From assembly GCA_039591175.1 (NCBI GenBank), contig JBDHED010000002.1, forward strand, positions 1 to 37,371: 37,371 nt of DNA, given 5' to 3'. Under the pieces are notes generated by a model, which ran no database searches, was not told where the DNA came from, and saw only the letters and a program-made list of their open reading frames with translations. The position numbers and the translations under genes are program-made. The DNA is from Gemmatimonadota bacterium. GTDB lineage: Bacteria; Gemmatimonadota; Gemmatimonadetes; JACCXV01; JAHWKZ01. This document shows, in pieces, positions 1 to 37,371 of the stretch. Position 1 is the stretch's first letter. Every line of letters begins with the position of its first letter.

Positions 1-81
1 GTAATTCGGACAGGACCCGGCTTTGTGACCCAGGAAACGGCCGCCGACGTGATCGATCTATCCGCGCGTGGCATTCGCTAG
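1..81 (+). CDS. 3' end of a periplasmic sugar-binding protein of the downstream ABC transporter (partial, start lies outside the window)
   Basis: Frame 1 is open from the window edge (..GFVTQETAADVIDLSARGIR*) to TAG at 79-81, 15 nt upstream of the permease gene. The call rests on position only. Confidence 0.4.
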   Translation, partial: VIRTGPGFVTQETAADVIDLSARGIR

Positions 82-96
82 GCTCTCGATAGTCAA

Positions 97-1077
97 TTGA
101 AGCAAGCGCTAGGCCGGCGGCCGGAGCTCGGCGCGGTGGCGGCCGCGCTCGCCGTGTGGGGCTTCTTCGCGCTCGCCGCCGGCGAGCCGTTCCGCAGCAC
201 GCTCGGAACAGCCGCCTACTTGAACGCTGCCGCACCCCTCGGCATCCTCGCCGTCGCTGTCTCGCTGCTCATGATCGGCGGTGAGTTCGACCTTTCGGTC
301 GGTTCGATCATCGGTTTCGCTTCCATGTCGCTGATGCTCTTGACGACTCATTTTGACTGGCCGCTGTGGCTCGCCATTGGAGCCGTCTTCGTGCTATCTG
401 CTCTGGTCGGCTTGTTCAACGGCTTGTTGGTCGTTCGCACTGGTTTGCCATCGTTCATCGTGACGCTAGGTACGCTGTTCGCCTTTCGCGGTCTCACGAT
501 CGCGCTCAGCCGCCATTGGACAGGTCGCACGCAGCTCAGTGGGCTGGACTCGGTACCCGGCTATGACCCCGCACGCCAAGTTTTCGCCAGCGATGTGTTC
601 GGCGTGTTTCGTGTTTCGATCGTCTGGTGGCTGATCCTAATCGCAGTCGCGACTTGGATCCTGCTGAGAACACCGCTCGGAAACTGGATCTTTGCGGTCG
701 GTGGAGACGCCCGTGCCGCGCGCAGTGCGGGCGTTCCCGTGGACCGGGTCAAACTGGGGTTGTTTGTCGCCACCGCGTTGGCGGCGTGTTTGGTGGCCGT
801 TCTGCAGACGGTGCGCTTCACCGGAGCAGATGTTCTGCGCGGGGAGCTGCAGGAGTTTCGCGCCATCGCTGCGGCGGTGATCGGCGGCACGCTCTTGACG
901 GGTGGTTACGGGTCAGCGGTCGGAGCTGCGCTGGGGGCTCTCATCTTTGGCATGGTTCAGCAGGGGATCGTCATGACCCGAGTCGATGCGGACTGGTTTC
1001 AGGTCTTCCTGGGCATCGTTCTGCTGGCAGCGGTTATCGTCAACCATACGCTTCGGCAACGGGCGCTCTCAGCGTGA
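97..1077 (+). CDS. Sugar ABC transporter permease (RbsC/FrcC-type, multi-TM)
   Basis: 326 aa and highly hydrophobic, with motifs typical of monosaccharide ABC permeases (GGEFDLSVGS, IVTLGTLFAFRG, AIAAAVIGGT). TTG start. The stop overlaps the start of the ATPase gene (GTGA). Confidence 0.85.
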   Translation: MKQALGRRPELGAVAAALAVWGFFALAAGEPFRSTLGTAAYLNAAAPLGILAVAVSLLMIGGEFDLSVGSIIGFASMSLMLLTTHFDWPLWLAIGAVFVLSALVGLFNGLLVVRTGLPSFIVTLGTLFAFRGLTIALSRHWTGRTQLSGLDSVPGYDPARQVFASDVFGVFRVSIVWWLILIAVATWILLRTPLGNWIFAVGGDARAARSAGVPVDRVKLGLFVATALAACLVAVLQTVRFTGADVLRGELQEFRAIAAAVIGGTLLTGGYGSAVGAALGALIFGMVQQGIVMTRVDADWFQVFLGIVLLAAVIVNHTLRQRALSA

Positions 1078-1820
1078 CTACCAAACGCCCACCGCTGCTC
1101 GAAGCCGATCACGTATCGAAACGGTTTGGCGCCGTGACCGCGCTGGACGACGTGTCGCTGACGGTCGATCGTGGCGAGGTGACGTGTCTGCTGGGCGATA
1201 ACGGCGCTGGTAAGTCGACGCTGGTCAAGATTCTGGCTGGCGTTCATTCGCCCACTGGTGGGGAACTCCGCGTCGACGGTCGATCGGTCACTTTTCCGTC
1301 CCCGCGCGATGCTCGCAAGCACGGAATCGCGACAGTGTATCAAGATTTGGCGTTGATTCCGCTCATGCCGGTGTGGCGCAATTTCTTCTTGGGCAGTGAA
1401 CCGACGGTTGGACTTGGCCCGTTGCGCCGGATCGACGTCCAACGGTGTCGTGCGGTCGCCACCGAGCAACTCGAGCAACTCGGCATCGCGGTTCACGATC
1501 CCGATCAATCGGTGGGCACCTTGTCGGGCGGTGAACGTCAAGCTGTTGCGATCGCTCGAGCGCTGCACATGGGTGCCAGGGTGCTGTTGCTGGATGAACC
1601 GACGGCGGCGATGGGTGTGCGGCAAGCGGAGAGCGTGCTCGAGCAGGTGCGGCGGGCTCGAGATAGTGGTGTCGGTATCGTGTTGATCACCCACAACCCG
1701 CGCCACGCCGCACCCGTCGGGAATCGGTTCGTCGTCCTACGCCACGGGCGTGTCGTGGGCGACTTCTCGTCTCGAGAAGCGTCCGTCGAGCGGCTGATCT
1801 CGGCGATGACATGTTCTTAG
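1074..1820 (+). CDS. Sugar ABC transporter ATP-binding protein (single NBD, FrcA-like)
   Basis: Walker A GDNGAGKST, signature LSGGERQ, Walker B LLLDEPT. GTG at 1074 overlaps the permease TGA. The part of the track ORF upstream of 1074 overlaps the permease in another frame and is not credible. Confidence 0.9.
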   Translation: MTTKRPPLLEADHVSKRFGAVTALDDVSLTVDRGEVTCLLGDNGAGKSTLVKILAGVHSPTGGELRVDGRSVTFPSPRDARKHGIATVYQDLALIPLMPVWRNFFLGSEPTVGLGPLRRIDVQRCRAVATEQLEQLGIAVHDPDQSVGTLSGGERQAVAIARALHMGARVLLLDEPTAAMGVRQAESVLEQVRRARDSGVGIVLITHNPRHAAPVGNRFVVLRHGRVVGDFSSREASVERLISAMTCS

Positions 1821-2572
1821 CCTGGATCGGGGCTATCGCAATCGGTTTGAGCCTGGGACTTTTGGGGTCTGGGGGTTCGATCGTGACCGTGCCGGTATTG
1901 GTCTATCTCGTAGGCCAGAGCGAGAAGGTCGCGATCGCCGGTTCGCTCGGGATCGTCGGTGGAATCGCGCTAGCCGGTGCCCTTCTTTATGCCCGTCAAC
2001 GGTTGGTCGACTGGCGCAGTGTTCTCTTCTTTGGACTCCCAGGGATGGTCGGCACGTATGGGGGCGCCTGGCTGGCCAAGTTCGTCTCCGGATCGGCACA
2101 GCTCGCCGTGTTTGCCGTTGTCATGTTGCTGGCCTCCGGGTTGATGTTTCGCACCCCGGCCCGCTTCCAGAACGACCGTGGTGAGCGTCACGTTTGGAAG
2201 CTCGGGCTCGACGGCGTGATTGTCGGCATCGTGACCGGTTTTGTCGGGGTGGGCGGAGGCTTCTTGATCGTGCCTGCGCTGGCCGTGCTCGGTGGATTGC
2301 CGATGCATCGAGCCGTCGGGACGAGCTTGATGATCATCGCGCTCAAGTCGGCCAGCGGTTTTGTCAAATACCTCGCGGTGCTGTCGGAACTCGGCCTCGA
2401 GATCGACTGGTCGGTCATCGGCTTGTTTCTGCTGTTTGGAATCGTGGGGACCTTTGCGGGGCGCGCGATCGGAACACGGGTACCACAACCGGCGTTGAAA
2501 AAAGCGTTCGCTCTGTTCCTCGTCCCGGTCGCGGTTTTCATCCTCTGGGAGAACCTGCCCCAGGTGTTGTAG
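1811..2572 (+). CDS. TauE/SafE (TSUP, DUF81) family anion/sulfite exporter
   Basis: 253 aa with about 7-8 TM segments. It has the duplicated GxGGG(x)hhxVPxL motif (GSGGSIVTVPVL and GVGGGFLIVPAL). Confidence 0.85.
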   Translation: MFLAWIGAIAIGLSLGLLGSGGSIVTVPVLVYLVGQSEKVAIAGSLGIVGGIALAGALLYARQRLVDWRSVLFFGLPGMVGTYGGAWLAKFVSGSAQLAVFAVVMLLASGLMFRTPARFQNDRGERHVWKLGLDGVIVGIVTGFVGVGGGFLIVPALAVLGGLPMHRAVGTSLMIIALKSASGFVKYLAVLSELGLEIDWSVIGLFLLFGIVGTFAGRAIGTRVPQPALKKAFALFLVPVAVFILWENLPQVL

Positions 2573-2709
2573 CCAGAGTTTCCGTAGAGCCGAAATCGAC
2601 CGACTCCCCGTGTGACTGTCATACACGCCCGCTTCTCGCGACACTCATCGATGGGTTCGGGGTAGTACCCGACCATGGGTTGCGATCACGATGAGAAGGA
2701 GGGTCATTC

Positions 2710-3807
2710 ATGACGATTTCTGGAGTCAGGCCGTTAGTCGAACGTGTTGTTGTTAGTGTGCTGTTGGTCGGGTTCTTGGCGGCCTGCTCTGATAACAGCA
2801 ATGGGCCAGCGGGTCCCGTTGGGACAACCGAGCCGGAAGCGCTCGACGTGGCCACCGCCAGTGCAGAGCTCAATCGTGTTGAGGTCGTATTTGCCGATGA
2901 AGACTGGGCGAGCTTCCGCGCGCTAAGCGTTCCGATCGACCTGGGCGACTTTGGGTTCTTGATCGAGCCGAGCACGTTGGAAGCACTGGTCGCATCGCCG
3001 ACACGGTCCGAGGCTCGGGCCGGAACTATTCGAGCGATCCGAGGATTGATCGACGGTGGTATCCATGCCGATCAACTGATCTCCGACAGTTCGCTCGGCA
3101 TGACGTTTGTCTACGATCCGGCTCAGAACAAGTACGTCGCTGATCCGTCGCGCACCGGTGCTCCGGCAAACGGGATCCGGTTGATCCTCTACGCGACGAC
3201 CTCAATCGGTGAGCCTGATGTCACGCAGGAATCGGGTCACGCTGATTTGAGTGACAACGGTGCAGGTGTGGATGGGATCGATCTCAGGTTCGAGGTCGTC
3301 AATGAAGGGCAGACGTTCCTCGATTACTCGGTTCGCGCCCAAGGCGACAACGGATCTGGCTCGATCGGTATCGAGGGCTTTGTTCAGGGTGATGACGATC
3401 GGCTCGACTTCGATCTGGCAGCCGAGGGTGATATCGGCGGGTTCGAGCTCGACGTTCAGGTCGAGAACGCGTCCAGCGATTTCCGCGTCGATGCATCGAT
3501 CGACGGTGAGATCGACGCGGGCGAGATCGGACTCGAAGTCCACTACGGGGACCAGTCGGTCACGATCGAGATCGAGGGGTCGGCTGATTCGCTGGAAGCG
3601 GAGTTCTATCTCAACGGCGAACTGTTCGCGACCGCCAGTGGAGATCCCGATGATCCTTCGATCTTGGGCGCCGATGGCGAACCACTGACACCGGAAGAGT
3701 TCCTGGTTCTTTTTCAGATCTACGATCTGGCCGAGGACCTGTTTACGCTGTTCGGCGATCTCACTGCCCCCGTGGGGTTGATCATTCTGTTGGGTATCCT
3801 CTTCTAA
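2710..3807 (+). CDS. Acidic lipoprotein of unknown function
   Basis: Strong RBS GAAGGAGGG upstream. Signal peptide with lipobox LAAC|S. The mature part is very rich in D/E/G with beta-like repeats, and the C-terminus is a short hydrophobic tail (VGLIILLGILF). Confidence 0.75.
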   Translation: MTISGVRPLVERVVVSVLLVGFLAACSDNSNGPAGPVGTTEPEALDVATASAELNRVEVVFADEDWASFRALSVPIDLGDFGFLIEPSTLEALVASPTRSEARAGTIRAIRGLIDGGIHADQLISDSSLGMTFVYDPAQNKYVADPSRTGAPANGIRLILYATTSIGEPDVTQESGHADLSDNGAGVDGIDLRFEVVNEGQTFLDYSVRAQGDNGSGSIGIEGFVQGDDDRLDFDLAAEGDIGGFELDVQVENASSDFRVDASIDGEIDAGEIGLEVHYGDQSVTIEIEGSADSLEAEFYLNGELFATASGDPDDPSILGADGEPLTPEEFLVLFQIYDLAEDLFTLFGDLTAPVGLIILLGILF

Positions 3808-3832
3808 ACTGCACGCACAGCGGTCCCTTCCA

Positions 3833-3871
3833 AGCGCGCGCCTGACCGTTCGTCGGGCGCGCGCTTTTTTG
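3833..3871 (+). terminator. Rho-independent terminator
   Basis: A 10-bp GC-rich stem (AGCGCGCGCC at 3833-3842 pairs with GGCGCGCGCT at 3856-3865), a 13-nt loop, then a T-run to 3870. It lies 26 nt after the lipoprotein stop. Confidence 0.8.
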
Positions 3872-3962
3872 TCCGCTGCCGAGCGGGCACTTCGCATCTA
3901 TTATTGAGTTTGGTTAATCCGTGCTCGCGATCTCGAATCATCCAGCGAACTGGAGCGCCACC

Positions 3963-5519
3963 ATGGATATCAAGGGTCCGATCTCCCGTCGTGCGCTGCT
4001 CGGTTACGGGCTCGCATCATCGACCGCGGCCCTCATCCCCGATTTGCGGTTAAATGAGCTGTGGGCGACTGCAACGCAGCCCGCTCGAGCCCCACAATCC
4101 ACACCGACGATGGGCGATGAACCGTGGATAATGTCGGCATCCGATTTGGCGGCTGCGATCCGCGATCGCCGGATCACCAGCCGAGCCGTTGTCGAATCCC
4201 ATCTGGAGCGGATCGCGGAGGTCAATTCGGCGGTAAACGCAATTACGGTGGTGCTCGAGGAGCCGGCGATGCGAGCTGCGGAAGAAGCGGACCGGGCCGT
4301 CGACTTTGGGGGCGAGATCGGTCCGTTGCACGGTGTTCCGTTCACGGTCAAGGAGAATATCGATGTTGCGGGGTCGGCGACGACGATGGGTGTTGTAGGA
4401 CTCGAAGGAGAAATCCCACCGGTTGACGCGCCGCTTGTGGCCCAGCTCAAGGCCGCCGGCGCGATCCCGCTGGCCCGTACGAACATGCCCGACTTCGCGT
4501 TGCGATGGCATACCAAGAGCTCGTTGCGTGGTGCAACGGCAAACCCTTGGGACCGCACACGGACCCCTGGCGGATCGAGCGGAGGTGACGCCGTCGCTCT
4601 GGCGTTGGGGATGACGCCGCTGGGTGTAGGAAACGACTACGGCGGCTCGCTTCGTTACCCAGCTCAATGTTGTGGGGTGTGCTCGATTCGGCCCACGCGG
4701 GGGCGTGTTCCCGACAGGTCGGCGACGGCGCCGGCGGAGTTTCCGATCACCATCCAGCTGTTTGCGACCAACGGACCGATGGCGCGTCACGTTCGCGATC
4801 TACGGATCACTCTTGGCGCGATGAGCGGGCCAGATCCTCGCGACCCTTGGTGGGTCCCGGCCCCGTCGGAGGGCCCGTCCGTGGGTCGTCCGATTAAGGT
4901 GGCGGTGACGATGGATCCGAGCGGGCAGGGAATCGATCCGGACGTCGCCGATGGTGTCGCAAAGGCGGCCGACGCGTTGTCGAACGCCGGCTATGCGGTC
5001 GAAGAGGTCGATTTGCCAGCGGTCGATGAGGCGGCTGCTCTCTGGACACGTGTGGTGGCAGCCGAGCTGCGAACCGACTTCGTACCCGCGGTGCAGGAAC
5101 TCCTGGCCCGGGACTCGTATAGGGTGCTCAACGATCTTTTTTCGGTGGTGCCCGAGCTAACCCTTCGCGGCTACATGCGCGCGCTGGCGGATCGAAATGG
5201 TATCGCTCGCCAGTGGACGCAGTTTGCGCAGAAGTATCCGTTGGTCCTGGGTCCCGTTTCTACGCAGCAACCGTTCGCGGTCGGTGATGACCTGCGGGGA
5301 ACGGACGCGGCTCTGTGGATACTTCGCTCGATGCGACTTGTCGTGACCGCGAACTTGCTCGGGCTTCCGGCAGCCGCCGTGCCCGTGGGGCTCGCCAACG
5401 GGCTTCCACAGGCCGTTCAGGTGATCGGTCCACTGTATCGGGAAGACTTGTGCTTGGATGCCGCCGAGGCGATCGAGAACGAGCTCGGTGTCCTGACGCC
5501 GATCGACCCGCGAAAGTAG
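3963..5519 (+). CDS. Amidase-signature (AS) family amidase with a Tat signal peptide
   Basis: Twin-arginine motif SRRALLG. AS motifs PFTVKENIDVAG and GGSSGG. I chose ATG 3963 because it has GGAG 7 nt upstream. GTG 3921 (the track start) has no RBS. Confidence 0.85.
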   Translation: MDIKGPISRRALLGYGLASSTAALIPDLRLNELWATATQPARAPQSTPTMGDEPWIMSASDLAAAIRDRRITSRAVVESHLERIAEVNSAVNAITVVLEEPAMRAAEEADRAVDFGGEIGPLHGVPFTVKENIDVAGSATTMGVVGLEGEIPPVDAPLVAQLKAAGAIPLARTNMPDFALRWHTKSSLRGATANPWDRTRTPGGSSGGDAVALALGMTPLGVGNDYGGSLRYPAQCCGVCSIRPTRGRVPDRSATAPAEFPITIQLFATNGPMARHVRDLRITLGAMSGPDPRDPWWVPAPSEGPSVGRPIKVAVTMDPSGQGIDPDVADGVAKAADALSNAGYAVEEVDLPAVDEAAALWTRVVAAELRTDFVPAVQELLARDSYRVLNDLFSVVPELTLRGYMRALADRNGIARQWTQFAQKYPLVLGPVSTQQPFAVGDDLRGTDAALWILRSMRLVVTANLLGLPAAAVPVGLANGLPQAVQVIGPLYREDLCLDAAEAIENELGVLTPIDPRK

Positions 5520-5528
5520 AGAGCAAAC

Positions 5529-6125
5529 ATGGCCTGGATTCACCAAGTTCCGATCGACGACGCTACCGGGCGCCTTCGGGAGCATTTCGATGCCGCTATC
5601 CGTCGCGCTGGTCGGGTGTGGAATATCGTTCACATCATGAGCCTAAACCCGCGTGTCCTGGAATCGAGCATGCGGTTGTACATCGACATAATGCGTGGCC
5701 GGTCGCCGCTGACGCGCGCACAGCGAGAACTCTTGGCGACGGTTGTGTCCTCCGAGCTCGATTGTCACTATTGAACGCAAGCCCATGCCAACGATCTCCG
5801 GGAAGAGATCGCGGGTCAATTCACGACGGGAGACGAGGCCGATGCGTACGTGCACGCGGTAGTGAGGGATTGGCGCTCGGCTCCGTTGTCAGAGGTCGAT
5901 CGCGAGCTTTGTGCGTTCGCAACCAGGCTGACCCACCACCAACACGATATGGCGCCGGCCGACCTAGATGCGCTGCGCGAGCGTGGACTCGCCGATGATG
6001 CGATACATGACGCCGTTCAGGTGATCGGTTACTTCAACTACATCAGCCGCATCGCCGACTCGTTGGGCGTCGAGGCTGAGACGTTCATTCCCACGTGGGG
6101 TGGCGCGCCAAAGGAAACGGGATGA
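5529..6125 (+). CDS. AhpD/carboxymuconolactone decarboxylase (CMD) family peroxidase-related protein; putative selenoprotein (in-frame UGA at 5772-5774)
   Basis: Track ORFs 5529..5774 and 5850..6125 are in the same frame and are separated only by TGA. Read-through gives ..SSELDCHY[U]TQAHANDLREE.., which is the family CxxCxxxH redox motif with UGA at the second Cys position. A hairpin follows 17 nt downstream of the UGA. Confidence 0.6.
5787..5816 (+). promoter_or_regulatory. Candidate bacterial SECIS stem-loop
   Basis: Upper stem CGATCTC (5792-5798) pairs with GAGATCG (5805-5811). Apical loop CGGGAA. A 2x2 internal loop separates it from a 3-bp lower stem (5787-5789 with 5814-5816). The apical loop starts 24 nt after the UGA, which is within the usual bacterial SECIS spacing. 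Confidence 0.5.
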
Positions 6126-6466
6126 ATCGACAGGCGTTGACGATTTGCACGGTTCTACTAGCGATTGATTGTACCGACGGCGTCAATCAGCCTAGCCACG
6201 AGATTCAGGTGCGTCACCAGCGAGACATGGTTTACGAGCTCGATGTGATTCGGAAGGCGGACCGGGCCGTCGTGCAGATCATCGAGGTCCGCAACGGCAT
6301 CGATCCGTCGGAACTGGGCGCTACCGAGTTGGTCGATATCGATGGGGACGGTCACCCGGATCTTCGAGTGCTAGGCGGAGAGGCACGTGGCGAAGCTTGG
6401 CACAAGGTCTGGGTTTACGATCCTGAAGAGGAAGGGTTTGTCTGGTCCCACACCACGGAGCAGTGA
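6122..6466 (+). CDS. Small hypothetical protein with a possible N-terminal export or anchor segment
   Basis: The ATG overlaps the upstream stop (ATGA). N-terminus MNRQALTICTVLLAIDC. A DIDGDGHPD motif resembles an FG-GAP or Ca-binding loop. I recognise no family. Confidence 0.55.
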   Translation: MNRQALTICTVLLAIDCTDGVNQPSHEIQVRHQRDMVYELDVIRKADRAVVQIIEVRNGIDPSELGATELVDIDGDGHPDLRVLGGEARGEAWHKVWVYDPEEEGFVWSHTTEQ

Positions 6467-6467
6467 G

Positions 6468-6839
6468 ATGATCGATCATGTAACTCTGAACGTAACTGAC
6501 CTGGCTCGAAGCCGTGTGTTCTACGAGCAGGCCTTGGCCCCGCTCGGGTACGAGGTCGTGAAGGAGTTCCTCGTGGCCGCCGGGTTTGGGCAAAAGGAAA
6601 CGGGAAAGCCCGACTTCTGGGTCGTTCAGCGCGAGCCGCTTCACACCAAAGTTCACGTCGCTTTCGGTTGCCCGAGCCGGCACCTCGTTGATGCGTTCTA
6701 CACGGCCGCGATCGCCGCCGGCGGGGAGGACAACGGCCCGCCCGGGATTCGCGAGATGTATCACCCCGACTACTATGGTGCGTTCGTCCTGGACCCTGAC
6801 GGCAACAACGTAGAAGCCGTTTGTCGACAGCAAGAGTAG
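6468..6839 (+). CDS. VOC (glyoxalase/bleomycin resistance/dioxygenase) family protein
   Basis: MIDHVTLNVTDLARSRVFYE.. at the N-terminus and ..DPDGNNVEAV at the C-terminus are typical of the VOC fold. The ATG lies 1 nt after the upstream stop. Confidence 0.85.
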   Translation: MIDHVTLNVTDLARSRVFYEQALAPLGYEVVKEFLVAAGFGQKETGKPDFWVVQREPLHTKVHVAFGCPSRHLVDAFYTAAIAAGGEDNGPPGIREMYHPDYYGAFVLDPDGNNVEAVCRQQE

Positions 6840-8284
6840 TGCCACCCCCAGGCCACGACATTCGCTACATCTGCCTGTCAGACCTGCACTTGGGGGAGCA
6901 GGAGAGCGTCCTGACACCGCTCAAGCCACCTGGCCCCGGGAACGGCGTGCCCACCGCGGCACCGATGTTGGAGCGGCTGGCTGCGTGCTTGCGGCACGTG
7001 GTTGAGCAAAACGAAGGTGACCAGCTCCCGACGCTGATCGTAGCGGGTGACGGGCTTGGACTCGCCTTTGGGTCCTACCAGGAGACGCTGACGCTATTTG
7101 GCTTCTTGATGGAGAGTCTGTTCGAGCCTGGTGCCGAAGTGTGTGACTCGATCGTGTACATCCCCGGCAATCATGACCATCACATCTGGGAGCTGGCGCG
7201 CGAAGCCGGCTACGCGCGCCAGGTCGGAGATAGCGACAAGCGACACGCTCTCCCGCCATCGGTGCACGTCACGTCCCCGCTGCCCACCGCGGGATTGCCC
7301 TCGGACTTGCTGAATAGTCTGGCCACTCGAATCGGTGGTGGAGGAGAGCCTGTCACACGTGTCGACGTGATCTACCCGAATCTGGCATTGGTGCGGGAGT
7401 CGAGCGACCGGTGTGTGCTGATTCACCACGGACATTATGCCGAGGATGTCTATCGCTTTTTCAGCATCGCACGACGCGCGCTCTTCCCTGGACGCCCCGC
7501 GCCGGCGACGGTCGAGGAGATCGAGAACGAGAACTATGCGTGGGTTGACTTCGTCTGGTCGTTGCTGGGGCGCTCGGGCGAAGCCGGCCGAGATTTCGAG
7601 GCTTTGTTCTTGACGCTTCGGAATCCCGATCACGTTCGGGCTCGCGCCAGCGAGCTTGCAGCGCGCATGGCCAAAGCGCTCGACCTCCCGTTGTTGCCGT
7701 CGGAACGGCTCGAGCGCATGGTGATCAAGAAGAGTCTCGACTGGTATGCAGGGCGGTTTGTCACCGAGCGTTTCGTCCGCGACGGACCGTACTCCGAGAG
7801 CACGATGGAAGGACTACAGAAATACGTGTTTGGGCCGTCATTCCGACAACTGGAGGAAGCGATCGGGCACGTTCCCAGCGACCTGACGGTCGTGTTTGGC
7901 CACACCCACAAACCGTTCGAGAGTATCGTGTCCCCGAAGGGCGTCGAGCGCGAGGTAAAGGTCTTTAACACCGGTGGGTGGACAATCGATTCACAGCGGC
8001 CATTCGAACAGATCGGAGCCGCGATCCTGTTTATGAACGACGCGCTTGATGTCGCCTCGCTACGGCTTTACAACGATGGTCCAGGTGGGGGCACGGTGTT
8101 GCTTGACGTCCACGACGCCGAGGGGCGGCCCGGTGGCAGCGAGTTTGGCGCAACCTTGGAAGAGCGATTACGTGGAGGTGCAGGTCGAGTCAACCTGGCC
8201 GATGCTTGGGACGATCTGGGTGCGTCGCTGCATGGCCGGATCAAGCGGCGACGAGAACTCGATCGATTGCAGGCCGACGCTTGA
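6839..8284 (+). CDS. Calcineurin-like metallophosphoesterase with a long uncharacterised C-terminal region
   Basis: MPE motifs are present in order: SDLHLG, AGDGL, PGNHDHH, HHGHY, GHTHKP. GTG 6839 overlaps the VOC TAG. TTG 6821 is an alternative start. Confidence 0.8.
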   Translation: MPPPGHDIRYICLSDLHLGEQESVLTPLKPPGPGNGVPTAAPMLERLAACLRHVVEQNEGDQLPTLIVAGDGLGLAFGSYQETLTLFGFLMESLFEPGAEVCDSIVYIPGNHDHHIWELAREAGYARQVGDSDKRHALPPSVHVTSPLPTAGLPSDLLNSLATRIGGGGEPVTRVDVIYPNLALVRESSDRCVLIHHGHYAEDVYRFFSIARRALFPGRPAPATVEEIENENYAWVDFVWSLLGRSGEAGRDFEALFLTLRNPDHVRARASELAARMAKALDLPLLPSERLERMVIKKSLDWYAGRFVTERFVRDGPYSESTMEGLQKYVFGPSFRQLEEAIGHVPSDLTVVFGHTHKPFESIVSPKGVEREVKVFNTGGWTIDSQRPFEQIGAAILFMNDALDVASLRLYNDGPGGGTVLLDVHDAEGRPGGSEFGATLEERLRGGAGRVNLADAWDDLGASLHGRIKRRRELDRLQADA

Positions 8285-9024
8285 AGGACCTGGTCGACCA
8301 GTTTCGGCTCGCTCGTAGCGATCAAAGCCTCGCTGTTCTCGAAGGGTTTCATCCCGTCAAGCACGCGATCCGTTTTGGGGCCGAGTTGACGACGATCGCG
8401 ATCGGTGATCCCGATGCGGTCGACGAGCTGTCGACCACGCTGGCGCCAGACGTGGTCGATTTTTTGATGGCGGAGTCGACAGTGGTTGACGGCGATGTAT
8501 TTGACCTGTTGGCGCCGACACCGCCGGTGACGTCGATCGTTGCTATCGCTCGCCGAAGGGTAGCCGCGTCAGCCGAAGTGTTGGCGCAACCGGGTCGGGT
8601 CGTGCTGCTCGAAAACCCCTCACGGCTCGGCAACTTGGGCGCCGCCGTCCGGGTCGCCGCAGCCGCCGAAGCGGCGGGTGTCATCGCTGTCGGGCCCCAC
8701 GACCCGTGGCACCCGGAGGCGCTGCGGGGTGGGGCCGGCCTGCAGTTCGCGCTGCCGGTCGCGCGAGTGGACGTCCTTCCTGACACCGATCGATCGATTG
8801 TCGCGCTCGACCCCGACGGTCAGCCGTTGGGTACCGCCACCATACCGGACGACGCGATCCTGGCCTTTGGGTCGGAGCGCAGCGGTCTGAGCGATAAACT
8901 CCTCGGACGAGCAGATCAGCGTGTCGCGATCCCCATGCGAGACGGTGTTTCGAGCCTCAACCTCGCGACGAGCGTGGCGGTTGTTCTCTACACTTTCGCA
9001 TCGCGCCCCGCCGTTGGTCACTAG
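8281..9024 (+). CDS. TrmH/SpoU family RNA 2'-O-methyltransferase
   Basis: SPOUT motifs LLENPSRLGNLGAAVR, LAFGSERSGLS and IPMRDGVSSLNLATSVAVVLY. The TTG at 8281 overlaps the upstream TGA (TTGA). The track start at 8206 would overlap the previous gene by 79 nt. Confidence 0.8.
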   Translation: MKDLVDQFRLARSDQSLAVLEGFHPVKHAIRFGAELTTIAIGDPDAVDELSTTLAPDVVDFLMAESTVVDGDVFDLLAPTPPVTSIVAIARRRVAASAEVLAQPGRVVLLENPSRLGNLGAAVRVAAAAEAAGVIAVGPHDPWHPEALRGGAGLQFALPVARVDVLPDTDRSIVALDPDGQPLGTATIPDDAILAFGSERSGLSDKLLGRADQRVAIPMRDGVSSLNLATSVAVVLYTFASRPAVGH

Positions 9025-9617
9025 CGGGATTTTAAGAACCCCTGCAGGAGACCCTTGCCAAGTTTGGCGATGTCGTCGCTGATATCTCCGTCGCCATCGG
9101 AATCCAGCAACCGGCCGAGCCCCGCTGCCGGAGCATCCTGTTGCTCGATGTGCTTGCGTTCACCAGCCAACAGCTCAGCCAATCCGGCCGAGTCCAGTCC
9201 TCGTTGGCGCTGATTGCGTCCGATCATCCCCATGACAACGGGAGCCAGAACGGTGAGCAGCTTCGTAGCGTTAGCCATGTCAAGACCGCTCGCCTTGCTG
9301 ACTCCACGTTCGACCGCTGCCTGACGGTCGCCAAACGCATGACGAAGGATGCCGCTGCCGTCATCGAGGTTTGGCGCCCCAATGTACTCGGCGAGGTCGT
9401 CCAACAGGCTTCCATCGTGGTCCTTGGATACCGCACGATGCAGAGCTTCGGCGCCTTGGGTGTTGTTGGAGTTTCGGGCCAATGCGCCGAGCAGCAGCGG
9501 CAGTGCGGCCGCGATCGCGGTCTGAGTCGTCTGTTGGTTGGTGCCTAACGATTTGCCGATGTCGTTCGAAACGCTACCGGCTAGCTGCTGCATCAGAATA
9601 TCAACGATTGAGCTCAA
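9021..9617 (-). CDS. DUF937 domain protein
   Basis: The N-terminus (ILMQQLAG..IGKSLG..QQTTQTAIAAALPLLLGALARN) and the repeated helical module are typical of DUF937. There is a C-terminal DSDGDGDISDD loop. Confidence 0.7.
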   Translation of the reverse strand: MSSIVDILMQQLAGSVSNDIGKSLGTNQQTTQTAIAAALPLLLGALARNSNNTQGAEALHRAVSKDHDGSLLDDLAEYIGAPNLDDGSGILRHAFGDRQAAVERGVSKASGLDMANATKLLTVLAPVVMGMIGRNQRQRGLDSAGLAELLAGERKHIEQQDAPAAGLGRLLDSDGDGDISDDIAKLGKGLLQGFLKSR

Positions 9618-9782
9618 GGGGCTGCCTCCATAGTATGCGTGAGGAAGAAACAGCTAGGGCGTTGATTTTGCAGGCACCCAAGCCATCCGTCAAGAGCCGT
9701 TCGCCGGTTACGTCTCCTGTGGATACCTTTGAAGTGTCGGCCATTCCCATATCTGCGGCACTCTAATTGTTGGGGGATCCCT

Positions 9783-10250
9783 ATGAGCAAGTGGAAGAGG
9801 CACTCTGTTCTGGGACTGGCGGTACTGTTGGCGGTCGCTTGCTCGAAGAGCGAAACGGAGAGCGACGCCGCCGCCCCGGGCAGCGATCAGACCGAGATCA
9901 GCGGTAACCGCTCGGGTAGAACGGATGTCGCGCTATCCAGCGCGGGAGAAGCTATCGAGAACTACCTCAACGGCTTGGAGGAATTGGTCGAGATTGCTCG
10001 CAACACGACTGACGAAGCCAGCGCCAATGAGAACGCACCGATTTTTGAACAAAAGGCGAGGGAGTTAAACGAGCTTGGCGAGGCTATGAGCGGCATCGAT
10101 CCGGCGGAGCTGCGAAGCGAGTTCATGGACGAACACTCTAAGGTCACCCAATTGACCGCCGAGCTCGGCAAGGAAATGGTGCGAATCTCCACTGACCCGG
10201 AGCTCGTCATGATCATGTCGAATGCCATGCGCGCCTATCGAGGTCAGTAG
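9783..10250 (+). CDS. Hypothetical helical lipoprotein
   Basis: RBS GGGGGA. Signal peptide with lipobox LAVAC|S. Start chosen at ATG 9783 within track ORF 9729..10250. Confidence 0.65.
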   Translation: MSKWKRHSVLGLAVLLAVACSKSETESDAAAPGSDQTEISGNRSGRTDVALSSAGEAIENYLNGLEELVEIARNTTDEASANENAPIFEQKARELNELGEAMSGIDPAELRSEFMDEHSKVTQLTAELGKEMVRISTDPELVMIMSNAMRAYRGQ

Positions 10251-10256
10251 ATCGAG

Positions 10257-10610
10257 ATGGATCTGATCACTAAGAGTCTCGACTCGCCGGACGAGAAGCG
10301 TGCGTTCGAGAAGGGGACTTTTGAGGTAGTGACAGTCGGAGGGTTCACCGTCGGGCGAGCCACGTATCAACCGGGCTGGAAATGGTCGCAACACGTTGGC
10401 CCCGACCTGGGTCAGACAACTTGCAACGTTGCTCATGTGGTGCTGGGTGTTAGCGGGTGCGCCAAGGTTCGTATGGACGATGGTGCCGAGTTTGAGATCA
10501 CACCCGGAGTTCTGTGCGCGATTCCTCCAGGACACGACAGTTGGGTCGAAGGGGATGAGCCGTATGTGTCGCTTCACTTCATGGGCGCTGAGGAGTATGC
10601 CCGTGGCTAG
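10257..10610 (+). CDS. Cupin domain protein
   Basis: 117 aa, small beta-barrel cupin_2-like pattern (..GRATYQPGWKWSQHVGP..AHVVLG..IPPGHDSWV..). It starts 6 nt after the previous gene. Confidence 0.65.
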   Translation: MDLITKSLDSPDEKRAFEKGTFEVVTVGGFTVGRATYQPGWKWSQHVGPDLGQTTCNVAHVVLGVSGCAKVRMDDGAEFEITPGVLCAIPPGHDSWVEGDEPYVSLHFMGAEEYARG

Positions 10611-10617
10611 TGCCTAG

Positions 10618-11082
10618 ATGAATGCCGACCAGGCACTGCGCGTTTCCCGGATTCTGGCGATGTCGCTCTTGCTGGGCGTGCTCTTGTTCGCAGGGGTTGT
10701 CTACGCGCTGACGGGATCCGGTTCCGCGATCGATGGGGGCGAGGGGGACTGGCAGTTCCTCGTCAAGATATGGTACGGCGCGGCCGCGGTCTTGGCGGCG
10801 GCATGGTATCTATTCTGGCGCAAGGCGACGTGCCATACTGACTCACCGGTGTCGCGCCCGGTGACCGGAGGGCCTGAGCGAGTGATTCGTCTGCTCATTG
10901 TTGCGTGGGCGATGCTCGAAGGGGCGGCGCTTCTCGGCGTCACGGTTGGGCTGCTGACGGGACAAAGGAGCATGTTGGTTGCCGCGGTCGTACTGATGCT
11001 GGCCGGGATGGCGTTTTCTTTCCCGCGCGCGGAGTGGTTCGCGTCCTTTCGAGGAAACGGAGCCCATGCGAACCGCTCCTAG
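10618..11082 (+). CDS. Hypothetical integral membrane protein (about 4 TM)
   Basis: Hydrophobic segments. It starts 7 nt after the cupin gene. I recognise no family. Confidence 0.55.
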   Translation: MNADQALRVSRILAMSLLLGVLLFAGVVYALTGSGSAIDGGEGDWQFLVKIWYGAAAVLAAAWYLFWRKATCHTDSPVSRPVTGGPERVIRLLIVAWAMLEGAALLGVTVGLLTGQRSMLVAAVVLMLAGMAFSFPRAEWFASFRGNGAHANRS

Positions 11083-11091
11083 CTTGAATGG

Positions 11092-11406
11092 TCATGTGCG
11101 CCGATCGCGCCGATCCTCCCGCCGGTCGCGAACGTCTTCGCGTCGATCGCGACGTTTCTCACGCCGATCGAAATAGTCTTCGCGTCGGTCGATCCGGTCT
11201 TCGATGTGATCACGCGCTCCGCCGTCGTGTCGTCGGTCCCGCCGGTCCTCACGCCGATCTCTGACGTCTTCGCGTCGATCCCAGAAATCTTCGATTCTAT
11301 CGCCGGGGTTGTCGATGACGACCTGGTCGTCGTCCTGTGCGCGAGCCGGGGCGCCAAGCAGCACTGCTGCCGCAGCGGCCAGGACCATCGTTCTCAATCG
11401 AAACAC
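11092..11406 (-). CDS. Secreted Asp/Arg/Glu-rich repeat protein
   Basis: GGAGG lies 4 nt upstream of the GTG start. Signal peptide ..LLGAPARA|QDD. The mature part is made of degenerate DRREDxRDRRED units. Confidence 0.65.
   Translation of the reverse strand: MFRLRTMVLAAAAAVLLGAPARAQDDDQVVIDNPGDRIEDFWDRREDVRDRREDRRDRRHDGGARDHIEDRIDRREDYFDRREKRRDRREDVRDRREDRRDRRT
11100..11300. repeat. Degenerate short tandem repeats (12-15 nt units) underlying the DR-repeat CDS
   Basis: The motif GTCTTCGCGTCG(A/G)TC and variants recur at about 11133, 11176 and 11266, interspersed with CGCCGATC and CGCCGGTC units. Confidence 0.6.
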
Positions 11407-11475
11407 TCTGCCTCCTCTATCCGTGTCCTGTCAGACCTTCCGTCTACAGAGTCGGACGAAGGAGGGGCGCAAATG

Positions 11476-11979
11476 TTAAGTCGGCTCGGAAAGCTCGAGC
11501 GTCATCCGGATATTGGAACGCTCGTACTCGTCGCCTTCGCCTAGGCGGGTCGTCTCAAATCCGTACTTCTCGTACAGCTTGATGGCTTTCCCCAGGACGG
11601 TGTTGGATTCGAGGAAGATCTGTTTTGCACGGCGCTCCCTGGCCCAGGCGATCATCGCATCCATCAAGAGGTTCCCCAAACCCTGCCCTTGAGCTGACGG
11701 GTGAACCGCCATCTTGGATAGCTCGTAGACTCGGTCATCGTGTTGGATGAGCGCGCACGTTCCTACGGCGTTGCCGTCTGTCAGGGCGAAGAAAACCTCC
11801 CCACCCCGGTCAACGATCGTGCCCTTGGGATCGCTCAACACCTGACGGTCGATGTCCTCGACCCAGAAGTGCTCTTCGATCCAGTCGAGATTGAGCGACT
11901 CGAATGCCGGTTGAAACTCGTCACGGTAGGTGATGATCTGAAAGCCTCTTGGAAACTGTGCGGTCGTGGAAGGGGTCAT
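11476..11979 (-). CDS. GNAT family N-acetyltransferase
   Basis: Acetyl-CoA binding motif QGQGLGNLLMDAMIAWA. I prefer ATG 11979 (167 aa, a typical GNAT size) over the TTG at 12060. Confidence 0.8.
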   Translation of the reverse strand: MTPSTTAQFPRGFQIITYRDEFQPAFESLNLDWIEEHFWVEDIDRQVLSDPKGTIVDRGGEVFFALTDGNAVGTCALIQHDDRVYELSKMAVHPSAQGQGLGNLLMDAMIAWARERRAKQIFLESNTVLGKAIKLYEKYGFETTRLGEGDEYERSNIRMTLELSEPT

Positions 11980-12081
11980 GACGAAAAGGTATCCTTCATT
12001 CGGATCGTGGCAAAAGCACCGGCCAAGCTCCGCGGGGCGCGTTAGGTTGATCTTCGTCAAACCTCAAGCAGGAGTAAGCCC

Positions 12082-12438
12082 ATGCCCATCCAGATGCGAT
12101 CTCGCACCATGTTGTTGGTCGTTGTTGTCGCCGCAGGCGCTGCTCTCGCTTCGGCGTGCCGTGGCACCATGTCGATCCAATCCTTGCTAGATGATCCTGG
12201 TCGCTACGAAGGCGAAACCGTTCGCGTGAAGGGTGAAGTGACCCGTGCCTTTGGTGCTTTGGGTCAGGGTGCCTACCGAATCAACGACGGTACAGGAACG
12301 ATGAACGTGGTGAGTCGGGAGTTGGGGGCTCCGCGGGAAGGCGCTGAGGTCGGTGTTGAGGGGACGTTTAGATCGGTGTTTACGTTCGGTGACGAGTCAG
12401 GCGCGGTTATTCTGGAGAAAGACCGTTTCGATCCCTGA
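12082..12438 (+). CDS. Small lipoprotein with an OB-fold-like domain
   Basis: RBS AGGAG 8 nt upstream. Lipobox LASAC|R. The pattern GETVRVKGEV..NDGTG is like BOF/OB-fold periplasmic proteins. Confidence 0.6.
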   Translation: MPIQMRSRTMLLVVVVAAGAALASACRGTMSIQSLLDDPGRYEGETVRVKGEVTRAFGALGQGAYRINDGTGTMNVVSRELGAPREGAEVGVEGTFRSVFTFGDESGAVILEKDRFDP

Positions 12439-13159
12439 GCGTCGAGACCACGCGACGAGCTGTTTCGAGTCGTTCTGGGTTGCCAATCTCGAGCCATAAC
12501 GCCGTGCTGACATCGTGCGGTAGGATACGATACCCCGTCCGGGCGAGTCGAAGATAGACGGGGATTATCGAGAACGCGCCGCGCTCACTGATCAAGTCGA
12601 AGATCTGCGGCGAAAGAACGTGAACCCCTGCGAACGGAATCGCGTGCTTCTCACCGCGCGCCTCGCGCGACGTTTTCGACTCGCCGGTTGATAGGTTAGC
12701 CCACCCGTACAGACCCCGATCGTCAAAAAGCAGACATCGAGCTGTCTCGCGGTGGTTGACTGCCAGCGTGGCCAACCGGTCGTCGGTGCGGTGAGCGTCG
12801 CTCATCGCCGCGAGATCGAGATCGGTGATGATATCGCCGTTGTACAGCACGAAGGGCTCGTCGCGCCGAAAAAGCGATGTTGCGTTTAACAAGCCACCCC
12901 CGGTTCCCAACGGTTGGTCGGGCTCGGCCGACAGCAGGATTTCCACTCCAAGGTCTTCTCGATCGAAGACGAAACGCTCTATCTGGTCGGCGTGATGATG
13001 GGTGTTGACGATGATACGATCGACCCCGGCTGCGGTCAGGTAACGGATGATTCGTTCGAGTATCGGAACGCCATCGACTTCGATCAGCACCTTTGGCATG
13101 TCGTCGGTAAACGGTCTCAGGCGGGTGCCGAGCCCGGCGGCGAGTACCATGGCGTCCAC
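12407..13159 (-). CDS. murU: Sugar-1-phosphate nucleotidyltransferase, MurU-like (N-acetylmuramate alpha-1-phosphate uridylyltransferase family)
   Basis: N-terminal motif LAAGLGTRLRPFTDDMPKVL. 250 aa. It lies immediately downstream of an AmgK-type kinase (6-nt gap). Confidence 0.7.
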   Translation of the reverse strand: MDAMVLAAGLGTRLRPFTDDMPKVLIEVDGVPILERIIRYLTAAGVDRIIVNTHHHADQIERFVFDREDLGVEILLSAEPDQPLGTGGGLLNATSLFRRDEPFVLYNGDIITDLDLAAMSDAHRTDDRLATLAVNHRETARCLLFDDRGLYGWANLSTGESKTSREARGEKHAIPFAGVHVLSPQIFDLISERGAFSIIPVYLRLARTGYRILPHDVSTALWLEIGNPERLETARRVVSTLRDRNGLSPE

Positions 13160-13164
13160 GAGCT

Positions 13165-14616
13165 CTAGCCCGCCGGAGTCGCTGCGACCCGCGGCCAGCT
13201 CGGCTCCTCGCGGTGGAGGAGTCGAACCCGAATTGCCGGGAACCGGACCTCGAGATGTTCCGCCATTTTCTCAGCCAGATACACCGAGCGGTGTTGTCCT
13301 CCCGTGCACCCAAAAGAGACGCTCAGGCTGGTGAAGCCCCGCTGCTCGTAGGCCTCGACATGGGCTTCGGTCAACGAGCGAGCGTTCTCCCAGAATGGCC
13401 CGAGCTCGCTGAGGCCGGCGATGTAGTCGGCGACTTCCGGATCGCGCCCGGTGAGCGCGACGTACTCCGGCAAACGACCCGGGTTTGTCAATCCCCGGCA
13501 GTCGAATACGAATCCTCCTCCGTGACCACCTAGATCTTGGGGATAACCGCGTCGATAGCTGAAGCTGTACACGTACACTGTGAGCCGAGAACTGTCCGGC
13601 TCGCTGCTGGCGTCACCCCACTCGGCGATGATGCTGCGCAAGACCCGCTCCATCTCCGGTAGTGGGACCGGCATGCCCTCATTCAGGATTCGTTCGATGT
13701 TTCGCGCCGCGTAGGGAACGCTCTGGAGAAAGCGCGGCTTGCGCTCGAAGAAACCACGGTAACCGTATGCTCCCAACGCCTGAAGGACCCGTACTAGCAC
13801 GTACCCATGATATCGCTCGAGGAATGCGGCTCGATCGAAATCGAGGTGTTGCCCCAGGGACGATAGGTAATGGTCCAGCAGCTCGGCCCGAACGGTCTCG
13901 GGGATGTCGGCTTTGGCGTCGTAGAGCAACGAGGCGATGTCGTATTGCAGCGCGCCACGACGGCCTCCCTGATAGTCGATAAACCACGGCTCGCCATCGC
14001 GAAGCATGATGTTTTGCGACTGAAAGTCGCGATACAGAAAGTGCTCGGTGTCGGCGGTGAGTAGGTACGTTGCCAATGCATCAAAGTCGTTCTCGAGCTT
14101 GGCTTCGTTGAATGGTATTTGCGCCAGCTTCAGAAAATGATACTTGAAGTAGTTGAGATCCCAGATGATCGATTGTTGGTCGAACGCGGCCCGCGGGTAA
14201 GCCACCGAATAGTCGACGATGTCGTCGCCGTCGACCTGGAAGCGCGGGAGGATCTCCACTACGCGGCGATATGCATCGAGGATCGCAGGGTCGAACTCAT
14301 GACCGCCCTCGCGGGCCTCCTGACGGGCTCGGAATAGCGTCGTATCGCCCAGGTCTTCGATCAGCCAGACGCCAGCCTCCTCATCATCGCCATAGAGCTC
14401 GGGCACCGGGAAACCAGCCCGGTTGAAGGCTCGCGAGAACGAGAGGAAGGCTCGGTTCTCTTCGTGGTCAGGTCCAAGCGCGCCGATCGCGGTACGCCCG
14501 TCGGGCGCCACCAATCGGTGATAGGTCCTCTCCGAACCGTCTGCCGCCACCGGCAGTACGGCCTCGGGTCGGGCACCGAAGTGGTTCTCGAAGAGAGTTA
14601 TGAGTCGGGTCTGCAT
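13165..14616 (-). CDS. Fusion protein: AmgK-like anomeric amino-sugar kinase (APH fold) plus RapZ C-terminal domain
   Basis: N-terminal roughly 330 aa: APH/AmgK motifs YRDFQSQNIML and FIDYQGGRRGALQYDIASLLYD. C-terminal roughly 140 aa: RapZ-CTD motifs SFSYRRGYP, FVFDCRGLTNPGR, LTGRDPEVADYI and FGCTGGQHRSVYLAEKMAEHL. Confidence 0.8.
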   Translation of the reverse strand: MQTRLITLFENHFGARPEAVLPVAADGSERTYHRLVAPDGRTAIGALGPDHEENRAFLSFSRAFNRAGFPVPELYGDDEEAGVWLIEDLGDTTLFRARQEAREGGHEFDPAILDAYRRVVEILPRFQVDGDDIVDYSVAYPRAAFDQQSIIWDLNYFKYHFLKLAQIPFNEAKLENDFDALATYLLTADTEHFLYRDFQSQNIMLRDGEPWFIDYQGGRRGALQYDIASLLYDAKADIPETVRAELLDHYLSSLGQHLDFDRAAFLERYHGYVLVRVLQALGAYGYRGFFERKPRFLQSVPYAARNIERILNEGMPVPLPEMERVLRSIIAEWGDASSEPDSSRLTVYVYSFSYRRGYPQDLGGHGGGFVFDCRGLTNPGRLPEYVALTGRDPEVADYIAGLSELGPFWENARSLTEAHVEAYEQRGFTSLSVSFGCTGGQHRSVYLAEKMAEHLEVRFPAIRVRLLHREEPSWPRVAATPAG

Positions 14617-14682
14617 TAGCGATCGATCAAAGGGGCCCCCTAAAACCCGAGAGGCCTCTCCGACACAACAGTGGCTCGCTTT

Positions 14683-15150
14683 CTACGCGGGTGGGATTCG
14701 CAGCACCTGACCGGGGTAGACGAGGTCCGGGTCGGTCAGCATCGGCTTGTTGGCTTCGAAGATCTTGCTGTACTGCATCGCATCACCATAGTGCGCTTTG
14801 GAGATCTTGGAGAGCGTGTCTCCCTTGACAACCGTATACATCGCAGCCTCCGGCTCGGGGGCCACGACTTGGATGCGGTCATCGACCTTTGCCACGCCGC
14901 TGCTGTTACCGACGGCCAGGATCACCTTTTCGCGTTCGGCATTCGTCTCGGTTGTGCCGTGAATCGTTGCAACGCTGTCATCGAAATCGATCCGGAGGTC
15001 CTTGATGTCGAGGCCTAGGCGAACCACCAGATGCGTGAGCTTGCTGGCTATGCCGCGCTCTTCGGCCGCTTCCTCGCGTGCCTCTTTGTCCTTGTCCTTG
15101 ATGACGCCGATCGCCTCACCAGCTTCTTTTACGAAGTCGAAGATGCCCAA
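14683..15150 (-). CDS. kbp: BON-LysM potassium-binding protein Kbp (YgaU)
   Basis: Near full-length resemblance to E. coli YgaU: MGIFDFVKEAGE.., ILAVGN..GVAKVDD, YTVVKGDTLSKISK, KIFEANKPML and IYPGQVLRIP-type motifs. RBS AAGGAG. Confidence 0.9.
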   Translation of the reverse strand: MGIFDFVKEAGEAIGVIKDKDKEAREEAAEERGIASKLTHLVVRLGLDIKDLRIDFDDSVATIHGTTETNAEREKVILAVGNSSGVAKVDDRIQVVAPEPEAAMYTVVKGDTLSKISKAHYGDAMQYSKIFEANKPMLTDPDLVYPGQVLRIPPA

Positions 15151-15460
15151 TGTCTGCTCCTTGTTGCGTGATTTGGGGTTCTGACCCTACAGATAGCGCA
15201 AAACCTAGCGGGTCCGTTACAGGGCTACCAATCCCCGCCGGCCGATGATAAGTTTCCAGCGTGAAAAACGTGCAAGATACCCTCTCCCCAGGCCGAACCT
15301 TCCTCCCCACGGAAGCACGTCCGGCGATCTTTGCGCCCCCGAACGTGGGCCAAGGCGCGGCGCCCACGAGCACGCCAGCGTAGCTCGACTACCCCTTACG
15401 CTGGCCGCCGCCGCGATTCGTCCGTTGCGTTTGGTCCAACTCAGCTAGCGGAGGGCGATA

Positions 15461-16777
15461 ATGCCAGAGATCACAGTACCGGCAGACCAAGTCTTTCCGA
15501 TCCTCAGAAGCAACATCCTGGTGGACGGTTTCCATTTCGTGATCGATCTCGAGAACTCCCACGGGACGACGATGGTGAATGCCGTTACTGGGGAGGAGTA
15601 TCTCGATTGCTACTCCTACTTTGCGACTCTGCCAATCGGGCACAACCATCCGAAGATGAAAGACGAGGGTTTTCGAGCCTCGCTCTTGCGGGCCGCGCTC
15701 GCCAACCCCGCTAACAGCGATGTCTACTGCGGAGAGTACGCCGGGTTCGTCAAGACGTTCCGGGAGATCGCGGTTCCTGAGACCTTCGAGCACTTGTTTT
15801 TTATCGCGGGTGGCACACTCGCGGTCGAGAATGCCATGAAGGCGGCTTTTGACTGGAAAGCGCAAAAAAACCGCGACAAAGGAATCGACGGCGGTGCTGA
15901 CAAGGTCCTCCACTTTCGTGACGCATTCCACGGTCGGAGTGGTTACACGCTCACCGTTACAAACACCGACCCGACAAAAACCGATGACTATCCGAAGTTC
16001 GATTGGCCTCGCGTCTCCAATCCCAAGATCGAGTTCCCCATCGACGAACAAAAGATCGCTGCGGCTGAAGATCGATCCGTTGCCGAGATCGAGACTGCGT
16101 TTGAGCGTGATCCTCACGGAATCGCGGCGATTCTGATCGAGCCCATACAGAGCGAGGGCGGGGACAATCACTTTCGCCCGGATTTCCTCCACCGCCTACG
16201 GGGGCTCGCCGATCACCATGAGGCGCTGTTGATCTACGACGAAGTCCAGACTGGGATGGGGATTACGGGATCGATGTGGGCGTTTGAACAGCTCGGACCG
16301 ATCCCGGATATCATCGCATTCGGCAAGAAGAGTCAGGTGTGCGGAATGATGAGCACCGGTCGAATCGATGATGTAGAGAGCAACGTCTTTAAGGTGTCAT
16401 CCCGTATCAACTCGACGTGGGGTGGCAACTTGGTCGATATGGTCCGCTGTGCTCGTTATCTGCAGATCATAAAAGAAGATCGGCTGGTGGAGAATGTGGC
16501 CTGGGTCGGCAAGGTGTTCTTGGAGGGGCTCCAGGCGATCGAGGCTGACTTCGATATCGTGACCAATGCCCGCGGTCGAGGTTTTCTGTTGGCGATTGAC
16601 CTCCCGAACACAGCGCACCGAAGCCGAGTGCGAAAGGCGTGTTGGGAAGCGGGGTTGGCCACGCTGGCTTGTGGCCCGAGGTCGCTCCGGTTCAGGCCGA
16701 CGCTCACGTTCAGTGAGGTGGATGCCCAGCGAGCGATGACGATTCTACGCGGGGTTCTAGCACGCGAAGCGGAATGA
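15461..16777 (+). CDS. lat: L-lysine 6-transaminase (class III PLP aminotransferase)
   Basis: Collinear with actinobacterial LAT: NSDVY.., FFIAGGTLAVENAMKAAFDWK, FHGRSGYTL, EPIQSEGGDNHFRP, FDEVQTG, AFGKK(S/T)QVCG and NSTWGGNL. Confidence 0.9.
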   Translation: MPEITVPADQVFPILRSNILVDGFHFVIDLENSHGTTMVNAVTGEEYLDCYSYFATLPIGHNHPKMKDEGFRASLLRAALANPANSDVYCGEYAGFVKTFREIAVPETFEHLFFIAGGTLAVENAMKAAFDWKAQKNRDKGIDGGADKVLHFRDAFHGRSGYTLTVTNTDPTKTDDYPKFDWPRVSNPKIEFPIDEQKIAAAEDRSVAEIETAFERDPHGIAAILIEPIQSEGGDNHFRPDFLHRLRGLADHHEALLIYDEVQTGMGITGSMWAFEQLGPIPDIIAFGKKSQVCGMMSTGRIDDVESNVFKVSSRINSTWGGNLVDMVRCARYLQIIKEDRLVENVAWVGKVFLEGLQAIEADFDIVTNARGRGFLLAIDLPNTAHRSRVRKACWEAGLATLACGPRSLRFRPTLTFSEVDAQRAMTILRGVLAREAE

Positions 16778-17111
16778 AGTCGACGCGCACGCTTGTCGCT
16801 TTTGCTGTCGCGAGTGTCTTGACGGCGGGTCCTGCCATCGCCGTTCAGGAATCGGGCGCACTCGAGTGCGCTGATCGATCGATCGCGGATGGTTAGTCGA
16901 AACCGGAAAGCCGGAGGCGGACCCCCTCCCGATCGACGCCTCGGGAATGGTCGAGGATGCGCGTCCGCGTCAAGCAGCCGTCTGATCATTGCTGGGACCC
17001 GCCCGAAGTGCGTGTCGATGAGGGGTGGGTACGCTGGCGAGGGCCCGAGAGAGGGCCTTGGGTGTGGTATCATTCACGAGGGTGCTGAGTGACAATCACG
17101 ATGGAGTGCCG

Positions 17112-19952
17112 ATGAGCAAGCCGATAGCAAAACCGAGAGTGACCTCGGACGAGGAAGTGGAGAAGAGGGGCACGAGATGGATTTGGTCTTTCGCGGAGGG
17201 CGACGGAAAGAACAAGCGCCTACTTGGAGGAAAGGGCGCCAACCTCTGCGAGATGACCCAGATCGGGATCAACGTACCGCCGGGCTTTGTCGTCACCACG
17301 GAGGCCTGCCTCGCATATCTGGAATCTCCGCAGGGTGACCTGCCGCATGGGGTCATGGAGCAGGCGCGGGACGAGATGGCACGGCTCAAAGCGGCGACCG
17401 GAAAGGATTTTGGAAACCCCGACGATCCGCTGTTGGTCTCGGTGCGCTCTGGGTCCGCCCTGTCCATGCCGGGGATGATGGACACTATCCTCAATCTTGG
17501 TCTCAACGAGCAGAGCCTCGCCGGGCTGATCGCGCAAACCGGCGATCGGCGGTTCGGCTACGACGCGTATCGCCGGCTCATCCAACTGTTTGGCAAAGTC
17601 GCTTTTGGCATTCCGGACGAAAAGTTCGATGAACAGTTCGAGTCGGTGAAGGAGCTGGCGGGCGTGGAGTCCGATGTGGATCTCCAGGCCGAGGATCTCG
17701 AGGAAATAGTCCGCCGCTTCCTTCAGGTGGTGCGTAAGCAGACGGGCCGCCCATTCCCGAGTGATCCCTATGAACAACTTGAGATCGCGATCAAGGCCGT
17801 CTTTGGTTCCTGGATGGGGCGGCGGGCGGTCGAGTACCGACGTGAGTTCGGGATCACGTCCGAGATGGCCCACGGAACGGCGGCCAACGTCGTCGCGATG
17901 GTCTTCGGCAACATGGGGCCGGACAGCAGTACGGGGGTCGCCTTCACCCGTGACCCCGGGACCGGGGAGAACGCTCTGTACGGTGAGTACCTGGTGAACG
18001 CTCAGGGCGAGGATGTGGTGGCCGGGATTCGAACCCCCAAACCGATTCGGCAGATGGCTGAGGAAATGCCAGACATGTACGAGCAGCTGCTGGAGCTGCG
18101 CAGGAAGCTCGAAGAGCATTACCGCGAGGTGCAGGACTTCGAGTTCACGAACGAGCGCGGCATCCTCTACTGCCTGCAGACGCGCAACGGGAAGATGAAT
18201 GCGGTCGCGCGGGTCAAGACCTCAGTCGAAATGGTCGAGGAACGTTTGATCGATCGGGACGGCGCGCTTTTACGCGTGACCCCGGACGACCTCGAGCAGA
18301 TCCTATACCCCAGGATCGATCCCAGCTTTGAAGGCAACCCTCTCACGACCGGGCTCGGGGCTTCGCCGGGTGCAGCCTGCGGGCAGGTCATTTTTGACGC
18401 GGATCGGGCCCAGTTGCTGGGGCGACAGGGTGTCAACGTGATCCTGGTGCGCCAAGAGACGAAACCGGAGGACATCCATGGTTTTTTTGCAGCCCAGGGG
18501 ATTCTCACGAGTCGTGGCGGAGGGACCTCCCATGCCGCGGTTGTCGCTCGCGGAATGGGCAAGCCGTGCGTCGTCGGAGCTGAAGGGCTCATGGTGGACG
18601 AGGATCGCGCCCAAGCGATAAGCGCCGACGTCGTAGTGAAGGAGGGCGACACTATCACGATCGACGGCGCGGCCGGTCACATCTACCTGGGTGACGTACC
18701 TACCGTCGAGGCCGAGTTCTTCGACGAGCTGGACACGCTGTTGGCCTGGGCCGATGGCGCGGCCCGGCTCCAGGTGATGGCCAACGCCGACACGCCCGAG
18801 GACGCGTTGCGAGCGCTCAACTACGGAGCGATGGGCATCGGGCTCTGTCGCACCGAGCGGATGTTCAATGCGCCTGAGCGCCTCCCGATCGTGGTCGACA
18901 TGATCATCGCGGAGGACGACGAGCAACGAGCGGCAGCGCTCGGACGGTTGCTGCCGATGCAGCGGGCCGACTTTCGGGGGATCTTTGAGGCGATGTCCCC
19001 CCGACCGGTGATCATCCGATTGCTGGACCCGCCGATCCACGAGTTTCTTCCAGCGCGGGCGCGCCTGGAGGAGGAAATCGACCAGCTCCACCGGCTCCGA
19101 GACGCGTTGCGCGGGATGGACGTGCTGACGAGCACCATGAAGTCTCTGGAGGATCGAGCCTCCAAGACCGATGCCGGATTGTCGGACGCCGCTAGAGAGC
19201 TGGTAGACGTGCGACGCGTCGACCGCGTGATCGCACGCAAGGAGGCGATGCTGCGACGCTCTCAGGAGCTTCGTGAGACCAACCCGATGCTGGGACACCG
19301 AGGGGTGCGTCTCGGGCTCACCTATCCCGAGATCTACAAGATGCAGGTGAGAGCCGTGCTCGAGGCCGCGGCTGAGTGCTTGAAGGAAGGCGTTCGGGTG
19401 CGCCCGGAGATTATGGTCCCGCAGGTGTGCACGTCACAGGAACTGAAGCGGGTGAAGGAGTACGTGGAGGAAGCGGAAGCCGAGGTGCGCAAAGAGTACG
19501 GCGTGGCGGTCGACTTCGCGTTTGGCACGATGATCGAGGTGGTCCGCGCTTGCCTGCGTGCCGAGAGCCTGGCCGAGGTCGCGGATTTCTTCTCCTTCGG
19601 CACTAACGACCTGACACAAGCCGCCTTCTCCTTCAGTCGCGAGGACGCCGAGACGAAGTTCTTACCGCTCTACAACGATCGAGAGATCTTGCAGGACAAC
19701 CCGTTCGAGGTCCTGGACCGTATGGGCTTGGGTCGACTGATGGCGCTCACGGTGGAGTGGGGGAGATCGAAGCAGCCCGACCTGGAGGTCGGGATCTGCG
19801 GTGAGCACGGCGGCCACCCGGACTCCATCCGCTTCTGTCATGAGATCGGGCTCGACTACGTCTCCTGTTCGCCGCCACGCATCCCAGTGGCCCGCCTGGC
19901 CGCGGCGCACGCGAACGTCGGAACAGCCGCTACGTCGTCACCGACTCGGTGA
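17112..19952 (+). CDS. ppdK: Pyruvate, phosphate dikinase
   Basis: LLGGKGANLCEM, VSVRSGS..SMPGMMDT, catalytic-His region TSRGG(G)TSHAAVVARGMG, and C-terminal FFSFGTNDLTQ, CGEHGG. ATG 17112 has GGAG 5 nt upstream. Confidence 0.95.
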   Translation: MSKPIAKPRVTSDEEVEKRGTRWIWSFAEGDGKNKRLLGGKGANLCEMTQIGINVPPGFVVTTEACLAYLESPQGDLPHGVMEQARDEMARLKAATGKDFGNPDDPLLVSVRSGSALSMPGMMDTILNLGLNEQSLAGLIAQTGDRRFGYDAYRRLIQLFGKVAFGIPDEKFDEQFESVKELAGVESDVDLQAEDLEEIVRRFLQVVRKQTGRPFPSDPYEQLEIAIKAVFGSWMGRRAVEYRREFGITSEMAHGTAANVVAMVFGNMGPDSSTGVAFTRDPGTGENALYGEYLVNAQGEDVVAGIRTPKPIRQMAEEMPDMYEQLLELRRKLEEHYREVQDFEFTNERGILYCLQTRNGKMNAVARVKTSVEMVEERLIDRDGALLRVTPDDLEQILYPRIDPSFEGNPLTTGLGASPGAACGQVIFDADRAQLLGRQGVNVILVRQETKPEDIHGFFAAQGILTSRGGGTSHAAVVARGMGKPCVVGAEGLMVDEDRAQAISADVVVKEGDTITIDGAAGHIYLGDVPTVEAEFFDELDTLLAWADGAARLQVMANADTPEDALRALNYGAMGIGLCRTERMFNAPERLPIVVDMIIAEDDEQRAAALGRLLPMQRADFRGIFEAMSPRPVIIRLLDPPIHEFLPARARLEEEIDQLHRLRDALRGMDVLTSTMKSLEDRASKTDAGLSDAARELVDVRRVDRVIARKEAMLRRSQELRETNPMLGHRGVRLGLTYPEIYKMQVRAVLEAAAECLKEGVRVRPEIMVPQVCTSQELKRVKEYVEEAEAEVRKEYGVAVDFAFGTMIEVVRACLRAESLAEVADFFSFGTNDLTQAAFSFSREDAETKFLPLYNDREILQDNPFEVLDRMGLGRLMALTVEWGRSKQPDLEVGICGEHGGHPDSIRFCHEIGLDYVSCSPPRIPVARLAAAHANVGTAATSSPTR

Positions 19953-21513
19953 GACTCTGTTGTGGGTCTTCCTCTGAACGGATACCCTGCCAGCAAGAAT
20001 GAGGATTAAAGCGCAGGCTGTTCGTCGCCGTCAAGCCGTGGGACCACTGCCCGTCCTCCGTTAGCATGACCGGCTCACTGTTTGGCCCGAGTGGCCGGGA
20101 GCGCTCTCGGGCTCCGGTGATGACCTTCAGTTTTTCGGCGTCGAAACCCATCAGTTGGGTTGCACACCAATCGACCGATAGCGGGTTGTGCCCGGCGACA
20201 ATGGTACCGCTTTCCATGGGCGTCGGATTCATAGGCCCCTCACCCGCACCCCCGAGGATCCCGTCCAGAATGCTGAAGTAACGCCGGACGGGCGCATCTT
20301 GCAGCTGGCCCTCTCGGTCACAGTACAGGAGGATGGTGTTGAGATCTACGACCATGCGCCAACAAGTGTCATTACCCCACCAGTTTCCGTCTCGGATATT
20401 GCTGCCCAGCATGAAGCTGTAGAAGCGCTCGATCATCTTCTGGTTATGACCTGGGTGCGTCGTTGAGCTGTAGTGCTCAGCGTAGTACTTCTCGCCTCTG
20501 GGCTCCGGCAAAAGAGCGAGGAACCGTCGCAAGAGTGGGACGGCAAAACTCTCAGCTCGTGCCAACACTAGGTCGATGCCCGCACGAATCAGCCACTGCC
20601 GGGTCTTCTGTGTCCAGCCAGTTCTGTCCGGAAACTCGTCGCCGCCCTGAGCCGGCATGCCGATGCGATAGTGGGGCAGGAAGTTTTTGTCGACGTTGAT
20701 GCCGACGAGGTTTTTCATGCTCAGGGTGACACCCGTTTTCTTGTGCGTTTTGAGTTTACCCACGCAGAGTACAGCGTCGGCATCGAGGATATGCTGGCTC
20801 ACGCGGTACTCGTGACGGCCCCCGGTGTGATGCCGACGCGTAGTCTTGCGGTCGTAGTCGGCTCCGCCGACACGATGCATCAGATGCTCAACGTCACCAA
20901 ACGCGCTGGCCTGACCGACATCGACCACACGGCTAGCAGCCAATTGATCGGGATTGTAGCGTCGGCTAATCACCGCGCCGTCTCGTTGTACAACCGAGAG
21001 AAGACGCATGTCGATGAGACCGACATCATGCCCGTGTTCCTGATAGAACTGCAACAGTTCGTCGAGTTGACAGAGGCGTCTGATCTCATCAAAATCCGCA
21101 TCCTTCAAGGGAGCATCAGCGATTATCACGGTTCCCGCCGAGCCGGTGGCCTTTAGTGCGTAGTCTATTACCGCGCGAAGCACCGAACTGTGTGTCACGA
21201 CGCTGTCGTACGTCAGGTCAGAAAAGTGGGCATGGAGGACATAGTTCGGCTTCACCACGACCCGGTCACCCGGGCGTATGATGTCGCACAAGGGGTTCCA
21301 ATCAGCTGTTCCGTAATGAGTCGCATCGAGTTGCAGTAGACGGAAGCTATCGCGAACAGCGGTGTAGACGTGGTTCGGTTCGCTGCTGACGAAGTTCCGA
21401 AAGGCGTACTCGGGAAACGCAGTGTCCGGATGAAAGGGGGCCAGCGCGGGATAAACAGCCTCCCTCGCGCGTACGACCCCTACGTGAGGATCGAGGAGTG
21501 AGCTAGAATGCAT
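19930..21513 (-). CDS. DUF362 domain protein with a long C-terminal extension
   Basis: DUF362 hallmarks: GDRVVVKPN.., ADAP.., and KLKTHKKTGVTLSMKNLVG. ATG 21513 has an AGGAG upstream. The longer track ORF (to 21846) would overlap the divergent gene. The 3' end overlaps the ppdK 3' end by 23 nt. Confidence 0.75.
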   Translation of the reverse strand: MHSSSLLDPHVGVVRAREAVYPALAPFHPDTAFPEYAFRNFVSSEPNHVYTAVRDSFRLLQLDATHYGTADWNPLCDIIRPGDRVVVKPNYVLHAHFSDLTYDSVVTHSSVLRAVIDYALKATGSAGTVIIADAPLKDADFDEIRRLCQLDELLQFYQEHGHDVGLIDMRLLSVVQRDGAVISRRYNPDQLAASRVVDVGQASAFGDVEHLMHRVGGADYDRKTTRRHHTGGRHEYRVSQHILDADAVLCVGKLKTHKKTGVTLSMKNLVGINVDKNFLPHYRIGMPAQGGDEFPDRTGWTQKTRQWLIRAGIDLVLARAESFAVPLLRRFLALLPEPRGEKYYAEHYSSTTHPGHNQKMIERFYSFMLGSNIRDGNWWGNDTCWRMVVDLNTILLYCDREGQLQDAPVRRYFSILDGILGGAGEGPMNPTPMESGTIVAGHNPLSVDWCATQLMGFDAEKLKVITGARERSRPLGPNSEPVMLTEDGQWSHGLTATNSLRFNPHSCWQGIRSEEDPQQSLTESVTT

Positions 21514-21636
21514 CGAGCAATGAGCTCCTTTTCTGTGATCGTGTCCAGCGCTCAATATGGATGTGGTGGCCAGCGGACTCAAGCACGGTGGGTCCATCAC
21601 ATCGGACGGAATCAGTATGAGCACCGAGGTTGATCT

Positions 21637-22677
21637 GTGAACGGTTTGGCGGGGATCGACTGGGCGCCGCCCGGCAATTGGCGTCGGCTCACGACGATCG
21701 AAGCGCACACGGCCGGCGAGCCACTGCGCGTTGTGACCGGGGGCTTCCCCGAACTCCCGGGCGATACGATTCTCGCCAAGCGTCGCCACGCCCGCGAGCA
21801 CTACGACGATCTTCGAAAAACTCTGGTCCTGGAACCTCGGGGTCACGCCGATATGTACGGATGCGTGCTAACCCCGCCCGTGACACCGGATGGCGACGTC
21901 GGCGTATTGTTTTTTCACAACGAAGGGTTCAGCACGATGTGCGGTCATGGGATTATTGGGCTCGTCAAGGTCGGGCTGGATTGTGGTCTGATTGACGCGG
22001 ACGAAAAAGGTCGAATCCGGATCGATACGCCAGCGGGGAGGGTGTCAGCGTCGGCGTCGATCAAAAACGGCCGCGTAGTAGGTGTTTCGTTTCTCAACGT
22101 ACCTTCGTTCGTAATGGCGCTAGACGAAGTCGTCGATGTCGAGTCGCTGGGCCAAGTCCGTTTTGACGTGGCGTTCGGAGGCGCGTTCTATGCATACGTC
22201 GACGCTCCGTCGGTTGGACTTGAGCTCGGTCGAGGAAACACGCCCGAGATCATCGAGGCCGGTATGCGAATCAAGCGTGCAGTAGCAGACCGTCAGCTGA
22301 TCCGTCATCCGAGGGGCGAGCCCGATCTCGATTTCCTGTACGGGACGATCTTCGTTGAGCGGATCGAGGCGCGTGACGTCCATAGTCGTAACGTCTGCGT
22401 GTTCGCCGACGGTGAGGTCGATCGTTCGCCCACCGGCACGGGCGTCAGCGGTCGCGCCGCGATCCATCACGCGCGCGGGGAGCTGCCGACCGACGAGTGG
22501 ATCACGATCGAGAGTCTCATCGGAACGCAGTTCCAGGTTCGAGTTTATGAGACAACCGAAGTTGCCGGTGTTCCAGCCGTGGTGCCGGAAGTGCGCGGAA
22601 CGGCCCATATCACGGGCAGGAACGAGTTCTTGGTCGACCCCGACGATCCGCTGGCCGGGGGATTTCTACTGCGATAG
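21637..22677 (+). CDS. Proline racemase superfamily enzyme with a Cys/Thr catalytic pair, i.e. trans-3-hydroxy-L-proline dehydratase type
   Basis: IEAHTAGEPLRVV, first catalytic Cys in STMCGHG, and Thr replacing the second catalytic residue in DRSPTGTG. Confidence 0.8.
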   Translation: MNGLAGIDWAPPGNWRRLTTIEAHTAGEPLRVVTGGFPELPGDTILAKRRHAREHYDDLRKTLVLEPRGHADMYGCVLTPPVTPDGDVGVLFFHNEGFSTMCGHGIIGLVKVGLDCGLIDADEKGRIRIDTPAGRVSASASIKNGRVVGVSFLNVPSFVMALDEVVDVESLGQVRFDVAFGGAFYAYVDAPSVGLELGRGNTPEIIEAGMRIKRAVADRQLIRHPRGEPDLDFLYGTIFVERIEARDVHSRNVCVFADGEVDRSPTGTGVSGRAAIHHARGELPTDEWITIESLIGTQFQVRVYETTEVAGVPAVVPEVRGTAHITGRNEFLVDPDDPLAGGFLLR

Positions 22678-22723
22678 CGTGAGCGGTGTGCGCGACATTC
22701 GAACAATCCCGGGAGGATGTGAA

Positions 22724-25048
22724 ATGCGACGATTAATCCTGATCATACTGCTCGGTTTCGTCTCGTTGACGATCCCGGCGTCCACGATTGGTCAAGAGCC
22801 AGCCGCGGACGCTGTTGACCCGGCCCGAGTCACGCTCGAACGCCTGTTTGGAGAGGATAGGATTCAAGGGGACTTCCTCGGACCGGTACAGTGGCTCAAC
22901 GGTTCTGCCTACACGACCGTCGACCCGTCTCTGGACTTAGCCGGTGGACATGACATCGTCGAGCACGACGCCCGCACCGGTGGGAGCAGAGTCCTCGTAT
23001 CGGCGAGAGACCTGGTCCCCGAGAGCGCCGATCAGCCATTGGCGGTCCAAGGCTATACGTGGTCCGACGATTTTCGGAAGCTGTTGGTGTTCACTAATTC
23101 GCGCCGGGTATGGCGTGAGAATACGCGTGGTGATTTCTGGGTCTTCGATCGCGAAACCGGTGAACTCACCCAGCTCGGCGGTGATGCCCCGGCGTCGACC
23201 CTTATGTTCGCCAAGTTTTCACCCGACGCCAGCCGGGTCGGGTATGTCCGCGAGAACAATGTCTACGTCGAGACTCTGGCTACTGGCCAGATCGCACAGC
23301 TGACGACGGACGGTTCGCGCACGATCATCAATGGCACCTTCGATTGGGTCTACGAAGAGGAGCTAGACCTACAGGACGGTTGGCGTTGGAGCCCCGACGG
23401 CCAAAAGATCGCGTATTGGCAACTCGACGCTTCGGGTGTGCGCGATTTCCTGCTCATCAACAACACGGACTCGCTGTACTCGTACACGATCCCCATCCAG
23501 TACCCGAAAGCGGGCTCCACCAACTCGGCGGCCCGAGTCGGAGTCGTCGGCATTGACGATCAGACCACGCGTTGGTTGGATGTTCCCGGCGACGCGCGAA
23601 ACAACTACATCGCTCGAATGGATTGGGCTGCCAACTCGGACGAGGTAGTGATTCAACACCTCAACCGGTTGCAGAACACACTCCAGATCATGCTCGGTCA
23701 ATCTGACGATGGAGCGGTCAAGGCGGTCTATACGGAACGCGACAGCGCATGGGTCGATATGCGCGAGAACGCACTCGCGTGGTTGGGGGGTGGCGAGGAG
23801 TTCGTCTGGATCAGCGAGATTGACGGCTGGCGTCATGCGCACGTGGTTTCACGAGATGGCACTGTAGTACGCACACTGACTCCGGGCCCAATCGACATCA
23901 TAGCGGTTGAGAAGATCGATGTAGAAGGCGGCTGGCTCTACTACCTGGCTTCGCCGGACGACGCAGTGCATCGATACTTGTTTCGCGCCTCGCTGGACGG
24001 CTCAAGCGCACCCGAACGGTTGACTCCGATCGACCAGCCGGGGTCGCACAGCTACGACGTTGCCCCAGGCGGCGAATGGGCGATTCACACGTGGTCGTCG
24101 TTTGGGAATCCTCCCGTCACTGATCTGGTCCATCTTCCAGATCATGCCGCAGCGCGCACGTTGGTCGACAACACGGAGCTTCGAGCCTACGTGAATGGGC
24201 TCGATCGTGGGCCGATGGAGTTCTTCCAGGTCGATGCCGGTGACGTCACGCTCGACGGATGGATCATGAAGCCGCCCGATTTCGATGCCTCACAGCGCTA
24301 CCCGGTGCTGTTCTACGTGTACGGCGAGCCGTGGGGGCAAACCGTTCGTGACGCGTGGGGTGGCGGAGCTTACTTATGGCATCTGCTGCTCACCCAACAA
24401 GGGTATCTCGTCGCCAGCCTCGATCCGCGTGGCACGCCGGCACCGCGTGGTCGGGAGTGGCGCAAGACGATCTACAAGCGCCTCGGAACTTTGACTTCGG
24501 CCGATCTGGCCGCCGGTGTCAAAGAGGTGTTCGCGCAACCCTACGTGGACCCGTCGCGGGTCGCGATCTGGGGGTGGAGCGGTGGTGGCTCGCAGAGTCT
24601 GAACGCGATCTTCCGCTACCCGGATGTTTTCGGGACCGCGATGGCCGTTGCACCTGTCCCCGACATCCGCCTGTACGACACGATCTATCAGGAGCGGTAC
24701 ATGGGTCTCCCTCAGGACGAGCCAGAAGCGTATGAGAGCAGCTCGCCGCTCACGTTCGCCGACCGGTTGGAAGGCAATCTTCTTCTCGTCCATGGAACCG
24801 GTGACGACAACGTCCACTATCAAGGGACCGAGCGGTTGATCAACGCACTGGTAGAGGCCAACAAGCCGTTTAGTGTCATGGTCTACCCCAACCGGTCGCA
24901 TGGGATCTTCGAGGGCCAGAACACGACCCTCCACCTGTACTCGCTGTTAACCCGCTACTTGAAGCAACATGTGGAACCGGGACCAAAGCGGCGGGAAATC
25001 AGCTCGAGCCTGGGCGCAGGTGGACGGCGCCATAACGCCAAGCGATGA
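22724..25048 (+). CDS. Dipeptidyl peptidase IV family serine peptidase (S9B), secreted
   Basis: RBS GGGAGGA. Signal peptide MRRLILIILLGFVSL... DPPIV_N features (FSPD.., WSPDGQKIAY). Catalytic GWSGGG, then D (HGTGDDNV) and H (NRSHG). Confidence 0.9.
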   Translation: MRRLILIILLGFVSLTIPASTIGQEPAADAVDPARVTLERLFGEDRIQGDFLGPVQWLNGSAYTTVDPSLDLAGGHDIVEHDARTGGSRVLVSARDLVPESADQPLAVQGYTWSDDFRKLLVFTNSRRVWRENTRGDFWVFDRETGELTQLGGDAPASTLMFAKFSPDASRVGYVRENNVYVETLATGQIAQLTTDGSRTIINGTFDWVYEEELDLQDGWRWSPDGQKIAYWQLDASGVRDFLLINNTDSLYSYTIPIQYPKAGSTNSAARVGVVGIDDQTTRWLDVPGDARNNYIARMDWAANSDEVVIQHLNRLQNTLQIMLGQSDDGAVKAVYTERDSAWVDMRENALAWLGGGEEFVWISEIDGWRHAHVVSRDGTVVRTLTPGPIDIIAVEKIDVEGGWLYYLASPDDAVHRYLFRASLDGSSAPERLTPIDQPGSHSYDVAPGGEWAIHTWSSFGNPPVTDLVHLPDHAAARTLVDNTELRAYVNGLDRGPMEFFQVDAGDVTLDGWIMKPPDFDASQRYPVLFYVYGEPWGQTVRDAWGGGAYLWHLLLTQQGYLVASLDPRGTPAPRGREWRKTIYKRLGTLTSADLAAGVKEVFAQPYVDPSRVAIWGWSGGGSQSLNAIFRYPDVFGTAMAVAPVPDIRLYDTIYQERYMGLPQDEPEAYESSSPLTFADRLEGNLLLVHGTGDDNVHYQGTERLINALVEANKPFSVMVYPNRSHGIFEGQNTTLHLYSLLTRYLKQHVEPGPKRREISSSLGAGGRRHNAKR

Positions 25049-25093
25049 TCGCAGCCAGCGGTAGGTCCTCTTACATCGTACAGGAGGTAACAC

Positions 25094-25594
25094 GTGCAAA
25101 CGGAGAAGGCGACGTTCGGAGCGGGTTGTTTTTGGGGCATCGAGGTCACCTACGCCCAGATCGATGGCGTGACCAGCACGGCAGTCGGTTTTATGGGTGG
25201 GAAGGCTGAGAATCCATCCTACGAAGACGTCTGCACCGACACGACGGGGCATGCCGAGGTCGTTCAAGTCGAGTTTGACCCGCAGGCGGTCTCCTACGGA
25301 CAGTTGCTGGATGTGTTCTGGCGATCGCACGACCCTACCCAGGTCAACCGCCAGGGTCCCGATGTTGGAACCCAGTACCGGTCGGCTGTCTTTTTCCACT
25401 CGCCCGATCAGGAGGACATTGCCCGGAGATCGAAGGCGGAACTCGAGCGCGAGGGGCGGTTTAAGCGTCCGATCGCGACCGAGATCGAGCCTGCGGCGAC
25501 GTTTTACCGAGCCGAGGAGTATCACCAGCGATACCTCGAGAAGCGCGGGCTCGCGCAATGCACGGTCCCGGCGAGCAACGACGATCACGACTGA
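25094..25594 (+). CDS. msrA: Peptide-methionine (S)-S-oxide reductase
   Basis: GCFWG active-site motif, [12 protein letters not shown] and EYHQRYL. RBS AGGAGG lies 6 nt upstream of the GTG start. Confidence 0.95.
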
Positions 25595-25613
25595 ACCGGA
25601 GGCGACCCAGCGC

Positions 25614-26078
25614 GTGCGGGAGCGGGCATTGCGGCTGCTCGCACGCCGCGAGCACACCGTCAGAGAACTCGGTCAGAAGCTGAGTCGCGGTGGTGGCGTC
25701 GATGTGTCGGTTGTGCGATCGGTCATCGAGGAGTTGGCCCGCAAGGAGTTGGTCTCGGATCTCCGTTATGCATCGGCGTACACGTTGGATACAGTGAGGC
25801 TCAAACCCCGGGCGCGGCGGCAAGTGGTGAGCGAGTTGGTCGATAAGGGTGTTCCGGCGCGAACTGCTGCGCAGGCAGTCGATGAGGTGTTCCTAGATGA
25901 AGACGTTGACGACGGTGATCTCGCACGGCGGGTGGCCGAGCGGTACCTGCCCCGGCTTCACGACAAACCCGACGCAGCACGATGGCGACGGCTGGCCGGG
26001 TACCTCCAACGACGCGGATTTGACAACGTGCTGATCTACGACGTGTGCCGAGAGCTTCTACCGGAGCCGGAGGTCTAG
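25614..26078 (+). CDS. recX: Recombination regulator RecX
   Basis: Three-repeat helical RecX pattern (ALRLLARREHTVRELGQKL.., RYA.., YLQRRGF). GTG 25614 has GGAGG upstream. The upstream part of the track ORF overlaps msrA. Confidence 0.75.
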   Translation: MRERALRLLARREHTVRELGQKLSRGGGVDVSVVRSVIEELARKELVSDLRYASAYTLDTVRLKPRARRQVVSELVDKGVPARTAAQAVDEVFLDEDVDDGDLARRVAERYLPRLHDKPDAARWRRLAGYLQRRGFDNVLIYDVCRELLPEPEV

Positions 26079-26080
26079 CG

Positions 26081-27169
26081 ATGCCCCGCGCGGCGATCAT
26101 GACTGGCCCCGGACAGCCAATCGAGGTTCAAGATCGGCCACCTGCCGATCTTGAACCGGGGTCGGTGCTCCTCGAGACGATCTACTCGGAGGTCTGTGGC
26201 ACCGACGTGCATCTCCATCACGGTCGCTTGGCTGGCGTGCCGTATCCGATCATTCCCGGCCACGTGTCGGTCGGTCGCGTAATCGAAGTCGCGGGCGAGG
26301 TCCTCGATATTGATGGGCACCCGGTTCGCGAGGGCCACGTCGTGACGTTTCACGACGTGCACGAGACGTGTCACGCGTGCTGGTACTGTCAGGTCGCGCG
26401 AGCCCCGAACCGTTGCCCCTCCCGTAAAGTGTACGGAGTTACCTATGGCGCCGACGATGGACTGCTCGGCGGGTGGAGCGAATCGATCTATCTCAAGCCC
26501 GGTGTCAAGGTGATTCCCCTGCCGGAGAGTGTGTCGCCGGAGCGATTGATCGCTGCCGGCTGTGGACTGGCGACGGCGATCCACGCGGTCGACCGCGCCG
26601 AGATTCGCGTTGGTGACGCGGTCGCCGTTCAGGGCAGCGGACCGGTTGGTCTTGGCGCAGCGATTCTGGCGTTGTTGTCGGGCGCCGATCCGGTGATCGT
26701 CGTCGGCGACCCGGCCGAACGTCTGGAGGCTGCCCGCGCGTTTGGAGTCGACGACGTTGTATCGGTGTCCGAGACCTCTCCGACCGAGCGCGTCGAGGTA
26801 ATCCGCGAGTTGACAGGCGGGCGCGGTGCCGACGTGACGATCGAAGCCACGGGTGTGCCATCAGCTGTTCGTGAAGGACTCGGCATGACACGCGATGCGG
26901 GGCGCTACGTACTCGTTGGTCACTATACGGATGCCGGTGAAGTTATGATCAACCCCCACACCGACATCAACCTGAAGCACCTCGAGATCCGCGGTACGTG
27001 GGGCGCCGACTTCAACCACTTCTATCGCATGGTCAAGATCCTCGACCGACACGGGGACCGGTTCAATTGGGAGCGGATGATCACGCGACGTTATCGACTG
27101 GATGAGATGAACGACGCTCTCAGTGATGTCGAGGGTGGACGCGTCGTCAAGGCCGTCGTCGAGCCGTGA
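26081..27169 (+). CDS. Zinc-binding alcohol dehydrogenase (MDR) family oxidoreductase
   Basis: GVCGTD-like EVCGTDVHL, GHVSVG, structural-zinc Cys cluster CxxCxxC (CHACWYC..C) and Rossmann GSGPVG. ATG 26081 has GGAGG upstream. Confidence 0.85.
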   Translation: MPRAAIMTGPGQPIEVQDRPPADLEPGSVLLETIYSEVCGTDVHLHHGRLAGVPYPIIPGHVSVGRVIEVAGEVLDIDGHPVREGHVVTFHDVHETCHACWYCQVARAPNRCPSRKVYGVTYGADDGLLGGWSESIYLKPGVKVIPLPESVSPERLIAAGCGLATAIHAVDRAEIRVGDAVAVQGSGPVGLGAAILALLSGADPVIVVGDPAERLEAARAFGVDDVVSVSETSPTERVEVIRELTGGRGADVTIEATGVPSAVREGLGMTRDAGRYVLVGHYTDAGEVMINPHTDINLKHLEIRGTWGADFNHFYRMVKILDRHGDRFNWERMITRRYRLDEMNDALSDVEGGRVVKAVVEP

Positions 27170-27744
27170 AGCGGCGCTGCGGTTGGGTGGGGTCGGATCT
27201 GATGATTGTCTATCACGACGAAGAGTGGGGCGTTCCACTTCACGATGATCGCCGATTGTTCGAGTTTCTGCTGCTCGATGGTGCACAGGCAGGTTTGTCG
27301 TGGGAGACGATCTTGAAGAAGCGCGAGAACTATCGAAGGGCATTCGATGGTTTTGAGCCCGAAGCGATCGCCCGATACGACGACGAGAAAACGAAGCAGC
27401 TACTCGCCGACCCAGGTATCGTTCGCAATCGTCAGAAGGTCGCGTCGGCAGTCAGGAATGCGTGCGCATTCCTGGAGGTTAAGGCCGAATTCGAGACGTT
27501 TGACGCCTACATCTGGCAGTTTGTCGGTGGCGACACCATCCAGAACGAGTGGCAGGCGATATCCCAGATCCCGGCCAAGACCGCCGAGTCAGAAGCGATG
27601 AGCGTGGACTTGAAGGGCCGGGGTTTTGGATTCGTCGGCCCAACCATTTGCTATGCGTTCATGCAGGCCGCCGGTATGGTCAACGATCACACCGTGGATT
27701 GCTACCGTCACTCCGAGTGTGCAGCCTTGGCTCAACGGGATTAG
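27166..27744 (+). CDS. tag: DNA-3-methyladenine glycosylase I
   Basis: YHDEEWGVP, FEFL.LDGAQAGLSW and TILKKRENYR; C-terminal Zn ligands (H..C). The GTG start overlaps the upstream TGA. Confidence 0.9.
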   Translation: MKRRCGWVGSDLMIVYHDEEWGVPLHDDRRLFEFLLLDGAQAGLSWETILKKRENYRRAFDGFEPEAIARYDDEKTKQLLADPGIVRNRQKVASAVRNACAFLEVKAEFETFDAYIWQFVGGDTIQNEWQAISQIPAKTAESEAMSVDLKGRGFGFVGPTICYAFMQAAGMVNDHTVDCYRHSECAALAQRD

Positions 27745-27751
27745 TTAAGGT

Positions 27752-28354
27752 CTACTCGTCTCGATCCCAGCTCTGCTTGACTTTCACCCGAGAGCTCTCG
27801 TCGATCTCCGCCGCATCGACTTTCTGGTACGTCATCGTGATCGTCTCCATCGGGCGCTCGCCGGTGGCGTCGATACTGTAGCTCGTGATCATGACGTTCT
27901 TGAGCTTGTACTTCATGTACGTCGCCTGGCCACCGGGGCGCTCCGGCGCCTCGAGCTCGACGCTCGGGAAATGCGTCCCGTTGGCACACGCCAACATTAT
28001 TTTCGGAGATGAGGCGTCGTATTCCTTCGTCATAGTCAGATCTTCGACGATGACGTCGCCACGGCGACGCGCAGCGTTTTGTCCGGCGGTTGGTTTGTGC
28101 GCTCCCCAGTCGATCGATAGAACGTCGATCCACTTGTCGTGGTTCTCATCCAAAGATTCGCCATCGATATCCGGGAGCTTGATGTACATATCGACGGCCG
28201 CGGTCGGTGGCGTGGGGACGCGACCCGTAACGACCGGTCGGTCGGGGTCACCCTGGGCTTCGGCGCTGGGGACGAATGCGATCCACAGGGCGAGACCAAA
28301 CCCGACGACGCAAACAAAACGATGGAGCATGCTGGCTGGATGCTGAACGAACAT
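27752..28354 (-). CDS. Hcp (T6SS tube protein, PF05638-like) fold protein with an N-terminal Sec signal peptide
   Basis: The mature region aligns by eye with Hcp1: VDMYIKLPDIDGES.D..H..WIDVLS.DWG, DLTMTKEYDASSPKIMLAC.NG.H and YMKYKLKNVMITSYS. It is preceded by MFVQHPASMLHRFVCVVGFGLALWIAFVPSAEA|QG. RBS GAGGAA. Confidence 0.75.
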   Translation of the reverse strand: MFVQHPASMLHRFVCVVGFGLALWIAFVPSAEAQGDPDRPVVTGRVPTPPTAAVDMYIKLPDIDGESLDENHDKWIDVLSIDWGAHKPTAGQNAARRRGDVIVEDLTMTKEYDASSPKIMLACANGTHFPSVELEAPERPGGQATYMKYKLKNVMITSYSIDATGERPMETITMTYQKVDAAEIDESSRVKVKQSWDRDE

Positions 28355-28538
28355 GGTTTCCTCTCTTGAAGCGTTGCTTTCTTGTTGACCCTGAGTTGAT
28401 GTACTCGCGATACACCGACCACTTGTCTGAGTGCCCTTTGCGGCTTCGAGGAGCCGCCTGTATCTTGGGGCAAGTCCCCATACAGCAACCACATAGCAGG
28501 GCGGGTGATCCCGCCCCTTCGTATTTTCGACGGTACCC

Positions 28539-31142
28539 ATGACCAGTCACGAACTGCGCCAGCGATTCCTCGATTTCTTCGTCGCCAACGGCCACGAGCT
28601 GGTAGCCTCGGCGCCGCTTGTGCCCGAGGACGATCCGACGCTGTTGTTTGTGAACGCGGGCATGGTGCCGTTCAAGGATGTCTTTACCGGCCAGCGCGTG
28701 GTCGATTACGCGCGCGCAGTGTCGTCACAGAAGTGCCTCCGCGTATCGGGCAAGCACAACGACTTCGAAAACGTGGGGTATACGCCCCGCCACCATACGT
28801 TCTTTGAGATGCTCGGCAATTTTTCGTTTGGCAACTACTTCAAGCGCGAGGCGATCGCACTTGCGTGGGAGTTCCTCACCGAAGATCTCAAACTGCCGGC
28901 GGATCGACTTTGGGCCAGCGTCCACGAGAGCGACGATGAGGCGGCTGATCTCTGGCCCGAAGTCACCGGAATCCCCGCGGAGCGGGTCCTTCGGATGGGG
29001 GACAAGGACAACTTCTGGGCAATGGGCGACACGGGCCCGTGTGGGCCTTGTTCGGAGATCTTCTGGGACTTTGGTCCCGAGCACGGTACGGGAACGCCAG
29101 CTGACAACGAGGACCGGTACCTCGAGATCTGGAACCTGGTGTTTATGCAGTTCGAGAGCCGGGCCGATGGCACGCGGATCGATCTGCCGCGGCCGTCCGT
29201 GGACACGGGGATGGGGTTGGAACGGCTCGCGGCCGTCGTTCAAGATGTGTACTCGAACTACGACAGCGATCTGTTCACACCCTTGCTCGCAACGATCGCA
29301 GCAAAGACCGATCAGACGTACGAGCCCGACACCGATGTTGGTGTCTCTTTTCGGGTTCTCGCCGATCACGGCCGAGCGGCGGCGTTCCTGATTGGGGACG
29401 GCGTCTATCCGACCAACGAGGGCCGCGGTTACGTGCTGAGGCGGATCATCCGCCGAGCCGTGCGACACTACTGGATGCTCGACGTTCATCGGCCGGTGCT
29501 CCACGAGGTCATCCCAACGGTTGTTGCGGAGATGGGCGTGTCGTTCCCGGAGCTGTCAACTCACGAACAACAGATCCGCGTGATCCTCGAAGCCGAGGAA
29601 GAGCGTTTTCTCCAAACGATCGATCAGGGGATGGAGATTCTGGACAAGGTTCTGGCGACCACGCCGGCAGGTACCGACGTTCCTGGCGACGACGTCTTTA
29701 CTCTTTATGACACCTACGGTTTTCCACCCGACCTGACCGAACTGATCGCCAGAGAGCGCGGTCATGGTGTCGATGACGAAGGCTATCAGAAGCGTATGAT
29801 GGAGCAGCGCGAGAGGGCTCGCAAAGCGAGCGGTTTTGAAACGGCAGCCGTCGACGCTGTAGGTCGGAAGCTAGAGGCGGACTCGAAATTCGTCGGCTAC
29901 GATCAGCTCAAGGTCGACACGACCATCGAACACGTTGAACCGGACGGTGACCGTCTCCGGTTGGTTCTGCGCGAGAACCCATTCTACGCGACTGGTGGTG
30001 GGCAGGTGGCCGATACCGGCGTGATCGATGGGGAAGGGTTTGGGCTCGCTGTCTTTGACGTCGAGCGGCACGGGGAGGTGTTCGTGCCCGTGGCCGAGGT
30101 TGTCGAGGGTGATACCGGCAAGGTCGTCGTTGGTGCGCCGGTACGCGCGATGGTGGACGAAGCACAGCGTCGTGACACCGAGCGCCATCACACGGTGACG
30201 CACGTGATTCACGCGATCCTACGCGATCGACTCGGGGAGCACGTGCGACAGGCAGGCTCACTGGTCGAGCCCGATCGCATGCGATTTGATTTCTCACACC
30301 CCAAGGCACTCACGCCGCAGGAGATCGACATGATCGAGGACGAGGCCAACGCATGGGTCTTATCCGATCTGCCGGTCGATAAGGAGATCATGCCGTTTGA
30401 CGACGCCAAGTCACGTGGCGCGATCGCACTGTTTGGCGAGAAGTATGGCGAGCGAGTGCGAGTTGTTGCGATCGGTGACGATGAGTCGGTCGAGCTGTGC
30501 GGGGGTTGTCATGTCGCACGAACGGGTGAGATCGGAGCGGTCAAGATCGTGTCCGAGTCGAGCGTCGCCGGTGGCGTCCGGCGTCTCGAGGTGGTGACCG
30601 GTTTTCGTGCACTCAAGGAGTTCAGGCAGGCCGAACGGGTACTTGCCGAAGCTGCCCAACGGCTCAAGGTGTCCCAAAATGAGTTGCCGACCCGGATCGA
30701 TCGGCTGCTTGAAGAGAAGCGCGAGATCGAAAAGCGTTTCGAGGCTGCTCGACGCCAGGCGATGCAGGGTGGGGCGAGCGGACTCGTCCAGCGGTCGACG
30801 ACTGTGAATGACTTCGAGGTGGTGACGCTCCGGGCCGAACCCGTCTCGATGGACGATTTGCGCACGATCGGTGACACCGTTCGTGAACAACTCACCTCGG
30901 GGGTCGGGGTTATTGGCGCCTCGCTGGAGGGCAAGGCCAACCTGCTGACGGTCGTCACCGACGATCTGATCGAAGCCGGCACGCTCGACGCGCCCCGCGT
31001 GATTGGCGAACTGGCGCCGCTGATTGGCGGCCGTGGCGGAGGCAAGAAACACATGGCGCAGGCCGGTGGAAAGGACATCGAGAAGATCGATGCGGTGCTC
31101 GAGCGGGCGCCCGAGATCATCGCTTCGCTGGTTCGCGGTTGA
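28539..31142 (+). CDS. alaS: Alanine--tRNA ligase
   Basis: Full-length class II AlaRS: FVNAGM, RVSGKHNDFENVG, FFEMLGNFSFG, editing-domain HTVTH..CGG.H, and C-terminal DHHA1-like GG(R)GGGK. Confidence 0.97.
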   Translation: MTSHELRQRFLDFFVANGHELVASAPLVPEDDPTLLFVNAGMVPFKDVFTGQRVVDYARAVSSQKCLRVSGKHNDFENVGYTPRHHTFFEMLGNFSFGNYFKREAIALAWEFLTEDLKLPADRLWASVHESDDEAADLWPEVTGIPAERVLRMGDKDNFWAMGDTGPCGPCSEIFWDFGPEHGTGTPADNEDRYLEIWNLVFMQFESRADGTRIDLPRPSVDTGMGLERLAAVVQDVYSNYDSDLFTPLLATIAAKTDQTYEPDTDVGVSFRVLADHGRAAAFLIGDGVYPTNEGRGYVLRRIIRRAVRHYWMLDVHRPVLHEVIPTVVAEMGVSFPELSTHEQQIRVILEAEEERFLQTIDQGMEILDKVLATTPAGTDVPGDDVFTLYDTYGFPPDLTELIARERGHGVDDEGYQKRMMEQRERARKASGFETAAVDAVGRKLEADSKFVGYDQLKVDTTIEHVEPDGDRLRLVLRENPFYATGGGQVADTGVIDGEGFGLAVFDVERHGEVFVPVAEVVEGDTGKVVVGAPVRAMVDEAQRRDTERHHTVTHVIHAILRDRLGEHVRQAGSLVEPDRMRFDFSHPKALTPQEIDMIEDEANAWVLSDLPVDKEIMPFDDAKSRGAIALFGEKYGERVRVVAIGDDESVELCGGCHVARTGEIGAVKIVSESSVAGGVRRLEVVTGFRALKEFRQAERVLAEAAQRLKVSQNELPTRIDRLLEEKREIEKRFEAARRQAMQGGASGLVQRSTTVNDFEVVTLRAEPVSMDDLRTIGDTVREQLTSGVGVIGASLEGKANLLTVVTDDLIEAGTLDAPRVIGELAPLIGGRGGGKKHMAQAGGKDIEKIDAVLERAPEIIASLVRG

Positions 31143-31846
31143 ACCAGGCGCGCCCGCCCGAGGTCGACTCGTTTGCGGTGGCACTCAGCGAGTGGCTGAC
31201 CAGTTTCACGATGCCTGAATCGCTGGCCGGCGAGATGGCCAACGTCTGTTCTGGCGGTGCGCCGTGGCCAGCCGCGATCGGCGGCTCAGCGGTACGACGG
31301 TCCGGGTGGGGGGACGCTGAGTCGCTGGTCTGGGGCATCGCCGTCGGGGGGTTGGCCGGTGGGTTGGAAGGCGCCAGCACCAGCCTCGGGACGGGTGTGG
31401 ATGTGGGGCGGACGCCCGGCACGGCGGTCGACGGCGCGGCCGGCACGCTGCTCGCGGCGGATGGCTTGGTGGCCGCCGCTCACGAGGCGTTGGGGTCGCT
31501 CAGCCCGGATCGGCTCGAGATCGTGATGAGCGCGCTGGACGAGGAGTTTGGTGACGGTGGACCGTGGGGGAGGCTGGGCCAGGTTGGTGGCTTGGCTTGG
31601 CCGGTCATCGTGCCGTTGGCGTTGATGCCAGCTGCCCGCACCGATCCGCAGGGTCCCTGGACTGACTACGCGAACGCTTGGCGTGGTGTCTATGGCTCGC
31701 GAGGCCCGACCGGAGCGACCGGGGATTCGAGCTCCCTGTGGAACCACCCAGCCGCCGATGACGCAACGCGCTCCCTGATGCAGGCGGCGACCGATGAAGC
31801 GCGCACCGTGCAAGCCGAACTCGCGGCGCGGTTGGAGGCGCGCTAG
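31139..31846 (+). CDS. Hypothetical Gly/Ala/Trp-rich protein (uncertain gene)
   Basis: 235-aa ORF. Its TTG start overlaps the alaS TGA, and third codon positions are GC-rich. I recognise no family. Its end overlaps the lptG end by 4 nt. Confidence 0.45.
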   Translation: MNQARPPEVDSFAVALSEWLTSFTMPESLAGEMANVCSGGAPWPAAIGGSAVRRSGWGDAESLVWGIAVGGLAGGLEGASTSLGTGVDVGRTPGTAVDGAAGTLLAADGLVAAAHEALGSLSPDRLEIVMSALDEEFGDGGPWGRLGQVGGLAWPVIVPLALMPAARTDPQGPWTDYANAWRGVYGSRGPTGATGDSSSLWNHPAADDATRSLMQAATDEARTVQAELAARLEAR

Positions 31847-32967
31847 GTCCGAGCCCGCGACAGCAGGATCAGAGCGACCACGAAGAACACGCCGTTTGCA
31901 AGCCACGCCGCCCACACCGGCGCCAAGCCGCCCCCGTAGCCGATTCCCTGCCCAACCCGCAGGAACCCCCAGAATACGATCGTCAGAAAGAGTGCGATGC
32001 CAAAACCCATCGCTCCACCGTGCCGACTCGTGTGGGCGGCAGATCCGACAAGCGCCACACCGAACAGGACGATTATCAGATTCGCAAACGGGTAGGAGAG
32101 CTTCATCTGCAGATCGACCTCTTCTTCGAGCGTATCTGCGCCCAGCCGGCGCCGCTTGTCGATATACGAATCGAGATCGGCGTAGCCCATCTCCTCAGGC
32201 TCTTTGTCTTCCGCCAGGAGCTCCTCGGGTCGATCGACGAACTCCGGCGATCGAAGTAGCGAGAACGTGAACATCCGCTCGTCACCCTCGGCTGGAAACA
32301 GCCGCATCTCTCCGCGCTGGAGCACCCACGTTTCGGTTTGTGGCTCCCACACCATTTGCGGTGCGTTGATGCGAAGGAACGTTCCGTCTTTGAATTGGCG
32401 CTGGATTTCGACCTGATCAGCCGACGCTCCGGTTTGATTCGAGTCGCCCTCTTCGACGAACAGTGCGCGCACGATGTATGTGTAACCCTCCTCGTTCTGA
32501 TAGACGAAATTGCCACGATAGTCGTCGCGCCGGGGGCCCTCGCCGATGATCTCCTCCTCGTAGACATCGTTGACCCTGGCGTTCAAGACCGGAATCCAGG
32601 TCTCACCGAAGACGAGACCAGCGAGACTGACGAGAAATGAGAAGAAAATCACCGGTAGAGTGATCCGATAGAGACTGAGCCCGCTTGATTTCATGGCTGT
32701 CAGTTCACCGTGTCGACCCAGGTCGCCAATCGATAAGATCGTCGCAACCAACATCGCCATTGGAAGGGTCAGTAACAGGTTGTATGGAGTCTGGTAGAAG
32801 TAGTACTTGCCAACCGCGCTCCAGGGGGCTTCCTGATCGAGGTAGAGATCGATGTGATCCATCAAGTGAATCATCACGAAAATTGCCGTGAACGCGAACA
32901 GCGCGAGGCCGAGGATCTTGAGGAACTCGCCCATCACGTGCCGGTCAAGTCGACGTATGAAAATCAT
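31843..32967 (-). CDS. lptG: LPS export ABC transporter permease LptG (YjgP/YjgQ family)
   Basis: IRRLDRHVMGEFLKILG N-terminus, three TM segments, a periplasmic beta-jellyroll, then three TM segments. Its ATG overlaps the lptF stop (ATGA). Confidence 0.85.
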   Translation of the reverse strand: MIFIRRLDRHVMGEFLKILGLALFAFTAIFVMIHLMDHIDLYLDQEAPWSAVGKYYFYQTPYNLLLTLPMAMLVATILSIGDLGRHGELTAMKSSGLSLYRITLPVIFFSFLVSLAGLVFGETWIPVLNARVNDVYEEEIIGEGPRRDDYRGNFVYQNEEGYTYIVRALFVEEGDSNQTGASADQVEIQRQFKDGTFLRINAPQMVWEPQTETWVLQRGEMRLFPAEGDERMFTFSLLRSPEFVDRPEELLAEDKEPEEMGYADLDSYIDKRRRLGADTLEEEVDLQMKLSYPFANLIIVLFGVALVGSAAHTSRHGGAMGFGIALFLTIVFWGFLRVGQGIGYGGGLAPVWAAWLANGVFFVVALILLSRART

Positions 32968-34355
32968 GCCGCCAACTTTCTCCGAGGCCACCACTTAGGC
33001 AGCTTGAACTTGTGCGTGCGTGCGTCGCGGGACGCGCGGCTGAACAGCCAGATCCCGAACGCGAGAAACACGATGTTGGCCAACCACATGGCCAACCACG
33101 GAGGTAAAAGGCGCCGATCAGCCAGATCCTCGCCACCAGTCAGCGCCATGTAGTAGAAGACAAATGCCAACGTGCTCAAACCCATTGCGAAACCGTACCC
33201 TCCGCGTTTGGCGCGCACTCCGATTGGAGCCCCGACCAGAATGAAGATTAAGCAGGCAAAGGGGATGGCGAATTTCTTGTGGTATTCGACTAGGTACTTG
33301 CTGCGCTGCCGCAATGCGTAGTCTACCCCCTGACTCAGTCGCTCTACGGTGTTGGCCCGAAAGCGTTCCTGGTCAATCGGCGCCTGCCTTCTGACGGCGC
33401 CAAACCCGATCGTGTCCTTGGCCGCCAGCACAAGCGTGTCTCCGATCAGAGTGGCGACGTGGGCCGTGACCACTCCTTTCAGTTCCTGGCGGGCCGTGTC
33501 GATTCTCGCTTGTTCAACACGAACGTTCTCGAGCAACGTGCGGAGGTTCATCTCGCGGTCGCTACGCATGCCGGAGTCTTCACGGGCGCGGTCAAGCCGC
33601 GACGATACACCACGCATGACCAATTGTTGGCGCGCGAATTCGAGCACCTCGTACTCGCCGGGTTGAGTAATATCGCGGTGGTGGATTTGGCCATCCCAAA
33701 GTGTCAGGACAGCATCTTCTTGATTGGTTGTGTAATCGAGTCGCCCCGAGTCCGCGAAGATGGTGCGCTGTACGCTCAAGTCCGACATGTCAAAGATCCT
33801 GAGGCCGTACATCATGTTGGTCTCGCGGTTCAGCCGGTCTGGCTCTATCCGGTAATCTCCCAAACCGGTCGGATCGTTGAACCGTTTCTCTTCCAGGACC
33901 ACGGTGGGTTTTGTGCGCTGGATATCTTGCATGAGTCGACTCAAGCGATGGTTGCTCTCTGGCAAAACCGTGTCGTTAAACCAGATTGTGGCAACGGAGA
34001 GCAATAGGGCAGCAATGATTGTCGGCATCACTATCTGGTGGAAGCCGACCCCGTTCGCCCGCATCGCGGTGATCTCGTTGTCGCCGGCCAGCCTTCCAAA
34101 GGCTGCCATCGTGGCGACCAAGACGGCCATCGGGATCGTCACCGCTACCGTGAGCGGAATCGAGAGCAGGAAGATTTCGACGATCACCTTGGCGCCCAAT
34201 CCCTTTCCGGCGAGCGACTGAAATTGCCGGGCCACCTGGTTCATCAGCATGATAAACGTGAAAATGACGAGCCCGAAGACGAACGGGCCAAGGTGTTCGC
34301 GAAGCGTGTACAGGGACAGCGTGCGGGCACTGACCCACTCTTGCCAACGGCTCAT
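32964..34355 (-). CDS. lptF: LPS export ABC transporter permease LptF (YjgP/YjgQ family), long periplasmic domain
   Basis: LSLYTLREHLGPFVFGL N-terminus and YjgP/YjgQ topology. ATG 34355 has GAGGA 8 nt upstream. Confidence 0.85.
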   Translation of the reverse strand: MSRWQEWVSARTLSLYTLREHLGPFVFGLVIFTFIMLMNQVARQFQSLAGKGLGAKVIVEIFLLSIPLTVAVTIPMAVLVATMAAFGRLAGDNEITAMRANGVGFHQIVMPTIIAALLLSVATIWFNDTVLPESNHRLSRLMQDIQRTKPTVVLEEKRFNDPTGLGDYRIEPDRLNRETNMMYGLRIFDMSDLSVQRTIFADSGRLDYTTNQEDAVLTLWDGQIHHRDITQPGEYEVLEFARQQLVMRGVSSRLDRAREDSGMRSDREMNLRTLLENVRVEQARIDTARQELKGVVTAHVATLIGDTLVLAAKDTIGFGAVRRQAPIDQERFRANTVERLSQGVDYALRQRSKYLVEYHKKFAIPFACLIFILVGAPIGVRAKRGGYGFAMGLSTLAFVFYYMALTGGEDLADRRLLPPWLAMWLANIVFLAFGIWLFSRASRDARTHKFKLPKWWPRRKLAA

Positions 34356-34550
34356 GAAGGGGGTCCTCAAGCTGGAGCCGCCAAGTGGCCCGCTAAACGG
34401 CTGGATCTATATTCAAAAGTGTGCACGTCTGCCAACCCACTGTCGCACGAATCTCAGGTGTCGACTCCGCTTCGGCGCTAGAGTCAAGGCCAAAGTAATA
34501 TTGATGTCTTGCCCCGCGCCTGCGGGACCACCGCGATTCGTATACCCTGC

Positions 34551-37371
34551 ATGAGTCTGACTGCTCCCCCGACCCGCTGTGCGACCCGCCTGATCTGGGG
34601 CGCCGCCCTGTCTGTAGTGGCCGTCAGCCCACTGTCCGCGCAGCAAGAGCAACGAGCCCCTAGTCTCGTCTGGCAAGCAGAGCGCTGGCAGACCAGTGTC
34701 GCCGGCCTCCCAGCGGACACCCTGCTGGAGTTTGATCCCCGGCTGGGTTCTGTCGTACCGCGCCGAGCCGACGCGGCTTCGGGCGGAGTGCGTCGTCCGG
34801 CCGCTGCGGGCTTCGGCCTTGACGCGTACACACGACGTGTCGAGGCCCGTATGCGTAAAGAGCTATGGGCGAGCATCGTGGTCGGTCGGCTTTCCGGCAG
34901 GTCACAAGCCGCCGAAGGCTTGATACCCGAGCTGGAGAACCCGCTCAGGGTTCCGGCCCCGTTAGCGGCTGTATTTGGCGAGGGGTCGGTGTTCGATGTG
35001 CAGGGCAAGCTGCACATCGGTGCGCTCGGATCGCGCAGTACTCAGGACCCGGATATCCGTCCCGAGCTCCTCAGACGAGCGGCAGGCGGCTTCGACCTCG
35101 ATCTGGATCAAACCCTTGATCTCAAGATCCTGGGAACCGTCGGAACAAAGCTCGACGTTGCGGTCGACTTCAACTCACAGCGTGAGCTGGAGTCCAAGCA
35201 GCTGATCTCGCTCGCGTACGCGGGCACGGATGATGAGATCCTGAAACAGGTCGAAGTCGGAAACATCCGGGTTGCGCTGCCCCCCTCTCGGTTCTTGGGT
35301 AGTGGCGTAGCGCAGGGCACGTTTGGTGCTCAAGCGGTGGCCCAGCTCGGTCCCGTCGATCTGCGAATCCTGGGTTCTAGCAAGCAGGGCCAGACGACCA
35401 CGCGCTCGCTCTCGATCGAACCGAGTGGAGATGGCGTGCTGTCCGAAGTAACCCTCGACATCAAGGACACGCAGTTTCAAAATGACCGTTTCTTTCTCCT
35501 GTTTCATCCTGACTCTCTGGCGCCTGGTCGGATTCTGTATCCGAGCTCCGGCACGTCCCTACTGGACCCCACGTCGCTGCCCGAACCGGGGACTCTCAAC
35601 GTGTGGCTCGATGACGGGAACTTCACCAACAACCGTGAGCTGGCGTCAAAAGCCGGAACTGCGGTTATCAATCCCACGCTTCCCGACACGCTTCCCGGCG
35701 AGACGCATGCGGGGTTTTTCGACTTGCTGATCGAGGGGACGGACTATGTGATCTCGGACGGTGTCATCATCCAGATGCGCCGGCAGCTCAACGATAGCGA
35801 GGTCCTCGCCGTTGCTTACGTGACAACAGGCGAGACAGAAGTGGGGACACCGCAAGAGGCCGAAGATCAAACCCTCAAGCTGATCAAGCCGATCAATCCT
35901 GATACGCTGGACTTTACATGGGGTTACACGCTCAGAAACGCCTACTCATTGCGAGAGCCAAACATCCAGCTGGGTTCCCTCGAATTGACGATCTACCGCG
36001 GCACCCAAGATCTCAAGGAAACGTTTGAGACGATCGACGGTGAATCACGCAAATACTCAGAGATCTTTGGTGTAACCGATGTGAATGAACGTGTGAGCGT
36101 GCCACGGGTCCTGCGCGATCCCTTTGGTGGTCCGGATTATCTCGTGCTGCCCAATATCCGACCGTTCTTCGAGCCAACCGATGAAATCGGTACACCGATT
36201 CTGATCGAACGTCCAAACCGACAGCTCTACTTCAACAGCGATCCCAATCGGACGGCGCTGGACGATCAGGTCTACTTCATAGAAGCGACCTACCTCTCCA
36301 GCGGCGGCTTGACTGGCGAGATCGAGCTCGGAGCGGCCAATCTGATCGACGGCTCGGAGCGAATCACAATCGGCGGAGAAGTGCTGACGCGCGGGGAAGA
36401 CTACCAGATCTTCTACGATTTCGGACGCGTTGTGTTGACTGATCCCGCTGGGCTCGCGGAGCAATATCCGAACGACCGGCTAGACATCAACTTCGAGGTC
36501 GCTCCGCTTTTCAACTTGGCGCCAACAACGTTGTACGGCGCGGCGGGGTCGTACGCGCCCGCTCCCAACGTGACTATCAACTCGACCCTAATGGTGCAGA
36601 ATCAGGAGAGCTTAGCCAATCGACCTATCCTCGGAGCCGAGCCGTTCCAAACGGTGATCGGGGCGGTGGACGGTGTTTACACCGGCAGGATGCCGTTCAT
36701 GAGCCGTTGGCTCGATGGGTTGCCGGGCGTTGATGGGGGACGAGCGTCGACGTTTACTCTGCGTGGCGAACTCGCCTGGAGCAACCCTAACCCAAACACC
36801 GACGGCGAAGTCTTCTTGAACGATTTCGAGAACATCGAGATTGCCAAACGGCTGAATCTTTTCTTCCGAGCATGGAGCTTCGCATCCATACCGAGCGAAA
36901 CAACGCTGAGCCTCGCACAGTATGCGAACGCCCGGTGGTTCACCTTTGCTATCGACCAGCAGCAGGTCACGGGCACAGTGCGCGGTATTGACATCGGTGA
37001 CAGCGAGTTCGTCGTGATCCTGGAGCCACGCGGTGACACACCAGGCGAACGGGCCGCTTCCTGGCGTTCGATTCAGACGCTCGTATCCACGACTGGCGAG
37101 GACCTAACGCGACAGGAGTTCGTCGAGTTCTTTTTGCGAGGAAACCGGGGCACGATGATCGTCGATTTGGGCACGATCGACGAAGATGCGGTTCGCATCG
37201 ACCGGAACGGGGCTCCGGTGGGGATCAGTGTCTTGGACACCGAGGAAACCGACCCCAACACCCGGGACAACAACCTGGACATCGATGAGGACGTTGGTTT
37301 GGACGGGATCGATGGCAATGACTTTATCGATGTTGTTGGTGACGATGGCACCGATGACTTCGATGAGACCT
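34551..37371 (+). CDS. sprA: Cell-surface protein SprA, T9SS translocon (5' partial; continues beyond the window)
   Basis: My own translation finds no stop from ATG 34551 to the window end (940 codons). The ORF is absent from the supplied track because it has no stop. Signal peptide ..VVAVSPLSA|QQ. SprA-like blocks: VDFNSQRELESKQLISLAYAGTDDEILKQVEVGNIRVALPPSRFL.G...G.FG, ILGSSKQGQ and QNDRFFLL. Confidence 0.75.
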   Translation, partial: MSLTAPPTRCATRLIWGAALSVVAVSPLSAQQEQRAPSLVWQAERWQTSVAGLPADTLLEFDPRLGSVVPRRADAASGGVRRPAAAGFGLDAYTRRVEARMRKELWASIVVGRLSGRSQAAEGLIPELENPLRVPAPLAAVFGEGSVFDVQGKLHIGALGSRSTQDPDIRPELLRRAAGGFDLDLDQTLDLKILGTVGTKLDVAVDFNSQRELESKQLISLAYAGTDDEILKQVEVGNIRVALPPSRFLGSGVAQGTFGAQAVAQLGPVDLRILGSSKQGQTTTRSLSIEPSGDGVLSEVTLDIKDTQFQNDRFFLLFHPDSLAPGRILYPSSGTSLLDPTSLPEPGTLNVWLDDGNFTNNRELASKAGTAVINPTLPDTLPGETHAGFFDLLIEGTDYVISDGVIIQMRRQLNDSEVLAVAYVTTGETEVGTPQEAEDQTLKLIKPINPDTLDFTWGYTLRNAYSLREPNIQLGSLELTIYRGTQDLKETFETIDGESRKYSEIFGVTDVNERVSVPRVLRDPFGGPDYLVLPNIRPFFEPTDEIGTPILIERPNRQLYFNSDPNRTALDDQVYFIEATYLSSGGLTGEIELGAANLIDGSERITIGGEVLTRGEDYQIFYDFGRVVLTDPAGLAEQYPNDRLDINFEVAPLFNLAPTTLYGAAGSYAPAPNVTINSTLMVQNQESLANRPILGAEPFQTVIGAVDGVYTGRMPFMSRWLDGLPGVDGGRASTFTLRGELAWSNPNPNTDGEVFLNDFENIEIAKRLNLFFRAWSFASIPSETTLSLAQYANARWFTFAIDQQQVTGTVRGIDIGDSEFVVILEPRGDTPGERAASWRSIQTLVSTTGEDLTRQEFVEFFLRGNRGTMIVDLGTIDEDAVRIDRNGAPVGISVLDTEETDPNTRDNNLDIDEDVGLDGIDGNDFIDVVGDDGTDDFDET

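Follow-up and report, generated by a model that had tools for sequence, protein, structure and literature searches.

Gene organization of the locus

The window, a 37,371-nucleotide stretch of DNA from a member of the Gemmatimonadota, carries on its forward strand a reading frame that is opened by an ATG at position 5529. A scan for open reading frames finds a single stop between 5529 and 6122, the TGA at 5772-5774. Because this one in-frame TGA interrupts the frame, a mechanical list of open reading frames contains two pieces in the same frame, the first of 81 amino acids (5529-5774) and the second of 91 amino acids (5850-6125). When the TGA is read through, the frame yields a product of 198 residues that contains the stretch ELDCHY-U-TQAHANDLREEI, in which U stands for the residue encoded by the TGA; the surroundings of this site read RELLATVVSSELD-C-H-Y-U-T-Q-A-H-ANDLREEI. 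An earlier note on this DNA had joined the 81- and 91-residue frames into one 198-codon frame across the TGA, and all of its coordinates proved correct. The features of the locus are collected in Table 1.

Table 1. Coordinates of the read-through gene, its sequence elements and its neighbors in the window.
Feature	Position	Strand	Remarks
Upstream amidase gene	3921..5519	+	Pfam Amidase, 2.8e-98; separated by 9 nt from the ATG at 5529; context only, outside the selenocysteine (Sec) system
Probable selenoprotein gene (complete)	5529..6125	+	198 codons and a terminal TGA; AhpD-like/peroxidase-related, TIGR01926
Glu67	5727..5729	+	Invariant column in alignment A2; 12 residues before C79
Active-site motif C79-H80-Y81-U82-T83-Q84-A85-H86	5763..5786	+	Seen at all of the best 80 of 590 loci
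UGA codon, predicted to encode Sec	5772..5774	+	Residue 82, second-Cys position of CxxCxxxH; TGA in 81/81, never TAA or TAG
Predicted SECIS, core hairpin	5792..5811	+	Stem 5792-5798/5805-5811 (7 bp), loop 5799-5804 (CGGGAA); within codons N88-A95
Terminator of the gene	6123..6125	+	TGA
Downstream ORF of 114 aa	6122..6466	+	Start codon shares the letters ATGA with the terminal TGA; annotated as a gene in the public record; no Pfam match; context only

The gene sits closely between its two neighbors, an arrangement that the earlier note had described as a tightly coupled operon. This description holds in the window and, for the amidase, in the five closest relatives (L001-L005), but it does not extend to the remainder of the best 80 of 590 loci, where the succession of amidase and selenoprotein genes is confined to these five. 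The downstream frame of 114 amino acids can be recognized with clarity in just three of the relatives, L001, L002 and L005, at 79-90% identity; it gives a weak partial match in L004 and is absent from L003. Moreover, when the open reading frames that flank the gene in the best 80 of 590 loci were clustered, no cluster was present in more than seven loci, and none represented a peroxiredoxin, a thioredoxin or a reductase. From these gene orders, the operon is a trait of the clade and not of the family; being clade-specific and without a conserved neighbor, it does not point to any redox partner of the protein. The window also encodes LptF/LptG, which marks its source as a Gemmatimonadota-like diderm.

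Conservation of the in-frame UGA

A scan across the GTDB species, each represented by a single genome, returned 590 loci, of which the best 80 were analyzed; counts given below for 81 sequences comprise these 80 and the window gene. Among the best 80 of 590 loci, the encoded proteins share 57% to 93% amino acid identity with the window protein and are collinear with it across residues 1 to 191 of 198. Both halves of the protein are thus conserved, which argues for one gene rather than two. At the nucleotide level, a TGA occupies exactly the same codon in 80/80 of these loci and is never replaced by TAA or TAG, and in all 80 it is preceded by C-x-Y and followed by x-x-[AS]-H. The earlier note had pointed to close relatives as the place where a contrary sense codon might be found; instead, 80/80 of the best 80 of 590 loci keep the TGA, across at least five phyla. 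These loci belong to the Gemmatimonadota (33), the Chloroflexota (32, mostly Anaerolineae), the Acidobacteriota, Actinomycetota and Planctomycetota (4 each) and a KSB1-type lineage (one), with two unclassified, and the closest of them, L001-L005, are all metagenome-assembled genomes of Gemmatimonadota.

This distribution bears on the most conventional view of an interrupted frame, which is that a nonsense mutation has produced a pseudogene or two independent small genes of 81 and 91 amino acids. Gene callers do treat the locus in this way, predicting products of 81 and 58 amino acids here and abutting fragments in other records. However, a nonsense mutation does not sit well with the presence of the same TGA, never TAA or TAG, in 80/80 of the best 80 of 590 loci from at least five phyla, with the strong conservation of the protein on both sides of it, with its placement exactly on the column of the catalytic Cys, or with the conserved RNA hairpin that follows it. 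Decay or fission of the gene is consequently given almost no probability at all, and the comparison of sequences in effect already refutes it.

The codon found at this column in other members of the family is informative as well. Genuine Cys codons (TGC or TGT) stand at the Sec column in the more distant homologues L085, L093, L094 and L095. Distant homologues carry C-A-Y-C (P0014, TGC), C-E-Y-C (P0034, TGT), C-D-Y-C (P0037, TGC) and T-R-Y-C (P0012, TGC). Additionally, genuine GGA (Gly) and AGA (Arg) variants of the Sec codon exist among homologues.

It could be argued from such variants, and from the Trp that appears at the Sec column in many database proteins, that the UGA encodes a standard amino acid, whether because an alternative code assigns it to Trp or Gly or because near-cognate read-through inserts Cys or Trp. 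The Trp of P0001, the sole Trp call checked at the DNA level, is nevertheless a TGA translated with table 4, and in the same call translation likewise continues past the terminal TGA of the gene. Furthermore, the 35 called genes of the source contig end in TAG (21), TGA (11) or TAA (3); since 11 of the 35, including this one, terminate with UGA, the codon is not reassigned genome-wide. The host phyla use the standard genetic code. Where the column is occupied by a sense codon in 6k40, the nearest homologue of solved structure, and in the Cys-type homologues, the residue is Cys and not Trp or Gly. Lastly, the hairpin downstream of the UGA has the loop sequence and the spacing of a SelB-binding element (PMC13188914). 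Decoding of the UGA as a standard amino acid is therefore considered very unlikely.

The preferred reading is that 5529-6125 is a single gene for an AhpD-like thiol-selenol oxidoreductase (TIGR01926/COG2128, "peroxidase-related") in which codon 82, a UGA, is read as selenocysteine, and this assignment is highly probable. Its core had been proposed in the earlier note and is borne out by the comparative tests, namely a Sec-encoding UGA that takes the second Cys position in the CxxC motif of an AhpD/CMD-type protein and has a SECIS hairpin downstream.

Protein family and active site

For profile searches, the protein was used with Cys in place of the in-frame stop. In this form, the read-through protein matches Pfam CMD (3.5e-11) and, at 118.3 bits against a cutoff of 81.8, the NCBIfam model TIGR01926 ("peroxidase-related enzyme"). 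The latter match spans residues 3-182 of the protein and positions 2-174 of the 178 in the profile. Membership in the TIGR01926 AhpD-like family follows from this score above the cutoff together with the shared CxxU motif. Homologues of solved structure include 6k40, which is the nearest (E = 1.4e-22), 2oyo, 2pfx, 3c1l and 2prr, all of them AhpD-like proteins. The alignments to these structures cover residues 12-181, cross the UGA and include both halves of the protein. Sequence homology to the same five structures predicts that the protein adopts the all-helical AhpD/CMD fold.

The position of the UGA within the motif is defined by the alignment with 6k40, which we take to be DR1765. Because the C-V-Y-C-A-V-S-H of 6k40 lies opposite the C-H-Y-U-T-Q-A-H of the window protein, the stop falls on the second Cys of the CxxCxxxH motif. 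The correspondence of Cys and UGA, which the earlier note had proposed as a check on its reading, is found both in 6k40 and in the distant homologues. In alignment A2, C79 is nearly invariant and Y81 and H86 are invariant; with U82 and E67, C79 and H86 make up the conserved columns of a CxxC(U)xxxH redox motif with an upstream Glu.

The AhpD of Mycobacterium tuberculosis reduces AhpC with the use of lipoamide, and the second Cys of its motif acts as the nucleophile. This protein and the window protein both have the CxxCxxxH motif, preceded in each by a Glu that lies 12 residues before the first Cys (the interval from Glu67 to Cys79 equals that from Glu118 to Cys130 in the M. tuberculosis enzyme), and its nucleophilic second Cys corresponds to the Sec position here. 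It is nonetheless a distant relative. The score of the window protein against TIGR00778 (ahpD_dom) is 24.3, below the cutoff of 27.8, and no ahpC or other peroxiredoxin gene is adjacent: Pfam finds none in the window, and none is conserved in the best 80 of 590 loci. Assignment to the canonical, AhpC-coupled AhpD proteins was rejected on these two grounds. Membership in NF041238 (AhpD_rel_CFYUT), the "hypothetical protein 1" of the Sargasso Sea, was likewise rejected. The two have in common an AhpD-related domain with CxxU, but the window protein scores 76.1 bits against a cutoff of 175 and matches only profile positions 151-337 of 357, the C-terminal half; because the score is below the cutoff and half of the model is matched, the gene is not a member of this family.

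The AhpD-like proteins of the Deinococcus radiodurans type (6k40, 2oyo, 2pfx and 3c1l) are closer. They share the alignment over C-x-Y-C-x-x-x-H and an upstream R-E-L-L-A-x-V-V-S stretch, yet differ from the window protein in having Cys where it is predicted to have Sec and in lacking H-D-L-R-x-E-[VI], the residues whose codons form the SECIS. PMC8945050, citing Zhao et al. 2020, describes a D. radiodurans strain without the related AhpD-like protein as sensitive to H2O2 and poorly complemented by CxxC mutants.

A conserved hairpin downstream of the UGA

A spacer of 17 nucleotides (5775-5791) separates the UGA from a hairpin in which CGAUCUC (5792-5798) pairs with GAGAUCG (5805-5811), so that the apical loop begins 24 nucleotides after the UGA. 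The 7-bp stem, the CGGGAA loop, the 17-nucleotide spacer and the distance of 24 nucleotides had all been given in the earlier note, with coordinates and distances that are correct throughout. By itself in one sequence, this hairpin is not above chance and is unremarkable for DNA of 61% G+C: a 64-nucleotide segment has a folding energy of -16.3 kcal/mol, shuffled versions of it average -15.1 kcal/mol (z = -0.48), and 69 of the 200 shuffled sequences fold at least as well. Since single-sequence stability does not exceed that of the shuffles, the significance of the hairpin comes from comparison alone.

In the 81 sequences, the 48 nucleotides after the UGA align without gaps. Numbered with the U of the UGA as nucleotide 1, the helix is formed by nucleotides 21-27 with 34-40, and 98.2% of its stem cells are paired across the 81 sequences, as opposed to 24-46% after a shift of the 3' arm by one to three columns. 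Clear double changes and strong covariation are found at one stem pair only, 24-37, which joins the wobble base of an Asp codon to the first base of an Ile or Val codon; 61 sequences have C-G here, 14 have U-A and 3 have U-G, and in none is the position unpaired. The U-A state occurs in Gemmatimonadota, in Actinomycetota and in several lines of Chloroflexota. Four of the seven stem pairs never vary, an invariance that is uninformative for or against pairing, and in some relatives the stem is 6 bp long as opposed to 7 bp in the window. Conservation of the hairpin among the orthologues with UGA, on which the earlier note had made its reading depend, is accordingly seen as pairing in register, one covarying pair and frozen synonymous sites.

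These synonymous sites are most evident in the codons that contribute to the stem and loop. CTC encodes the Leu of the stem in 81/81 sequences, compared with 35% of the other Leu residues of these genes, and GAG encodes the Glu of the stem in 81/81, compared with 65% elsewhere. For the Arg in the loop, only CGG and CGT occur, which together make up 41% of Arg codons elsewhere; CGC, in other places the most frequent codon for Arg, is never used. Ala and Thr codons beside the helix vary freely. In turn, the loop reads C-G-[G/U]-G-N-N in 81/81 sequences; its second position (nucleotide 29) is G in all 81, and its third (nucleotide 30) is restricted to G (44 sequences) and U (37 sequences), with no A or C.

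These features agree in every point with the published consensus for bacterial SECIS elements, which specifies an apical loop of 3-9 nucleotides, an upper stem of 4-16 bp and a spacing of 16-37 nucleotides between UGA and loop (PMC13188914, Fig. 2A). The consensus also calls for a G at loop position 1 or 2, in most cases with G or U after it, and for a folding energy no higher than -7.5 kcal/mol (PMC13188914). The corresponding values of the window hairpin are a loop of 6 nucleotides, a stem of 7 bp, G29 followed by G or U at position 30 and a distance of 24 nucleotides. Taken alone, this hairpin has an energy of -8.4 kcal/mol, and the value is -7.5 or lower in 77/81 sequences.

As the stem lies wholly inside the coding sequence and four of its seven pairs never vary, the hairpin might merely mirror a conserved peptide, D-L-R-x-E-[VI], with no function as RNA. 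Constraint on the peptide would not, however, freeze third codon positions (CTC and GAG in 81/81, Arg as CGG or CGU only) while nearby Ala and Thr codons remain free, nor would it make the Asp wobble base covary with the first base of Ile or Val with no mismatches. Moreover, three of four Cys-type homologues examined do not have the peptide, nor does 6k40, and the fourth, L095, keeps only a degraded version of it. None of these four Cys-type homologues has a stable hairpin in register, with 3-6 of the 7 positions able to pair. Because the Cys-type homologues do without a stable hairpin and three of the four without the peptide, the constraint on the sequence tracks the UGA and not the protein fold. 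A purely protein-level origin of the hairpin thus carries very little probability, and an element that acts as RNA is the favored reading.

The supported part of the SECIS is the 20-nucleotide core only. The earlier note had extended the hairpin by an internal loop and a 3-bp lower stem (nucleotides 16-18 with 43-45). Although this extension is present in the minimum-energy fold of the window, the fractions of sequences that form its three pairs are only 42%, 6% and 35%, and it is not retained. A 5' mini-hairpin (nucleotides 9-11 with 16-18) that appears in many minimum-energy folds was also rejected, as it is not conserved and shows no covariation. Searched with Rfam at gathering thresholds, the whole window gave no match, and a less stringent scan of 5700-5900 produced nothing beyond a chance snoRNA match (E = 5.7) on the opposite strand, with no matching SECIS model.

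Like the SECIS of the E. coli fdhF type, the window hairpin follows directly after the UGA within the coding sequence, has G and then G or U at the start of the loop, and falls in the range of 16-37 nucleotides (PMC13188914). It differs from the fdhF type in being unrelated in sequence, in having no evident bulged U and in matching no Rfam model, and its role in binding SelB is predicted.

Selenocysteine machinery

Genes for Sec insertion were sought both near the selenoprotein gene and around its orthologues. Applied to the window and to the best 80 of 590 loci, ARAGORN reported tRNA-Arg only and no tRNA-Sec. Pfam identified no sel gene among the 25 open reading frames of the window, and a motif scan of 622 kb of related loci found no signatures of SelA, SelB or SelD. 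Similarly, selA, selB, selD and tRNA-Sec are absent from the 50.7-kb source contig and from the 20-kb neighborhoods of two long contigs that bear orthologues. All the sequences covered by these searches together amount to a tiny fraction of a genome and are uninformative in this respect. It is the gene itself that points to Sec decoding in the source lineage. A scan of the window for in-frame TGA codons flanked on both sides by coding-like composition gave no credible candidate for another selenoprotein gene.

Proposed mechanism

By analogy with the established bacterial pathway, the hairpin at 5792-5811, with its loop 24 nucleotides after the UGA, would bind SelB carrying GTP and Sec-tRNA(Sec). 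While the UGA occupies the A site, SelB would hand Sec-tRNA(Sec) to the ribosome and in this way outcompete release factor 2, so that selenium would enter the protein at residue 82. The terminal UGA at 6123-6125 has no such element and would be expected to stop translation.

In the finished protein, homology suggests that Sec82 takes the place of the nucleophilic second Cys in the CxxCxxxH motif of AhpD. Sec82 would attack an oxidized substrate, which may be a peroxide or an oxidized partner of the peroxiredoxin type, and Cys79 would then resolve the selenenyl species to form an Se-S bond. His86 and Glu67 could act as a proton relay in this reaction, and a thiol donor would subsequently recycle the Se-S bond.

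Relation to known selenoproteins

AhpD-like selenoproteins had already been reported (PMC1088965, PMC2398784), as the earlier note stated. The family of AhpD-like proteins with CxxU dates from a 2005 study of the Sargasso Sea metagenome, which described it as new and placed its 27 sequences in COG2128 (PMC1088965). Among the selenoprotein families of the subsequent GOS survey, "AhpD-like 1" (COG2128, CxxU) ranked fourth in abundance with 299 sequences, alongside 902 homologues with Cys (PMC2398784). An entry in a review of 2026 reads "AhpD-like protein, TIGR01926, CxxU, one Sec" (PMC13188914), and BSepDB devotes a page to the AhpD-like family (PMC13326102). The window gene is the same as this family (COG2128/TIGR01926) in its NCBIfam model, its CxxU motif and its downstream bacterial SECIS. 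Nothing of substance sets it apart from the known AhpD-like selenoproteins; the window copy is found in a member of the Gemmatimonadota and follows an amidase gene, the latter a clade-specific arrangement.

The selenoprotein surveys examined do not mention Gemmatimonadota by name, and a literature search that paired Gemmatimonadota with selenoprotein or selenocysteine returned nothing explicit on Sec decoding. Large-scale catalogues very probably contain these orthologues already. With the family, the CxxU motif and the SECIS all catalogued, the gene opens no new question.

As for its history, the Sec form of the protein may constitute a single clade that has been horizontally transferred into at least five phyla, Gemmatimonadota included, with an essentially frozen SECIS. 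This scenario is put forward tentatively, as a serious possibility that falls a little short of being the probable one, and it leaves the identity of the gene unchanged. If it is true, the RNA element, and not the fold, would dictate the peptide H-D-L-R-x-E-[VI], and the variants with AGA (Arg) or GGA (Gly), like the Cys variant with a decaying hairpin, would be snapshots of the loss of Sec.

Annotation of the gene

The main import of the locus lies in annotation, since gene calls are split and a spurious Trp stands at the Sec position in many database proteins. Recognition of the complete gene adds one selenoprotein to a Gemmatimonadota genome and would imply Sec machinery in the organism. 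The window gene illustrates, cleanly and with good support, how gene callers mishandle a selenoprotein family that is already known.

The earlier note had anticipated that the gene would be misannotated, and the public records agree. The contig from which the window derives measures 50,751 bp, with the first letter of the window at contig position 6163. In the gene calls for the source contig (JGI Ga0452215_005930, sample 3300041080; also at NCBI), the gene is split into products of 81 and 58 amino acids, and at least two other records likewise hold the orthologous gene as abutting fragments. Database entries of the family include N-terminal fragments that end at C-x-Y and C-terminal fragments that start just after it, as well as "full-length" proteins with W at the Sec column, a residue that in P0001 stems from translation of the TGA with table 4.

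Other residues at the selenocysteine position

In some homologues of the selenoprotein, the selenocysteine (Sec) column carries a sense codon that differs from TGA by a single base, while the SECIS hairpin is retained. These are the AGA variant P0010, present in two assemblies, and the GGA variant P0004, present on a single contig (see table). Such hairpin-bearing variants are either recent losses of Sec or sequencing errors; if they are recent losses, the substitutions probably inactivate the enzyme.

Features of the window and of homologous loci
Feature	Location	Strand	Description
114-aa ORF	window 6122-6466	+	ATG overlaps the terminal TGA of the selenoprotein gene (ATGA)
Hcp-domain gene (type VI secretion)	window 27752-28540	-	Pfam T6SS_HCP, 1.7e-35
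P0004	L082:367-963		GGA (Gly) at Sec column, motif C-F-Y-G
P0010	L083:5001-5582; L084:638-1219		AGA (Arg) at Sec column, motif C-H-Y-R
P0012	L095:501-1070		Cys-type homologue, T-R-Y-C; first Cys replaced by Thr

The Cys-type homologue P0012 has a hairpin in the same register but degraded, with six of seven pairs formed and one A-A mismatch, and the peptide encoded there is H-D-Y-R-D-E-V. Hairpin and peptide together look like a fossil SECIS left behind after conversion of Sec to Cys. Four nucleotides upstream of this gene lies a gene for a lipoyl-bearing 2-oxoacid dehydrogenase E2 component, a single case that recalls the lipoamide-dependent reduction carried out by Mycobacterium tuberculosis AhpD.

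Many public "full-length" entries of the family, among the protein database matches P0001-P0042, have Trp at the Sec position. The sole entry examined at the DNA level, P0001, lies on a short contig and was translated with table 4; its call reads past the real TGA stop and thereby acquires a spurious C-terminal tail.

Neighboring genes

The 114-aa ORF that follows the selenoprotein gene had no match in a Pfam search, and its N-terminus, MNRQALTICTVLLAIDC, resembles a signal or lipoprotein peptide. Clear counterparts were found only in L001, L002 and L005; of the other two among the five closest loci (L001-L005), L004 gave a weak, partial match and L003 none.

In three more distant Gemmatimonadota loci (L041, L062 and L079), a gene for a distantly related amidase is encoded on the opposite strand, convergent to the AhpD-like selenoprotein gene and some 0.5-1.7 kb downstream of it. 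With 26-31% identity to the window's amidase, it represents a second, different adjacency, which may be coincidence.

The Hcp-domain gene stands alone, flanked by an adenine glycosylase gene and alaS; no further type VI secretion genes were visible among the ORFs scanned.

What the first reader, a model, noticed from the sequence alone, without database searches (positions are those of the whole stretch)
13165..14616. AmgK-type amino-sugar kinase fused to the RapZ C-terminal (sugar-phosphate/sRNA-binding) domain
The N-terminal two thirds carry the APH-fold motifs of the MurNAc/GlcNAc anomeric kinase AmgK. The gene is followed, after a 6-nt gap, by a MurU-like uridylyltransferase, which is the classic peptidoglycan-recycling bypass pair. 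The last roughly 140 aa are an unmistakable RapZ C-terminal domain (FDCRGLTNPGR.., GCTGGQHRSVYLAE). In enterobacteria this domain tetramerises, binds the GlmZ sRNA and senses GlcN6P to control glmS. Here the P-loop half of RapZ is replaced by a different kinase that acts in the same amino-sugar metabolic area. That suggests a feedback-sensing or RNA-binding module attached directly to a cell-wall sugar salvage enzyme. I cannot tell from memory whether this architecture has been characterised. The LysM/BON protein Kbp lies immediately upstream on the same strand.
Basis: partly seen in the sequence, partly recalled or inferred. Interest (0 to 1): 0.7.

Follow-up and report, generated by a model that had tools for sequence, protein, structure and literature searches.

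The report
Cell-wall sugar kinase carrying RapZ domain
This gene encodes a cell-wall sugar salvage kinase with the C-terminal domain of the RNA-adaptor protein RapZ permanently attached; this is the standard form of the kinase in at least six bacterial phyla, databases often mislabel it "RNase adapter RapZ", and it offers a new way to find out what the RapZ domain does chemically.

Summary
Window 13165-14616 (-) is one uninterrupted 483-aa ORF. It has an APH-fold kinase (aa 1-333), an 11-aa linker and a RapZ C-terminal domain (aa 345-470; Pfam PF22740 E 2e-30; model 1.6-1.9 A from E. coli RapZ-CTD). A MurU-like uridylyltransferase follows after 5 nt.

It is not an assembly artefact. The same architecture occurs in thousands of proteins and in over 600 genome hits across Gemmatimonadota, Acidobacteriota, Bacteroidota, Ignavibacteriales, Elusimicrobia and Verrucomicrobiota. 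The MurU gene lies directly downstream in 67 of 83 loci, and some Bacteroidales fuse all three domains.

Tannerella forsythia, one of the few organisms where the AmgK-MurU route is experimentally shown, has this fused kinase (45% identical) next to its MurU gene.

The RapZ domain keeps its phosphate-binding loop (C-T-G-G-x-H-R-S, 100% conserved) and is the most conserved part of the protein. It lacks the P-loop half, the basic RNA-binding tail and most RNA-contact residues.

Best reading: a phosphosugar-binding, possibly catalytic, module built into the salvage kinase, not an RNA adaptor. I found no paper linking RapZ and AmgK. Verdict: new variant of a known kind, moderate interest.

The parts
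13165..14616 (-). Complete gene for the 483-aa fused kinase-RapZ_C protein (stop codon included)
   Evidence: ORF list; Pfam APH plus RapZ_C; full-length AlphaFold model with pLDDT 95.3 and pTM 0.86
13618..14616 (-). APH-fold anomeric sugar kinase domain, aa 1-333 (AmgK type)
   Evidence: PF01636 at aa 21-258. AmgK models are the only NCBIfam kinase hits. 3csv aligns over aa 21-326 and is the top Foldseek hit at TMt 0.73.
14011..14034 (-). Kinase catalytic loop YRDFQSQN (aa 195-202). R196, D197, Q199 and N202 are invariant in 122 family members.
   Evidence: Alignments A1 and A2; coordinates verified
13969..13980 (-). Metal-binding IDYQ motif (aa 213-216). D214 and Q216 are invariant.
13585..13617 (-). 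Variable 11-residue interdomain linker (aa 334-344)
   Evidence: pLDDT 74-85; highest entropy in the alignment and 9% median identity
13207..13584 (-). RapZ C-terminal domain (aa 345-470), the most conserved part of the protein
   Evidence: PF22740 E 2.2e-30. TM 0.88 and rmsd 1.8 A to 5o5s. 18.3% of its columns are at least 98% conserved, against 6.0% in the kinase.
13285..13311 (-). Phosphate-binding loop GCTGGQHRS (aa 436-444), equivalent to E. coli RapZ G246-S254 (the sulphate/malonate pocket). It has the C-x5-R-S pattern.
   Evidence: C, G, H, R and S are 100% conserved and T and G 99% in 122 members. Pocket residues are defined in PMC5737377 and PMC9841335.
13477..13506 (-). FDCRGLTNPG (aa 371-380). 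It holds the conserved D372 and R374, a second family-specific invariant Cys (C373; Val183 in E. coli), and Gly380 in place of E. coli His190.
13513..13533 (-). Family-specific Gly-rich loop LGGHGGG (aa 362-368). It is a 5-residue insertion relative to E. coli RapZ. G368 is invariant and G366 and G367 are at least 90% conserved.
   Evidence: Gap in the E. coli alignment; conservation
13168..13206 (-). Short, non-basic, poorly conserved C-terminal tail (aa 471-483, EPSWPRVAATPAG). It sits where E. coli RapZ has its basic RNA-binding tail.
   Evidence: pLDDT about 61; median tail net charge in the family is 0; the E. coli K281, R282 and K283 columns are empty
12407..13159 (-). MurU-like sugar-1-phosphate uridylyltransferase, 250 aa, 5 nt downstream. 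It is the conserved operon partner.
   Evidence: NTP_transferase Pfam hit. The best NCBIfam match is MurU at 137 bits. The best PDB hits are MurU 8hhd (1e-27) and 4y7t (6e-27). It lies directly downstream in 67 of 83 loci. It is 43% identical to the T. forsythia neighbour.

Best explanation
**What it is.** The gene encodes the form of the peptidoglycan-salvage anomeric kinase AmgK used outside the Proteobacteria. Its partner is the co-transcribed MurU-type uridylyltransferase.

**Pathway (inferred from orthology and synteny).**
- The N-terminal APH-fold domain phosphorylates salvaged MurNAc, and possibly GlcNAc, at C1 using ATP.
- MurU then converts the sugar-1-phosphate to the UDP-sugar.
- This feeds cell-wall synthesis without MurA/MurB.

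**The RapZ_C domain (shown by sequence and model).**
- It is a constant part of this enzyme, rigidly packed against the kinase.
- It keeps the anion-binding loop that binds sulphate, malonate, RNA phosphate and probably GlcN6P in E. coli RapZ.
- It has lost the P-loop partner domain, the basic tail and most RNA-contact residues.

**What the domain most likely does (inferred).**
- It is a phosphosugar or nucleotide-sugar binding site, not an RNA adaptor.
- One option is that it couples kinase activity to the level of a pathway metabolite, as feedback or feed-forward control.
- The other is that it holds or chemically handles the phosphosugar between the kinase and MurU.
- It probably also dimerises the enzyme, as the E. 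coli CTD does.

**My split for the CTD role.**
- Regulatory ligand sensor: about 0.4.
- Catalytic or hand-over role: about 0.25.
- Mainly structural or dimerising: about 0.2.
- RNA-related: 0.1 or less.
For: **Architecture.**
- Both domains pass profile thresholds.
- The full-length model has pLDDT 95.3 and pTM 0.86, which implies a fixed interdomain geometry.
- The CTD matches E. coli RapZ-CTD at TM 0.88 and rmsd 1.8 A.

**Conservation of the fusion.**
- Thousands of proteins share it. There are 845 representative clusters at E<=1e-30, with full-length matches down to 36% identity.
- There are 598 confirmed genome hits in Gemmatimonadota, Acidobacteriota, Bacteroidota, Ignavibacteriales, Elusimicrobia, Opitutaceae and Eremiobacteraceae.

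**Coupling to MurU.**
- The MurU-like gene is directly downstream in 67 of 83 loci, and no other neighbour is conserved.
- Natural triple fusions kinase-RapZ_C-NTP_transferase exist in at least 8 representative clusters and in locus L039.
- The partner's best solved relatives are the two MurU structures.

**Link to experiment.**
- T. forsythia encodes a 477-aa member (WP_014224875.1) followed after 5 nt by a 246-aa NTP_transferase.
- The window proteins are 45% and 43% identical to that pair.
- The AmgK-MurU pathway is reported for T. forsythia, and its AmgK and MurU work in E. coli.

**CTD function.**
- The loop C437-T-G-G-x-H442-R443-S444 is 99-100% conserved. D372, R374, N378 and P379 are at least 99% conserved.
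- The CTD is the most constrained region of the protein.
- The E. coli literature places sulphate, malonate, RNA phosphate and probably GlcN6P in this pocket. It also reports that C247S is inactive and that GlcN6P appears chemically transformed there.
Against: - No biochemical data exist for this protein, and none exist for the role of the CTD in any fused member.
- I could not read the primary T. forsythia AmgK paper (Hottmann 2021). Equating the published Tf-AmgK with WP_014224875.1 is therefore an inference from synteny, not a verified identity.
- The kinase and MurU-like proteins score far below NCBI's curated AmgK and MurU cutoffs. The T. forsythia pair does too. Substrate specificity could therefore differ from MurNAc.
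- One E. coli pocket residue, H190, is essential there and is Gly here. The pocket also carries a family-specific Cys and a Gly-rich insertion, so the ligand may not be GlcN6P.
- Three RNA-contact residues (K170, R184, R196) are retained as K/R, so nucleic-acid binding is not fully excluded.
Confidence: 0.72

Rival explanations
1. The RapZ_C domain is a catalytic, Cys-dependent phosphosugar phosphatase or phosphotransfer module. It would dephosphorylate or relocate the phosphate of MurNAc-6-P (or GlcN6P), so that the attached kinase can make the 1-phosphate. That would replace the HAD phosphatase MupP of the Pseudomonas pathway.
For: - The loop has a C-x5-R-S pattern (GCTGGQHRS), and the Cys, His, Arg and Ser are 100% conserved.
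- There is a second family-specific invariant Cys (C373) and a near-invariant Asp (D372) next to the pocket.
- The CTD is more conserved than the kinase domain, as expected of a catalytic site.
- In E. coli, C247S is inactive. The authors suggest a catalytic role for the thiol and saw GlcN6P 'chemically transformed' in the CTD crystal.
- In triple fusions the domain sits between the kinase and MurU.
Against: - The CTD model has no fold similarity to LMW-PTP, ArsC, PTP or PTS-EIIB. Every significant hit is RapZ, so the resemblance is a local motif only.
- No enzymatic activity of any RapZ_C domain has been demonstrated in the papers I could read.
- I could not test whether MupP is absent from these genomes.
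- No HAD phosphatase or AnmK gene is linked to the locus either way.
Confidence: 0.15
2. The domain is mainly a structural dimerisation or scaffold module. It assembles the kinase into oligomers, or docks MurU, without binding a small-molecule effector.
For: - The E. coli RapZ-CTD forms tight dimers on its own.
- The high pTM of 0.86 suggests rigid packing on the kinase.
- Triple fusions show that physical coupling of kinase and MurU is advantageous.
Against: A purely structural role does not explain 100% conservation of the anion-pocket residues C437, H442, R443 and S444 across at least six phyla, while surface and linker positions vary freely.
Confidence: 0.1
3. The protein is a genuine RapZ-like RNA adaptor. 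Its CTD binds a regulatory RNA, as the database name 'RNase adapter RapZ' implies, and links cell-wall sugar salvage to RNA decay.
For: - The fold and anion pocket that contact the GlmZ backbone in E. coli are retained.
- K170, R184 and R196 equivalents remain basic in 76-100% of members.
Against: - The basic tail (K270, K281-K283) needed for RNA binding is absent.
- K194 becomes E, R238 becomes F, K251 becomes Q, and K203 and R211 are variable. The essential H190 is Gly in 98% of members.
- The CTD pI is 6.2 here and 7.3 as the family median, against 9.3 in E. coli.
- There is no P-loop NTD to build the RapZ tetramer.
- The score against the RapZ equivalog model is 97 bits against a cutoff of 244.
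- The window has no Rfam family.
- Even canonical YvcJ of B. subtilis has no evidence of RNA binding.
Confidence: 0.05
4. The fusion is an artefact: a frameshift or misassembly has joined two separate genes.
For: None found.
Against: The same single ORF, with a short linker, is found in thousands of independent assemblies. These include complete genomes and cultured strains such as T. forsythia 92A2 and KS16, Phocaeicola plebeius DSM 17135 and Alloprevotella rava DSM 22548.
Confidence: 0.01

Closest known systems
AmgK-MurU peptidoglycan recycling shortcut (Pseudomonas putida and P. aeruginosa, Legionella, Caulobacter, Tannerella forsythia)
   Same: - It has an APH-fold kinase with an intact catalytic loop, immediately followed by a MurU-type uridylyltransferase.
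- AmgK is the only curated kinase family hit.
- MurU structures are the best solved relatives of the partner.
- The pair is 45% and 43% identical to the T. forsythia gene pair.
   Different: - Proteobacterial AmgKs are single-domain proteins of about 38-39 kDa. This one has an extra, highly conserved RapZ_C domain of about 125 aa.
- Sequence similarity to the proteobacterial models is low: 64 bits against cutoffs of 500-550.
- I could not verify whether published work on T. forsythia AmgK mentions the extra domain.
RapZ (YhbJ) of Escherichia coli, the RNase E adaptor for the sRNA GlmZ and a GlcN6P sensor
   Same: - The C-terminal domain fold matches (TM 0.88, rmsd 1.8 A, 35% identity).
- The anion-binding loop C-T-G-G-x-H-R-S and the D-x-R...N-P motif are conserved.
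- Both proteins belong to amino-sugar and cell-envelope precursor metabolism.
- In both, the domain follows a kinase-fold domain.
   Different: - It has no P-loop N-terminal domain. An unrelated APH/protein-kinase-like fold takes its place.
- It has no basic C-terminal tail, and most RNA-contact basic residues are lost.
- H190 is replaced by Gly.
- It has an extra invariant Cys and a Gly-rich insertion.
- The CTD is near-neutral.
- The genomic context is murU, not the rpoN-ptsN-npr operon.
YvcJ (Bacillus subtilis, Enterococcus) and Rv1421 (M. tuberculosis), the canonical RapZ homologues outside the enterobacteria
   Same: - They are RapZ_C-containing proteins with no evidence of RNA binding.
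- They are tied functionally to UDP-GlcNAc and cell-wall precursor supply, and their molecular role is unknown.
   Different: - They keep the P-loop NTD and are encoded with glmR (yvcK).
- The present family swaps the NTD for an AmgK-type kinase and is encoded with murU.
3csv, a putative aminoglycoside phosphotransferase of Silicibacter sp. TM1040 (structural genomics)
   Same: - It is the closest solved structure to the kinase half (E 4e-21; Foldseek TMt 0.73).
- It is itself AmgK-like, scoring 255 bits on NF045698.
   Different: It is a stand-alone kinase of 333 aa with no RapZ_C domain.

Membership tests
RapZ_C domain (Pfam PF22740) | Profile match above the gathering threshold | tested here: met
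   105.8 bits against a cutoff of 27, E 2.2e-30, aa 346-470 covering profile positions 2-119 of 121
RapZ_C domain (Pfam PF22740) | Same three-dimensional fold as the solved E. coli RapZ-CTD | tested here: met
   The CTD-only model (pLDDT 92.4) matches 5o5s at TMt 0.88, rmsd 1.8 A and 36% identity. All 15 significant PDB hits are RapZ.
RapZ_C domain (Pfam PF22740) | Anion (sulphate/malonate/GlcN6P) pocket residues H190, T248, G249, H252 and R253, plus C247 | tested here: inconclusive
   C247, T248, G249, H252 and R253 are conserved at 99-100% in 122 members. H190, which is essential in E. coli, is Gly in 98%. The pocket is retained but remodelled.
RapZ, RNase adapter (NCBIfam NF003828 equivalog) | Full-length match above the curated cutoff | tested here: not met
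   96.8 bits against a cutoff of 244. Only profile positions 145-277 match.
RapZ, RNase adapter (NCBIfam NF003828 equivalog) | N-terminal P-loop (Walker A) kinase-like domain | tested here: not met
   No Walker A motif in 0 of 122 family members. The N-terminal 333 aa are APH fold.
RapZ, RNase adapter (NCBIfam NF003828 equivalog) | Basic C-terminal RNA-binding tail (K270, K281, R282, K283) and a basic CTD surface | tested here: not met
   The tail is absent or neutral. K194, R238 and K251 are lost, and K203 and R211 are variable. pI is 6.2 against 9.3.
RapZ, RNase adapter (NCBIfam NF003828 equivalog) | Cognate GlmY/GlmZ sRNAs and RNase E recruitment | not testable with these tools
   The 37-kb window has no Rfam family. 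The rest of the genome is not available.
AmgK (anomeric MurNAc/GlcNAc kinase) | APH / protein-kinase-like fold with an intact catalytic loop and metal-binding Asp | tested here: met
   PF01636. YRDFQSQN and IDYQ are invariant. Foldseek top hits are APH-family small-molecule kinases.
AmgK (anomeric MurNAc/GlcNAc kinase) | Score above the NCBIfam equivalog cutoffs (NF045759 at 550, NF045698 at 500) | tested here: not met
   64.3 and 63.4 bits. The T. forsythia orthologue also scores only 68.6, so the models do not cover this clade.
AmgK (anomeric MurNAc/GlcNAc kinase) | Operon partnership with a murU-type uridylyltransferase | tested here: met
   The gap is 5 nt in the window. MurU-like is directly downstream in 67 of 83 loci. 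Natural fusions exist.
AmgK (anomeric MurNAc/GlcNAc kinase) | Orthology to an experimentally validated AmgK | tested here: inconclusive
   It is 45% identical over 455 aa to T. forsythia WP_014224875.1, which sits next to the MurU-like gene. The pathway is validated in T. forsythia. I could not confirm that the published Tf-AmgK is this accession.
AmgK (anomeric MurNAc/GlcNAc kinase) | ATP-dependent phosphorylation of MurNAc or GlcNAc at C1 | not testable with these tools
   This needs an enzyme assay.
MurU (downstream gene 12407-13159) | Minimal sugar-1-P nucleotidyltransferase closest to solved MurU | tested here: met
   8hhd E 1e-27 and 4y7t E 6e-27, against 6e-19 for the next family. MurU is also the best NCBIfam hit.
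MurU (downstream gene 12407-13159) | Score above the NCBIfam equivalog cutoffs (250 and 370) | tested here: not met
   136.9 and 120.3 bits. The T. forsythia neighbour scores 133.4 and 113.4.
Cys-dependent phosphatases (PTP, LMW-PTP, ArsC) - considered for the CTD | C-x5-R-(S/T) phosphate-binding loop | tested here: met
   C437-T-G-G-Q-H-R443-S444. This is a direct sequence reading and is invariant.
Cys-dependent phosphatases (PTP, LMW-PTP, ArsC) - considered for the CTD | Shared fold with PTP, LMW-PTP or ArsC | tested here: not met
   No such structure appears among the Foldseek hits, and nothing non-RapZ scores below E 0.08. It is not a member of these families.

The most novel reading that the evidence does not exclude
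RapZ_C may be, ancestrally, an amino-sugar-phosphate-handling enzyme domain that always works with a kinase-fold partner: a P-loop kinase in RapZ/YvcJ, and an APH kinase here. In this family its invariant C-x5-R-S loop, with the second Cys and an Asp, would dephosphorylate or relocate the phosphate of MurNAc-6-P. The fused protein would then convert MurNAc-6-P to MurNAc-1-P, replacing MupP. The Bacteroidales triple fusions would be three-step MurNAc-6-P to UDP-MurNAc enzymes. Binding of GlmZ by enterobacterial RapZ would then be a late exaptation of a phosphosugar pocket.
Probability: 0.12. Interest if true: 0.85.

Novelty: new variant of a known kind. Interest (0 to 1): 0.55.

Why it matters
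1. **An open question becomes testable.** The biochemical function of the RapZ C-terminal domain outside the enterobacterial GlmY/GlmZ circuit is unknown; the molecular role of YvcJ is 'not characterized'. Here the same domain, with its anion pocket intact, is hard-wired to an enzyme with a known reaction and an assayable partner, in organisms that are cultivable and genetically tractable (T. forsythia, Phocaeicola plebeius). Kinase kinetics can be compared with and without the CTD, with and without candidate ligands, and with pocket mutants.

2. **It supports an evolutionary reading.** Two unrelated kinase folds sit in front of the same domain. This suggests that RapZ_C cooperates with phosphotransfer in amino-sugar metabolism, and that RNA binding is derived.

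3. **It exposes a systematic annotation error.** Thousands of these salvage kinases, including the T. forsythia protein, are named 'RNase adapter RapZ' or 'GlmZ(sRNA)-inactivating NTPase'. The curated AmgK and MurU models miss the whole clade. As a result, peptidoglycan-recycling capacity is under-called in Bacteroidota, Acidobacteriota and Gemmatimonadota.

4. **It bears on a practical tool.** T. forsythia AmgK and MurU are used to label peptidoglycan metabolically. An unrecognised regulatory or catalytic domain in that kinase could affect how the tool behaves.

Tried and rejected
- **Frameshift or misassembly.** Rejected, because the single ORF is conserved in thousands of assemblies and in cultured strains.
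- **Functional link to the upstream LysM/BON (Kbp) gene.** Rejected. The neighbour differs in every other context examined, and no gene other than MurU recurs. A GC palindrome plus TTTT lies in the 66-nt spacer.
- **GlmY/GlmZ or glmS-ribozyme elements in the window.** None found.
- **Promoter and terminator scan.** Matches were at chance level and uninformative.
- **Locus tag, size or domain description of the published T. forsythia AmgK.** The primary papers (Hottmann 2021; Wodzanowski 2022, PMC9464701; PMC6167743; PMC11513787; Luciano 2009, PMC2648190) are not held. The papers that are held do not give it.
- **One wasted literature query.** It was swamped by taxon names. The repeat found only 3 irrelevant papers with RapZ plus Bacteroid*.
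- **Interdomain geometry.** Model coordinates are not exposed, so I could not check where the pocket sits relative to the kinase active site.
Full report
**1. The observation**

The ORF at 13165..14616 on the minus strand is real, uninterrupted and 483 aa long.
- Pfam places an APH phosphotransferase domain at aa 21-258 (E 4e-10).
- Pfam places a RapZ C-terminal domain (PF22740) at aa 346-470, with E 2.2e-30 and 105.8 bits against a gathering score of 27.
- Against NCBIfam, the protein matches only the C-terminal half of the RapZ equivalog model (profile positions 145-277; 97 bits against a cutoff of 244). The only kinase families hit are the two AmgK models, at about 64 bits against cutoffs of 550 and 500.
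- Against the PDB by sequence, the N-terminal 326 residues match the AmgK-like kinase 3csv (E 4e-21). Residues 344-465 match E. coli RapZ 159-275 (E 3e-14).

The gene is followed by TAG-agctc-GTG. The transferase's best curated and solved relatives are MurU. The upstream gene is a LysM/BON protein that passes the PRK11198 cutoff.

**2. It is not an artefact, and it is not rare**

- All 120 listed hits of three independent homology searches carry both Pfam domains at about 470-590 aa.
- An exhaustive search of 1.84 billion cluster representatives gave 9,620 hits, 845 of them at E<=1e-30. The best 150 are almost all single-stretch, full-length matches down to 36% identity.
The best 80 cover:
  - Gemmatimonadota (the window's own lineage, 65% identity);
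  - many Acidobacteriota/Terriglobales;
  - Bacteroidota: Bacteroidales, Chitinophagaceae, Sphingobacteriales and Prolixibacteraceae, with cultured strains such as Phocaeicola plebeius DSM 17135, Alloprevotella rava DSM 22548 and Huijunlia imazamoxiresistens;
  - Ignavibacteriales, Elusimicrobia, Opitutaceae and Eremiobacteraceae.
- Sources name these proteins inconsistently: 'aminoglycoside/choline kinase family phosphotransferase', 'phosphotransferase', 'RapZ C-terminal domain-containing protein' or 'RNase adapter RapZ'.

**3. Anatomy**

An AlphaFold2 model built on 122 diverse members is very confident (mean pLDDT 95.3). Its pTM of 0.86 implies that the two domains adopt one fixed arrangement rather than tumbling independently. 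The domain borders are:

| Part | Residues | Window coordinates |
|---|---|---|
| Kinase | 1-333 | 13618-14616 |
| Linker (variable, lower confidence) | 334-344 | 13585-13617 |
| RapZ_C | 345-470 | 13207-13584 |
| Tail (short, non-basic, poorly conserved) | 471-483 | 13168-13206 |

Coordinates were verified. Foldseek finds APH-family small-molecule kinases for the first part (3csv, corramycin phosphotransferase, PsiK, methylthioribose kinase) and RapZ for the second. No PDB entry combines the two. A CTD-only model (pLDDT 92.4) superposes on E. coli RapZ-CTD at 1.6-1.9 A (TM 0.88 to 5o5s, 35-36% identity), and all 15 significant hits are RapZ.

**4. The functional partner**

- The only conserved neighbour is the MurU-like gene. 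It lies directly downstream on the same strand in 67 of 83 loci, with gaps from -45 to +300 nt.
- Clustering of all ORFs in 84 loci found no other recurrent gene. The remaining clusters are antisense or overlapping-frame artefacts, or occur in 8 loci or fewer.
- The LysM/BON neighbour of the window is replaced by a GntR regulator, DUF2911 or a peptidase elsewhere.
- At least eight representative clusters (712-760 aa, one from Muribaculaceae) and locus L039 (a Bacteroidaceae MAG) are natural triple fusions in the order kinase, RapZ_C, NTP_transferase. This is classic gene-fusion evidence that all three parts act in one process.
- The window's transferase matches the two solved MurU enzymes at E about 1e-27. 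The next family, mannose-1-P guanylyltransferase, scores 6e-19, and LicC scores 8e-10.

**5. The link to experiment**

- Tannerella sp. has the same gene pair.
- T. forsythia itself, in strains 92A2/ATCC 43037 and KS16, encodes a 477-aa member. Its accessions are AEW21661.1, WP_014224875.1 and UniRef100_G8ULJ5. It is named 'phosphotransferase enzyme family', 'GlmZ(sRNA)-inactivating NTPase' or 'RNase adapter RapZ'.
- That gene is followed after 5 nt by a 246-aa NTP_transferase.
- The window proteins are 45% identical (455 aa, E 3e-137) and 43% identical to that pair.
- T. forsythia lacks MurA/MurB and depends on MurNAc salvage through AmgK and MurU. Its AmgK and MurU confer MurNAc-probe incorporation on E. 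coli. A 2026 eLife paper lists it among the few species where the pathway has been observed.

I could not read the primary paper, so equating the published Tf-AmgK with WP_014224875.1 is an inference from synteny. It is a strong inference.

The T. forsythia pair scores essentially the same as the window pair against NCBI's curated models: AmgK 69 against 64 bits, and MurU 133 against 137 bits. Missing those cutoffs therefore reflects models trained on proteobacteria, not a different function. The characterised proteobacterial AmgKs are single-domain proteins of 38-39 kDa.

**6. What the RapZ domain retains and what it has lost**

I mapped E. coli residues onto 122 family members.

Retained:
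- The anion-binding loop is essentially invariant: C247, G250, H252, R253 and S254 at 100%, and T248 and G249 at 99%.
- S166, D182, R184, N188, P189, G200 and H276 are also conserved.

Changed or lost:
- H190, whose H190A substitution abolishes E. coli RapZ function, is Gly in 98% of members.
- V183 is an invariant Cys.
- A 5-residue Gly-rich insertion (GNGGG) precedes the FDCR strand.
- Of the eight basic residues that contact GlmZ in the cryo-EM structure, three stay basic: K170 (88% K/R), R184 (100%) and R196 (76%). Five are lost: K194 becomes E, R238 becomes F (91%), K251 becomes Q (78%), and K203 and R211 are variable.
- The basic tail required for RNA binding (K270 and K281-K283) is missing. 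In the triple fusions the chain runs straight into MurU about 10 residues after the invariant His.

Other measures:
- The CTD is near-neutral: pI 6.2 here and 7.3 as the family median, against 9.3 for E. coli.
- No member has a Walker A motif.
- The CTD is the most constrained part of the protein. 18.3% of its columns are at least 98% conserved, against 6.0% in the kinase. Its median identity is 50%, against 39% for the kinase.

**7. Mechanism**

Shown:
- A complete AmgK-type kinase with an intact active site.
- A rigidly attached RapZ_C domain with an intact but remodelled phosphate pocket.
- Obligatory pairing, and occasional fusion, with MurU.
- Loss of the RNA-binding determinants.

Inferred:
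- The protein is the anomeric MurNAc(/GlcNAc) kinase of the salvage shortcut.
- The CTD binds a phosphosugar or nucleotide sugar of the same pathway.

The E. coli literature supports a small-molecule role for this pocket. It binds sulphate and malonate. The CTD alone binds GlcN6P. RNA phosphate and the metabolite are predicted to compete for the pocket. [quoted passage not shown] Outside the enterobacteria, YvcJ has no evidence of RNA binding and is linked to UDP-GlcNAc through GlmR, and the NTD of Rv1421 binds UDP-GlcNAc.

I therefore favour a ligand-sensing role that tunes the kinase. A catalytic or hand-over role is a serious second, given the extreme conservation, two invariant cysteines and the C-x5-R-S pattern. 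A purely structural role comes third. The Cys-phosphatase analogy is only a local motif, because the fold search finds no PTP, LMW-PTP, ArsC or EIIB relative.

**8. Comparison with what is known, and novelty**

- The system works like the AmgK-MurU shortcut, and by orthology it almost certainly is one.
- The protein is not a RapZ. It fails the equivalog score, lacks the P-loop domain and lacks the RNA-binding tail.
- It is a genuine carrier of the RapZ_C domain.
- The architecture is visible in domain databases and in NCBI product names.
- In the searchable literature, no paper contains both 'RapZ' and 'AmgK'. Only three unrelated papers contain RapZ together with any Bacteroid* term.

I therefore class it as a new variant of a known kind: a widespread, unremarked elaboration of a known enzyme. 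It also gives a lead on the unresolved function of the RapZ domain and exposes a systematic misannotation.

**9. Limits**

- There is no biochemistry for this protein.
- I did not test whether these genomes also carry a canonical RapZ or a MupP phosphatase.
They agree with the residue numbers quoted in the papers.

Noticed in passing
P0579 / WP_014224875.1 (T. forsythia), P0592 (Parabacteroides sp. AM08-6), and many Gemmatimonadota, Chitinophagaceae and Bacteroidales entries: There is a systematic annotation problem. Members of this fused kinase family are named 'RNase adapter RapZ' or 'GlmZ(sRNA)-inactivating NTPase', although they lack the P-loop domain and the RNA-binding tail. The curated NCBIfam AmgK and MurU models miss the whole clade, including the T. 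forsythia pair.
   Followed up: yes
window 14617-14682 (minus strand), the spacer between the LysM/BON gene and the kinase gene: The 66-nt spacer contains a GC palindrome (GAGAGGCCTCTC) followed by GGGTTTT. This may be a weak terminator, which would make the LysM/BON gene a separate transcription unit. The consensus terminator scan did not call it.
   Followed up: partly
window 12082-12438 (+) against 12407-13159 (-): A convergent 118-aa ORF with a signal-peptide-like N-terminus and a faint OB-fold hit (E 0.01) overlaps the 3' end of the MurU-like gene by 32 nt. A GNAT acetyltransferase (11476-12060, -) lies just beyond it.
   Followed up: no
L052 and L056 (bins labelled Acutalibacteraceae) and L065 (labelled Bdellovibrionales): Full-length fused genes about 41-43% identical to the window protein, with the MurU gene downstream, occur in bins assigned to Firmicutes and Bdellovibrionota. 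This could be mis-binning or horizontal transfer.
   Followed up: no
window 19930-21846 (-): A 638-aa protein whose only Pfam hit is DUF362 (aa 335-563). The N-terminal half is unannotated.
   Followed up: no
window 31001-32000: There is a local GC peak of 0.69, against about 0.60 for the rest of the window. It lies at the end of the alaS gene, where an ORF at 31139-31846 begins, just upstream of the LptF/LptG pair (31843-34370, -).
   Followed up: no
window 2710-3807 (+): A 365-aa ORF with no Pfam family at E<=1e-5.
   Followed up: no
loci L001-L084, antisense to the kinase gene: A 'family' of ORFs of about 138 aa recurs in 64 loci. It lies on the opposite strand inside the conserved kinase gene. 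It is an artefact of high GC content and strong conservation, not a gene.
   Followed up: partly
P0128 (624 aa), P0161 (345 aa) and P0237 (390 aa): A few close relatives appear to have the kinase part without a RapZ_C hit. They may be fragments, frameshifts or genuine CTD-less variants, and would be worth checking as natural 'deletion' controls.
   Followed up: no
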